NCBI GenBank assembly: GCA_043228905.1
Contig: JBHGNT010000004.1
Coordinates: 19,406,001-19,470,000 of the forward strand
Length of the DNA stretch: 64,000 nucleotides
Reading direction: 5' to 3'
DNA from: Azolla caroliniana
Lineage: Eukaryota > Plantae > Polypodiophyta
Both the position numbers and the translations under genes were made by a program. The notes under the pieces are model-generated. The model was not told the DNA's origin. It saw only the letters and a list, made by a program, of their open reading frames with translations, and ran no database searches. Of the stretch, positions 1 through 64,000 are shown one piece after another (within the stretch, counting starts at the first letter, position 1; the number at the start of each line of letters is the position of its first letter).

Positions 1-2185
1 GTACGAGATGTACAATGTTTTCTAGGTTTTGCTAACTTCTACTGCAAGTTTATATAGGATTACTTGAAGATTATTTTACCTCTCACACAACTTATGAAGA
101 AGGGACAAGCATTTCTGTGCTCCAATGAAGGGGACATGGCTTTTCGGTATCTTAAGAAAGCCTTTACATCAGGTCCTATTCTAGCTCATGTAGATACAAA
201 GAAACCATTCATCATGGAGGCCGACGCATCGGATTTCGCCCTCGGTAGCATCCTTTCTCAACAAGGAGATAAAGAAGAGTTACATCCTATGCCTTTCCAT
301 TCGCGCAAATTCGATGCCGCGGAAATCAACTACGAAATACATGACAAGGAGTTATTAGCCATGGTGGATTCCTTTGTGCAATGGCGGCATTTCTTAGAGG
401 GCTCTCCACATCATGTCATCGTCTTTAGTGATCACAAAAATCTTGCTTCTTTCCAGAATGCTCGGGTTCGAAATTGACGGCAAGCTCGGTGGGCTCAATT
501 CCTCACGCGTTTTGACTTCAAAATCACATATCGACCGGGTATGCAACAAGGAAAAGCAGATGCGCTATCACGACACCTCGTCCTGGTGATCCAGTGTTTG
601 ATAATCAAAAGCAAGTAATCTTGGGAACAACACGATCGCACACAACGCGGATTTTTCACACCCCAATGGATTCCCGGATTACCGATGCCATACATGCGAA
701 CTTGAAGATGGATGGTTTTGCTCAAGACATTCTGGTGCACATTGATACCTCTCGCGCATCCTGTTCCCAATCTCAACAACCAGGTATGGACTACCGACAA
801 GTCGAATATCATGATGGTTTGTTATTCTTTAAAAAGCTTGTATATGTCCCCGATTGCTCCTGTTGCCTTCAAATCATCCAAAATTGTCCCGACACCCATA
901 CGAAGGGACATTTCTGTAGTGCTAAGACCTTGGATCTCGTTCAATGATCTTTTTGGTGGTCCCATATGCGACGTTTTGTCGATAACTACGTTCGGACTTG
1001 TGATGCTTGCTGCCGAGCAAAGATGCCCCGACACTAGCCATAAGGCTTGTTGGAACCCTTTCCGATTCCAAGTAAGCCGTGGCAGTCTATTTGTCTTGAT
1101 TTTATCATAGATCTACCGGTCTCGAAGGGGTTCGATGCTATCTTAACTGTCGTTGATCGATATACTAAGATGACACATTTTGTGCTGTGTACTAAGGCCA
1201 TCACTAGCGAGGAAACCGCCGCCCTTGTCATGCGTGAGGTATTTCGACATCATGGCTTCCCAAACAGTATCATTAGTGACCGAGGACCTCAATTTGTCTC
1301 CAAATTTTGGCAGCATCTTTTCAAGATGCTCAAGGTCTCTTTCAACGTCTCCTCTGACTACCATCCCCAAACCGATGGGCAAAGGAACGAACAAACCAAA
1401 CGTTGGAACAATATCTCCGGTGTTTTCTGAGTTATCAACAGGACAATTGGGCCGAGATTCTCGACTTTGCAGAGTTTGCATATAATAATGATTTCCACTC
1501 CTGGACTTGGGTTTCCCCATTTTACAGTTATACTGGTTCTCATCCTCGCTGGTCGGTGATCGATACCCCAGAGCTAACTACCAATCCTCGTGCCGAGGAT
1601 CATTTGGAGAGGCTACGCAAGATCCAGATGGATCTCTCTACTCATCTTTGTCATGCTCAACAAACACAGAAGACTTATGCGGATCATCATAAGCTTCCCT
1701 CCTCTTTTGCCATTGGAGATCGAGTATGGCTCTTACGTCATCACATCAAGACTACTCGACCGTGCGACAAGTTGGATTATCGATGACTCGGTCATTTCCG
1801 TATTACTTGTAAGGTTAATGATGTCACTTTCCGGCTTGATCTCCCTCCGCATCTTCAGATACATCCGGTTTTCCATAGCTCTCTTCTTGAACCTCATAAA
1901 GCAAACACTATTCCCGATCGTGTTACACCACCGCCGTCCCCACTGGAGTTGAAGCCAGCCTGGAGTATGATGTTGCTGCCGTCCTCGATTCCAAAATTGT
2001 TCGCAACAAACTTTATTATTTGGTCGATCGGTTCGGCTATAGTTCGAGCGAACGTACTTCGGAACCCGTTGAACATGTCGCCAATGCTCAGGATCTTCTT
2101 GCTGAGTTCCACCGAAAGTATCTTGACAAACCCGGTCTGCAATCAGCGCCAACTCGTTCCACTCGTCATCTTAAGGGAGAGATAG
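1..2185 (+). pseudogene. pol: Degenerate pol (RNase H-integrase-chromodomain)
   Basis: Broken into ORFs 64-477, 594-947, 1047-1430 and 1403-1786 by stops and frameshifts. Confidence 0.9.
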
Positions 2186-2615
2186 TGTCATGATATGGCA
2201 AGACTCGAACCCATGACCTTATGTTATATGGGTCGAGCTCTTGACCATTATACCATCTATTGTAATACGTAGGATATTATTTTCATTTAAGTTTTATTAT
2301 AGGAAATTAATGTAAATTCCAGATTTCTCTGGAACATTCTAGAAGCTTCAGGATTTCTCTTGAGAACACTGTAAAAGAAGGCACTAGGCATTATTTTGAA
2401 CCAAATTGGTTCAACGCCAGTCTTAAGCCTCATAACCCTTTTGTACTTATTCTTCACAGAATATATCCTCTGTTATTATCATCATCTCTCTCTCTCTCTC
2501 TCTCCTCTTCTCTCTTCCTATCTCTGGAGTCTTACGCGGTCTTGTCCTCTTAGTACTAATAGTACTTCACTTTTCCAGTACTAATTCTCTCTCTGTTTAA
2601 GTACTATTCTTGACA
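2186..2615 (+). repeat. LTR of family A (430 bp)
   Basis: TGTCA...TGACA termini directly after the PPT; reverse complement matches 33592-34027 and 44505-44858. Confidence 0.93.
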
Positions 2616-3575
2616 GACATCCCCCCACACAACAAGTGTAGCGACAACACAGTCGGATGTCGGGGGGTTGTGATGAGGTAGAATGTGAGTTCCTCCTGAT
2701 GCGCCCCGACTTGAAGTACCAATGGGATAGTGGCTTTGGTAACCGACCCCGAAGAGAGAACCCAACCGTTGATCATCTTAACGGATATGGGTTGTGATGT
2801 GCAGATGGTGGGGATAATATGTGTGCGGACAAACGATTTATCGATAAAGGAAGTAGATGCTTTGAAGTTGAGCAAGCCATGAGAATGTATTGAAGTTGAA
2901 CCAAAAAGAACCCTCCTAATGCAGGAACGGGCTTGTAGGAGCGTGGAGATGGTGAATAACGGGAAGCGTCTAGCGGCATGGCTCCTACTACAATCGGACA
3001 TGGTCGTTTTCCTGTTGTCGAGGAACCTTCGCAAGAAGTGCACGATGGAGTTGGTGCCGCGGGCCCGCACTGGGCAGTGACGGATAACAGGGCCAGGGTT
3101 GCGACAATAGAGATAGAGTTCATTGTACTGACAATGTTGGCATTGGGCTTCAGTTAGTGGCTGGAACCGAGCATGGTCGATCTCCATCGGGGTATGGAAA
3201 TCAACCTCCGTCGTGGTATGGGTATCACTGGGTGAGGGTAAGGTTGGCAAGGGAGGTAAGTAAGGCTTGGTGATTGATGTGTTTCGGGAAGAAGCATGAG
3301 ACCCGCGAGTACCCTGTTTTTCTTGACGAAGTTCGAAAAGACAATTGTCACACTAAAAAACTTGGGACATTACTTGAGATAACAATGTGGGCTCCAGGAA
3401 GTTTAAGAAAAGAGTCATGACATCGTTTTGGAATAAGTGACGGAAATGGCTGCATAGGGCTTGGTCATCCCAACTGATATCACAACCAATCTGATGGAAC
3501 TCTAAGGCTGGATGTGAGCCTTATTGGAAAGAATAAACCTTTGTGAGTGTTGTTCGTCGCCGGTCTGTCTCTAGG
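2616..3575 (-). pseudogene. gag: Degenerate gag-protease fragment of a family C-like chromovirus
   Basis: PMEID motif, LYLYCRNPGPVIRHCP knuckle and protease remnant, collinear with 19600-20620. Confidence 0.85.
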
Positions 3576-3869
3576 TCCTGAATGGGATTCATGCACAAGT
3601 CTCAACTGCGACGACCTGAAATTTTAACCATTGAGTCAATTTTTTTGCTCAAATTAATTATTATAGTTAATTGCATTTGCAAACAATAATCCATGTACAC
3701 ATTCGATACATAATATTATATGTCAAAGCCCTCCGATAACAATGTATAATGTCAAGCTCATTGTTTGTCGAGCTTAGGTCTCCATGACCATAACGTGGAC
3801 TTCTAACCACGAAAGTACATCCCATTAACGACCCCGAAATTCAGTGTACATTCACGTGTGAAAACTATT
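3576..3869. repeat. Isolated fragment of the tRNA-His satellite unit, last ~55 bp inverted
   Basis: Matches the unit sequence (GCTCAAATTAATTATT...GAGCTTAGGTCTCCATGACC); 3815-3869 is the reverse complement of the unit segment TAGTTTTCACACGTG...GGGATGTAC. Confidence 0.85.
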
Positions 3870-3872
3870 TTT

Positions 3873-4112
3873 TGTTGATCATATGATCGTTAGCAAGGAG
3901 TGCGAATGGTGTATCATTGGTGCACAACTTAGAGAGCATGAGAGCATGAGAGCATGAGAGAGAGAGAGAGAGAGATTAAACCTTGATAACTTAAATTTAT
4001 ATAGGGATTAAAACTAAAATACAACTAAAATATCTAAAAATATAATGAGAAAGGGAGAGACGGCTAGTCATTAAGTATTAATTAAAAAGACTAAAAAAAA
4101 GATACTAACATG

Positions 4113-4165
<53 letters not shown>

Positions 4166-4697
4166 AGAGCAAAGCTATTACTAATTATCATTAAGATTGA
4201 AAAAGAAATTACATAGGGATATGGTCATGAGCAAACTAGTTTCACCCACTACGGGGATCATCAATGCTAAAATGACCATTAGGGGTGGATAGGTTTATAT
4301 AAGGAGTTTTAGGAGAGGGTTTAGAGAAATGATAATAGGGAGTGGGGGTATGCTTATGGATATGATTTGAAAAAGGGGAAGATTTGGAGAAGAAGGAAAA
4401 GGATATTATGAGCTTTAATGTGACAAGGGGGAGGTTTTGGTATAAGGAAAAAGAGGTTATAATGTTAAGGAGGGATAAGAAAAAAAGAGAGAGTTAGGAT
4501 ATGAAATGTAAAAAGAGGGGAAATATTAAAAGAGGAGTTAAGATTGAGGGGGAAATAAGGAAAATATGTGAGATAATGAGAAGGGAAGGGGAGAGAGAGA
4601 GAGAGAGAGAGATAAGGGGAGTGAGTAGATCTATGAGGATCAAGGGTGGGAAAACGAGAGAAAACGAGTCAAGTTAAAATATATGGAAATCGATGAG
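3873..4697 (-). mobile_element. GA-rich non-coding element, diverged copy 1 (carries a degenerate hammerhead)
   Basis: Starts TGTTGA...CAAGGAGTGCGAATGG like 55778 and 58965; shares the 4221-4600 block with them; (GA)n tracts; right boundary approximate. Confidence 0.75.
4221..4279 (-). ncRNA. Degenerate type I hammerhead ribozyme
   Basis: Minus strand ATGGTCATTTTAGCA-TTGATGA-TCCCCGTAGTGGGT-GAAACTAGTT-TGCTCATGACCAT; core C3 changed to U and stem II closing pair lost. Confidence 0.6.
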
Positions 4698-5802
4698 AGG
4701 GGTAGCCATTCGGCGAAGGTCGAGATGATAGCTGCAAGCTCCTTGTCGTAGATTGGATAATTGGTTTTCGGGGCTGTAAACTTCCGAGAGTAGAAGGCGA
4801 CTATATGTAGGGTGCCATCGTCATCGGGCTGAGACAAGACCGCACCTATGGCAAAGTTGGAGGCGTCAATTTCAACCTACAAAGGGTTGGTGGGGTCGGG
4901 GTGGACTAACACGGGGGCGGAGAGAAAAGCTACTTTAAGGCCATTAAAAGCATTGTGTGCCATGCGAGTCCAATGAAATGGAGTATCTTTCCAGGTAAGT
5001 TGGATGAGAGGTTGGACTAGGAAGGGAACCCATCTATAAATGGTCTATAAACATTTGCAAAACCAAAAAACGATTGTACCATTTTCAACCGAGTCAGGAG
5101 TGGCCAATCAATGATTGCCGCTACCTTGTGTTCATCTATTGTGATCCCAGTAGATGAGATCATGTAACCCAACAATTCGATAGAGGTTTGATTGAATTCA
5201 CATTTCTCAGTTTTGGCGATGAGTCCATTTCTCACTTTGTTGAGACCCCAATAATCCACACATAAGCGTAAGGAGCCGCCCTTCTTTTTTCAGAAATAAG
5301 ATTGGTGTCCTGGCCAGTGATTTGGAGGGTTGAATGAAGCCCTTCACGAGATTCTTAGCCACATCTGTGCGGAGAGCCTCATGTTCTGGTTCAGATAACC
5401 CATAGATAGGACTGAATGGGGGATGCTCGCCAGCTTGGAGTTCGATTGGGCAATCGTAGGGGCGTTAAGTCGGTAACCGATCGATATTGCGCTTTTCGAA
5501 GATGTCGAAAAAGTCGCTATATCGGACGGATAAATTGTTGACAGGAACAATGACATCCCCCCACTCAACGGCTAGTGTAGTGACCAAACCGAACTCGACC
5601 GCAACGGAATCAAGAGAGTGTCGTGAGCTAGCAAGAATTGGCCTTACTAGAAAAGTGATTGAGCGGTTACACCAATCCACCATCGGATTGTGTGTCTCCA
5701 ACCACGATAGCCCCAACACAATCGGATGTCGGGGGGTTGTGATGAGGTAGAACATGAGTTCCTCTTGATGCGGCCCGACTTGAAGTACCAATGGGATAGT
5801 GG
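4698..5802 (-). pseudogene. pol: Family C-like chromovirus protease-RT-RNase H fragment with internal RT deletion
   Basis: PIVLGLSWLETHNP; DYWGLNKV joined directly to GLIAKTEKCEF; NYPIYDKELAA. Confidence 0.85.
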
Positions 5803-6590
5803 AATGTATTCCAGGGTGCCCTGCTGAGGGTGCATCATGGCATTCAAGAAGAATTGTCTTTTTGACCTTAGGCAAATCTTGGAACACAAACCTTCCCATT
5901 ATGGTAGCGCGGACCGTTAGCAATGTGGAAGTATTCTTTTGAGGATGTGGTGGTGTCTGTTCCAGACTCAACTCTTGCCCATTATTTCGCAAAATAACTG
6001 TCATCAGGATACTTTCCTCGAAGGTGATAATAAAGATTTGATGTTATTTCAGTGAAGCTAAGCATGTTAACTTCACGGATGCGACTTAGTGCATCAACGA
6101 CAGTGTTCATGGAACCTTTAGGATATCGTATGGAAAAATCAAAGTCCTGGATGAGATCAGTGCATCGTGCCTTATGACCTTTCAGGTCTTGTTGGTCACA
6201 AAAATATTTCATGGACTCGTGGTCCGTAGTTACCACAAAGCGATTTCTAAAGATAATGGCGCCATGTTTTGAGCGCATGTGTAACTGCAAATAATTCTTT
6301 CTCTTCAACGGTATACCGACATTGAGCAGAATCAAGTTTCTTACTCTCGAATGCTATTAGTTTACCATCTTGATATAAGACAACACCTATAGCATAATCG
6401 CTTGCATCGGTATCAAGCTCAAAAGGTTTTGAAGGATCAGGTAAAAGAAGTGAAGGACCCTTGCATACAAGGTCCTTGAGTTCCTTAAAGGCGAGGTCTA
6501 GTGTAGCATTCCAGACAATAGGTTTTATAGACTTACACGTTTGACCTTTTAGAAGATTAGTAAACAGTGTTGTCAACAAGATGATGAAAT
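5803..6590 (-). pseudogene. pol: Fragment of another Ty3/Gypsy pol (RNase H to integrase zinc finger)
   Basis: TDASDYAIG, EKELFAV, TDHESMKY, ECHDAPSAGHPG. Confidence 0.8.
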
Positions 6591-7225
6591 GAGGGTAGCT
6601 AGGCCTCTTATTTTTAGCGATACCCAAGGCCCCCAGGGAAGTTCACACTTGACCTAATGGGTTGTCTCAATCCCAAGGATTAAAAGTAATCCTCCCCTTC
6701 TTTACACTCTTGTTAAACCCTCACACTTATCCACATCTATAGAATACTACAATAAATTCTCACCACGGCATATTATATGGTCATGCCCGTGACAGTTAAT
6801 GCAATGTACGCGCAAGTGTCGACTACGGCGACCTCGAAATTTAACCACTGAGTCGATTTTTTTGCTCAAATCAATTATTATGGTTATTTGCATTTGCAAA
6901 CAATAATCCATGTACATGTTCGATACGTAAAATGCGTCAAGGCCCTCCGATAACAATGTATAATGTCAAGCTAATTGTTTGTCGAGCTTAGGTCTCCATA
7001 ATCGTAACATGGACATCTAACCACTAAATTAAAACCACAAAATGTTTTAAACCGTAAACAACCTTGTTTGGGAAAAACATTTGATAGAAACCTTTGTTGG
7101 GGATAGTTGGTTGTATCCTTTTGCTCAAATTAAATTGTTACGCTCCTCGGTATTTGCAACCAATTGCCTATCTCAAATCCATTGGGATTCGAAGCATCTT
7201 TACAAGTTGATACACTAAAATTTGG

Positions 7226-7297
7226 TGTGGTTGCTGGGATTCGAGCCCAGGCCTCCACGGCCACAACGTGGAATTCTAACCACTAAACTACAAACAC
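7226..7297 (-). tRNA. trnH-GUG: tRNA-His(GUG), near-intact (2 substitutions)
   Basis: Cloverleaf with anticodon loop TTGTGGC; one acceptor-stem mismatch. Confidence 0.7.
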
Positions 7298-8142
7298 CGA
7301 GTTTGTCTTGCCAAATTGGAACTAACTCTTCACAACCGCAACATGGAGTTGTAATCACTAAGTACTAACCTCCCATGTTGCATGCATAAATTCATAGCTA
7401 CACTGTATATAACATATCAGGCAAGTTTCCATAAAGGCATCCATCAATGTCGAATTCTAATTACGAAGACTTGACTTCGTATGTGGCGTGAATAAATTGA
7501 TGTACACAATCTATATGACATATGAGGCAAGTCTCGATAAAACCATGGACAAATTCATGTGCACATTCTATATGAAATAGGAGCCAACATTGCACTCGTG
7601 ACAATATTGGGCAATGTGGAAAATAAAAACCAATGATAAGCCAACTTCATACCTTGCCGAATTTAAAATCTAACAGTTTTCACACGTAAATGTACACTGA
7701 ATTTCGTGGTTGTTAATGGGACGTACGCGCAAGTGTCGATTGCGACGACCTTGAAATTTAACATCTGAGTTGATTTTTTTGCTCAAATTAATTATTATGG
7801 TTATTTGCATTTTCAAACAATAATCCATGTACACATTCGATACCTAATATGCGTCAAGGCCCTCCGATAACATTGTATAATGTCAAGCTCATTGTTTGTT
7901 GAGCTTAGGTCTCCATGACCGTAACGTGGAATTCTCACCACTAAACTAAAACCACAAAATTCAATTAAACCCTAAAAAATCATGGTTGGGACAAACATTT
8001 GATAGGAACCTTTGTTGGGGATGGTTGGTCGTATCTTTTTACTCAAATTAAATTGTTAGGCTACTTGGTATTCGCAACCAACTGCCTATCTCAAATCCAT
8101 TGGAATTGGAAATATCCTTACAAGTAATATACTCAGTTTTGG

Positions 8143-8214
8143 TGTGGTTGCTGGGATTCGAACCCATGTGTCCATATCCACAACGTGGAATTCTAACCAC
8201 TAAACTACAACCAC
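8143..8214 (-). pseudogene. Degenerate tRNA-His copy
   Basis: Several substitutions in the anticodon and T stems. Confidence 0.8.
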
Positions 8215-9046
8215 TGAGTTTGTGTTGCCAAATTGGAACTAACACTTCACAACCGCAACATGGAGTTGTAACCACTAAGTACTAACGTCCCCTATTGCAT
8301 GCAGAAATTTATAGCTACACTCTATATAACATATTAGGCAAGTCTCGTTAAAGGCATCCATAGATATGGAACTCTAATCACTAAGGCTTGACTTCCTATA
8401 TGGTGTGAATAAATTGATGTACACAAATTATATGACAGATGGCGTAACTCTACATAAAGCCATGTAGAAATTTATGTGCACATTCTATATGAAATAGGAG
8501 CCAACATTGCACTCGTGACAATATTGTGCAATGTGGAAAACGAAAACCAATGGTATGCCCACTTCATACCCTGCTGAATTCAAAATGTAACAATTTTCAC
8601 ACGTAAATGTACACTGTTAATGGGATGTACACGCAAGTCTCGACTGTGACGACCTCGAAATTTAACCACTCAGTCGTTTTTTTTGCTCAAATTGATTATT
8701 ATGTTATTTGCATTTCCAAACAATAATCCATGTACACATTCGATACCTAATATGCGTCAAGGCCCTCCGATAAAATTGTATAATGTCAAGCTCATTGTTT
8801 GTCGAGCTTAGGTTTCCATGACCATAATGTGGACTTCTAAGTACTAAAGTACAACAAAAAATGGTCTTAAATTGAAAACAATCTTGTTTGGGATGAACAT
8901 TTAATAGGAACTTCTGTTGGGGGAGGTGGTCGTAGTTTTTTGTCCAAACTAAATTGTTCTGCTCCTCGGTATTTGCAACCAACTTCCTATCTCAAATCCA
9001 TTGGGATTCAAAGCATCTTTTTAAGTTGACATAGACTCAGTTTTGG

Positions 9047-9118
9047 TGTGGATTTTGGGATTCGAGCCCAGCTCTCCATGGCCACAACATGGAATTGTAA
9101 CTACTAAACTACAACCAT
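9047..9118 (-). pseudogene. Degenerate tRNA-His copy
   Basis: Acceptor-stem mismatches. Confidence 0.8.
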
Positions 9119-9946
9119 CGAGATATTGTTGCCAAATTGGAACTAACTTTTCGCAATTGCAACATGGAGTTGTAACCACTAAGTATTGACTTTCCCTGTT
9201 GGATGCATAAATTCGTGGCTACATTCTTTATAACAGATTAGGCAAGTTTCCATAAAGGCGTCCATAACTATGAAATTCTAATCACTAAGACTTGACTTCC
9301 TATGTTGCGTGAAAAAATTGATGTACATAATCTATATGACATATGAGGCAAGTCTCAATAAATAAATGGACAAATTCATGTACACATTCTATATGAAATA
9401 GGAACCAACATTGCACTCGTGACAATATTGTGCAATGTGGAAAATGAAAACCAATTATATGCCAACTTCATACCCTGTTGAATTCAAAATCTAATAGTTT
9501 GCACACGTGAATGTACATTACATTACCAGCAAGTCTCGACTGCAACGACCTCACATTTTAACCATTAAGTCGATTTTTTTTGCTCAAATTAATTATTATA
9601 GTTATTTACATTTGCAAACAATAATCCATACACATATTTGATACGTAATATGCATGAAGCCCCTCTGGTAACACTCTCTAATGTCAAGCTCATTGGTTGT
9701 CGAGCTTAGGTCTCCATGTTCGTAACGTGGACATCTAAGCACTAAAGTAAAACCACAAAATTCTTTTAAACCCTAAACAATCTTGGTTGGGATAAACATT
9801 TGATAGGAGTCTTTGTTGGGGATGGTTGGTCATATCCTTTTGCTCAAAATAAATTGTTACGCTCCTCAATATTTGCAACCAACTTCCTATCTCAAAACCA
9901 TTTGGATTTGAACCATCTTTCCAACTTGATATAGACACAATTTGGG

Positions 9947-10018
9947 TGTGGTTGTTGGGATTTGAGCCCAGGTCTCCACGGCCACAACGTGGAATTCTAA
10001 CCAGTAAATTACAACCAC
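9947..10018 (-). pseudogene. Degenerate tRNA-His copy
   Basis: T-arm and D-loop substitutions. Confidence 0.75.
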
Positions 10019-10590
10019 CGAGTTTATGTTGCGAAATTGGAACTAACACTTCACAACCGCAACATGGAGTGGTAACTACTAAGTACTAACCTCCCCTATT
10101 GCATGCTTAAATTTATAGCTACACTCTATATAACATATTAGGCAAGTCTCCTGAAAGGCATCCATATATATGGAACTCTAATCACTAAGACTTGACTTGC
10201 TATGTGGCATGATTAAATTCCTGTACACAATCTATATGACATATGAGGTAACTCTGTATAAAGGCATGGACAGATTTATGTCCACATTCTATATGAAATA
10301 GGAGCCAACATTGCACTCGTGACAATATTGTGAAATATGGAAAATGAAAACCAATGATATGCCAACTTCATACCTTGCCGAATTTAAAATCTAACAGTTT
10401 TCACATGTGAATGTACACTGAATTTCAGGGTTGTTAATGGGATGTACGCGCAAGTCGCGAACGCGACGACCTCGAAATTTAACCCACTGCTCAAATTAAA
10501 TTGTTACACTCGGTATTTCCAACCAACTTCATATCTCAAATCCATTGGGATTCAAAGCATATTTACAAGTTGATATAGACTCAGTTTTGG

Positions 10591-10662
10591 TGTGGTTGCT
10601 GGGATTCGAGCCCAGGTCTCCACGGCCACAACGTGGAATTCTAACCACTAAACTACAACCAC
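10591..10662 (-). tRNA. trnH-GUG: tRNA-His(GUG), intact consensus copy
   Basis: GTGGTTG TA GTTT AGTGGTTA GAAT T CCACG TTGTGGC CGTGG AGAC CTGGG CTCGAAT CCCAG CAACCAC A; perfect acceptor stem; plant-type tRNA-His; G at -1 (10663) and CCA (10588-10590). Confidence 0.92.
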
Positions 10663-11448
10663 CGAGTTTGTGTTGCCAAATTGGAACTAACTCTTCGCAA
10701 CCGCATGGAGTTGTAACCACTAAGTATTGACTTTCCATGTTGCATGCATAAATTCTTGGCTACATTCTATATAACACATTAGGCATGTTTCCATAAAGGC
10801 GTCCATTAATGTGGAATTCTAATCACCTAGACTTGAATTCTTATGTGGCGTGAATAAATTGATGTACGTAATCTATATGACATATGAGGCAAATTCATGT
10901 GCACATTCTATATGAAATAGGAGCCAACATTGCACTCGTGACAATATTGTGCAATGTGGAAAATGAAAACCAATGATATGCCAACTTACTACCTTGCTGA
11001 ATTCAAAATCTAACAGTTTGCACACGTGAATGTACACTGAATTGACCAGCAAGTCTCGACTGCGATGACCTCACATTTTAACCATTAAGTCGATTTTTTT
11101 GCTCAAATTAATTATTATAGTTATTTACATTTGCAAACAATAATCCATGTACACATTCGATACGTAATATGCGTTAAGGCCCTCCGCTAACATTGTATAA
11201 AGTCAAGCTCATTGTTTGTCAAGCTTAGGTCTCCATGACCATAATGTGGACTTCTAAGAAGTAAAGTACAACCACAAATGGTCTTACATGGAAAAGAATC
11301 TTGGTTGGGAGGAACATTTGTTGGGGTTCGGTGGTCGTAATTTTTGGCTCAAATTTAATTGTTATGCTCAGTATTTGCAACCAACTTCCTATCTCAAATC
11401 CATTGGGATTCGAAGCATCTTTACAAGTGGATATAGATGCAGTTTTGT

Positions 11449-11520
11449 TGTGGCTGTTGGAATTCGAGCCCAGGTCTCCACGTTGACAATGTGGAATTCT
11501 AACCACAAAACTACAACCAC
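11449..11520 (-). pseudogene. Degenerate tRNA-His copy
   Basis: Anticodon loop mutated; stem mismatches. Confidence 0.8.
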
Positions 11521-12362
11521 CGATTTAGTGTTGCCAAATTGCAACTAACTCACAACCACAACATGGAGTTGTAACCACTAAGTATGACTTTCCATGTTGC
11601 ATGCATAAATTCAGGGCTATATTCTATATAACAGATTAGGGAAGTTTCCATAAAGGCGTCCATAACTGTGGAATTCTAATCACTACGACTTGACTTCCTA
11701 TGTGGCGTGAATAAATTGATGTACACAATCTATATGACATATGAGGCAAGTCTCGATAAAGCCATGGACAAATTCATGTGCACATTCTATATGAAATAGG
11801 ATCGAACATTGCACCCGTGACAATATTGTGCAATGTGTAAAATGAAAACCAATGATATGCCAACTTCATACCCTGCCGAATTCAAAATCTAACAGTTTTC
11901 ACACGTGAATGTACACTAAATTTCGTGGTTGTTAATGGGATGTACGCGCAAGTGTCGATTGCGACGACCTCGAAATTTTACCACTAAGTCGATTTTTTTG
12001 CTCAAATTAATTATTATGGTTATTTGCATTTGCAAAAAATAATTCATGTACACATTAGATACATAATATGCGTGAAGCCCCTCCGATAACATTGTCTAAT
12101 GTCAAGCTCATTGTTTGTCGAGCTTAGGTCTCAATGACCATAACGTGGACATCTAACCAGTAAAGTAAAACCACAAAATTCTTTTAAACCCTAAACAATC
12201 TTGGTTGGAATAAAGATTTGATAGGAACCTTTGTTGGGGATGGTTGGTCCTATCTATTTGCTCAAATTAAATTGTTACGCTCCTCGGTATTTTCAACCAA
12301 CTTCCTATTTGAAATCCATTGGGATTTGAAGCATCTTTATACGTTGATATACTCAGTTCTGG

Positions 12363-12434
12363 TGTGGTTGATGGGATTTGAGCCCAGGTCTCCACGGCCA
12401 CAATGTGGATATCTAACCCCTAAACTACAACCAC
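12363..12434 (-). pseudogene. Degenerate tRNA-His copy
   Basis: Multiple substitutions. Confidence 0.78.
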
Positions 12435-13249
12435 CGAGTTTGTGTTGCCAAATTGGTACTACCTCTTCACAACCGCAACATGGAGTTGTAACCACTGAGT
12501 ACTAACCTCCCCTGTTGCATGCATAAATTTATAGCTACATTCTATATAACATCTTAGGCAAGTTTCCATAAAGGCGTCTATAAGTGTGGAATTTTAATGA
12601 CTAAGATTTGACTTCATATGTGGCATGAATAAATTGATGTACACAATCTATATGACATATGAGCCAAGTCTCGATAAAGCCATGGACAAATTCATGTGCA
12701 CATTCTATATGAAATAGGAGCCAACATTGCACTCATGACAATATTGTGCAATGTGGAAACTGAAAAGCAATGATATTCAACTTTATACACTACCGTATTT
12801 AAAATCTAATAGTTTTCACACGTGAATGTACACTGAATTTCAGGGTCGTTAATGGAATATACGCGCAAGTCATGACAACGACAACCTCGAATTAATTATT
12901 ATGGTTATATGCATTTGCAAACAATAATCCATGTACACATTCAATACGTAATATGTGTCAAGGCCCTCCGATAACATTGTATAATGTTAAGCTCATTGTG
13001 TGTCGAGCTTAGGTCTGCATGACCATAACGTGGATATCTAACCACTAAAGTATAACCAAAAAATGCTCTAAAATTGAAAACAATCTTGGTTGGTACGAAC
13101 ATTTGATAGGAACCTTTGTTGGTGATGGTTGGTCGTAGTTTTTTGCTAAAATTAAATTTTTATACTCGTCAATACTTGCAACCAACTTTCTATCTAAAAT
13201 CCATTGGGATTCGAAGCATCTTTACAAGTTGATATAGACTCCGTTTTGG

Positions 13250-13321
13250 TGTGGTTGCTGGGATTCGACCCTAGGTCTCCACGGCCACAACAGGGATTTC
13301 TTACCACTAAACTACAACAAC
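13250..13321 (-). pseudogene. Degenerate tRNA-His copy
   Basis: Anticodon and acceptor stem mismatches. Confidence 0.78.
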
Positions 13322-14167
13322 CGAGTTTGGTTTGCCAAATTGAAACAAAGTCTTCACAATCGCAACATGCAGTTGGAACCACTAAGTATTGACTTTCCAT
13401 GTTGCATGCATAAATTCATACCTACACTCTATATAACATATTAGGCATGTCTCCATAAAGGCGTCCATAAATGTGGAATTCTAATCACTAAGACTTGACT
13501 TTCTATGTGGCGTGAATAAATTTATGTACACAATTTATATGACATATTAGGCAAGTCTCGCTAAACCCATGGACAAATTCATGTGCACATTCTATATGAA
13601 ATAGGAGCCAAGATTGCACTCGTGACAATATTGTTCAAAGTGGAAAATGAAAACCAATGACATGCCAACTTCATACCCTCCCGAATTCAAAATCTATCAG
13701 TTTTCACACGTGAATGTACACTGAATTTCGGGGTCTTTCGTGGGATGTATGCGCAAGTCTTGACTACGACGACCTCGAAATTTAACCACTAAGTCGATTT
13801 TTTTGCCGAAATTAATTATTATGGTTATTTGCATTTGCAAACAATAATCCATCTACACATTCGATACGTAATATGCGTCAAGCCGGTCCGATAACATTGT
13901 CTAATGTTACGCTCATTGTTTGTCGAGCTTATGTCTCCATGACCGTAACACTCAATTCTAACCACTAAAGTAAAACCAAAAAATTCTTTTAAACCCTAAA
14001 CAATCTGAGTTGGGGTAAACATTTGATAGGAACTTTTGTTGGGGATGGTTGGTCGTATCTGTTTGCTCAAATTAAATTGTTAGCCTCCTCGGTATATGCA
14101 ACCAACTGCCTATCTTAAATCGATTGGGATTTGAAGCATCCTTATAAGTTGATATACTCAGTTTTTG

Positions 14168-14239
14168 TGTGGTTGCTAGGATTCGAGGCCAAGTCTCCAC
14201 GGCCACAACGTGGAATTCGAAGCACTAAATTACAACGAC
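14168..14239 (-). pseudogene. Degenerate tRNA-His copy
   Basis: T-stem and acceptor mismatches. Confidence 0.78.
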
Positions 14240-15031
14240 CGAGTTTGTGTTGCCAAATTGCAACTAACTCTTCACAACCGCAACATGGTGTTGTAACCAC
14301 TAAGTATTGACTTGCCATGTTGCATACCTAAATTCATGGCTACATTCTATATAAGATATTAGGCCAGTTTCCATAAAGGCGTCGATAAATGTGGAATTCT
14401 AATAACCTAGACTTCAATTCTTATGTGGCTTGAATAAATAGATGTACAAAATATATATGACATATGAGGCAAGTTTCGATAAAGCCATGGACCAAATCAT
14501 GTACACATTCTATATGAAATAGGAGCCAACATTGCACTTGTGTCAATATTGTGCAATTCGGAAAATGGAAACCAATGATATGCCAACTTCATACCTTGTC
14601 GAATTTAAAATCTAACGGTTTTCACACGTGAATGTACACTAAAATTTAACATCTGAGTTGATTTTTTTGCTCAAATTAATTATTATGGTTATTTGCGTTT
14701 GCAAACAATAATGCATGTACACATACGATACATTAATATGCATCAAGCCTTCCGATAACATTGTATAATGTCAAGCTCATTGTTTGTCGAGCTTAGGTCT
14801 CCAAGACCATAACGTGGACATCTAACCACTAAATTAAAACCACAAAATTCTATTAAACCCTAAATAGTCTTTGTTGGGACAAGCATTTGATGGGAACCTT
14901 TGTTGGGGATGGTTGGTCGTATCTTTTTGTTCAAATTAAATTGGTAGGGTCCTCGGTATTTGCAACCAACTGCCTATGTCAAATCCATTGGAATTCAAAG
15001 TATCCTTACAAGAGTATATACTTAGTTTTGG

Positions 15032-15103
15032 TGTGGTTGCTAGGATTCGAGCCCAGGTCTCCACGGCCACATTGTGGAATTCTAAGCAGTAAACTATAAC
15101 CAC
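15032..15103 (-). pseudogene. Degenerate tRNA-His copy
   Basis: Multiple substitutions. Confidence 0.78.
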
Positions 15104-15446
15104 CGAGTTTGTGTTGCCATATTAGAGCTGACACTTCACAACCGCAACATGGAATTGTAGCCACTAAGTACTAACCTCGCCTATTGCATGCATAAATTTA
15201 TAGCTACAGTGTACATAAATATTAGGCAAGTCTCCTTAAAGGCATCCATATATATGGAATGTTAGCCAGCCTGCAAGGAGTGGAGGACAGTCTAGAATGT
15301 GAATCTGAAGGTGTTATTAGAAAAATTAGTAATTAAGTATATTTTTAGAAGTGAAAGGACTGACCTGAATCGGTATGCCGATCCAGATCTGGACCGGTGC
15401 ATATCAGTGTGCCGGTTGGCACCGTTTTGTATTCAGAGCCAGTGAT

Positions 15447-15800
15447 TGTCACGGATCATAAACTCAAGAGACAAGCAAGAAGATAACCAAATGGACAAGA
15501 AAGAAGATAGTATTAAAGGAAAGACTCCATAATTGGTGTTGTTCACCTTGAATTCTTTCAAGGTGATCTCCTCTATTTATACTACATGGCATGCATACTT
15601 GTTGCACGCATGTGAATCCACAATAGAGCATGTAGGTATGCATGCATGTGCCAAGTGTAAATACTACAAGGGAGCAACTATGCACATGATGCTAGCAAAA
15701 TAATAAGGATCAATTACATACATAACTATGTACTAGATATCTTGGTTAACTCACAATACTAGATTATAACTATGTCGTCTCAAAAGTTCGAATCTTGACA
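15447..15800 (-). repeat. C1 3' LTR
   Basis: Near-identical to 21124-21477. Confidence 0.95.
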
Positions 15801-15819
15801 TTATCCTCCCTCCTACGCC

Positions 15820-18800
15820 ACCTTCCTAAATAGGCCACTGGTTTGTGGGGATATCGGTGATGAAAATCTTGGACGACCTATGGGGCATTTTGTAAATTTG
15901 CCGATGGTTTCCACGTGGCCTCAGACATGGGGTAACCCCTCCATAGGACGAGGTATTGCAAGTATCGACGGTGCCAACGCGAGTCAAGGATTTGGTCGAC
16001 CTCGTATTCCTCCCCTGTCGTCAATTGCACAGGTGGTGGTGCTGGGGCCTGACGTCCTGGGAGTTGTGAAGCATAATGGGGTTCGAGGAGGGAGACATGA
16101 AAAACATCGTGAATTCGGAAGTGGGATGGAAGGGCGAGCCGGAAGGTGACGGGATTGATGCACTCGATGATACGGAATGGTCCCAACTTCTTGTAATCAA
16201 GTTTCACACATGGATGAGTAGTAGAGATGTGTCGACATAACAACCAGACCATGTCTCCAACGACAAAGTGTGGAGTGGAAGATCGATGGCGATCAGCCTG
16301 CTTCTTGTATCATTCACTAGCAAGACTAAGCTCCAAGGATAAATCACAATGTAGTTCTTCCAAAATGCGGGCGCGATCCTCCGCCGAAGGGTTCACGGAA
16401 GTGGTAGGAAGGGAAATGTTGAAGCGAGGATGTAAACCATAGTTGGCAAAGAAGGGAGTGACGCCAATCGATGCATGGAGAGAATTATTGTAGGCGAATT
16501 CCGCAAGCGAAAGTAAGTTGACCCAATCATCTTTTTGGTAACTAACCGAGCACCGAAGATACTGCTCAAGGATTTGGTTGACACGCTCCATTTGCCTGTC
16601 AGTTTGGGGGTGATAAGCGGAGGACAACTTGACAGAGATGCCTAAAGTTTGTAGCAGGCGCTGCCAAAAGTGAGAGACAAACTGGGGTTCGCAATCCGAG
16701 ATGACATCATCGGGGGGAGTCCATGCAAGCGTACCACATTGTTGAGTAGTAGATGCACCATTCCTTCTCCGGAAATGGTTTTGGAGCATGGAGTGAAGTG
16801 AGCCATCTTCGTAAACCGATCAACAATGAACAACACTGAGTCATAGCTATTGACCAAGGGTAGATCAGTTATCAGGTCCATAGAGATAGAGGCCCAAGGA
16901 CGACGAGGACATTGCAGCGGTTGTAGTAAGCCGTATGGCCGATGATGAATGGCTTGTTGGGAGACAGGTCCCTCCGGATGGAAGAGAGAAGAAACTCGGC
17001 CGGATGAGGAGTACCCGGCTACGGAGAGCCGGATGGTGCAGACCCGGTGAGAACCGGATGAGGAGTACCCGGCCACGGAGAGCCGGATGGTGCAGACCCG
17101 GTGAGAACCGGATGAGGAGGACCCGACTACGGAGAGCCGGATGGTGCAAACCCGGTGAGAACCGGATGAGGAGTACCCGGCTATGGAGAGCCGGATAGTG
17201 CAGACCCGGTGAAAACCGGATGAAGAGACATATTCGTAAATATGTTTCTGAGAGTGCATCGAGGCTATATTTGTAAATAGCCGAAAAGTCATATTAGTAT
17301 AAATATGACTTAGGGCAACTTTTAGTTACTGTTGTTGTTGTTGTTGTCATTCTTGTTGGTGTAAGAAGCGAGAGCACGTAACAGTGGATAGAGAGAGAGA
17401 GAGAGAAAGAGGTCGTTACCTCTGTTGTAATCGCCGCCTGTGGCGAAGATCATGAGCGCGAGGTCGTTGCCTCCGTGGGCTCACTGTTGTAATTATTGTG
17501 TCATAGTGATAGTTAGCAGTCAGTGGACTGCCGTGGTTTTTCCCTCTCTGGGTTTTCCATGTTAAACATCCTGTGTACATTTTCCTCTCCTTTGTGTCGT
17601 GTGGTTCCGTTTCCCGTTTTCTGTGTATGAATCTAAGTTTGGTTGTAGCCGAGCGTTGCGCATAAGGAGCGTGCAGTTCCCGACATGGCTTTGGAGTGAG
17701 GACAAACCTCACAACTCTTTATGTATTCTTTGACCAACTTCCATGGTTGTGGCCACCAATACCCCCGAGAGATTAGCTCGAGGGTTTTCGCGACCCCGAA
17801 ATGACCTGCAAGTGGGTCATCGTGGCATTCCCGCAACACCCGGGTGCGACATGGGCCCTCCGGGACGTATAAGAGATGATCTCGGAACAAAAAACCCTCT
17901 GGTATGGTGAAGGTGTCATGATCCTTCCTTTTGGTCGCCTTGGAGGGGTTTTGCAGACTATCTCGAATCTCGTTGGTGAATGCATCGGTCTTGGATGCAT
18001 CAATGATTTGTTGGAGTAAAGAATCATCCTGCAACATACAAGTGGCAAAAAGATGCAATTGGTCAGGTTTCAACAAACGTCTAGATTGTTGAGCATAAGC
18101 AGCATCCCCAGGGCGGAGTGCAAGGTCAGCTCGCCGAGAAAGGGCATCAGCCTTCCCATGTTGGCCACCAGGTCGAAATACGATCTCAAAATCGTAGTTG
18201 GCGAGAAATGTCGACCAACGGGCCTGCCTTCAATTCAAAGTACGAGTGGTGGAAAAATAAACTAAATTTTTATGATCAGTCACTACCTGGACACGATGTT
18301 GTGCGCCGGCCAAGTAGGGTCGCCATTCTTCAAAGGCAGCAATGATAGCAGCAAGCTCCTTTTCGTAAATGGGATAATTGATTTCGGATGCCGTAATTTT
18401 TCGGGAATAGTAAGCCACTGGGTGCATTAGGTTGTTGTTGTCTGCGGGGGATAAGATGGCGCCAATGGCAAAGTCAGAGGCATCTGTTTCGACTTGGAAG
18501 GGTTTTGTGGGGTCGGCATGTAGCAACATCGGGGCAGTGATGAATGCGTGTTTGAGTGAATCGATTGCATTTTGCGCCTCCGAGGTCCATAAAAATGGAG
18601 TGCCTTTATGGGTGAGAGTGATAAGAGGTTGTGATAGGGTGGAAAACCCCTTGATGAAGCGACGGTAAAAATTCGCGAAGCCGAGGAAGCATTGCACATC
18701 TTTAAGTCTCCTTGGAGTCTCCCACGCCTGAATGACAGAGACCTTCTTCATATCCATGGTGATGCCAGTGGGCGAGATGATGTAGCCCAGAAATTCGATC

Positions 18801-20084
18801 GAGGTACGGTCGAACTCACATTTCTCGCCTTTGGCATAAAGGTCATGCTCGCGAAGTTTGGCAAGAACTAATCGGACTTGGCGAGTGTGCTCCTCCATGT
18901 TTGGCGAGAAAATGAGAATATCATCGAGGTAAATGACAACAAAAAGATCAAGATATTCCCGGAATATATCCTTTATCATATGTTGAAAAACTGTGGGAGC
19001 ATTAGTAAGACTAAAAGGCATTACCTTGTATTCGAAATGCCCATATCGTGTTCGAAATGCGGTTTTCCATTCATCCCCCGACTTGATGCGTACTAGATTG
19101 TATGCTCCACGCAGATCAACTTTGGAGAAGACACGCGCAACTCGGAGCCGATCAAGGAGTTCGGGGATCAGAGGTAGCAGATAGAGGTTGCGCACAGTGA
19201 GTTTGTTGAGACCTCGGTAGTCGACGCATAAGCGTAGAGAGCCGTCTTTCTTCTTCACAAATAAAATGGGGGCCCCGGCTAGTGACTTAGAAGGTTGAAT
19301 AAATCCTTTTATCGAGGTTCTCATCGAGATACACACGAAGGGCCTTCAACTCTGGTGCAGACAACGCATATAGAGGACCAAAGGGTGGACACGCACCTTC
19401 TTGAAGATCAATCAGACAGTCGTAGAGCCGGTGTTCAGGCAAACGATCAGAATTACCTTTTTCAAATATGTCGGAGAAGTGTTGGTATTTTTCGGGTATA
19501 ACATGGAGTGTGTTAGAAATGGCGCCACAAACAAACCCATCCTGGACCGATGATGGGGTAGTCAATTCGGAGTCGACCGTCTCCGAAGGATAGGAAACTG
19601 AATTTACCTTCATACTTTTGCACGAGCATCTTGGCTTGCTAAATGTGATCGAGTGGTTGCACCAATCCACTATTGGATTGTGCGACTCCAACCACATTAG
19701 TCCTAAGACGATCGGATGTCGAAGAGATGCGATGAGGTAAAAGGCGAGCTCCTCCTGGTGTGAGCCCACCCGAAGCCCTAATGGGATTGTAGCTTGAGTA
19801 ATTGCACCTGACGAGAGGACACACCCGTTGATGGCTTCAACTGGAATGGGTTTTGAGAGGCCAACGACAGGTACGCCATGTGCTTGGGCAAACGCGAAGT
19901 CGATGAAGCAAGAAGATGCCCTAGAATCAAGTAAAGCAACAGACTGAATGGAACTAGAGTTAAACAAAAGCCATACCTCCAATGTGAAATTGCCTGATGG
20001 TCCGGCAATGGAAACAAGAGAATGTGGGCGACGGGAGATGTTCAGTTGCATGGCTTCTACTTCAACCGAACGATGTCATTTTCC
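15820..20084 (-). pseudogene. pol: C1 pol (PR-RT-RNase H-integrase-chromodomain), disrupted
   Basis: LLDSRAS, VIYLDDILI, TDASDFAIG, CHDDPLAGHFG, EEYEVDQILDSR...YLVLWRGY; frameshifts and a solo-LTR insertion. Confidence 0.92.
16955..17685 (+). mobile_element. Solo LTR (family D, Copia-related) inserted in the C1 integrase
   Basis: TGTTGGGA...TCCCGACA termini; perfect TSD TGGCT; about four 54-bp CCGG-rich tandem repeats at 16999-17222; similar to the Copia LTR 53617-54480. Confidence 0.92.
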
Positions 20085-21073
20085 GGATGTTGGGGTCCGT
20101 TAGTTCGATGGAATTGTGGGCGAGTACTCCTAGGATAATGGCGAACGACATGACCGGAGGCGCCACAATACATGCACAAGCCATTAGCCCGCCGAAATTG
20201 TCGTTCAGCATTAGTCAATGGCCAAAATCGGGCTTGATCAATTTCCATGGGGACAGGAGCATCTGCCAAAGTAGGCGAGTGTGAGGATGCCTGGGGTTGT
20301 ATGACCGGGGCGTGGCATGGAAGTGAATGAGGTGGAACCCAAGTCCGGGGCTCTTCTTGGTGAAATTCGAAAAGACGATTGTCACAATGGACTGCTTGTG
20401 AAATCACTTGGGATAACGAGGTGGGCTCCGGAAAGTTTAAGAGAAGATTCTTGACATTGCTTCGAAGGCCGCGCCGAAAGTGATAAGCTAAAGCTTGATC
20501 ATCCCAATTGACGTCGCATGCTAGTTGTCGAAATTCTGAAGCATAGACCGAAGCTACACGCGAACCTTGTTCGAGTGCATAAATCTTGTTAAGAGTTGTA
20601 CGTCGTCGGTCCATCTCTCCAAATGTGGCCTCTAACTCGGCGACGAAGGCGGGAAAGTCCTCCAATAGAGGTGACGAGGTTTCTACCAATGGTGCAAACC
20701 AAGCTTGGGCCGGACCGGAGAGAAGGGTGCCCACAAGGCCGGCTTGTCGAAGACCATCTCCATAACGTTGAGGTTGTAGCCGAATGATAAGTCGAACTTG
20801 GTTGATGAAACCTCGGAAATGCGACCTCGTTCCATCAAATTTTTCTGGGAGGCTAACCTTAGGCTCAAGAAACTGTGATGAAGCTAGGCTAGATGTTGGT
20901 AGAAGATCGGGCTCTAGGCTAGGTTGATGTCGGAGACTAGGGTTCGTGGGTTGTGAGGATAGGGAGGTACCGACTTGAAGTTCTTGTAAAGAATTTCGAA
21001 GAGCTTCATTTTCAAGCTGTAGTTGTCGTAAGGCTAACATTATTTGGCCTAACTCACTAGTTGAGTCGGACAT
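20057..21073 (-). CDS. gag: C1 Gag (338 aa, open frame)
   Basis: LPEKFDG, LxQGxxxxxxYxxEF, FRRGL, PMEID, CMYCGASGHVVRH. Confidence 0.9.
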   Translation of the reverse strand: MSDSTSELGQIMLALRQLQLENEALRNSLQELQVGTSLSSQPTNPSLRHQPSLEPDLLPTSSLASSQFLEPKVSLPEKFDGTRSHFRGFINQVRLIIRLQPQRYGDGLRQAGLVGTLLSGPAQAWFAPLVETSSPLLEDFPAFVAELEATFGEMDRRRTTLNKIYALEQGSRVASVYASEFRQLACDVNWDDQALAYHFRRGLRSNVKNLLLNFPEPTSLSQVISQAVHCDNRLFEFHQEEPRTWVPPHSLPCHAPVIQPQASSHSPTLADAPVPMEIDQARFWPLTNAERQFRRANGLCMYCGASGHVVRHYPRSTRPQFHRTNGPQHPENDIVRLK

Positions 21074-21110
21074 AGCTATGGCTTATGAGAGGGAGAGCTA
21101 TGAGGATGGG

Positions 21111-21121
21111 AAGGTGAACAA
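21111..21121 (-). promoter_or_regulatory. Putative self-priming primer-binding site (PBS) of C1
   Basis: TTGTTCACCTT, 2 nt after the LTR and with no TGG; complementary to AAGGTGAACAA (21226-21216), which starts 32 nt downstream of TATAAATA. Confidence 0.8.
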
Positions 21122-21123
21122 AC

Positions 21124-21477
21124 TGTCACGGATCATAAGCTCAAGAGACAAGCAAGAAGATAACCAAATGGACAAGAAAGAAGATAGTATTAAAGGAAAG
21201 ACTCCATGACTGGTGTTGTTCACCTTGAATTCCTTCAAGGTGACCTCCTCTATTTATACTACATGGCATGCATACTTGTTGCACGCATGTGAATCCACAA
21301 TAGAGCATGTAGGTATGCATGCATGTGCCAAGTGTAAATACTACAAGGGAGCAACTATGCACATGATGCTAGCAAAATAATAAGGATCAATTACATACAT
21401 AACTATGTACTAGATATCTTGGTTAAATCATAATACTAGATTATAACTATGTCGTGTCAAGAGTTCGAATCTTGACA
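21124..21477 (-). repeat. C1 5' LTR
   Basis: TGTCA...TGACA; TATAAATA at 21258-21251. Confidence 0.95.
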
Positions 21478-21797
21478 ATGATCTATAAAAGGCCCAGTTA
21501 CATTGTAAATCAGGACGGATAATTAATAAAGCCCTATTGTCTTATCTCTGTGTTTTGATTACCGTTCTGTGCTAATTACTTTCTATCTTACGCGTGTATT
21601 AAGATTTATTATATGTTGCTTAAGTAGCCGATAAAGGTTTGATTAATCATCGGTCTAACTCTATCTCACCATAGCACCCTTTGGTGAAGTGTCTTTCGTA
21701 GACACCTTGTGTTAGGCTATTGTCCGGCCCTTGGGAGTAACATAGTTTTTGGCAACCATGATTCCTGCATAAGCGCAACGAACATCGACGGGAATGG

Positions 21798-24700
21798 ATG
21801 ACTAGACCAACGAATGGACCGGTTACAGATCGAGCAAGGAGACTTGCTGAGCGGCTGCGGAAGCGAGAGGCCTTCCAACAGGCGGCAACAGAGATTCATC
21901 CGGATCAATCATTTTCCAAAGTGATCCGGAGAATGGACGAGGAGTCACTCCGTTTGCAACAAGATTTCCACCCCGACGAAGGAAGCAACTTAAGTAGTCT
22001 TCGGGAAGCGAAATCCCTTCTACAGGCATTAGCTGCAGGAGAAGGCGATTCAGAATTGTTTTCGGGATTTGAATTGTATTCAGATGGCGAATATAACGCT
22101 CATTCCAATTACCGTAATAGTCACGACAACCCAGACGGACCGGCGGACGAGGAATCAGATACCTTATCGACATCGAAACCAGAATTGATAGAATTGGAAG
22201 CCACAAACTGGCCAAGGTCTGAGAAAACCTCGACACCTGAAGTAGAGGAGGAAAGACCTCCCACTGAGGAAGAAAGACCTCCGACAAAGGAGGAGGAGCG
22301 ACCTCCGACGGAGGACGAGGAAAGAACTCCGACACCACCAGCCCGCATTCCAACACTGGACGACAACATGTCATTTCAATATCCCAAGTACCGGGATGAT
22401 CCGGACGTAGAGGCCCAGGTCTATGCATTTCAGCAGACTTGGGAAGCGAATCATGTGTCACAACGCTTAACTACGACTGAAGCAGAACGCTCAAAGATGG
22501 CAGAGTTCGGCATGACCCTGGAAGGGCCCGTCGCCAGATGGCGCCTGACGCAAGATCCCAGCACCATGACAACGTTTGAGGCATTGAAAACTAAATTCTT
22601 ACACTTTTTTCACAAAGAGGTGGATCAATGGGAAATGGTCGGCCTATTTTATACCATCTGGTAGGAGCCCACGGAGAACATTCAACAATTTGTAATCCGA
22701 TTCCAGAGAATGCCCAGCCAGCTCAGTCGGGCACCACCGGAGGAAGAGACTAAGGCGATATTCCTAGCAGCACTCCGGGAACCCCTATGAACGGTGTGCA
22801 CCGTCATTGATTTCCGCGCGAGTTTCATTGACTAGGTTATAGACCCAGTCAGGGAAATGGAAAACTCCAACTCGTGGCTGATGATGGGGGCACTCCAACG
22901 AACGTTACCAACCGATGAAGACCTCCGATTTCGACAAGCAATTCAATGTACGACTTGCCTGAATGCCAGACACTCGGTGTTGGAGTGCACCATGCGTTCT
23001 CAATGCCTGCTTTGCCATTCCAGAAACCACACAATGGATCGGTGCGAGTATAACTTGTTGAATTGGCAAGCGCCACTGGTCTGGCAAATCGAACTACAGA
23101 GCTACTAGGAGGAGGAAGAAGAGTGCTGGCGGCGAGAGGAGCGTTACCGGCCGGCACAAGATGTCCAGTATAGTGATCGAAGAGACGCTTATGACCGTGA
23201 CCGTTATGATAGATATGATAGATATCGGGACTATAATGGGGAATGGAATGAGCGATACAACCGGGATCACTCCCCCGGGTACAACCCACGAAGGGAGGAC
23301 TATGGCAAGTATGATGACTGGCCTCGATAGGGTTACCGGAACAAAAAGCATTTCAACAAAGAACGGCATTTCAATAAAAAAAGGGGATCACCAACGGGGG
23401 CCAGAAAAGGGTACACCAAGCACCCAACCGGACCAAGGCCAACCACTTACAACAGGACCTCAACCGGGTGCCGGAGCGATAGCAGAATCCAGCAACACCC
23501 GGAAGGCTTACTGCTACTATTGCCGACAAGACGGACACTACAGTAACCAATGTTCGACGAAAAGCTACGATAAGAGAGAAACGGTAAACTTGGTGGTAGC
23601 GGAAGTTGCGGACATACAACAAGTGAGCACGAGGTCAAAAGGAAAAGCAATGGAGTGGGAAACCCAAGAAGCCATCCGGAAGCAGGCCACCGAATGGGTA
23701 AAGAAGGCAAATGAGTGGAATGTGGCAGAACTGGAACAACAAAAAGAGAATCCAGAGGAGCCCACCGGCAATAGCTAGGCGGAAAACCCAACATGGCAAG
23801 CATTACAAGAATGCCAAATCACGCTGCCATTAGGTTGGCTATTGCAGTTGGTACCTTGGTTTACGGAAGGACTGGAGACGGGAATTACTACGGTCGACAC
23901 GCCACCGACGTTCTTTTAAAATCCGGAGGAAGGACCGACGGTAGTGGACACGAGTAGTCCGGCTATCACAACCATCGTCAAGGGACGAGAGCTACCCGGA
24001 ACGATTATAGACGGGGGATCCGGCGTGAACGTGATTAGCCTCCGAACTAGCCTCCGAACTTGTAATACCCTAGAATCCAGGACTGGGAGCCGCGCCCGTT
24101 TTGGCTCCGGATGGCAGACACAAGTTCAGTAAGACCTACCGGATTGATACGAGATTTGGAAGTGACTATTGGAGGTCACGCATTCTGCATTTAGGCAGTA
24201 GTCCTCCAACTGTTGCTGGGCCGCCCATGGCTAAAAACACCGAACATCAAGCAAAATTGGCGGAAAAACATAATTACCTTCCGGCGCGGCAAAGCGAAAG
24301 TACTAGTACCTACACACACAACCACGTTTGAGTACCGGCAAGGAGCTGACACCACTGTATGCAGAATGTGTCAACATGCTTGGCGGATTGGCTGATGAAG
24401 AGGTCGATCGGTACTTACAGGAGAATGTGAAAATTGTACCCTTATTTGAAATTGATGTCGCCGAAGCATTGGCACCATATATAATGCAACTGGAGGATGC
24501 GGATGAAGAACCGGATAAAGCAGTCATCAGAGAGTTACGGCAAGCGTAGGAAGCTTTGGAGAAGGAATTGGTAGTATCTCAACATGTAAAAGCCTCTCAG
24601 CTGGAAGAGGTAAACCTAGGCATCGTAGAAGACGCAAGACCGGTTCACATCGCCAAAGAAATGACTCTAGAAAGGAAGACGACAATGATCACCTTCTTAA

Positions 24701-27527
24701 AGGAGTTTTGGGATGTATTCGCGTGGTCTTAAGAGGACATGCGAGGGCTAGATCCGCAATTGTATCAACACCAGATACATCTGAGTAAGGATGCCAAGCT
24801 GGTGGCGCAACGGTGCTACTGGATGAACCCTAACTATGCAGCAAAAGTAAAGGATGAAATCGACAAATTGTTATGGGTAGGGTTCATCCGACCAGTCAAG
24901 AAGGCGACATGGCTGAGTTTGATAGTCTTCGTACCGAAAAAGAACGGAAAAATCAGGGATGTGTCGACTACCGGAAGTTGAATGTGGCAACGGTAACCGA
25001 CAACTTCCCACTCCCTTTTACGGACGAAGTCCTGGATGCAGTAGCCAGTCACGAAGTTTATAGTTTCTTGGACAAGTTCAGCGGCTACAATCAGATCCAG
25101 ATGCACCCCGACAACTAGGAGAAAACTGATTTTGTTACCGAATGGGGCATATTTGTTGTCGTAGTCATGATGTTCGGACTTAAAACGGTGCTGGCAACCT
25201 TTCAACGGATAATCATGGAGATTTTCGGAGAATTTATTCCAGCATTCATGCAGGTGTTTCTAGACGATTTCGCCGTGTATAGTCGGGAAGGGGAACACCT
25301 CCAACACCTCCGACTATGTCTTGAGAAATGTAGGGTTTACCGGTTAAGCCTTAACCCGGCAAAATGCGTGTTTGGAGTGTCAAGCGGTGCAGTACTAGGC
25401 CACATCGTTAGCAAGGACGGTATTGCAGTAGACCCGGACAAGGTCAAAGCAATTTTGGAGGCACAAGCACCCACCACGGCAAAAGCATTGAGTCGGTTCC
25501 TAGGACAAATCCGGTGGCATAGCCGGATGCTCCGGTATTTGACAGACCTGGCCACACCATTGCATGCTGCGGTGCACTAGACACCGTTTCAATGGACGGG
25601 CACACAAGAGAAGTACTACTATCACAAGCACCAGTGGTGCAACCTCCGGATTGGTCTAAAGAATTCAACGTATTCGTAGACGCGTCCGACATAGCAATTG
25701 GGAGCGCATTAATGTAGCTTACCAAACCGAAGTGGTACCCGCCCATGTATTATGCCAGCCGGAAGCTGTCCCAGGCAGAACGTAATTACTCAACGACGGA
25801 TAGAGAAGCCTTGGGCATGATCTACAACGTCACCAAGTTCCGACACTATCTATTGGGGCGGAAATTTTCCTTTCATGTAGACCATTCGGCGCTACTTTAC
25901 TTGGTCTCAAAAGCATCACTCACGGGTAAGTTGGCCTGGTGGACGTTATTATTGGACATTTCACCGACCAGGTATACAACATGCGGTTGCGGATTATTTG
26001 AGCCGGTTCGACTCCGGTGAAACTGGTGATGGAGTCCCAGACGAGTTTCCGGATGTAGAGTTGTTTAGGGTTACAATAGAAACGACAACAGATGGTGTGG
26101 TCGCCGAGGAGGACAAGTGGCTCACTAACATGCACCAATTCTTGAGCATCGGATTACCTCCAGAGTAGATGAACAGAGACAAGTGGAAACGATTAGCAGT
26201 ACAAAGCCGACACTTCTGCCTATTGCAAGACACATTGTACCATACAGGCGCGGATGGCATATGGCGGCGCGCGGTGCGCAGCGACAAAAAAAACCAAATA
26301 CTGCACGAAGCACACTGCGGCGTTGTCGGAGGGCATTATGTTGGGGACGCTACAGCACGGAAAATATGGCAGAGTGGCCTATGGTGGCTGACAACATTAA
26401 AAGACGTCGTCTGGTATGCTAAAGAATGCGATTTATGTCAGCGGATGGGCCAACCAACGGAACAGGCAAGAATACCTCACCAGCCGGTGCTGCCATTGGA
26501 ACCATTTCAGAAATGGGGGTTGGACTTCGTCGGCCCATTTAAACCACCAGCAATGAGAACTGGCAACCGATACATGATTGTTGCTACGGACTACTGCACC
26601 AAGTGGGTGGAGGCCAAAGCACTACGTGACAACACCGTGACATCCACGGGAAAGTTTTTATAAGAATATATCTGGTGCCGGTATGGATGTGCGATCGAGC
26701 TAATTAGCGACCAAGGTGGGCATTTCCTAGGACAAGTGGTGGAGATCTTGACGACATTCTATGCGGTGGTGCACAAGCGAAGCACTCCATATTATCCGCA
26801 AGCCAACGGATTAGCCGAATCTACAAATAAGACGCTACAAAACATCCTGCGGAAAATCGTCAATGAGAACCAGACGGATTGGGATACAAAGCTGCACAGT
26901 GCACTTTGGGCCTACTGGACAACATATAAGACAAGTATCCGGACAATGCCTTTCTGATTCACATTCGGATTGGATGTGGTAATGCTGATCGAATTTCAGG
27001 TTCCCAGTTTGCGGTTACAGGTTTGGGAACGCCTAAACGAGAAGGAGTCGGAGACAATCTGGCTAGCAGCACTATGCAAACTAGAGGAACACTAGATAGC
27101 CATTCGGATGCACATGGAACTGGAGCAACGGAGAAGGAAAGCGTTGGTCGATCGACACCGAAAAGGTAACGAAAAAATGTTCGAGATCGGCAAGTCGATA
27201 GTTGTATTCCAGACCCAGATGGGTAAGATGCCGGGGAAGCTATAGTTTTGGTGGACTGGACCATATTGGATTACACGAGAGTTCAACGGTTCCTACCAGC
27301 TAGGGACACTCGCCGGAGAAGTTATGGGTAAATGGGTCAATGGGTTTCAACTCAAACCATACTATGGACCCATGCCAAGAATCTCGTTTGAAGAGACAAA
27401 AGTTGACACCGAACAGGACATTAGTAAGCACAACGAGACAATAACTGGTCAAGCAATCGGCAAGCATGAAACATGTGAAAGGGACCACAAACCGGAGAAG
27501 GGTCCGTTTGGGCCAAATACGGATTAA
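21798..27527 (+). pseudogene. gag-pol: B1 gag-pol, many stops and frameshifts
   Basis: CCHC knuckles, [39 protein letters not shown]; PBS-like TGGCAACCA at 21750. Confidence 0.92.
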
Positions 27528-27666
27528 CAAAGATCGAAGTAATAAATAAAAATAAATAAATAAATAAATAAGAAAAAGAAAAAGAATCAAATCATGCGAT
27601 GGCGAGGAGCGAACGGCCACATGCAAGGAAAAGGGAGGAGTGAACGGGCACTTTGAAAAGCAACGT

Positions 27667-28168
27667 TGTCGTGAAGATTTTCGTCCATAGGCGGAAACCG
27701 GGGTGGAATAGGCAAGTCAGTGGTGTGCAACATGTGCACGTGTATACTAGGAAATGGTGTGTAGAAAGAAGAGGGGAATTTTATCCCACATTGTAAGGTC
27801 CCTCCCTCCTTGGGCTATAAAAGGAAGGGAGGGGTCACTTATGAGGGGTTGCCTATTTTGAGGGAGAGAGGCATACCACTTAGGTCGAGGGTTTCCTATT
27901 CGGTTTTAGGGTTTCGGTTAGGGTTTTCTTCTTGGGTTTTCCTCTAGGGTTTTTCTCATAGTCGTTTGGTGCGGCCATGGCGGCCACCATTGTAAAGCGT
28001 TTATGTTTCCTTAAGCTAAATTGTTGAGCATCTTGCCCCGTCTATTCTATGTTATTGTCTTATTCTTTCTCACCTCCTCTTGAGCTAAGCTTCCATTTTG
28101 TGTCTTATTCTTTCTCCTCTACTCCCTAGTCCAAGACCCCCGTGGTCCCGCCCCTTCCACACGCATGC
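27667..28168 (+). repeat. Diverged LTR of family E (E0), probably a solo LTR
   Basis: Starts TGTCGTGAAGA; shares TATAAAAGGAAGGGA and CTAGTCCAAGACCCCCGTGGTCCC with the E1 LTRs; (A)ACGT at 27662-27666 recurs at 32995-32999. Confidence 0.8.
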
Positions 28169-28946
28169 TGTCGTGAAGAATTTCGGCCAGAGGCGGAAAC
28201 TGGGAAACATTGTCTACATCGGCGGGGTACAGCGTGTGTACGCACCCATGTATATTTAGTGTGAATATCGAGGGCGCCTTTATGGCGCTGAAGAGTAGTC
28301 AAGTCGGGACAGATGGTCCCATGTAAGTCGGGGGTTTATCCCACATTGTAACGCATCCCTGTCCTTGTTCTATAAAAGGAAGGGAACGCCCTTTGTGAAA
28401 GGGGTTGCCCATTTTTGCATTAGAGGGTATACCGTTAGGTTTAGAGTTAGGTTTCTTCTCCTTCTTCTCCCCCTTCGTGTTTTGCTTAGGGTTTGCTTTG
28501 GTTCGGCCTCCTGTGCAAGACCCCGCTCAGCGCGACGAGCTGAGAGCTCCCCGACGGCGGCTTGGCAGCAGACGACTACTGTAACCTACCTCCGTCCGGC
28601 TCGAAGCCAGGAATGTATTCTTCTTCTATATATATATATATATATACGTTTGCGTCTGTCTGTGTATATTGGCGTCTTTGTTGGTGTCAGGTGCCTCCCC
28701 TTTCCTGCGTTTCCTGTACATGAGGGTGTGAGCTGTGTGTGTGTGCGTGTGTGTGCGTGTGTGCGCGTGAGTCGGTGTCAAGCGCGCGCTCCCTCTCTTT
28801 CTCTCTCTCCCTTCGGTTGCTTCCGGCGTGCTTCTAGGATGCCCCGGAAACGGTGAAGTGCGACTTCCTACGCTCCGTCGCTCCCTAGTCCAAGACCCCC
28901 GTGGTCCCGCCTTTCTCCACACACGCGCGTAACAACACGACATCTT

Positions 28947-28962
28947 TGGTGAACCCCGACGT
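28947..28962 (+). promoter_or_regulatory. PBS complementary to the tRNA-Trp 3' end
   Basis: TGGTGAACCCCGACGT just after the LTR; eukaryotic tRNA-Trp ends ...ACGTCGGG(G/T)TCACCA. Confidence 0.75.
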
Positions 28963-28980
28963 AAAAGGCTACAAGGGAGG

Positions 28981-30237
28981 ATGGAGTCGGAAGACGACGA
29001 CCTTGCGGAGATGGTGGGCGAAGTGCTATTGGAGTCGGCACGAGTGGTGATGAGGCGAGAAGCAGCGCAACAAGCGGTTGAGCGAGTGGTCGAAAGAGTC
29101 GGTCGTTTCAACAAGGACAAAGTCCCATCTTACATGGAAGCCTACAACGCGGAGATGGAGGAGCGTGGCGTAGACAAAGCGTTGAGGCTGGAGTATTTCT
29201 GTCGGGTCGTGGCTGTCCGGATGCATGCGGAAGTAAAGGAGCTCCGTGAGGCTCATAGTTCGTGGGAAGCCTTCGAAGAGGCACTCCTGAAGGTATACGG
29301 AGGACGGCGGAAGAGCCGGGGACGACACGACTTCGACCAGTGGGTAGCATCGGCAAAGACCCATCGGGGCGCTGCCAAGGCGTTTCGAGAGTTCGAGCGG
29401 TGGCTTGCTCGGCTCCCGGAGCGGGAACAAGGTTTGGTGGGGGCGGACAAGGTCCTATTGTTCGTCAGGTCGATCAACCGAGCGGAACGGGAGGCCATCG
29501 GGATTGAACTCGAAGACGATGACGGAGCGAATGGGCTTACGGAGGACTGGTCGAAGGTCGGAAGGGTGTGCCAACGGCTAGACAACGAGCGAGCCGAGAA
29601 GGCTAAGAGAAAGGTACGCGACGGCGTGCCATCACAGCGGGAAGAGGCCGAACGACAAAGAGAGTCGGCAAGGGTCGGCGTTGGGGCCAGGATTGCGGAG
29701 GCGTACGTAGCTCTCGAGGTGATGCTCGATGAAGAGGAAAGACGGAGGCCGCAAGCCGAGACTAAGGAGACGGACTTGCCCCACGCGACGGCGGAAGATC
29801 GGTACGACGGTACGACGGGAGAGGGTGCGGAACGAAACGCCCTCTCGACTTGCGGAGATAGAACGACCAAGGACGAGGCCGAGATACAAATCACGGAACC
29901 GGAACGTTGGGACCAGTGGTTTCGGGCGTGTCAGCCCGAGATCTTGGTCATTGGAGAAGCAAGCCCAGACGGGGCTTGCGCGATCGGTAAGAAGACGACC
30001 GCCGACCACAAAGAGTCGGTGGCTACGGACAAGGGCGTAAAACGGACGGGCGATTCTTTGTGTCTTCCCACACTTGCTCCCGAGACGATGGCAGTCGGGC
30101 CCGAGTGCCCACGTGAGCCCCAAGCGAAGGAAGGCGGCGGCGAAAGGCCAACAATCACCGGCGAGACGATACGGGGAAGGAGCGGACGAAAGCCCACGGA
30201 CCCGATTCCGGAGTACTCGACATTCGGGCCCATGTAA
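28981..30237 (+). CDS. Gag-like protein (418 aa) with low-complexity charged C-terminus
   Basis: Starts ~20 nt after the PBS; capsid-like pattern GRFNKDKVPSYMEAY...SWEAFEEALLKVY. Confidence 0.7.
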   Translation: MESEDDDLAEMVGEVLLESARVVMRREAAQQAVERVVERVGRFNKDKVPSYMEAYNAEMEERGVDKALRLEYFCRVVAVRMHAEVKELREAHSSWEAFEEALLKVYGGRRKSRGRHDFDQWVASAKTHRGAAKAFREFERWLARLPEREQGLVGADKVLLFVRSINRAEREAIGIELEDDDGANGLTEDWSKVGRVCQRLDNERAEKAKRKVRDGVPSQREEAERQRESARVGVGARIAEAYVALEVMLDEEERRRPQAETKETDLPHATAEDRYDGTTGEGAERNALSTCGDRTTKDEAEIQITEPERWDQWFRACQPEILVIGEASPDGACAIGKKTTADHKESVATDKGVKRTGDSLCLPTLAPETMAVGPECPREPQAKEGGGERPTITGETIRGRSGRKPTDPIPEYSTFGPM

Positions 30238-33131
30238 GAACGAGGAGATGGATAGCGGTACCGAGGAGTCCTGGCACGATGCCAGGGAAGATGGATGGGA
30301 GATGGCCAGCAAAAGGGGCGACAAGGAGACCAAGGAACGACCTGACCGGGGACTGAACCACGCGACGCTCCGGTACGGGTGGAGCGTGATCCGGTCGTGG
30401 ATTGTTCGATAGGGGCCAGAATCGGCATGAAGGTGCCGATACGGGAGAGGGTGCGGGACGAGCCACCCTCTTTTACATGGGGAGAAAGACCGACCGAGAG
30501 AAGGTCGAGAGTGGGAAAGAGAATGAAAGCCGGTCCTATGGGATTCCTTACACCGATCCGGCTGCAGGCCCGAGTGCCAGCGTGAGTCCTATAAGAGAGA
30601 TCGGTGGCGACAGGAGAACGGGACTCGGCAATCCGGAGAAGGACGAACGGACCCGGACGAGAACCGGGCGGAGCGGACTCCCGGACGACCATTCCGGGAG
30701 GGAGGAAGAGAGCAGGCTTACGAAGAGGCCGAGGACACGGTATGTCGGTACCACGGGAGAGGGTGCGAAGTAAACCGCCCTCTTGGCATGCGGAAAAGGA
30801 CGACCCGAGACAGGGTCGGGAAGACAAATCGGAGGCCTACGGAGGATCCTTCACACCGGTTCTAGAGACTTCGGCAGTCGGCAACGCGGTCGACGTAAGA
30901 CCAAGATACTGACGGTGGCGGTGAGGTGACGAAGGCTATGGGCGTAAGGAAGTCCGGTCCTACAGGATCCCATCACTTAACCAGAGACTCCGGCGGTTCG
31001 GCCAACGTGGCAACATGAGACCGAGGGAGAAGGTTGGTGGCGGCGGGAAACAGGACCCGACTACGCGGAAGACACGAGGAGAGTCCGGGAGGGACGCAAA
31101 CAAAAGGCACCCGAATTTCGGCAAGCATAGAAACAGAGTTCGGTCCTATGGGACCCTCACACCGATCCGGAGACTCCGGCAGTTCGGCCAACGTGGCAAC
31201 GTGAGACCTAGGGAGAAGGACGGTGGCGGCAGGGAACGGGACCCGACGACACGAGGTTTCGGAAGGAGCCGGTATGGGCAAACACGGGGAGGTGTGTCAA
31301 GCCGGAAAGGCACACCTGGGACGGAATAAGAGTCTCACAAGTGGCCATCGCGGGCCGGATCAAAGCGTGACTACGGGATAGTGTTCGGCACGGGCGGTGC
31401 CGAGCGAAGGAAGCGAAAGACGGCACAAGAGAGGTGTCGGGAACGAGGTGACAAGTGCCTAGTGGACTGCACAGGGTCAAAGTCAGGGGATGGCAAGAGA
31501 GGCCGGAGGAGGATCCTCCACACTCGCTTCGTAGATCTCGGTAGCTCCGTCGAAGTAGTGAAGACTGACACGGCAAGCCGGGATGACGAGCTGGTGGGGG
31601 CGAGGGGACGACGGCAAACGGAAGACTCAGGACCTGTTGAAGCAGCACGAAGACGGGAAGGGCCAAGCGGGCTACTACGGGGTGTTCCTCGGATGCAAAG
31701 GACACCGGTATGCGGGGAGCGGCGATGCACGATCTGGCCGGAAATGGGGCCGACAAGGCGTGCAATGAACCGGAGTGCGATACAGGCAGTGCCAAACAAC
31801 GGACGAGGGTATGTGGCACACGGAGGTGCCGGAGCGGAAAGGCGAGCGCGGAGATAGGTTGCACGGTTCGGAGGTAGCACAGAGAAGACCGAATAGGGAT
31901 CCCCCACACTGTTCCGGAGACCATGGCGGTTCGAGCCGACGCGGCGATGTAAGACCATGGAGAAGGAAGGTGGCGGCGAGAGGACGAGGGCATACGACGG
32001 GAGCGGGGCGTTGATACGGCCGAACAAGGGCCAGTAGAAGGACGTGTACTACGGAGATCGCGGCAGAGGACCCATCGACGGGTCAAATGAGCTTACGGGG
32101 AGGTAAGCGCGAAGGAAGAATCGAAGCCGACGGATAAAACCGGCAGCGAGCTGGGATGCGGATCACGGAAGACCGGTTTCTCACCGGCCGAAATCTCTCA
32201 CCCTTCAACCAGACTTGGCACATACCGGTGGATGTGCGGTTAGGTGGGGGCGGATGTCGTGAAGAATTTCGGCCAGAGGCGGAAACTGGGAAACATTGTC
32301 TACATCGGCGAGGTGCAACGTGTGTACGCACCCATGTACATTTAGTGTGAATATCGAGGGCGCCTTTATGGAGCCGAAGAGTAGTCAAGTCGGGACAGAT
32401 GGTCCCATGTAAGTCGGGGGTTTATCCCACATTGTAACGCATCCCTGTCCTTGTTCTATAAAAGGAAGGGAACGCCCTTTGTGAAAGGGGTTGCCCATTT
32501 TTGCATTAGAGGGTATACCGTTAGGTTTAGAGTTAGGTTTCTTCTCCTTCTTCTCCTCCTTCGTGTTTTGCTTAGGGTTTGCTTTGGTTCGGCCTCCTGT
32601 GCAAGACCCCGCTCAGCGCGACGAGCTGAGAGCTCCCCGACGGCGGCTTGGCAGCAGACGACTACTGTAACCTACCTCCGTCCGGCTCGAAGCCGGGAAT
32701 GTATTCTTCTTCTATATATATATATATATACCTTTGCGTCTGTCTGTGTATATTGGCGTCTTTGTTGGTGTCGGGTGCTTCCCCTTTCCTGCGTTTCCTG
32801 TACATGAGGGCGTGAGCTGTGTGTGTGTGCGCGTGTGTGTGCGTGTGTGCGCGTGAGTCGGTGTCAAACGCGTGCTCCCTCTCTTTCTCTCTCTCCCTTC
32901 GGTTGCTTCCAGCGTGCTTCTGGGATGCCCTGGAAACGGTGAAGTGTGACTTCCTACGCTCCGTCGCTCCCTAGTCCAAGACCCCCGTGGTCCCAACGTG
33001 ACAATGTAGTGGGCTATTAAGAGCGCATTAAAACGCCGCCACGTGGCACTTCATTGCTATTATAGTACACGAAGTGCGCATGCGCAGGAATCGAGAAAGG
33101 AGCCAACATGTAGAAAGAAAACCTCCACCGC

Positions 33132-33591
33132 ATGGAGGCCTTCTCATTTTGCGAACAGAGAATTGCAAACGCACGTAGGCAATTAAAGATAATCATACGC
33201 GAGTACCAAGAGCCCAGTAACACACCTACCTTACCAACAACCACCGACTCAGAAGGAGAAAAGAACTGCATGGCGCTCTTTGAGGTAGCCAAGAAGTGGT
33301 TGAAGCAACACTGATTGGAAGGATTCTTGAGGATCATGGAGGCACCACCACACAGAGAGGCGGAAAGGGTTGTCAAAGAAATCGACACAGAAGTCATCAC
33401 AGAGGAGTCCATCCGTGCCCTAATGGGCCTACCTGAAGGCGACATCTTCACCATTGACAACCCTACCTCAGAGCAGCTCACGAAATACTTTGGTGAGTAC
33501 TCGCTGGCCAACAAGGCATATCGCACACAGGGCGGCGAGGATGACTTATTCCGGGAGATTGCTTGTGTACTCCACAAGTTTGGCCATGTGT
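33132..33591 (+). pseudogene. B1 accessory ORF, 5' part
   Basis: One in-frame stop at 33312-33314; rejoins 44864 in frame once element A2 is removed (HKFGHV-YPRPLAM). Confidence 0.75.
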
Positions 33592-34039
33592 TGTCAGGAA
33601 CAGTACTGAGACAGAGAAGGAATTAGTACTAAACGAAGGATTAGTACTATGAGGGGTGTGGAACTTCTTTGAGAGAAGGAAGAAGTGAGCGAGACGGAGA
33701 GAAAGAGAGAGATCGAGAGAGAGTGAGAGTGATGATAAGAAAGATATGTATTATATGAAGAGAATATACAATGGTGGCTAAAAGGCTTAAGCCTGGCGTT
33801 GAACCAATTTGGTTCAATATAATGCCTAGTGCCCTCTTTTATAGTGTTTTCAGGAGTAATCCTGAAGCTTCTAGAATGTTCCAAAGAAATTTGGAATATA
33901 CACTAATTTCCTATAATAAAATGTAAATGAAAATAATATCCTACGTATTACAATAGATGATCTAATGGTCAAGAGCTCGACCCATATAACCTAAGGTCAT
34001 GGGTTCGAGTCTTGCCATATCATGACACTATACCCCTTT

Positions 34040-37000
34040 AAAACGACGAGTGTCACGAGTCGTCTTGGATTGAGGACCTGGTTTGTGTGGATATTGAGGA
34101 TGGAAGTCTTCAAGAAGAGCACGAGCATTGGTCACATTCTCGATCGGTTCCCAAGTACGTTCGCTGGGGCTATAGCCTAGCCAATCGACTAGATAGTAGA
34201 GCTTGTTGCGAACAATCTTGGAATCAAGGTTGGCGGCAACTCGTACTCCGGCCCATCTTCAAGCTCAATCGGGGGTGGAGGTTGGATAAGACGTCCTGGG
34301 ATGGTGCTCTCGTGGTAGGGTTCGAGGAGAGAACTACGAAACACCGGATGTATCCGAAGTTGAGGAGGTAGATCGAGACGAAAAGCGACATCATTAATCT
34401 GTCCAATAATACGAAAAGGACCTAATCGCCGATAATCTAACTTCTCACATGGACAAGTAGTCTTGATGTGTCGTTGTAGCAGACACACCTAATCTCCAAT
34501 ATTAAAACTGGATGGAAGTCGATGACGATCCGCGTAGACCTTGTGTGTTTGTTGAGCTTGCTCGAGATGAGTAGATAAATCCGCTTGTATCTTGCGTAAC
34601 TGCTCCAAACGATCCTTCGCGCACGGATTTGTGGACACCTCTGGGCTTTCAAGTACACTCCACCGAGGGTGACATCTCGTATAAGCATAAAATGGCGTAA
34701 CTTTAGTGGATGCGTGGATAGAGTTGTTATAGGCAAATTCGGCGAAGTGGAGAATATCTGCCCAGTCATCTTGATGATAGCCGAGAAAGCACCGCAGATA
34801 CTGCTCCAGCGTTTGATTTGTTCGTTCAGCTTGGCCGTCGGTAGTTTTGACACGAACTGGGGTCCACGGTCGCTGATGATACTATCGGGAAGTCCATGAT
34901 GCCGACATACTTCACGCATGACAATTTCGGCAGTGTCTTCACTGGAGATCTCCTTAGTACATGGCAAGAAATGAGCCATCTTCGTATATCGATCGACCAC
35001 CGTTAGAATCGTATTGAACCCCTTAGAGACTGGAAGATCTGTGATGAAGTCTAGAGCAATGGATTGCCACGGCTTGCTTGGAATTGGTAATGGTTCTAAT
35101 AAACGATATGGATGATGCCTTGGCATTTTCACTCTACAACATGTATCACAAGTCCGAACAAAATCCTTGACAAATTGTCGCATACAGGGCCACCAGAATG
35201 TAATGTTTTAGTACTACCAAAATGCCTAGTTGTATATGTGTCATGACAGTTTTGTACTACTCGAAGGCGGCAAGAACCATTAGGAACATACAAAAGTTCT
35301 TTAAAGAAGAGTAATCCATCATGGTATTTGAATTGCCGATAGTCCGTACCTGGTGGTTGCGACTATGAACACGACGCTCGAGAGGGATCAATTTGTGCTA
35401 GTATAGCTTGGGCGAACGCATCTGTCTTCAAGTCTTCACGTATGGTATCGATAACGCGGGAATCCATAGGCATGTCAAAGATCTGTGTTGCTTGTAGTCG
35501 TGCCGGTCCCAAGATGACTTGTTTTTGGTTATCGAAAGCTGGCTCGCCGGGACGGGGTGCTAGATACGAACGCCGTGATAATGCATCTGCCTCCCTAGAC
35601 GATATGTAATTTTGAAGTCGAAACATGTGAGGAAGTGGGCCCACCGAGCTTTACGTCGATTCAACACACGAGCATGCTGAAAGTAGGCAAGATTCTTGTG
35701 GTCACTAAATACGGTGAGTGGATGAGAGGATCCCTCCAAAAAATGCCTCCATTGCATAAAAGAATCCACTATTGCCAATAGCTCCTTATCATGAATTTCG
35801 TAGTTGATTTCGGCGGCGTCAAACTTGCGTGAGTGAAAAGCCACAGGATGTAGCTTCTCATCATTCCCCTGTTGTGACAGAATGCTCCCCAATGCAAAAT
35901 CCGATGCGTCAGCTTCGATAATGAATGGTTTTTCCGGATCGACATGAGCTAGAATTGGAGCCGATGTAAATGCCTTTTTAAGACTCTCGAAAGCCATGTC
36001 CGTTTCTTCAGACTAGATGAACGGTTGTCCCTTCCTAGTAAGTTGTGTGAGAGGTAGAACGATGTTTGAGTAATCTTGTATGAACTTCCGGTAAAAATTG
36101 GCAAAGCCTAAGAAGCATTGCACATCCCGCACCGAACGCAGAGTCTGCCATTCCACCACCGTTTTGACCTTAGCTGGGTCCATGGAGATGCCTTTTGACG
36201 AAATGATGTAGCCGAGAAATTCCACTTGGTTGTACCCAAAACTACATTTTTCCAGTTTTGCATACAGACCATGTTCTCAAAGTCGTTTTAGTACTAATAG
36301 TACATGAGAATCATGTTCTTCTTGGGTCTTTGAATAAACCAGTAGATCATCCAAATAGATGATCAAACAATCATCCAATAGATCTCGGAATATATCATTA
36401 GCCATGTGCTGCAAGACTGCCGGCACATTAGTGAGGCCGAACGGCATGACTGTATACTCGCAGTGCCCATATCTTGTGCGAAATGCGGTCTTCCATTCGT
36501 CTCCTGGTCGGATCCGTACCAGGTTATATGCTACCCGTAAGTCGATGTTCGTGAAGAACCTGGCACCATTGATCCGTTCTAAAAGACTTGAGATAAGGGG
36601 AAGAGCATACCTATTCCTGATTCTAACCTTAATCAAGCCACGGTAATCTACAATGAGACGAAGCGATCCATCTTTTTTCTTGACGAAGAAAATGGGCGCG
36701 CCGGCTGGAGATTTCGAATGCCGAATGAAACCATTTCCCAAATTCTCCTCTATATAGGCCCGAAAGACTTCTAGCTCGGTTGGTGACAAATTGTAGATCG
36801 GTCCCCATGGCGGCTCTTTTCCCGGTTGTAAATCGATGGGGCAATCGTATGGTCGATGATGAGGAAGTGTGTTGGCTTGTACTTTATCGAACACATCGGC
36901 GTAATGACAATACTTCTCGGGAAGTTGAACGGTGGATTCTTCTTTAGTGGTGCTGGAGGGGTTTATTGATATTGCAAAGAGGAACATTTCCTCCTTGCGC

Positions 37001-37521
37001 CCTTCTTTACGCAACTGACATAGCGAAATGGTTGCCATCTTCTGAGTTAACGCTTGGGTTTGTCGACACTGGACTTCTCTTGTTCTCCAATCTATGTCTG
37101 GGTTATGTAACTCGAACCACGGTAATCCTAAAACTATAGGATGTTCTGGGATACTAATAATATTAAATGATACTACACATGCTAAGTTATCTAGGACAAT
37201 ATTAATGGGCTCTAACTCTTCTATGATATTTTCGGAAGCAATGGGACGTCCATCAATGACTACTACAGAGGCTGGACATTGGAGTTTTCTTAGGGATATC
37301 TTATGAGCTTGAGCAAATTTCTTATCCATAAAGCAAGAGTTAGCTCCGGAATCTAGGAGTGCTAGGACATGTACTGGAGGGGTACTTTTAGTACTAACTA
37401 TTACTTGGGCTACGAACACATCACTAACTTGCTTAGAGGGAATGGAACCACTAATGGGTTGCACAGATCTAGGGCTGTCCAACCAAATGGCTCCTATTTT
37501 GGCTGGAGTTAGTCGTTTAAC
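34040..37521 (-). pseudogene. pol: A2 pol (PR-RT-RNase H-integrase-chromodomain), disrupted
   Basis: LLDSGA, IIYLDDLL, ADASDFALG, ISDRGPQF, frameshifted chromodomain. Confidence 0.92.
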
Positions 37522-38587
37522 TCTTCTTCTAACTGACTAAGGACATCAAATTTGTTTGCTAGATCTGGGATATTAGTACTATTAGGACTATCAGATATCC
37601 CTACTGAAATAGGCTCGGGTTTAGTACAATTAGAACTAGCGACTATTTGGTTTACCTGTCTTCTTGGCCTATGGGGGCAATTTATTGCGATATGTCCTAA
37701 TCCACCACAGTAAAGACATAGTCGATTTGTACGGCGTCGCTGCTTTTCTTCTTCAGATAATGGCCCTCGACGATGTGTGTGTCAATCTCCATCGGAGTCG
37801 AAGTATTCGCATTATATGACTCCCTCGGAAAAGGTCTTGCTACCACTGAGGCGTAGGTGGGCTCTGATCTTGCCCTCGGCATCTGTAGTTGTCATTCCGA
37901 ATGTCGCTCAAAGAGGCGGTTGTCACATCTCACCGCGCGACTGATTGCTTTTGTTAAGGACTTTGGCTCTTCGGGGAAGGTCAAGAGTAAATCCTTGACG
38001 TCGTTGCGTAAACCATAACGGAATTGCTTCATCAACGCTTGATCATCCCAAGGGATATCGGCGGCGAGTAGACGAAAATCTGTAGCGTATGCGGAGGCTA
38101 GACGGTCACCTTGACGTAATCGCCGGATTTTGTTGATTGCGCTCCTGATGCTGTCAGTATCTCCGAAACATGCTTTAAACTCACCTAGAAACTCTTCAAA
38201 ATTGTTGAGTAACGGAGATTCCTTTTCTAATAGTGGAGCGAACCATGACAACGCTGAGCCACTTAACAAAGTGCCTACTAAACCCACTCGTGATGCATCG
38301 GTGGGATATCGGGAAGGATGCATTTGAATAACTAATCGTACCTGGTTAAGGAACCCTCTAAACTGTGATCGCATTCCATCGAACTTCGTGGGAAGGCCAA
38401 TCTTGGGTTCTTTATGAATCCCTTGTGTTCCGGGCCCTTGTTGTTGCATCGCTACGATGGTTGCTTCGAGTTGTTGCACACGTAACGCAAGTTCCCCATG
38501 CTGTTGTTGCGTTTGCTGCTTTTCGAAGGATATTTGCTGAAGATCCCCCAGCAACCGTTGGTTTTCTTGTTCCAAAGCATGGAACTT
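37509..38587 (-). pseudogene. gag: A2 gag, 5' end interrupted by B2
   Basis: LPTKFDG, LRQGDR, FRYGL, PMEID, CCHC remnant. Confidence 0.88.
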
Positions 38588-41500
38588 TGTTGGCCGGTCA
38601 GAAGAGCAAGGACAAGTGGGAAGGTGGATCGGATAATAGGAAGTAATAGTAGAATTATTATTCGGAGGGACGGATTCGGTACAGTTGTACCGATCCGGAT
38701 CCGAACCGATTCGGATGTCGGTTGCCTAAGCGCACCGATTGTAACCTTGCCGGATGCCTATAAAAGGATCCGATGATTTGTAAAATGTTCGACGGAAGTA
38801 ATACAATAGTAATTGTCGTGTATTTATCTGTATCTCGTATTGTTTGCCGTCCGTGCTTAATTGTAATCATCTTATGCGTGTAACCTAGCATCCAATCCTT
38901 ACCACCCCTTTGGAGAAGTGTCGGGTAGACACCTGTGTTGAGGCTAGTCCGGCTAGACAGACAACACTATTTTAGCGACCACGATTCCTGCAAAGTGCAG
39001 AGGACAACCGGGGGATGGATGTTTAGACCAAACGACGACCACATCACCGAACGAGGGAGACGATACACCGAACGCGAGCAACGACGGGAAGCCCTGCAGC
39101 AAGCCGTCGACGAGATCCGGCGGGATCGGTCATTCTCCAAAACTCTTCGGAGAGTCACAGAAGAAGCACTACAGTTCCGGGTTCTGCAAATCCCCGACGA
39201 AGGCAGTAGCATAACAAGCCTGCAAGAGGCGGAAACGATACTGCAGACGCTCGCCGCGGGCGACGGGGACTCGGAAGCATTCGCAACACTTGAGGCGGAG
39301 TCGGAAAGCGACGGAAGTGTTGCATCCCGGTATAAAAGCAGCCACGACACACCAAACGACCGGGAGGACGAGGGGTCGGAAGACTCAGTAACACCGGCGC
39401 CAGAGGAAGAAATAACCCTGGAATTCGGTGACCGGCAACCGCCGAGGAAGGCTGACCAGATATCGACAACAACCGCGAGGGAACCGAAGGAGCGGATACC
39501 GACAACACCCGCGGAGGAACCAACGGACCGGACACCGGCAACACCCGCGGAGGAACCAAAGGTTCACACACCAACGCCAACAGCGGATAGGGAACATGAG
39601 AGTCAGTTGGACGACACGATGCCGTACCCATACCCAAAGTACCGGGATGAGGCCGACGCGGAGGCACACGTGTACGCATTCCTCCAAACATGGGAAGCCA
39701 ACCATATCTCCCAAAGACTGACGGAGCCCGAGGCCGAACGATCCAAAATCGCCGAATTCGGCATAACCTTAGAAGGACCGGCGGCCCAATGGCACGCAAA
39801 GCACTTACCAGGCACCTTTGCCACATTCGATGCCTTGAAGGCCAGATTCCTCAGGTTTTTTCACAGACAATTTGAGCAAAGGGAATTGGTCGGGCAGTTC
39901 TACACAACCCGACAGGAAGAAAACGAGACTATGCCACAATTCATCATTCGGTTCCAGACCCTGCACAGCCAACTGACAAGAGCACCACCCGAAGACGAAG
40001 CCAAAGCAGTCTTTTTGGCCGCGCTGAAAGAGCCACTTCGAACAATGTGCGGAGTCCTTGATTTCCAAACCAGCACAATGGACCAAGTTATTGATCGGGT
40101 TTTAGAAATGGACAAGACTAGCCCCTTCTTGTCGATGGGGATGTTACACTGGGCACTCCCAAAAGAGGAAGACCTGAGGTTCCGACAGGCCTTACAATGT
40201 ACAACATGCCTAAATTCGGGGCACTCAACAGTAGACTGCACCCTGCGGACACAATGTGTGATCTGCAACTCTCGAGCCCATACAACGGACCGATGCGAAT
40301 ACAACCTGTTAAATCGGCAGGCAGCACCGGTTCGACACATAGAACCGCGCAATCAGAACCTGGACGAGGATTGGTTCCGGAGAGACGACCGCTACCAACG
40401 CGAACGCGGTAACAGATACGCTGATAGAAGACGCGACAACTATGACCGAGAGGAGAGACGCAGAGATAGCTACCCCCGGGACCGGTATGACAAAGACGAA
40501 TCCCCGGAAGACGACAGACGCGGAGAAGAGAGGCGACAAGGATACGCTGATAGAAGACGCGACAACTATGACCGAGAGGAGAGACGCAAAGAAAGCTACC
40601 CCCGGGACCGGTACGACCGAGACGGAGCCCCGGAATACGACCGACGCGGAGAAGAAAGGCGACAAGGGAACCGAAATTTCCGATGGAATCAGAAGCGTGG
40701 ATTTTTCCGAAGAGAGGAACGTCGGGAGGCAGCAAGGAATGACAACCCGGTATCCGTACCGGATAACCGAAAAACCGAAGACGACCGCCGGAGCATACCC
40801 ACCCTCCAAACCGGGGACAAAGGAGAAACGAGCAACAGTCACAAGGTGTACTGTTATTACTGCCGCAAGGAAGGCCACTATAGTAACCAATGCCCAAGCA
40901 AAAGCTATGACAAGCAGCCGGAAGTCAACATGGTTACAGCCGAAATAACAGAAGTACAGCAGGTCACAACCCGGTCAAAGGGAAAGACCGCCGAGTGGGA
41001 GGCCCAGGAGGCAATCAGAAAACAAGTGACACAATGGATCAAGGAGGCCAATGAACAGAATGCGGCAGAAGTAAGAGACAAAAATATTCCAAAAGACGAA
41101 GAAATCATACAGCCAGGCGAGAACCCGACGTGGCAAGCACTACAGGACTGTCAAATCGTGCTGCCGTTAGCACGACTACTACAGTTAGTGCCACGATTTA
41201 CGGCAGACCTACAGGCATCCGTCAGCAAACCGAAGCTGACGCCAGCACCGGCATTCTTCTCCAACCCGGAGGAAGGACCAGCGGTGGTCGATACAAGTAG
41301 CCCGGCAATCACGACAATCGTGAAAGGAAAGGAAATTGCTGGAACGATTATTGACGGAGGCTCCGGGGTAAATGTCATCAGCCAACAGACATGCAACGAC
41401 CTGGGCATCCGGGAATGGGAACCATGCCCCTTCTGGTTACGCATGGCGGATACTAGCTCAGTTCGACCGACCGGGCTTATCCGGGATTTGGAAATCACGA

Positions 41501-44500
41501 TCGGAGGCCACGTATTCCGGATATCGGCCGTGGTGCTGCAGCTGAATGTACAAGGCGCGTACCCCCTACTGCTAGGACGACCATGGCTGCGAACGACGCA
41601 TATCAAGCAGAACTGGCAAAAGAACATGATCACATTCCGGCGAGGGAAAACAAAGGTACGAGTAACGACACAACCACGGGTGATCACTAGTAAGGAAGCA
41701 ACTCCATTGTATGCGGAAAGCATTAACATGTTGGAGGGATTACCGGACGAGGAAGTCGAGCGGTACCTAGAGGAACACCCACGAATCGTCCCACTATTTG
41801 AGGTGGATATTACGGCGGCAGTAGAACCGTACATTACGACGCCGGAAGAACCGGACCAAGCGGCGATCCGGGAACTACGACAAGCGCAGGAATCCCTAGA
41901 GAGGGAAATGACGATATCCCAGAGGGTAAAAGCATCCCAACTCGAGGAGGTGGACCTCGGCATAGCAGACAAGCCCCGACCAGTAAATGTTGCAAAGGAA
42001 TTGCCGAAGGAAGAAAAGAAGGCAATGGTAGCATTGTTAATAGACTTCAAGGATGTGTTCGCGTGGTCGTACGAAGACATGCGAGGGCTGGACCCCCAGC
42101 TCTATCAGCACCAAATTCACCTAAGTACGGACGCGAAACCGATTGCTCAACGCAGGTACCGGATGAATCCGAATTATGTGGCAAAGGTGAAGGAGGAAAT
42201 TGATAAGATCCTCCGGGTCGGATTTATCCGACCGGTCAAGCAGGCAACCTAGCTAAGTCCGATAGTGGTGGTCCCGAAAAAGAACGGAAAAATCCGGGTA
42301 TGCGTGGACTACCGAAAACTAAATGCCGCGACAGTGACCGATGCGTTTCCACTACCATTTACGGACGGGGTGTTAGATGCGGTAGCCGGGCACGAAGTTT
42401 ACAGCTTCCTGGATGGATTTAGCGGCTACAACCAAATACGAATGAACCCGGCCGACCAAGAGAAGACAACGTTTGTGACGGAATGGGGAGTGTTCGTCGC
42501 GGTCGTGATGATGTTCGGACTAAAGACGGCTCCAGCGACCTTTCAAAGGATAATAATGGAAATTTTCGGGGAATATATCCCCGGTTTTATGCAGGTCTTC
42601 CTTGACGATTTCGCGGTCTACAGCCGGCACGGAGAGCATCTCGATCACCTCCGGCTGTGCTTGGAGAAGTGCCGCGAGTACCGATTGAGCCTGAATCCGG
42701 CCAAGTGCGTCTTTGGAGTGGCAAGCGGCAACTTGCTAGGGCACGTGGTGAGTAAGGAAGGAATCGCGGTAGATCCGGATAAAGTCAAGGCAATTCTTGA
42801 TGCACCAGCACCAAGTAACGCAAAGGCTTTAAGCCGGTTCCTGGGCCAAATAAGGTGGCATAGCCGGATGATACGGCACCTCGCGGACTTCGCTACACCG
42901 TTACATACCGCCGTACATAGGGTACCCTTCCTATGGGCAGAGACGGAGGATGAAGCCTACAAAGCGTTGAAGGTCATGCTGTCGCAAGCTCCGGTGGTGC
43001 AACCGCCGGATTGGAGTAAAAGCTTTCACGTCTTCGTCGACGTGTCGGACGTAGCAATCGGCAACGTTCTGATGCAACTCACAGAGCCGAAATGGTACCG
43101 ACCGGTGTACTACGCAAGCCGGAAACTCTCAAAAGCCGAACGGAATTACTCTACGACGGAACGCGAGGCATTGGGAATGGTGTATAGTGTCACAAAGTAC
43201 AGGCACTATCTGCTCGGAAGGAAGTTTTCCTTCCATGTCGACCATTCGGCACTACTCTACCTGGTCTCGAAGGCATCCCTGACGGGAAAAATTGCACGGT
43301 GGACACTGCTACTACAGGAATTTGAATTCGACATTTTCCACCGACCCGGGGCGCAGCATGCGGTAGCAGACTATCTAAGCAGACTTGAATCCGGAGAAGC
43401 AAGGGACGGCGTCCAGGATGAGTTTCCCGACGCCGAATTGTTCCGGATCACGACGAAACCGGCAACGGATACAACGGTAGCCGACGAAGACACATGGCTA
43501 ACTGAGATGCACCAGTTCCTGAGCACCGGAGTTCCCCCGGACAACATGGACCGCGATGAAAGGAAAAGGGTAGCAGTAAGAAGTAGACATTTCTGCTTGG
43601 TTGGAGACACCCTCTATCACAAGGGGGCAGATGGCATCTGGAGGCGAGCAGTGCGGAGCGATGAGAAGGATCTAATCCTCAGGGAAGCCCACTGTGGAAT
43701 TGCCGGCGGGCATTATGCCGGCGACGCAACCGCTCGGAAAATATGGCAGAGCGGACTGTGGTGGCCGACCACCCTAAAAGATGCCGTGAAGTATAGCAGA
43801 GAATGCGATTTGTGTCAACGACTCGGCCAACCCACAGAGCAGGCCCGGATGCCACACCACCCGGTCTTGCCCTTAGAACCGTTTCAAAAGTGGGGGTTGG
43901 ACTTTGTCGGTCCCTTCAAACCACCGGCAATGCGAACCGGAAATCGGTATGTCATAGTGGCGACCGACTATTGCACCAAATGGGTAGAAGCAAAGGCCTT
44001 ACGGGACAACACGGCCGCTTCCACGGCAAAGTTTCTGTACGAATGCATATGGTGCCAGTATGGATGCCCGATCGAGCTTATAAGTGACCAAGGAGGACAT
44101 TTTCTCGGGCAGGTAGTAGAAAGCCTGACGTCATTTTACGCGGTGGTACATAAAAAGAGTACACCCTACTACCCTCAAGCCAATGGACTAGCGGAATCAA
44201 CGAACAAAACTCTGCAGAACATCCTACGAAAAATTGTCAACGAGAACCGGACCGACTGGGATACGAAATTGCAAAGCGCGCTATGGGCGTACCGAACAAC
44301 GTACAAAACCAGCATCCGGACAACCCCGTTCCGACTAGCATTCGGGTTAGAAGCGGTCATGCCGGTAGAGTTCCAGATCCCCAGCTTACGGATTCAAGTA
44401 AAGGAGCGCTTAAGTGAGAACGAGTCCGAACAAATCCGACTGGCAACACTGTTGGAATTAGAGGAAAACCGAATAGCCAGCTTACTACAACTCGAACTGG

Positions 44501-44514
44501 AGCAAAGGAAGAAG
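38588..44514 (+). mobile_element. Non-chromovirus Gypsy B2 (relative of B1), 3'-truncated
   Basis: LTR 38588-38966 (TGTTG...CAACA); PBS-like TAGCGACCAC at 38973-38982 (tRNA-Arg-like). Confidence 0.9.
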
Positions 44515-44517
44515 TGA
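39019..44517 (+). pseudogene. gag-pol: B2 single-frame gag-pol with one nonsense codon (TGG>TAG at 42250-42252) and truncated integrase
   Basis: ORFs 38935-42252 and 42265-44517 share a frame; three CCHC knuckles, IIDGGS, FLDDF, RNase H, integrase. Confidence 0.93.
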
Positions 44518-44863
44518 GCGAGACGGAGAGAAAGAGAGAGATCGAGAGAGAGAGAGAGAGTGATGATAAGAAAGATATGTATTATATGAAGAGAATATAC
44601 AATGGTGGCTAAAAGGCTTAAGACTGGCGTTGAACCAATTTGGTTCAATATAATGCCTAGTGCCCTCTTTTATAGTGTTTTCAGGAGTAATCCTGAAGCT
44701 TCTAGAATGTTCTAGAGAAATCTGGAATATACACTAATTTCCTATAATAAAATGTAAATGAAAATAATATCCTACGTATTACAATAGATGATCTAATGGT
44801 CAAGAGCTCGACCCATATAACCTAAGGTCATGGGTTCGAGTCTTGCCATATCATGACATGTGT

Positions 44864-47342
44864 ACCCTCGACCCCTTGCAATGCCTAGGAACAGAGCCGG
44901 TTTAATTATAGCCACATATGAGGGTATACAGGTGGGCTGGTCAGTGCTGATCTCTGGCAGACTACACACGGCCATCGATTCGGTAAGAGGGAAGGATCGC
45001 AGGAAAATATGGTCAGCGATGGCGCAATGGCTCACACTATTAGCACCACCAGTGGAGCCCATCATGGCGAAGACGCGGGGAAGATCAATCGAAGGAACCT
45101 CCAAAACAGCTTCAAAACGGTAGCAGCTATTGGCCCTAAGGCAACCAAAGGGATGGAGGCCCACAATGAAAAAACGGCGAAAGAGCGGCCTAACCAGGCG
45201 GAGACGCAGGAGGCACACCGACATGTCCAATAAAGAGTACATTGTGCCAACCAGGTCAACAGGAGCCAGATCCCTTGGCAATGAAAATCAATCTTGGGAC
45301 TCAAGAGGAGGAAACGGCAGTGGAGCCCAACGAGCACCTCCAACGGCGCCAGAAGAAGATCACTGCACACCATGCAGGGGAGCAATCGGGTCCAGAGAAG
45401 GATAGGAAGTCGATACCCTGCACTAAGGGCCCAGAGCCAAGGGTGGAAGCGGGACCGGTTCCTACAGAACCGGTCACAGAATTCCCTGTGCAGCAAGCTA
45501 CGCGGATGGGTCAGGACATAACAAGACCCGTGATTCAGGAGCATGGTGATCCAGTTGTCTACACAATCGGCACACCAGGACCAACCAAAGCCGAAACGGC
45601 CAACTGAGGCACAACCAGAGCCAGAACTGACAAGTGGTAACCAACCGGAGCCAGAGTTACCAACCAGACAAGATCAACCACTGGCATGCGCAGAAATCGG
45701 CCAACCCTCCGTGCAAACACAACAACAACGCACCAGCAGCCAATGGCTGTGGTGGATCGGTGAGCAAGTAGCCGGAGTGGTCCATTATATGGAGGCAGAA
45801 GAGAGAGCACAATTGGAGCGGTTGCTAGCCACAACCGGAGAACTAGAGAAGGCCCGGTCAAGGATCCGGAGCTTGGAACAAGAATTGGAAATAGCCAAGG
45901 AAGAATTGGCTAAGATGGTCATAACAGGACCCCAGGAACAAGAACCGGTGGCTCCGGTACATGTACAGAATAATGAAACACCGACAACTATTCAAAATCA
46001 TACGACCCCGGTGACGGAAACAATCCCGGATACAATCATTACAGCGCAAGCACAAGAGCTTGTTGTTCTCAAAGAATACCTGGCCGCACAGGAAGCATTA
46101 CGGGCCAGGGAAAGAGAATTAAAAATAGTTGTGGAGGAGGAACAACAGAAGACTGCCGACAACCTCCACCAAGCAGAAGAAAGCCTACGGAAGGGACACC
46201 AAGCCTATGACCGGCTTAAGGAAGAGAAAGAAAAATTGCTGCAAGAGAAGGATAAACTCCGAAGGATGGCAGAAACAGAGATAGAGAGGCTGAAAGAAGA
46301 GCTTCGGCAACAAAAGGATAGGGAAGACCGAGCTGAGAAGATGTTCGAGCGACCGGTAGCAGGAGAAGATGTTCGAGCTCCGGAACGAAGTGCAACGGGC
46401 AGAGACAGCACTAGCGGAAGATTTGGCTGAGAAGGAAACCATACGAACTGAAGCGGCACAAGAACGCCTGGAACTCTAGATGCAACATCATACAGAAACG
46501 GACCGCGCCACCATGGTCTTACAAAGAGTGCAGAAAACTTATCAGAATCAACCGGTGCGCTACAAGGACCAGGAGGTGGTAATGGCGAACCTGATAAAAC
46601 AGTTGAAAGATGAACGGCAGGCCACTGAAGACAAATCAAAGATGGGGCTGGAGTGGATCCGATGCATTGTACAAGCATGGCAGAATCGAACGAAGCGATT
46701 GATTGAAGACAACTCAGTATTATGGTGGTCGAAATGGGCGAAGCATGTTGTCGAGCTACAGTTGCTGAGAGCGGACGTAGAAAACCGGCAAAAGGAAGTA
46801 GATGAGTTCTATAAGCTAGAAAAGGAAGACTTTGCTGCCGTGAAAGATGAATTGGCAGATGACTTCGTAGCGTTGGCTGATGAACAGATCGCAGTGGTCC
46901 GGCAATTAGTAGCACAACTGGACGATGATCGGTTGGATAACCAAATCCGGTTTGAAAGTTACGAAAAGGAGAGGCTACAGCAAGAGGCGACGAAAAGCGC
47001 GGCAACAATCAATCTCAGTGATGAGGAGCCATCGTTGGAGCAAAGGAAGGACAGAGACAAGGCTTGGACAAGCCAACCGGATTTAACTCAGGAGGACTAG
47101 CCAAGGGAGGAATATCCCCAAAAACCGCTAGCACCTAGAGCCGGACAATAGCTATCGAAGGAGCAACGCTTAGAAGAGCCGGAGACCGCGCAACAACAGG
47201 AGCAACAACAACAACCAACGGAGCAGAAGCCGGAACAACAACCACAGCCAACGAAGCAGCAACAGTAGTAGTCTGATCAGCTTTCCAAAGAACCCTTACA
47301 GCCCCTCGATCAGATCATTCTGGACATTTTCGATGAGGATTG
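44864..47342 (+). pseudogene. B1 accessory ORF, 3' part (low-complexity then coiled-coil-like)
   Basis: ORFs 44860-45123, 45543-46430 and 46480-47100 with E/K/Q/R-rich heptad-like sequence. Confidence 0.7.
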
Positions 47343-47596
47343 AAGGCCCGGTTACATTGTAAATCAGGATGGATAATTAATAAAGCCCCATTGTCTTATC
47401 TCTGTGTATTGATTACCGTTCTATGCTAATTACTTTCTATCTTATGCGTGTATTAAGATTCAATATATATTGCTTAAGTCTTCGATAAAGGTCTGATTAA
47501 TCATCGGTCTAACTCTATCTCACCGTAGCACCCTTTGGTGAAGTGTCTTCTGTAGACACGCTGTGTTAGGCTATTGTCCGACGCTTAGGAGTAACA
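47343..47596 (+). repeat. B1 3' LTR, U3 and PPT deleted
   Basis: Matches 21489-21742; ends GAGTAACA. Confidence 0.9.
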
Positions 47597-48556
47597 TGGA
47601 TTTCTAACCACTAAGACTTGACTTCCTATGTGGCATGAATAAATTCATGTCCACAATCTATATGACATATGAGGTCACACTACATAAAGCCATGGACAAA
47701 TTCATGTGCACATTCTTCATGAAATAGGAGCCAAGATTCCATTTGTTTCAATATTGTGGAATGTGGAAAATGAAAACCAATGGCATGCCAACTTCATACC
47801 CTACCAAATTCAAAATGTAACAGTTTTCACACGTAAATGTACACTAAATTTCGGAGTTATTAATGGGATGAACACGGAAGTCTCGACTGCGACGACCTCG
47901 AAATTAATTATTATGGTTATTTACATTGTGGCGTGAATAAATATATGTACACAATCTATATGATAGTTGAGGCAAGTCTCACTAAAGCCATGGATAAATT
48001 CATGTTCACATTCTATATTGTGTAATGAGAAAAATGAAAACCAATGATATGCCAACTTCATACCCTACCGAATTCAAAATCTAACAGTTTTCACACGTGA
48101 ATGTGCACTGAATTTCGGGGTCGCTAAATGGATGTACGCACAAGTCTCGACTGGGATGATCTCGAAATTTAACCATTGAGTCGATTTTTTTGCTGAAATT
48201 AACTATTATGGTTATTTGCTTTTGCAAAAAATAATCCATGTACAAATTCGATACGTAATATGTGTCAAGGCCCTCCGCTACCATTATATAATGTCAAGCT
48301 CATTGTTTGTCAAGCTTAGGTTTCCATGACCATAACGTGGACTTCTAAGCACTAAAATACAACCAGACACTAGTCTTAAATTGAAAAAAATCGTGGCTGG
48401 GATGAACATTTGATAGGAACTTTTATTGGGGACAAGTGGTTGTAGTTTTTTGCTCAAATTAAATTGTTACGCTCCTCGGTATTTCCAACCAACTGCCTAT
48501 CTCAAATCTATTGGGATTGCAAGCATCTTTATAACTTGATATAGACTCAATTTTGG

Positions 48557-48628
48557 TGTGGTTGCTGGTATTCGAGCCCAAGTCTCAACGGTCGCAACGT
48601 GGAATTCTAACTACTAAATTACAACGAC
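48557..48628 (-). pseudogene. Degenerate tRNA-His copy
   Basis: Multiple substitutions including the anticodon. Confidence 0.78.
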
Positions 48629-49403
48629 CGAGTTTCCATGTTGCATGCATAAATTCATAGCTACGCTATATAACATATTAGGCAAGTTTCCATAAAGGCA
48701 TCATAAGTCTGGAACTCTAATAAGTAAGACTTGATTTCCTATACGGCATGAACAAATTCATGTACACAATCTATATGACATATGAGGCAACTTTGCATAA
48801 AGCCAGGGACAAATTCATGTGCACATTCTATATGAAATAGGAGCCAACATTGGACTGATGACAATATTCTGCAATGTGGAAAATGAAAACTAATGATATG
48901 CCAATTTCATACGACTGCTGAATTTAAAATCTAACAGCTTTCTTACGTGAATGTACACTGAATTTTGGGGTCGTTAATGGGATGTACGCGGAAGTTTGGA
49001 CAACAACGACCTCGAAATTTAACCACGGTGTCGATTTTTTTGCTCAAATTAATTATTCTTGTTATTTACATTTGGAAACAATAATCCATGAACACATTTG
49101 ATACGTAATATGCGTTAAGGCCCTCCACTAGCATTCTATAATGTCAAGCTCATTGTTTGTCGAGCTTAGGTCTCCATCACCATAACGTGGACTTCTAACC
49201 ACTAATCTACAACCACAAAATGCTTTTAAACCCTAAACAATGTTGGTTGGGGTGAACATTTGGTAAGAACCTTTGTTGGGGATGATTGGTCGTATCTTTT
49301 TGCTCAAATTAAATTGTTACACTCGGTATTTCCAACCAACTTCATATCTCAAATCCATTGGGATTCAAAGCATATTTACAAGTTGATATAGACTCAGTTT
49401 TGG

Positions 49404-49475
49404 TGTGGTTGCTGGGATTCGAGCCCAGGTCTCCACGGCCACAACGTGGAATTCTAACCACTAAACTACAACCAC
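49404..49475 (-). tRNA. trnH-GUG: tRNA-His(GUG), intact consensus copy
   Basis: Identical to 10591-10662, with G-1 and CCA. Confidence 0.92.
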
Positions 49476-49852
49476 CGAGTTTGTGTTACCAAATTGGAAC
49501 TAACTCACCATTAAGTAATGACTTCCCATGTTGCATGCATAAATTCATGGCTACATTCTATATAACATATTAGGCAAGTTTACATAAAGGTGTCCATAAC
49601 TGTGGAATTCTAATCACTAAGACTTGCCTTCCTATGTGGCGTGAATATATTGATGTACACAATCTATATGACATATGACGCAAGTCTCGATAAAGCCATG
49701 AACATTTGATAGAAACTTTTGTTGGGGACGGGTGGTTGTAGTTTTTTGCTGAAATTAAATTATTATGCTTCTCAATATTTGCAACCAACTTCCTATCTCA
49801 AATCCATTGGGATTCGAAGCATCTTTACAAGTTGATATAGACTCAGTTTTGG

Positions 49853-49924
49853 TGTGGTTGCTTGGATTCGAGCCCAGGTCTCCACGGCCACAACGTGGAA
49901 TTCTAGCCACTAAACTACAACTAC
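49853..49924 (-). pseudogene. tRNA-His copy with ~3 substitutions
   Basis: T-stem and acceptor mismatches. Confidence 0.72.
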
Positions 49925-50040
49925 CGAGTTTGTGTTGCCAAATTGGAACTAACTCTTCACAACCGCATCATGGAGTTGTAACCACGAAGTATTGACTTTC
50001 CATGTTGCATGCAGAAATGCATAGCTACACTCTATAGAAC

Positions 50041-53000
50041 ATCTTCACATCTTCACGTCTAACTACTCTGCCTCGAGGTCTATGCTTGCCGTTATGCTCA
50101 ATACCGTCCGGATGGAAGTCATCTTTACTACCGGGGCAAATATCTTGTCGAAGTCTACGCCCTTCTTCTACTGGAACCTTTTCACCACGATCGTGGCTTT
50201 GTATCTTGGGGGGTTCCCAACATCTCTCGATTTTAGCTTGTACACCCACTTGTTTCGGAGTGTCCTCTTTCCTTTTGGGAACTCCACCAATTCATACGTG
50301 TGGTTCTAATGCATGGAATCCATCTCGTCCTGCTTGACACTCGACCACTTGCGGTTGTGGGTGTCTCTCTTAGTTTCTTCGAACCTTTCCGGCTCCCCCT
50401 GATCGGTTAGCAGTACATCCTCTGGATCCAGAAACCATTGTCTCTCTGAGAGGATATCTGCGTCTTTGGTTTTCGGCAACTGGCTCCTCTGTTTGTTCTT
50501 CATCCGAATCTGATTCAGGTTCTTGGCTAGTTCTGGTTCCTACTTCCTCTCCTTCTCCTGCCGGTTCGGTGTCCTCTCCGTAAACGGCCGGTTCTTCGAG
50601 TGTTAACCGGCTCTTTGTCGGTTGGGTTTGCATCTCATCGAACCGATCGTTACCGGTCAACTCGGAGTTCATTATCTTCTTCTCCGACACCTAGTCGGGA
50701 AGGGTCTTGTTCTCCATGAAGATAATATTTCAACTCCGGAACACCTTCTTGTCGACGGGGTCCCACACTCGGTAACCGAACTCATCATCGCCGTATTCGA
50801 GGAGTATGCAAGGCCCAGACTTTGGATCCAAAATTTCTCTCTGGTCCTTTGCCACATGCACGTTAGTGAGACACTCGAACACCTTTAGATGCCGGTAAGA
50901 CACTTCCTTACCAGTCAATAGTCTCTGTGGCGTGTCTCCGTCCAAGGGTACTGAGGGTGATCTTTTTATCACGTACGTTGTTTTCGTAAGCGCATCAACC
51001 CAAAACATCTTGGGTAACTTGGCATGTGCTAGCATACTCCGGACCATCTCCATTATGGTCTGGTTCATCCTCTCGGCCAACCGGTTTAGTTCCGACGTTG
51101 TCGTGCCTTACGGCTCCGGATCGTTGCGTGAGTCGGGTGGGAACCGCTGGGGTTATGGACTAGGAGGAAAGAAAATTCTAAGGAAATTAAGAGTATGAAA
51201 TATATTGTCAGAAAGAAAGATATGAAAAACTCGTGAATCCCACGAGTATAGTGTATTAGTGAGTAATCAAATTAAGAGAGAAAATAGTTAGCAAATTCGT
51301 GAATCCCACGATTATATTATATTAATCAACCCTTGTAAAATAATCAACAACCTCTATACATCTTTCTCTCTTCCTTATATAGTGTTGGAAGAGTCTAAGT
51401 TTATCACATGCAAGCATCATGCTTTTCCTATCTTTAGTTTTCATGCACACTGCATGTGCATGATTAGCTTTCTATCTCATCTTTTCTTTTAACTCTAGTG
51501 TCTATGCATGAATAACTTTTTGTACTATGCATGTCTAGAAATTTTACATGGGATAAAGTTTAGTATAACTTTAAAATTTATAATACGCTAGTATAATGAT
51601 AAGGCTTAACATTATTAACATGGAGGTACAAGGTTCAAATCTTGCCCTATGCATGTAATATATATATTTTTATACTTTCTTCTATTTACAAATATGTCTC
51701 TTCATCCGGTGAGAAACCTTCACCGGCCTTCTTCATCCGGCTCTTTCTGGTTCTGCTTCATTCGGTGCTTGCTAGTTTTCTTTGTCCGGTTCTTACCGTT
51801 ACCTCTTTACCGATCTCTTCATCCGTTTCTCACCGACTCTCACCGGCCTTCTTCATCCGGCTCTTGCTGGGTCTCCTTACCGGTTTTGGTCCTTACCGGT
51901 TCTCAACGGGTACTCCATGTCCTATCCGGAGAGACCAAAATGTAATTTTTCACGTAGTGTGCGAATTACACTACGACAACGTCTTCGACACGGTACATTC
52001 GAGCTGGATTCCCTTTGAGCGGCAGTACTCCTCGAACTGCCCCCGATATTGTCCTCTGTTATTTGCTCGAACCGCCTTCAGCTTCCGGCCTATTTCTCTT
52101 TCCACTCTTGCGTGGAGCTCCTTGAAGACGGATAACACCTGATCCTTCGTCTGCAACGGTGTGGCCCACAACTTCCGGCTATGGTCGTCTATGAACATCA
52201 CGAAGTATTGCGATCCAGCATGTGACTTCGTGTCCACTTGACACACATCGATATGCACCAGCTCTAGTGGTGCATTTTGTCTCATCGGTAGCCTTGAGCG
52301 AAGGGAGGTCCGATTTTGCTTACCAGCTAGGCAGTCTGTGCACTTCTCAAGATGCACGTCTTTCACCAGAATGAGGTTGTCATCGGCCAGCCTCTTCATC
52401 CCCTTCTCGCTCATGTGACACAGTCTCTTGTGCCACACCTCACCGGTAGTGTCACATGCGATGTTCACTTCTTCCCGGCATAACCGGGCATTCATTAGGT
52501 ACATAGCGTTCACTTTTTGGGCTCGAGCGACTATTAGGTTCCCTTTGCTAAACTTCATGACTCCGTTCCAGATGCTACTCGTGTAGCCTTCATTGTCTAG
52601 CTGACCGGCTGATATTAGGTTCAGTCGAACCTCTGGAACGTGTCGGACATCCTTCAGCAGTAGCTTGCATCCAGTTGGTGTTGTCAACCACATGTCTCCT
52701 ATGCCGACAATTCGGCATGTACCTTCATTCTCCATCCGGACACAACTGCGCTCACCGACTGTGTAGGATGAGAAGCATTTCCGGTCCCGGCTCAAGTGGA
52801 ACGACACTCCGGAATCGACAACCCACGTTGTCTTGTCGCCGACAAGGTACAACTCACTATCTTCAGTGATGAGCATCAACTCTTCTTCACTTGTTGCGAA
52901 TGACGTCGTTCCCTTCCGGTCTTTACCGTTCCGTTTCGGTGACCGCTTCGAATCGGTATTGTCGATTTCCTTGTCTTTCTGGAAATGCCGACAGTTCTTT

Positions 53001-54480
53001 TGGAAATGCCCCGGCTTGCCGCAATAGAAGCAAGTGGGCCTCCCCCTCGACTTGACTCTTTCTAGGGATAGTTGTTTTCCTTCCGGCCCGGCGTTGCCCA
53101 AAGTGACAACTAACATCTCCTAGCTATTCGGGAGGGAACCAAGCAGGAGTAATGCTAGTACCTCATCGGCGAGAGGTACTTCCAACGATGTTGCCTAGTG
53201 TATCAGCCCCTAGAAGGCATTCATGTGGTCCGCCATATTGGAGCCATCTTGGTATCAGAGTCTTACTAGCTTCCGGAATACCGAAACCCGATTAACAACA
53301 TTTTTGTTCTGAAACGTTAAATGCCGATCTTCCCTCAGAGCTCATGAACCTTGCTCTCTTCATTGAAGTTGTTGTACAGGCTCATGTCGATGAACCACCG
53401 TCTGTACGTCGTTGTCTTCATGTGCATCACCTCCCATATCATGGCATCGATGTTGTCCGGTCTCTTGTCCCCAAACTGAACTGGCAACCAAAGATCTTTA
53501 ACCACGAGCATGTCCCTCATCTTCGACTTCCACATTGAGTAGTTGGAGCCGGTGAGCTTGAACATGCCGCCAAATGAATCTTCCATTTTCTATGTCGTTT
53601 TGCTCTGATACCAGATTGTAGAGAATATGCGGAATAATGCTCGGCCATAACCGAGTCTTCAACTACAATTTCGTTGAGAATTACAATCACAAAAATGGGA
53701 ATGTAGATATAGATACACGTATACACAAATAATATGAGAGAGGGTACACAATATGTTTACGTGGAAAACCCTAAATGGGAAAAACCAGGTGAGTTCACAA
53801 AGTCCAACTATCACTATGCAAGGAGAATACAATAGAGGAACACAGAGGCAACAACCTCTTGCTCTCAATCTTTGCCTGACGGCAGTTACACCAGAGACAC
53901 ACTATGTATCGTGCTCTCTCTCTCTCTCTCTCTGTTACGCTCTGTACAGTAGTTACACCAATAATTCTAAAAAACATCATCATACCCTGTTTGCCCTAGG
54001 TCATACTTATACTAATATGACTTTTGGGCTATTTACAAATGTAGCCACAATGGGCTAACATAGACATATTTACATATATGTCCCTTCATCCGGTGAGAGG
54101 TTCTCACCAGGCCCACGTCATCCGGTTTTCACCGGGTCTTCATTGTCGGGTACTCCTCATCTGGTTCTCACCGGGTATTCCTTACCGGGTACTCATCATC
54201 CGGTTCTCACAGGGTCTTCCATTGCCGGGTACTCATATCCCATCCGGAGGGACCAAAATCCTAAAACTTAAAGTGATTGCCCTAAGTCATATTTATAGTA
54301 ATATGAACTTAGGGCTATTTACAACTATAGCGACAATGGGCTTACTCCAGACATATTTACAAATCTGTCTTCTCTTCCGGTTCTCACCGGGTCTCCTCTG
54401 ATTTCCAAATCTCTTCCAGTTCTCATCGGGTACTCTTTATTCATTACTGGATCCCATCCGGAGAGACCGATTTCCCAACA
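50041..54480 (-). mobile_element. 3'-truncated Ty1/Copia element
   Basis: LTR 53617-54480; PBS TGGTATCAGAGC (tRNA-iMet) at 53602-53613; gag KLTGSNYSMW, CFYCGKPGHFQKNC, WVVDSG, WHKRLCH, integrase, RT start (FAPVVK) cut at ~50041. Confidence 0.93.
51099..51978 (-). mobile_element. Solo LTR (family F) in the Copia integrase
   Basis: TGTCGT...ACGACA termini; 4-bp TSD ACGT whose removal restores TVSKTSELNRLAERMN in frame. Confidence 0.88.
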
Positions 54481-54802
54481 TCAATGTACACATTCGATAC
54501 GTAATATGCGTCAAGGCCCTTTGATTAGAATGTATAATGTCAAGTTCATTGTTTCTCAAGCATAGGTCTACATAACCAGAACGTGGACTTCTAACCACTA
54601 AAGTACAACCACAAAATGGTCTTAAATTGAAAACAATCTTGGTTGCGACGAACATTTGATAGGAACCTTTGTTGGGGATGGTTGGTCATAGTTCTTTGCA
54701 TAAATTAAACTGTCATGCTCCTCGGTATTTGCAACCACCTTCCTATCTCAAATCCATCGGGATTCGAAGCACCTTTACAGGTTGATATAAACTTAGTTTT
54801 GG

Positions 54803-54874
54803 TGTGGTTGTTGGGATTTGAGCCCAGGTCTCCACGGCCACAACGTGGAATTCTAACCACTAAACTACAACCAC
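54803..54874 (-). pseudogene. tRNA-His copy with T-arm substitutions
   Basis: Two changes in the T arm. Confidence 0.72.
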
Positions 54875-55581
54875 CGAGTTTGTGTTGCTAAATTGGAACT
54901 ATCTATTCACAACCGCAACATGGAGCTGTAACCACTAAGTACTGACTTTCCATGTTGCATGCATAAATTCATAGCTACACTCTATATAACATATTAGGCA
55001 AGTCTCTTAAAGGCATCCAGAAATATGGAGTTCTAATCACTAAGAGTTCACTTCCTATGTGGCAAGAATAAATTAATGTGTAGAATCTATATGACATATG
55101 AGGCAAGTTTTGATAAAGCCATGGACAAATTCATGTGCACATTCTATATGAAATAGGAGCCAAGATTGCACTATTGACAATATTGTGCAATGTGGAAAAT
55201 GAAAACCAATCTCGAATTTTAACCACGAAGTCAAATTTTTTGCTCAAATGAATTATTATGGTTTTTATTTGCAAACATAAATCAATGCGTCAAGGCCCTC
55301 CGATAACAATGTCTAATGTCAAGCTCATTGTTTTTCAAGCTTAGGTCTACATGACCAGAAAGTGGACTTCTAACCACTAAAGTACAACCAAAAAATGGTC
55401 TTAAATTGAAAACAATCTTGGTTGGGACGAACATTTGATAGGAACCATTGTTGTGGATGGTTGGTCGTAGTTCTTTGCTCAAATTAAAGTGTTATGCTCC
55501 TCGGTATTTGTAACCAACTTCCTATCTCAAAACCATCGGGATTCGAAGCACCTTTATAGGTTGATATAAACTTAGTTTTGG

Positions 55582-55653
55582 TGTGGTTGCTGGGATTCGA
55601 GCCCAGGTCTCCACGGACACAACGTGGAATTCTAACCACTAAACTACAACCAC
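55582..55653 (-). tRNA. trnH-GUG: tRNA-His(GUG), one substitution (G37>T)
   Basis: All stems intact. Confidence 0.75.
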
Positions 55654-55777
55654 CGAGTTTGTGTTGCCAAATTGGAACTAACTCTTTACACCCGCAACAT
55701 GGAGTTGTTACCACTATGTACCGACTTTCAATATTTCATGCATAAATTCATAGATATACTCTATATAACATATTCGG

Positions 55778-56694
55778 TGTTGACTATACGGTCATGACAA
55801 GGAGTGCGAAATGGTCGATCATCGGTGGGGAGAGGCCTAGATGTGAGAGAGGTTTCGGGTTTCGGGGTTTCGGGTTTAGGAATTAGGGTTTAGGGATTTA
55901 AGGATTAAAGAGTAGGTTTTAGGGGTTTAGGGTTTTAGGGATTAGGGCTGTTGACCATATGGTCATGACATGGAGTGCGGAATGGTAGATCGTCAATGGG
56001 TAGAGGAAAGAGAAAACAGGGTTCACGATTAAGCATAAGAGGGGATGAAGTGTAAATAACCACCAAGAACAATTTGAGCGCACCCAAATCGTTTAACACT
56101 CTTGGTGTAAGTGAAGCATAATGAGAGATAGAGGAAGGGGAGAGAGATGAGGGATTAATCACTAACATTAAAACTAGAAATAAGTTAAAACATAACCATT
56201 ATTAAGCTAAATAGTCTAGATGAGAGAGAGGGAGAGATTAAGAAGGAGACTAATTTTTATTAAGAAAAAGGAAAAATTACAATACCATGGGTAATGGTCA
56301 TGAGCAAACTAGTTTCGCCCCCTACGGGCCTCATCAGTGCTAAAATGACCATTCGGGGTGGATAGGTTTACATAAGGAGTTTTCGGAAATGCTTTAGAGA
56401 AATGGCAATGGGGAGTGGGGGTGTGCTTATGGATGTGATTGAAAGGGGGAAGATTTGGAGAAGAAGGAAAAGGATTTTATGGGCTTCGATGTGATAAGGG
56501 GAAGGTTTTGGTATTAGGAAAATGAGGTTATATTGTTAAAGGAGGGATAAGAAGAAAAGGGAGAGTTTAGGATATAAAATGTAAAAAGAGAGGAAATATA
56601 AGGCGCATTAAGAAAGAGGGGGAAACAAGGATTATGTGAGATGATGAGAAGGGAAGGAGAGAGAGAGAGAGAGAGAGATAGAAAGGAAAAACGC
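55778..56694 (-). mobile_element. Hammerhead-carrying GA-rich element, copy 2
   Basis: Near-identical to 58965-59875; telomere-like GGGTTTAG/GGGTTTC tract at 55850-55945; terminal 40-bp motif repeated at 55949. Confidence 0.85.
56293..56353 (-). ncRNA. Type I hammerhead ribozyme motif
   Basis: AAUGGUCAU UUU AGCA CUGAUGA G GCCC GUAGG GGGC GAAAC UA GUU / UGCU C AUGACCAUU: complete core, stems I and II, palindromic ACUAGU stem III. Confidence 0.85.
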
Positions 56695-56804
56695 TTTTTG
56701 CTGAAATTAAATTCTTATGCTTCTCGATATTTGCTACCAACTTTCTATCTCAAATCCATCGGGATTCGAAGTATCTTTACATGTTGATATAGACTCACTT
56801 TTTG

Positions 56805-56876
56805 TGTGGTTGCTGGGATTCGAGCCCAAGTCTCCACGGCCACAACGTGGAATTCTAACCACTAAACTACAACCAC
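56805..56876 (-). tRNA. trnH-GUG: tRNA-His(GUG), one substitution (U-G wobble in the T stem)
   Basis: Cloverleaf intact. Confidence 0.78.
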
Positions 56877-57019
56877 CGAGTTTGTGTTGCCAAATTGGAA
56901 ATAAGTCTTCACAACCGCACTAGGGAGTTGTAACCACTAAGTACTGAATTCCTATGCATAAATTCATAGCTACACTCTATATAATATATTAGGCCAGTTT
57001 CCATAAAGGCATCCATAAA

Positions 57020-57534
57020 TATACTAATATAACTTTCGGGATATTTACAAATGTAGCCACAATGGGCTAACATAGACATATCTACATATATGTCCCTTCA
57101 TTCGGTGAGAGGTTTTCGCCGGGCCTGCGTCTTCCAGTTCTCACCGAGTCTTCTTTGTGGGGTACTCCTCATCCGGTTCTCACCGGGTCTTCCTTGCCAT
57201 GTACTCATCATTCGGTTCTCAGAGGGTCTTCCATTGCTGGGTACTCATATCCCATTCGGAGGGACCAAAATTCTAAAACTTAAAGTGATTGCCCTATGTC
57301 ATATTTATAGTAATATGAACTTAGGGCTATTTACAACTATAGCATTAATGGGCTTACTCAAGACATATTTACAAATCTGTCTTCTCTTCCGGTTCTCACC
57401 GGGTCCACCGATCCGGTTTCCAGATCAATTCCGGTTCTCACCGAGTTTCCTTTGGTTTTCGGATCACTTCTAGTTCTCACTGGGTACTCTTTATTCATCA
57501 CCGGATCCCATCCGGAGTGACCGATTTCCCAACA
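57020..57534 (-). repeat. Partial duplicate of the Copia LTR
   Basis: Matches 54008-54480 including the same TTTCCCAACA|TCAAT junction. Confidence 0.9.
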
Positions 57535-57904
57535 TCAATCTACACATTCAATACGTAATATGCATCAAGGCCCTCTGAATAATTCATGTACACATTCGAT
57601 ACGTAATAGGCGTCAAGGCACTCCACTAACATTGTATAATGTCAAGGTCATTGTTTCTCGAGCTTACGTTTCCATCACCATAACGTGGACTTCTAACCAC
57701 TAAAGTACAACCACAAAATGGTCTTAAATTGAAAACAATCTTGGTTGGGACGAACATTTGATAGGAACCTTTGTTGGGGATGGTTGGTCGTAGTTCTTTG
57801 CTCAAATTAAAGTGTTATGCTCCTCGGTATTTGCAACCAACTTCCTATCTCAAATCCATCTGGATTCGAAGCACCTTTACAGGTTGATATAAACTTAGTT
57901 TTGG

Positions 57905-57976
57905 TGTGGTTGTTGGGATTCGAGCCCAGGTCTCCACGGCCACAACGTGGAATTTTAACCATTAAACTACAACCAC
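57905..57976 (-). pseudogene. tRNA-His copy with ~3 substitutions
   Basis: T-stem and D-arm changes. Confidence 0.72.
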
Positions 57977-58964
57977 ACAGTTTGTGTTGCTAAACTGGAA
58001 CTAACTCTTCAAAACCGCAACATGGAGCTGTAACCACTAAGTACTGACTTTCCATGTTGCATGCATAAATTCATAGCTAAGCTCTATATAACATATTAGG
58101 CAAGTCTCCTAAAGGCATCCAGAAATATGGAGTTCTAATGACTACGAGTTCACTTCCTATGTGGCGTGAATAAATTAATGTGAAGAATCTATATGACATA
58201 TGAGGCAAGTTTTGATAAAGCCATGGAGCTGTAACCACTAAGTACTGACTTTCCATGTTGCATGCATAAATTCATAGCTAAGCTCTATATAACATATTAG
58301 GCAAGTCTCCTAAAGGCATCCAGAAATATGGAGTTCTAATCACTAAGAGTTCACTTCCTATGTGGCGTGAATAAATTAATGTGAAGAATCTATATGACAT
58401 ATGAGGCAAGTTTTGATAAAGCCATGGACAAATTCATGTGCACATTCTATATGAAATAGGAGCCAAGATTGCACTCTTGACAATATTGTGCAATGTGGAA
58501 AATGAAAACCAATCTCTAATTTTAACCACTAAGTCAAATTTTTTGCTCAAATGAATTATTATGGTTTTTATTTGCAAACATAAATCAATGTACACATTCG
58601 ATACGTAATATATGTCAACGCCCTCCGATAAGAATGTATAATGTCAAGCTTATTGTTATTCAAGCTTAGGTCTACATGACCAGAACGTGGACTTCTAACC
58701 ACTAAAGTACAACCACAAAATTCTCTTAAATTGAAAACAATCTTGGTTGGGAAGAACATTTGACAAAAACCTTTGTTGGGGATTCGAGCCCAGGTCTCCA
58801 CGGCCACAACGTGGAATTCTAACCACTAAACTACAACCACCGAGTTTGTGTTGCCAAATTGGAACTAACTCGTCACACCCGCAACATGGAGTTGTTACCA
58901 CTATGTACAGACTTTCCATATTTCATGCATAAATTCATAGATATACTCTATATAACATATTCGG

Positions 58965-59875
58965 TGTTGACTATACGGTCATGACAAGGAGTGCGAAATG
59001 GTTGATCATCGGTGGGGAGAGGCCTAGATGCGAGAGAGGTTTCGGGTTTCGGGGTTTCGGGTTTAGGAATTAGGGTTTAGGGATTTAAGGATTAAAGAGT
59101 AGGATTTAGGTGTTTAGGGTTTTAGGGATTAGGGTTGTAGACCATATGGTCGTCACAATGAGTGCGGAATGGTAGATCGTCAATGGGTAGAGGAAAGAGA
59201 AAACAGGGTTCACGATTAAGCATAAGAGGAGATGAAGTGTAAATAACCACCAAGAACAATTTGAGCGCACCCAAATCGTTTAACACACTTGGTGTAAGTG
59301 AAGCATAATGAGAGATAGAGGAAGGGGAGAGAGACGAGGGATTAATCACTAACATTAAAACTAGAAATAAGTTAAAACATAACCATTATTAAGCTAAATA
59401 GTCTAGATGAGAGAGAGGGAGAGATTAAGAAGGAGACTAATTTTTATTAAGAAAAAGGAAAAGTTACAATACCATGGGTAATGGTCATGAGCAAACTAGT
59501 TTCGCCCCCTACGGGCCTCATCAGTGCTAAAATGACCATTCGGGGTGGATAGGTTTACATAAGGAGTTTTCGGAAAGGCTTTAGAGAAATGGCAATGGGG
59601 AGTGGGGGTGTGCTTATGGATGTGATTGAAAGGGGGAAGATTTGGAGAAGAAGGAAAAGGATTTTATGGGCTTTGATGTGATAAGGGGAAGGTTTTGGTA
59701 TTAGGAAAATGAGGTTATATTGTAAAAGGAGGGATAAGAAGAAAAGGGAGAGTTTAGGATATAAAATGTAAAAAGAGAGGAAATATAAGGCGCATTAAGA
59801 AAGAGGGGGAAACAAGGATTATGTGAGATGATGAGAAGGGAAGGAGAGAGAGAGAGAGAGGGAAACGAAAAACGC
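58965..59875 (-). mobile_element. Hammerhead-carrying GA-rich element, copy 3
   Basis: Near-identical to copy 2, same left junction TATTCGG|TGTTGAC; right end uncertain. Confidence 0.85.
59480..59540 (-). ncRNA. Type I hammerhead ribozyme motif
   Basis: Identical to 56293-56353. Confidence 0.85.
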
Positions 59876-60078
59876 GATGACGTTTCAAGAATAGTGTTGA
59901 ATCATGTTTCTGATTTAACTTTGTCCTCAAAACTCCGTTTTTTATGATTTTTGGCTTGTTTTGAAGCTGATTCAGAGGTCTTTCGAATGACTATTAAGTT
60001 GTTACGTTTGGCTTTCATTACAAGAACCTACAAAAAAAGTGTCATCGTCTCAAATTAGTTCTCTCAATCTCTATTAGG

Positions 60079-61053
60079 ATGGCTGACACAACAACAGGAA
60101 GTGAGTTGATAATTGTTGATGGATGTGGTAGTGATGATGGTTATGAAAATTACAAGAGGCAAAAGTTTATTGATGCTACAAAACATGAGAAAACATCATA
60201 TGCTGTTATTCTTGGTGGGAAAGATGTTATTGGAGATGATTATGATATGGATAGTCGTTGTGATTTTGTTAAGGCTTTGCTTTTTGATTTTATGGAAAAA
60301 AATAAGAAAGATGCTAAAGATTGTGTGGAGGAGGATGTTGTCGAGGTGGTGATGGAGACCAACTCTATGTTAGGAACTTTTGACAAGTTCTATGATCGTG
60401 GTGTTATTTTGTATTTCACTAGCAAACTTCCTTTGGTATCATGGATTAAGCAGTGGTTGAATTCATTCATAATGCCTAATTGTGTTGAGGATGTGTATGT
60501 GGCTCCAAGAGGTTTCTATGATGTAGTTTTTCAATCGTCAGAACACCGTACAACTTTGATGACAAAGATACCAATCTTCTTTTATAGAATATTAGTGCAT
60601 GTGATGGAATGGGTTCTAGTGGTGGATTATAAAGATTTATTAAAGCAACAATGTCCAATTTGGGTGACTGTTGATTGTGGTAACTCATTCTTTTGGGATT
60701 TACTACTAGGATTGATGTCCCAAATTGGTAAAGTTTTGGTTTCTCCTCATGTTAATTCGTTGAACAAATGTAGATTTTGCATGTTATGGGATACAAGTTG
60801 TAAACTTCCAGGATGGTTGAGTGTCGATACATCTCGATTTGGTCGATTTCGTTTTAAGCTTCAATGGGAAAATTTTGAAGGACACTGTTTTAAATGTGGT
60901 AAATTGGGGCATTTTATGGCTGAATGCCAATATCATGGTGAACTATGCCTAGAAAATAATGTCAAAGGGAAAAATAAAGAAGATGTTGAGAACGATATTG
61001 TCTCAATGGTTGATATGGTCATGGATGAGGGAACATCTCATGGGTTAGAGTGA
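60079..61053 (+). CDS. L1-type LINE ORF1 (DUF4283-like region plus CCHC knuckle); may be cut by a premature stop
   Basis: RGFYDVVF, PIWV, IGKVL, CFKCGKLGHFMAEC. Confidence 0.8.
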   Translation: MADTTTGSELIIVDGCGSDDGYENYKRQKFIDATKHEKTSYAVILGGKDVIGDDYDMDSRCDFVKALLFDFMEKNKKDAKDCVEEDVVEVVMETNSMLGTFDKFYDRGVILYFTSKLPLVSWIKQWLNSFIMPNCVEDVYVAPRGFYDVVFQSSEHRTTLMTKIPIFFYRILVHVMEWVLVVDYKDLLKQQCPIWVTVDCGNSFFWDLLLGLMSQIGKVLVSPHVNSLNKCRFCMLWDTSCKLPGWLSVDTSRFGRFRFKLQWENFEGHCFKCGKLGHFMAECQYHGELCLENNVKGKNKEDVENDIVSMVDMVMDEGTSHGLE

Positions 61054-61504
61054 GATCCTAAAGTTCATGGTCATGTTAGAGGTGTTGGGAAGGAGAATGG
61101 AGTATGTAATAATGATGGCCCAAATGTTGAAGATGGAGAGTGGCATCAAGTGAAGCATAAGATAAAAGGGAAGGGTGTTGCCATACAAAGGGAATAAAAA
61201 AAACTTATGGTACGCCAATACCAAAAGATAATTTGAGGTTGAAGGAGGGGTTTAAGAAAAATCCTTGGTAGAAACAAGTGTGAAATTAGAGATTGTCCAA
61301 CCAATTATAATTTGATTCTTCAGGAAGGGTGGTACGACCTCAATTAAATCAAGGACTTCGTTCTCGTGGAGCTAGACAACAAAACCCTAATATTGGTGGA
61401 GGGCATGTAGTACACACAAATCCTTATGCAACTCTTGAACAACTAGTTAGTACATTCATGAATACACTTGCTCAAAAAGAGGAAATTCTTACCAAAGGTA
61501 TTAA

Positions 61505-63400
61505 ATGAAAGTGGTATCATGGAATGTGAGAGGGGCATCTTCTCCTCATAAGAAATATATATTATGGAAAACTTTATTTGATAAAGATTGGGATGTTTTA
61601 TGTGCAGTTCAACATAAGTGTCATGATTTAGCAGGATCTGTTTTACATTTGCGTGGATATTCCGCATATTATGAAGGACAGTTATCACATCATTACTCAG
61701 GGTTTGTCATAATCATTGGTGATTCGTTTTGTGCACATATAGTCTATAATGATCCATATGGACGTTTTTTGGTGATGGAAGTCAAGTATTTTGAGGATTT
61801 GATATGGTTGGTAGAAATCTATGCACCCAATAATGCTAATCAACGCATTGAGTTATGGTCTTCAATGTATCCACGGTTATCAGTGGGACGTGTTGGTTTG
61901 TTAATGGGTGATTTTAATGTGTGTTGATGCTTCACAATCTACTTCACGATTCTCATTGATGGATTCTCCTGAGCAAGAAGTTTGGGACAAACTGGCATCA
62001 AAGGTTTTGAAGTTGGATGTATGGAAATGGTTGCATCAAGATGAGGTTGGGTTTACATTTCAGTCTATGCAATACAAGGAAACATGGAGTAGGTTATATA
62101 GAATGTATGTTGTGCATGATGAGTCCTTTTTGCCAAAGATGCTTAATATGTCAATTATGCAAGAGGTTGTGACATCAGATCATTTTCCCATATGTTTTGA
62201 GTTTAATAAACATGGGGTAGATATGTACAAAACATTGCTTCAACGAGTCCCTTTGAGGTTCAATTCTTCTTTATTATTACATTCTTTATTTGATGCCTAT
62301 ATGCAACAAATTTTTGGCATGTTTTCAGAACAAGTTATTTCAAAAGGATGGCATGCATGGGATACAACACTACAGAACATCAATACATCATATGTATGGT
62401 ATGACTAATGCTAAAAGACATAAGAAATTGATTGATAAGTTTTCATATATTCTTACGCGGTGCAATGTACTATTGATGAATAATCCACATGATGAAGAGA
62501 TTTTGGATGTTCAAGTTCAAGTACAGGACATTGTGAAGAATTTGTCTTGGCAAAGTTATTAACAGGCAAGCCTACGTCAATTAAAGGAGGGATTTATAGA
62601 TAATCAATCACAAACTCATATGTTTTTTCAAGAATTAAGACCACCATATGCTCGTCCAAATGTGGTACGAATTAAGATAGGGGATGACATTGTTGTAGAC
62701 CTAGTCAGGGTTTTTGAGTTATGTATTACTCATTTTAAGAATTTGATTGGGCTAGAGTTGATTATTAATGAGGATGTCTTGAAAGCACGACAAAGAGTTT
62801 TATAATGTAATTGGGAGTGTCGTGAATACAAATATTTGTCAAGAATTGGATGTTGATTTTGAAGTAGTTGAGGTGGAAAAGGTATTGTTACACCTTCCAA
62901 ATGGTAAAAGCCCTAGCATTGGCAGATGATTCTTTTATGTTTTTTACAAGCCTCAAAAGAAAATCTTAAAAGGAGTATGCAAGTTTGGGATCAATTTGTT
63001 TTGGCTTCCGGGTTGTATATAAATTGGAGGAAGTCTCGCCTTATTTCTTGTACGGAGAGTGATTTGGAATGTTTGGGATGGCAAGGGTCAGTGATTACAC
63101 GAGGTTCAATTTATCGACATTTGGGTTATCCATTGGGCATTGATGTTACAAATGTTCCATTGATTGATTGGATTGGTGGTAAATTGAGGGACAAGTTTAT
63201 GTATTGGAAGTACTTATCAGACATTTGGCAAGTACTTATGAGACATTTGGCAAGTTTTAACCCGTTGTTGTTTGAGACCTCAACAATGGGTTTTTTCTCA
63301 ATAAATTCAAAATGGATCCAATGATGAGATGGAGATATTGTTCCAATTTTTACGTTATAGGGCCTACAACACAATTGGAATATGCGTAATGCTTTCATGT
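61505..63400 (+). pseudogene. L1-type LINE ORF2: APE endonuclease and internally deleted RT
   Basis: SWNVRG, IYAPN, MGDFN, SDHFP, GKSP fused to ADD, SGLYINWRKS, YRHLGYPLG. Confidence 0.88.
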
Positions 63401-64000
63401 TTGATAATAGACATGGGGTGAAAGCCTACATAACAAAATAGGTAAACCATGGGTGAGGGTAGAACATACAAAAAAGGGACATCAAGGTTGGGAAAAAAAT
63501 CAACTAAAAGGAAAAGTTAAGGTTTTAGGGTTTAGGTTAGCTCTAATAAAAATGTGGGAGAAAGGTATGAGTGAAAATAAGAAGTAGGGGAAAGTAGTGG
63601 AGTGTTAGGGTTGAAAATAGAAGAAAATAGGGTAGGCGTAGGGTTGAGAATAGGTGAAAGTATGGGAGGGGTAGGTCTAAAAGTATGAAAATTCTAACAA
63701 GAGTGAGTGCATATGCGGATGACAAACATAGCACCGTGATTGGGGATATAGTTTAGGGTTATAGATACAAAATGAAGAAAGCGCCAGTTATCGAATGTAG
63801 TCCCAGCCATATACAATAAAAGAGAGATAAGAATGGAAAATGCATCACTACGTAATATAGTCCCATGCTTACAACATAATGATGTGCAAAAGGTAAGGTA
63901 GGGTGTTGAGAGCTTGTTATGTGAGAGGATAAGAGAGACAAGCCGATGACACCATTGCAATGCCACGTAACGTTTTGTGGGCTCGATGGTTGACGATGCT

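What the first reader, a model, noticed from the sequence alone, without database searches (positions are those of the whole stretch)
55778..56694. Non-coding mobile element with a type I hammerhead ribozyme and telomere-like tract, found in the tRNA-His satellite
Seen: the minus strand of 56293-56353 (identical at 59480-59540, decayed at 4221-4279) has the full core CUGAUGA...GAAA. Stem II is GCCC/GGGC. Stem I is bipartite (4 bp, internal loop, 9 bp). Stem III is a minimal palindromic ACUAGU, with predicted GUU cleavage between 56307 and 56306. The ~0.9-kb element has no credible ORF, has (GA)n tracts, degenerate TTTAGGG repeats and a duplicated 40-bp terminal motif starting TGTTGA. Both independent insertions abut satellite sequence. 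Established: minimal type I hammerheads with palindromic stem III mark Penelope-like elements and non-LTR retrozymes and often cleave as dimers, whereas angiosperm LTR retrozymes use type III. Inference: a possibly undescribed retrozyme or Penelope-like terminal repeat. Its autonomous partner is not in this window.
Basis: partly seen in the sequence, partly recalled or inferred. Interest (0 to 1): 0.88.

Follow-up and report, generated by a model that had tools for sequence, protein, structure and literature searches.

The report
Non-coding hitchhiker of plant Penelope retroelements
This is a shortened, slightly damaged copy of a non-coding repeat that carries a conserved, likely self-cutting RNA motif and likely spreads by borrowing the copying enzyme of telomere-type Penelope-like jumping genes known from spikemoss, though most copies seen are joined to ordinary DNA rather than telomere repeats.

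Summary
The type I hammerhead is real and conserved. Relatives in 46 metagenome loci keep the core and show compensatory changes in stem II and distal stem I. The 0.9-kb stretch is the 5'-truncated end of a ~1.8-kb non-coding unit that occurs head to tail. It shares a TATA box, the hammerhead and a 3' end motif with 5-6 kb two-ORF elements. Their reverse transcriptase is Penelope-like, lacks GIY-YIG, and groups with Selaginella, Ginkgo and Cryptomeria proteins. The best reading is a non-autonomous derivative of plant endonuclease-deficient (Coprina Sm1/Sm2-like) PLEs. The window copies are likely impaired: one stem II base and one TATA base differ from the family. The copies at 55778 and 58965 are one duplicated insertion. 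Less ordinary features: a second paired hairpin found only in non-coding units, and 8 of 9 distinct 3' junctions that join non-telomeric DNA. Cleavage, expression and circles are untested, so 'retrozyme' is not shown. The scan reported the coding kind before on other pieces of this genome. Verdict: new variant of a known kind, interest 0.4.

The parts
55778..56694 (-). Copy 1: 5'-truncated 3' half of a ~1.8-kb non-coding PLE-derived unit
   Evidence: 84% to positions 910-1826 of the 1826-nt tandem unit of L032; 96% to L010, which shares the 3' junction and runs further 5'
56367..56374 (-). TATA-box position; reads TATGTAAA here, TATATAAA in close relatives (promoter role inferred)
   Evidence: TATA-like word at a fixed distance before the hammerhead in 26 of 27 distinct sequences; only copies 1/2 lack it; contigs carry the family base at 56371
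56293..56353 (-). Type I hammerhead with palindromic stem III; predicted cut 56307/56306; variant stem II base at 56329
56055..56111 (-). Second conserved two-helix hairpin, seen only in non-coding units
   Evidence: 98.7% of cells paired in 16 distinct sequences, 2 pairs with a change on both sides; present in 26 of 31 non-coding loci, absent from 14 of 15 coding loci
55949..56004 (-). Internal copy of the conserved end motif, followed by the telomere-like tract
   Evidence: profile hit; the same layout in L010, L017, L021, L024, L045
55851..55947 (-). Degenerate reverse-complement telomere repeats (CCCTAAA on the element's sense strand)
55778..55833 (-). Terminal end motif; 3' end of the insertion (likely start site of reverse transcription)
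   Evidence: shared by coding and non-coding units; lies ~50 nt before the ORF1 start in coding units; arrays end within about 9 nt of it
58965..59875 (-). Copy 2: duplicate of copy 1 with the same 3' junction; hammerhead at 59480-59540
59876..63430 (+). Broken L1-like LINE (ORF1 with DUF4283 and zinc knuckle, APE endonuclease, RT pieces) lying head to head with copy 2, likely inserted into the unit
   Evidence: Pfam; tblastn with the intact LINE of L042
63432..64000 (-). 5' part of the same ~1.8-kb unit type, running off the window
   Evidence: 87% to unit positions 103-539, 86% to 646-681
3873..4706 (-). Copy 3: older subfamily with an inactive-looking hammerhead at 4221-4279 (C3U, G10.1U, C11.1U)
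   Evidence: 83.6% to copy 1; 90.7% to L014
54480..58964 (.). tRNA-His satellite units that flank copy 1 and precede copy 2 (host DNA, target of the insertion)
   Evidence: 10 empty and 2 filled satellite sites listed

Best explanation
The stretch is a 5'-truncated, likely impaired copy of a ~1.8-kb non-coding tandem unit that shares its TATA box, type I hammerhead and 3' end motif with two-ORF, endonuclease-deficient Penelope-like elements, and that was likely copied and inserted by their reverse transcriptase. Shown by sequence: the shared terminal-repeat modules, a relic of the ORF1 start at the head of each non-coding unit, head-to-tail arrays, 3' ends that fall within about 9 nt of the end motif in coding and non-coding families alike, ragged 5' ends, and no target-site duplication. 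Inferred: an upstream unit is transcribed from the TATA box and reads through the next repeat. The hammerhead would cut as a dimer, because its stem III is palindromic, and so only in part. The PLE RT would bind at the end motif and start cDNA just behind it, on a free 3'-OH. That 3'-OH would be a telomere overhang in some cases (L003) and, more often here, a break or nick in other DNA such as the tRNA-His satellite. Copies keep sequence upstream of the cut site, so the template must have been uncut read-through RNA or a re-ligated circle; I favour read-through. The insertion was then duplicated in the satellite, and a LINE landed in it.
For: 46 loci with 47 related hammerheads. Stem II pair 10.3-11.3 is U-A in 14 and C-G in 13 of 27 sequences, with 99.2% of cells paired and 0 of 500 shuffles as high. 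Distal stem I is GGUC/GACC in 14 and swapped to GACC/GGUC in 7 of 23 arm pairs; all 23 form 6 bp or more. 15 of 46 loci hold ORF1 or RT on the hammerhead strand. ORF2 is 658-685 aa with DKN and YIDD and no GIY-YIG word; such a word was found in 8 of the other 45 tree rows. ORF2 is 39-40% identical to Selaginella, Cryptomeria and Ginkgo proteins and forms one clade with them (SH-like 100). It matches the 'Selagine1' rows that stand beside CoprinaP1 in the supplement of PMC8557442. The end motif gave 61 profile hits, all on the hammerhead strand. L003 joins 9 perfect CCCTAAA repeats right after it. The ORF1-start relic follows it in non-coding units. No TSD at the three window copies. Internal RT initiation with a short 'tail', and a hammerhead not needed for insertion, were shown in vitro for another PLE (PMC11167929).
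Against: No coding element is a close DNA relative of the window family along its length; the link rests on short shared modules. No activity was tested. 8 of 9 distinct 3' junctions lack telomere repeats, which departs from the telomere-restricted model. The loci are short-read contigs from a run of neighbouring assembly ids: they are not independent samples and may be chimeric at repeats. The search pattern fixed the core, proximal stem I and stem III, so their conservation is no evidence. The tree is FastTree only and holds no named Coprina, Athena or Chlamys reference.
Confidence: 0.82

Rival explanations
1. The unit is a large non-LTR retrozyme: hammerhead cuts release a unit-length RNA that is ligated into a circle, and the PLE RT copies round the circle to give tandem arrays. 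This differs from the best reading only in the template.
For: One hammerhead per tandem unit; copies keep DNA on both sides of the cut site; PLEs are proposed as mobilisers of non-LTR retrozymes and a circular intermediate is proposed for PLEs (PMC7761336; PMC4209133); a second hairpin is specific to non-coding units.
Against: Units of 1.7-2.4 kb are about ten times the size of non-LTR retrozymes; they keep PLE parts (end motif, ORF1-start relic); insertions start at the end motif, not at the cut site; read-through RNA explains the same arrays.
Confidence: 0.2
2. The copies were added only at chromosome ends, in mixed head-to-tail chains, and were later moved inward by rearrangement or by further additions; there is no insertion at internal sites.
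For: All four PLE segments in the window have the same orientation; mixed arrays of different families occur (L014; L012 and L041); L003 joins telomere repeats; EN-minus PLEs are described as generally terminal (PMC8557442).
Against: 8 of 9 distinct 3' junctions join satellite, LTR-element or other DNA with no telomere repeat at the joint; window copies have foreign DNA on both sides, among LTR elements.
Confidence: 0.3
3. The stretch is only the long terminal repeat of an autonomous family that was not assembled, not a separate non-autonomous unit.
For: 5'-truncated PLE copies are common; a second RT family exists in the same data (L014).
Against: Complete non-coding tandem units run from end motif to end motif without ORF1 or RT similarity in L032, L021, L045, L037 and L007; coding units have short terminal repeats and lack the second hairpin.
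Confidence: 0.1
4. It is a Helitron-, MITE- or LTR-type repeat with a chance hammerhead look-alike.
For: Rfam score below threshold; end hairpin and microsatellites also occur in such repeats (recalled).
Against: 0 of 200 shuffles gave such a motif; compensatory changes in two stems; the same modules sit on PLE RT elements.
Confidence: 0.02

Closest known systems
Telomere-associated EN-deficient PLEs of Selaginella moellendorffii (Coprina Sm1/Sm2), with canonical type I hammerheads (PMC4209133; named in PMC13159263); EN(-) PLEs are also listed for Pinus and Picea (PMC9033089, table passage)
   Same: RT without GIY-YIG, 39% identical to a Selaginella protein and in one clade with it; type I hammerhead in the terminal repeat; reverse-complement telomere repeats near the 3' end; one junction on telomere repeats.
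   Different: The window element is non-coding; most 3' junctions seen are not on telomere repeats; the partners have a long Pro/Asn-rich ORF1 overlapping ORF2 in the -1 frame; non-coding units carry an extra hairpin. The original Sm1/Sm2 paper was not available for a direct comparison.
Non-autonomous Chlamys PLE derivatives such as MRC1 of Chlamydomonas (PMC8557442, passages)
   Same: Non-coding, head-to-tail, share 3' ends with autonomous PLE families.
   Different: Their partners are the N-terminal-endonuclease Chlamys clade, mostly without canonical hammerheads; here the partners have no endonuclease.
Metazoan non-LTR retrozymes (PMC7761336, passages)
   Same: Non-coding tandem repeats, one type I hammerhead per unit with weak palindromic helix III, PLEs as likely mobilisers.
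   Different: ~150-300 bp units with abundant circles, against 1.7-2.4 kb units that keep PLE terminal parts; circles untested here.
PLE-X (EN-minus Chlamys) of Selaginella and Chara (PMC8557442, passages and supplement rows)
   Same: Plant EN-minus PLEs with canonical hammerheads that insert internally.
   Different: PLE-X target 28S rDNA or microsatellites and have CxC motifs; the RT here matches the 'Selagine1' rows instead, and its targets vary.

Membership tests
Type I hammerhead ribozyme | Core C3-A9, G12-A14, A15.1-U16.1 and NUH triplet in type I order | tested here: met
   Copies 1/2; GUU triplet; copy 3 has C3U and fails
Type I hammerhead ribozyme | Stem II begins directly after A9 with continuous pairs | tested here: not met
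   For window copies 1/2: G.G at the second pair, or an extra G after A9 (predicted probability 0.90). Met by 26 of 27 sequences at that pair. An extra G there had 'major detrimental effects' in the CChMVd hammerhead (PMC3705267, passage)
Type I hammerhead ribozyme | Stems kept by compensatory change | tested here: met
   Stem II pair U-A 14 / C-G 13; distal stem I swapped in 7 of 23
Type I hammerhead ribozyme | Self-cleavage as monomer or dimer | not testable with these tools
   needs an in vitro assay
EN-deficient PLE (Coprina, Selaginella type) | PLE-type RT (DKN, core, thumb) in the autonomous partner | tested here: met
   not encoded in the window itself
EN-deficient PLE (Coprina, Selaginella type) | No GIY-YIG endonuclease in the unit | tested here: met
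   none in 3 ORF2s (Pfam), 6 ORF2s (motif) or 3 whole ORF1s; the L025 unit of 4978 nt holds these two long ORFs on the sense strand
EN-deficient PLE (Coprina, Selaginella type) | RT falls in the Coprina clade among named references | tested here: inconclusive
   clade with a Selaginella protein and motif match to 'Selagine1', but no named Coprina, Athena or Neptune sequences in my tree
EN-deficient PLE (Coprina, Selaginella type) | Partial-tandem arrays giving pseudo-LTRs with a hammerhead; 5' truncation; short 3' tail | tested here: met
EN-deficient PLE (Coprina, Selaginella type) | Attachment to telomere repeats at chromosome ends | tested here: inconclusive
   1 of 9 distinct 3' junctions is on telomere repeats (L003); the window copies are not; chromosome position unknown because no genome is held
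Non-LTR retrozyme | Short (~150-300 bp) tandem units | tested here: not met
   non-coding units of 1684-2395 nt
Non-LTR retrozyme | Abundant circular RNA joined at the cut site | not testable with these tools
   only contigs were available
Plant LTR retrozyme | Type III hammerheads in two LTRs, with PBS, PPT and TSD | tested here: not met
   type I topology, one per unit, no TSD; PBS and PPT were not searched

The most novel reading that the evidence does not exclude
Several families of plant non-coding RNA parasites have evolved from telomeric, endonuclease-free Penelope elements. They gained their own hairpin signal, replicate through a hammerhead-made 1.7-2.4 kb circle, and spread inside chromosomes by starting reverse transcription at breaks or at nicks made by an L1-like LINE endonuclease. 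LINEs of one clade sit head to head with these repeats in two separate cases.
Probability: 0.12. Interest if true: 0.75.

Novelty: new variant of a known kind. Interest (0 to 1): 0.4.

Why it matters
How Penelope-like elements without an endonuclease choose a start point and a target, and what their hammerheads do, are open questions. This set reduces the element to four short RNA or DNA modules: TATA box, hammerhead, end motif, and a hairpin found only in non-coding units. It also offers intact 660-aa RTs to test them with. If most insertions really use non-telomeric 3' ends, 'telomere-restricted' would be too narrow for this plant clade, and it would link PLE terminal repeats to retrozyme-like parasites. 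The window copy itself is an ordinary decayed repeat, so bench work should use the intact relatives (L010, L032, L025).

Tried and rejected
No whole genome is held, so copy number, chromosome position and empty sites genome-wide could not be checked. The run search found no RNA holder listed; this says nothing on expression. Four runs with guessed or unknown type were laid: three gave short or partial contigs, some over hammerheads of related families, and one gave none. All are contigs, so start, end, strand and circularity cannot be read. Rfam gave nothing for the second hairpin or the end motif. No solved structure matched ORF2 by sequence, and Pfam gave nothing convincing for ORF1. My first hammerhead scan allowed one base after A9, so it counted the slipped register; the shuffle control applies to that looser pattern. 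One search used a structure shifted by one column; one search is the valid count. The TATA count used too narrow a slice (37 of 45; the 8 misses show the word by eye), so I rely. The idea that 'GAAAACG' is a true right terminus was rejected: L010, L014 and copy 3 run on past it. The idea that the ~300-bp satellite repeat around copy 1 is a TSD was rejected: it is 85.9% identical, no better than other units. L042 and L033 were first counted as two LINE-PLE junctions but are one. A homologue search with the LINE ORF1 named no host, so 'fern' rests only on earlier unchecked notes. Gladyshev and Arkhipova 2007 and Lin et al. 2016 are not held and were seen only as citations.

Full report
Observation. 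The minus strand of 56293-56353 holds a type I hammerhead, identical at 59480-59540 and decayed at 4221-4279. It folds with z = -3.5. Rfam has no gathering hit and only a weak HH9 match (E 1.7). The predicted cut follows GUU at 56307/56306, and the longest ATG ORF in the element is 77 aa. The period-7 tract and the 84.5% duplicated motif are present. The surroundings are tRNA-His satellite, LTR-element pieces and a broken L1-like LINE. No genome is held.

Relatives and covariation. One pattern scan of metagenome contigs gave 47 matches in 46 loci. They come from a run of neighbouring assembly ids, so they are not independent samples. The pattern fixed the core, proximal stem I and stem III. 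In the free parts, 27 distinct hammerheads (25 from loci, 2 from the window) pair in 99.2% of cells, and 0 of 500 shuffles reach that. Pair 10.3-11.3 is U-A in 14 and C-G in 13 (related sequences inflate such counts). Distal stem I is GGUC/GACC in 14 and GACC/GGUC in 7 of 23 arm pairs, and all 23 form at least 6 bp. A TATA-like word lies at a fixed distance upstream in 26 of 27.

The window copies are variants. In the standard register their second stem II pair is G.G, where the other 26 sequences have C-G. The favoured fold slips by one base and leaves an extra G after A9 (probability 0.90, against 0.00 for L010). An extra G at that place had major detrimental effects in a viroid hammerhead (PMC3705267, passage). 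An extra base there is, however, common in metazoan minimal PLE hammerheads (PMC4209133, parts 1-2 of 4), so impairment is likely, not shown. Contigs of the 7 of 8 laid runs that cover 56329 carry the family base at essentially full depth, and the family base is also read at the TATA position 56371. Copy 3 has C3U and has lost the 10.1-11.1 pair.

Extent. The 0.9 kb is the 3' half of a unit of 1826 nt that lies head to tail in L032 and similarly in L001, L004, L012 and L019. Its 5' half matches 63432-63981 of the window, beyond the LINE. The LINE therefore likely interrupts copy 2, with a deletion at its 3' side (inferred). Copies 1 and 2 are 98.1% identical and share the satellite junction, as does L010 at 96%. 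Listed contigs of 3 of 4 DNA runs bridge that junction. It is one insertion, later duplicated. No TSD flanks any of the three copies.

Partners. 15 of 46 loci have ORF1 or RT similarity on the hammerhead strand; 31 have none. Coding units of about 5-6.4 kb carry a Pro/Asn-rich ORF1 and a 658-685 aa ORF2 that overlaps it in the -1 frame at an A-rich heptamer in 5 of 5 shown (frameshifting inferred, slippery-site pattern recalled). ORF2 has DKN and YIDD, a weak RVT_1 match and no GIY-YIG. Named homologues are from Cryptomeria (40%), Selaginella (39%) and Ginkgo (39%). They form one clade with ORF2 (SH-like 100), apart from the GIY-YIG-bearing rows (FastTree, 51 rows, no named clade references). 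ORF2 motifs match the 'Selagine1' rows next to CoprinaP1 in the supplement of PMC8557442 (search hits only). No such RT lies in the window. L014 holds the end of a second RT family with its own hammerhead, whose stem III is a different palindrome, followed by a window-type unit.

Shared end motif. A profile gave 61 hits in the loci and window, all on the hammerhead strand. In coding units it lies ~50 nt before the ORF1 start; in non-coding units a relic of that start follows it. Arrays end within about 9 nt of it. I count 9 distinct exits. L003 joins 9 perfect telomere repeats that run to the contig end. The other eight (copies 1/2 with L010, copy 3, L011, L025, L032, L037, L041, L045) join DNA without them. 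I left out L015 and L021 (contig ends), L030 (internal duplication), L005 (ambiguous flank) and the internal motif copies that precede the family's own telomere-like tract. At the satellite junction, the target matches the start of the next unit of the sister family at 5 of 6 bases; this is one weak case of microhomology. Short-read contigs can be chimeric at repeats.

Second hairpin. 56055-56111 (-) is a two-helix hairpin: 98.7% of cells pair in 16 distinct sequences, with 2 single compensatory changes and several G-U swaps. It is found in 26 of 31 non-coding loci. It is absent from 14 of 15 coding loci; the exception is the mixed array L014, where it lies in the non-coding unit. The sequence is nearly invariant, so covariation is weak. 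Its role is unknown; a signal that helps a non-coding RNA compete for the RT is my guess.

Mechanism. Shown: shared modules, tandem units, precise 3' ends, ragged 5' ends, no TSD, RT without endonuclease. Inferred: transcription from the TATA box with read-through, partial dimer cleavage, RT initiation at the end motif, and priming on telomere overhangs or on other free DNA ends. For an EN-plus PLE, internal initiation that leaves a short tail, and insertion without hammerhead cleavage, were shown in vitro (PMC11167929, parts 1-2 of 4). Copies keep DNA upstream of the cut site, so the template was uncut or circular RNA. A circle is the retrozyme rival (0.2). Terminal-only addition with later internalisation is a rival for location (0.3).

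Known versus new. EN-minus PLEs with telomere repeats and hammerheads (PMC8557442, passages), canonical type I hammerheads in Selaginella PLEs, conifer EN(-) PLEs (PMC9033089, passages), two-ORF Coprina (PMC13159263, passages) and non-autonomous Chlamys derivatives are published. Searches listed no title or abstract start on non-coding derivatives of plant EN-minus PLEs. The library lacks most subscription papers, Repbase could not be searched, and two key papers were not held, so this is weak evidence of novelty. Earlier notes of this scan describe the same kind on other pieces of this genome; I had recorded my reading before seeing them. The host is a land plant by inference from the telomere repeat and the RT clade; 'fern' comes only from those notes.

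Verdict. A real, conserved hammerhead in a decayed copy of a likely non-autonomous EN-minus PLE derivative. New variant of a known kind; interest 0.4.

Noticed in passing
window 59850-60082; L042:5940-6270 (same locus as L033): L1-like LINEs about 46% identical in protein sit head to head with a PLE terminal repeat, joined at the (CT)n tract upstream of the TATA box, in two separate cases. In L042 both the LINE (480 + 1278 aa) and the PLE ORFs are intact. This may be microsatellite targeting, a shared promoter, or chance.
   Followed up: partly
window 55474-55777 / 56697-56993 and 56694 / 59875: Copies 1 and 2 end at nearly the same 5' point yet have different 5' flanks (satellite versus LINE); unexplained.
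   Followed up: partly
L014:240-1400 (oriented on the hammerhead strand): A second EN-minus PLE family (RT about 53-57% to P0010-P0014) with its own TATA box and a hammerhead that has a different palindromic stem III and a GUA site, chained to a window-type unit.
   Followed up: partly
P0017, P0025, P0030: RTs of the same endonuclease-free clade occur in Cryptomeria japonica and Ginkgo; their genomic context was not examined.
   Followed up: no
ORF1 of L013, L028, L038, L046: Long Asn-Pro runs in ORF1, which appear to be encoded by C-strand telomere-like repeats, so the coding region itself carries telomere-complementary RNA.
   Followed up: no
window 6800-15260, 47590-50050, 54480-58960: A ~0.8-0.9 kb satellite with one tRNA-His(GUG) gene or pseudogene per unit: 18 Rfam tRNA hits, 12 ARAGORN genes.
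   Followed up: no
window 38929-44517: A near-intact LTR-type gag-pol region (1107 aa and 754 aa open frames separated by one stop codon) among many broken Ty3-type and one copia-type element.
   Followed up: no
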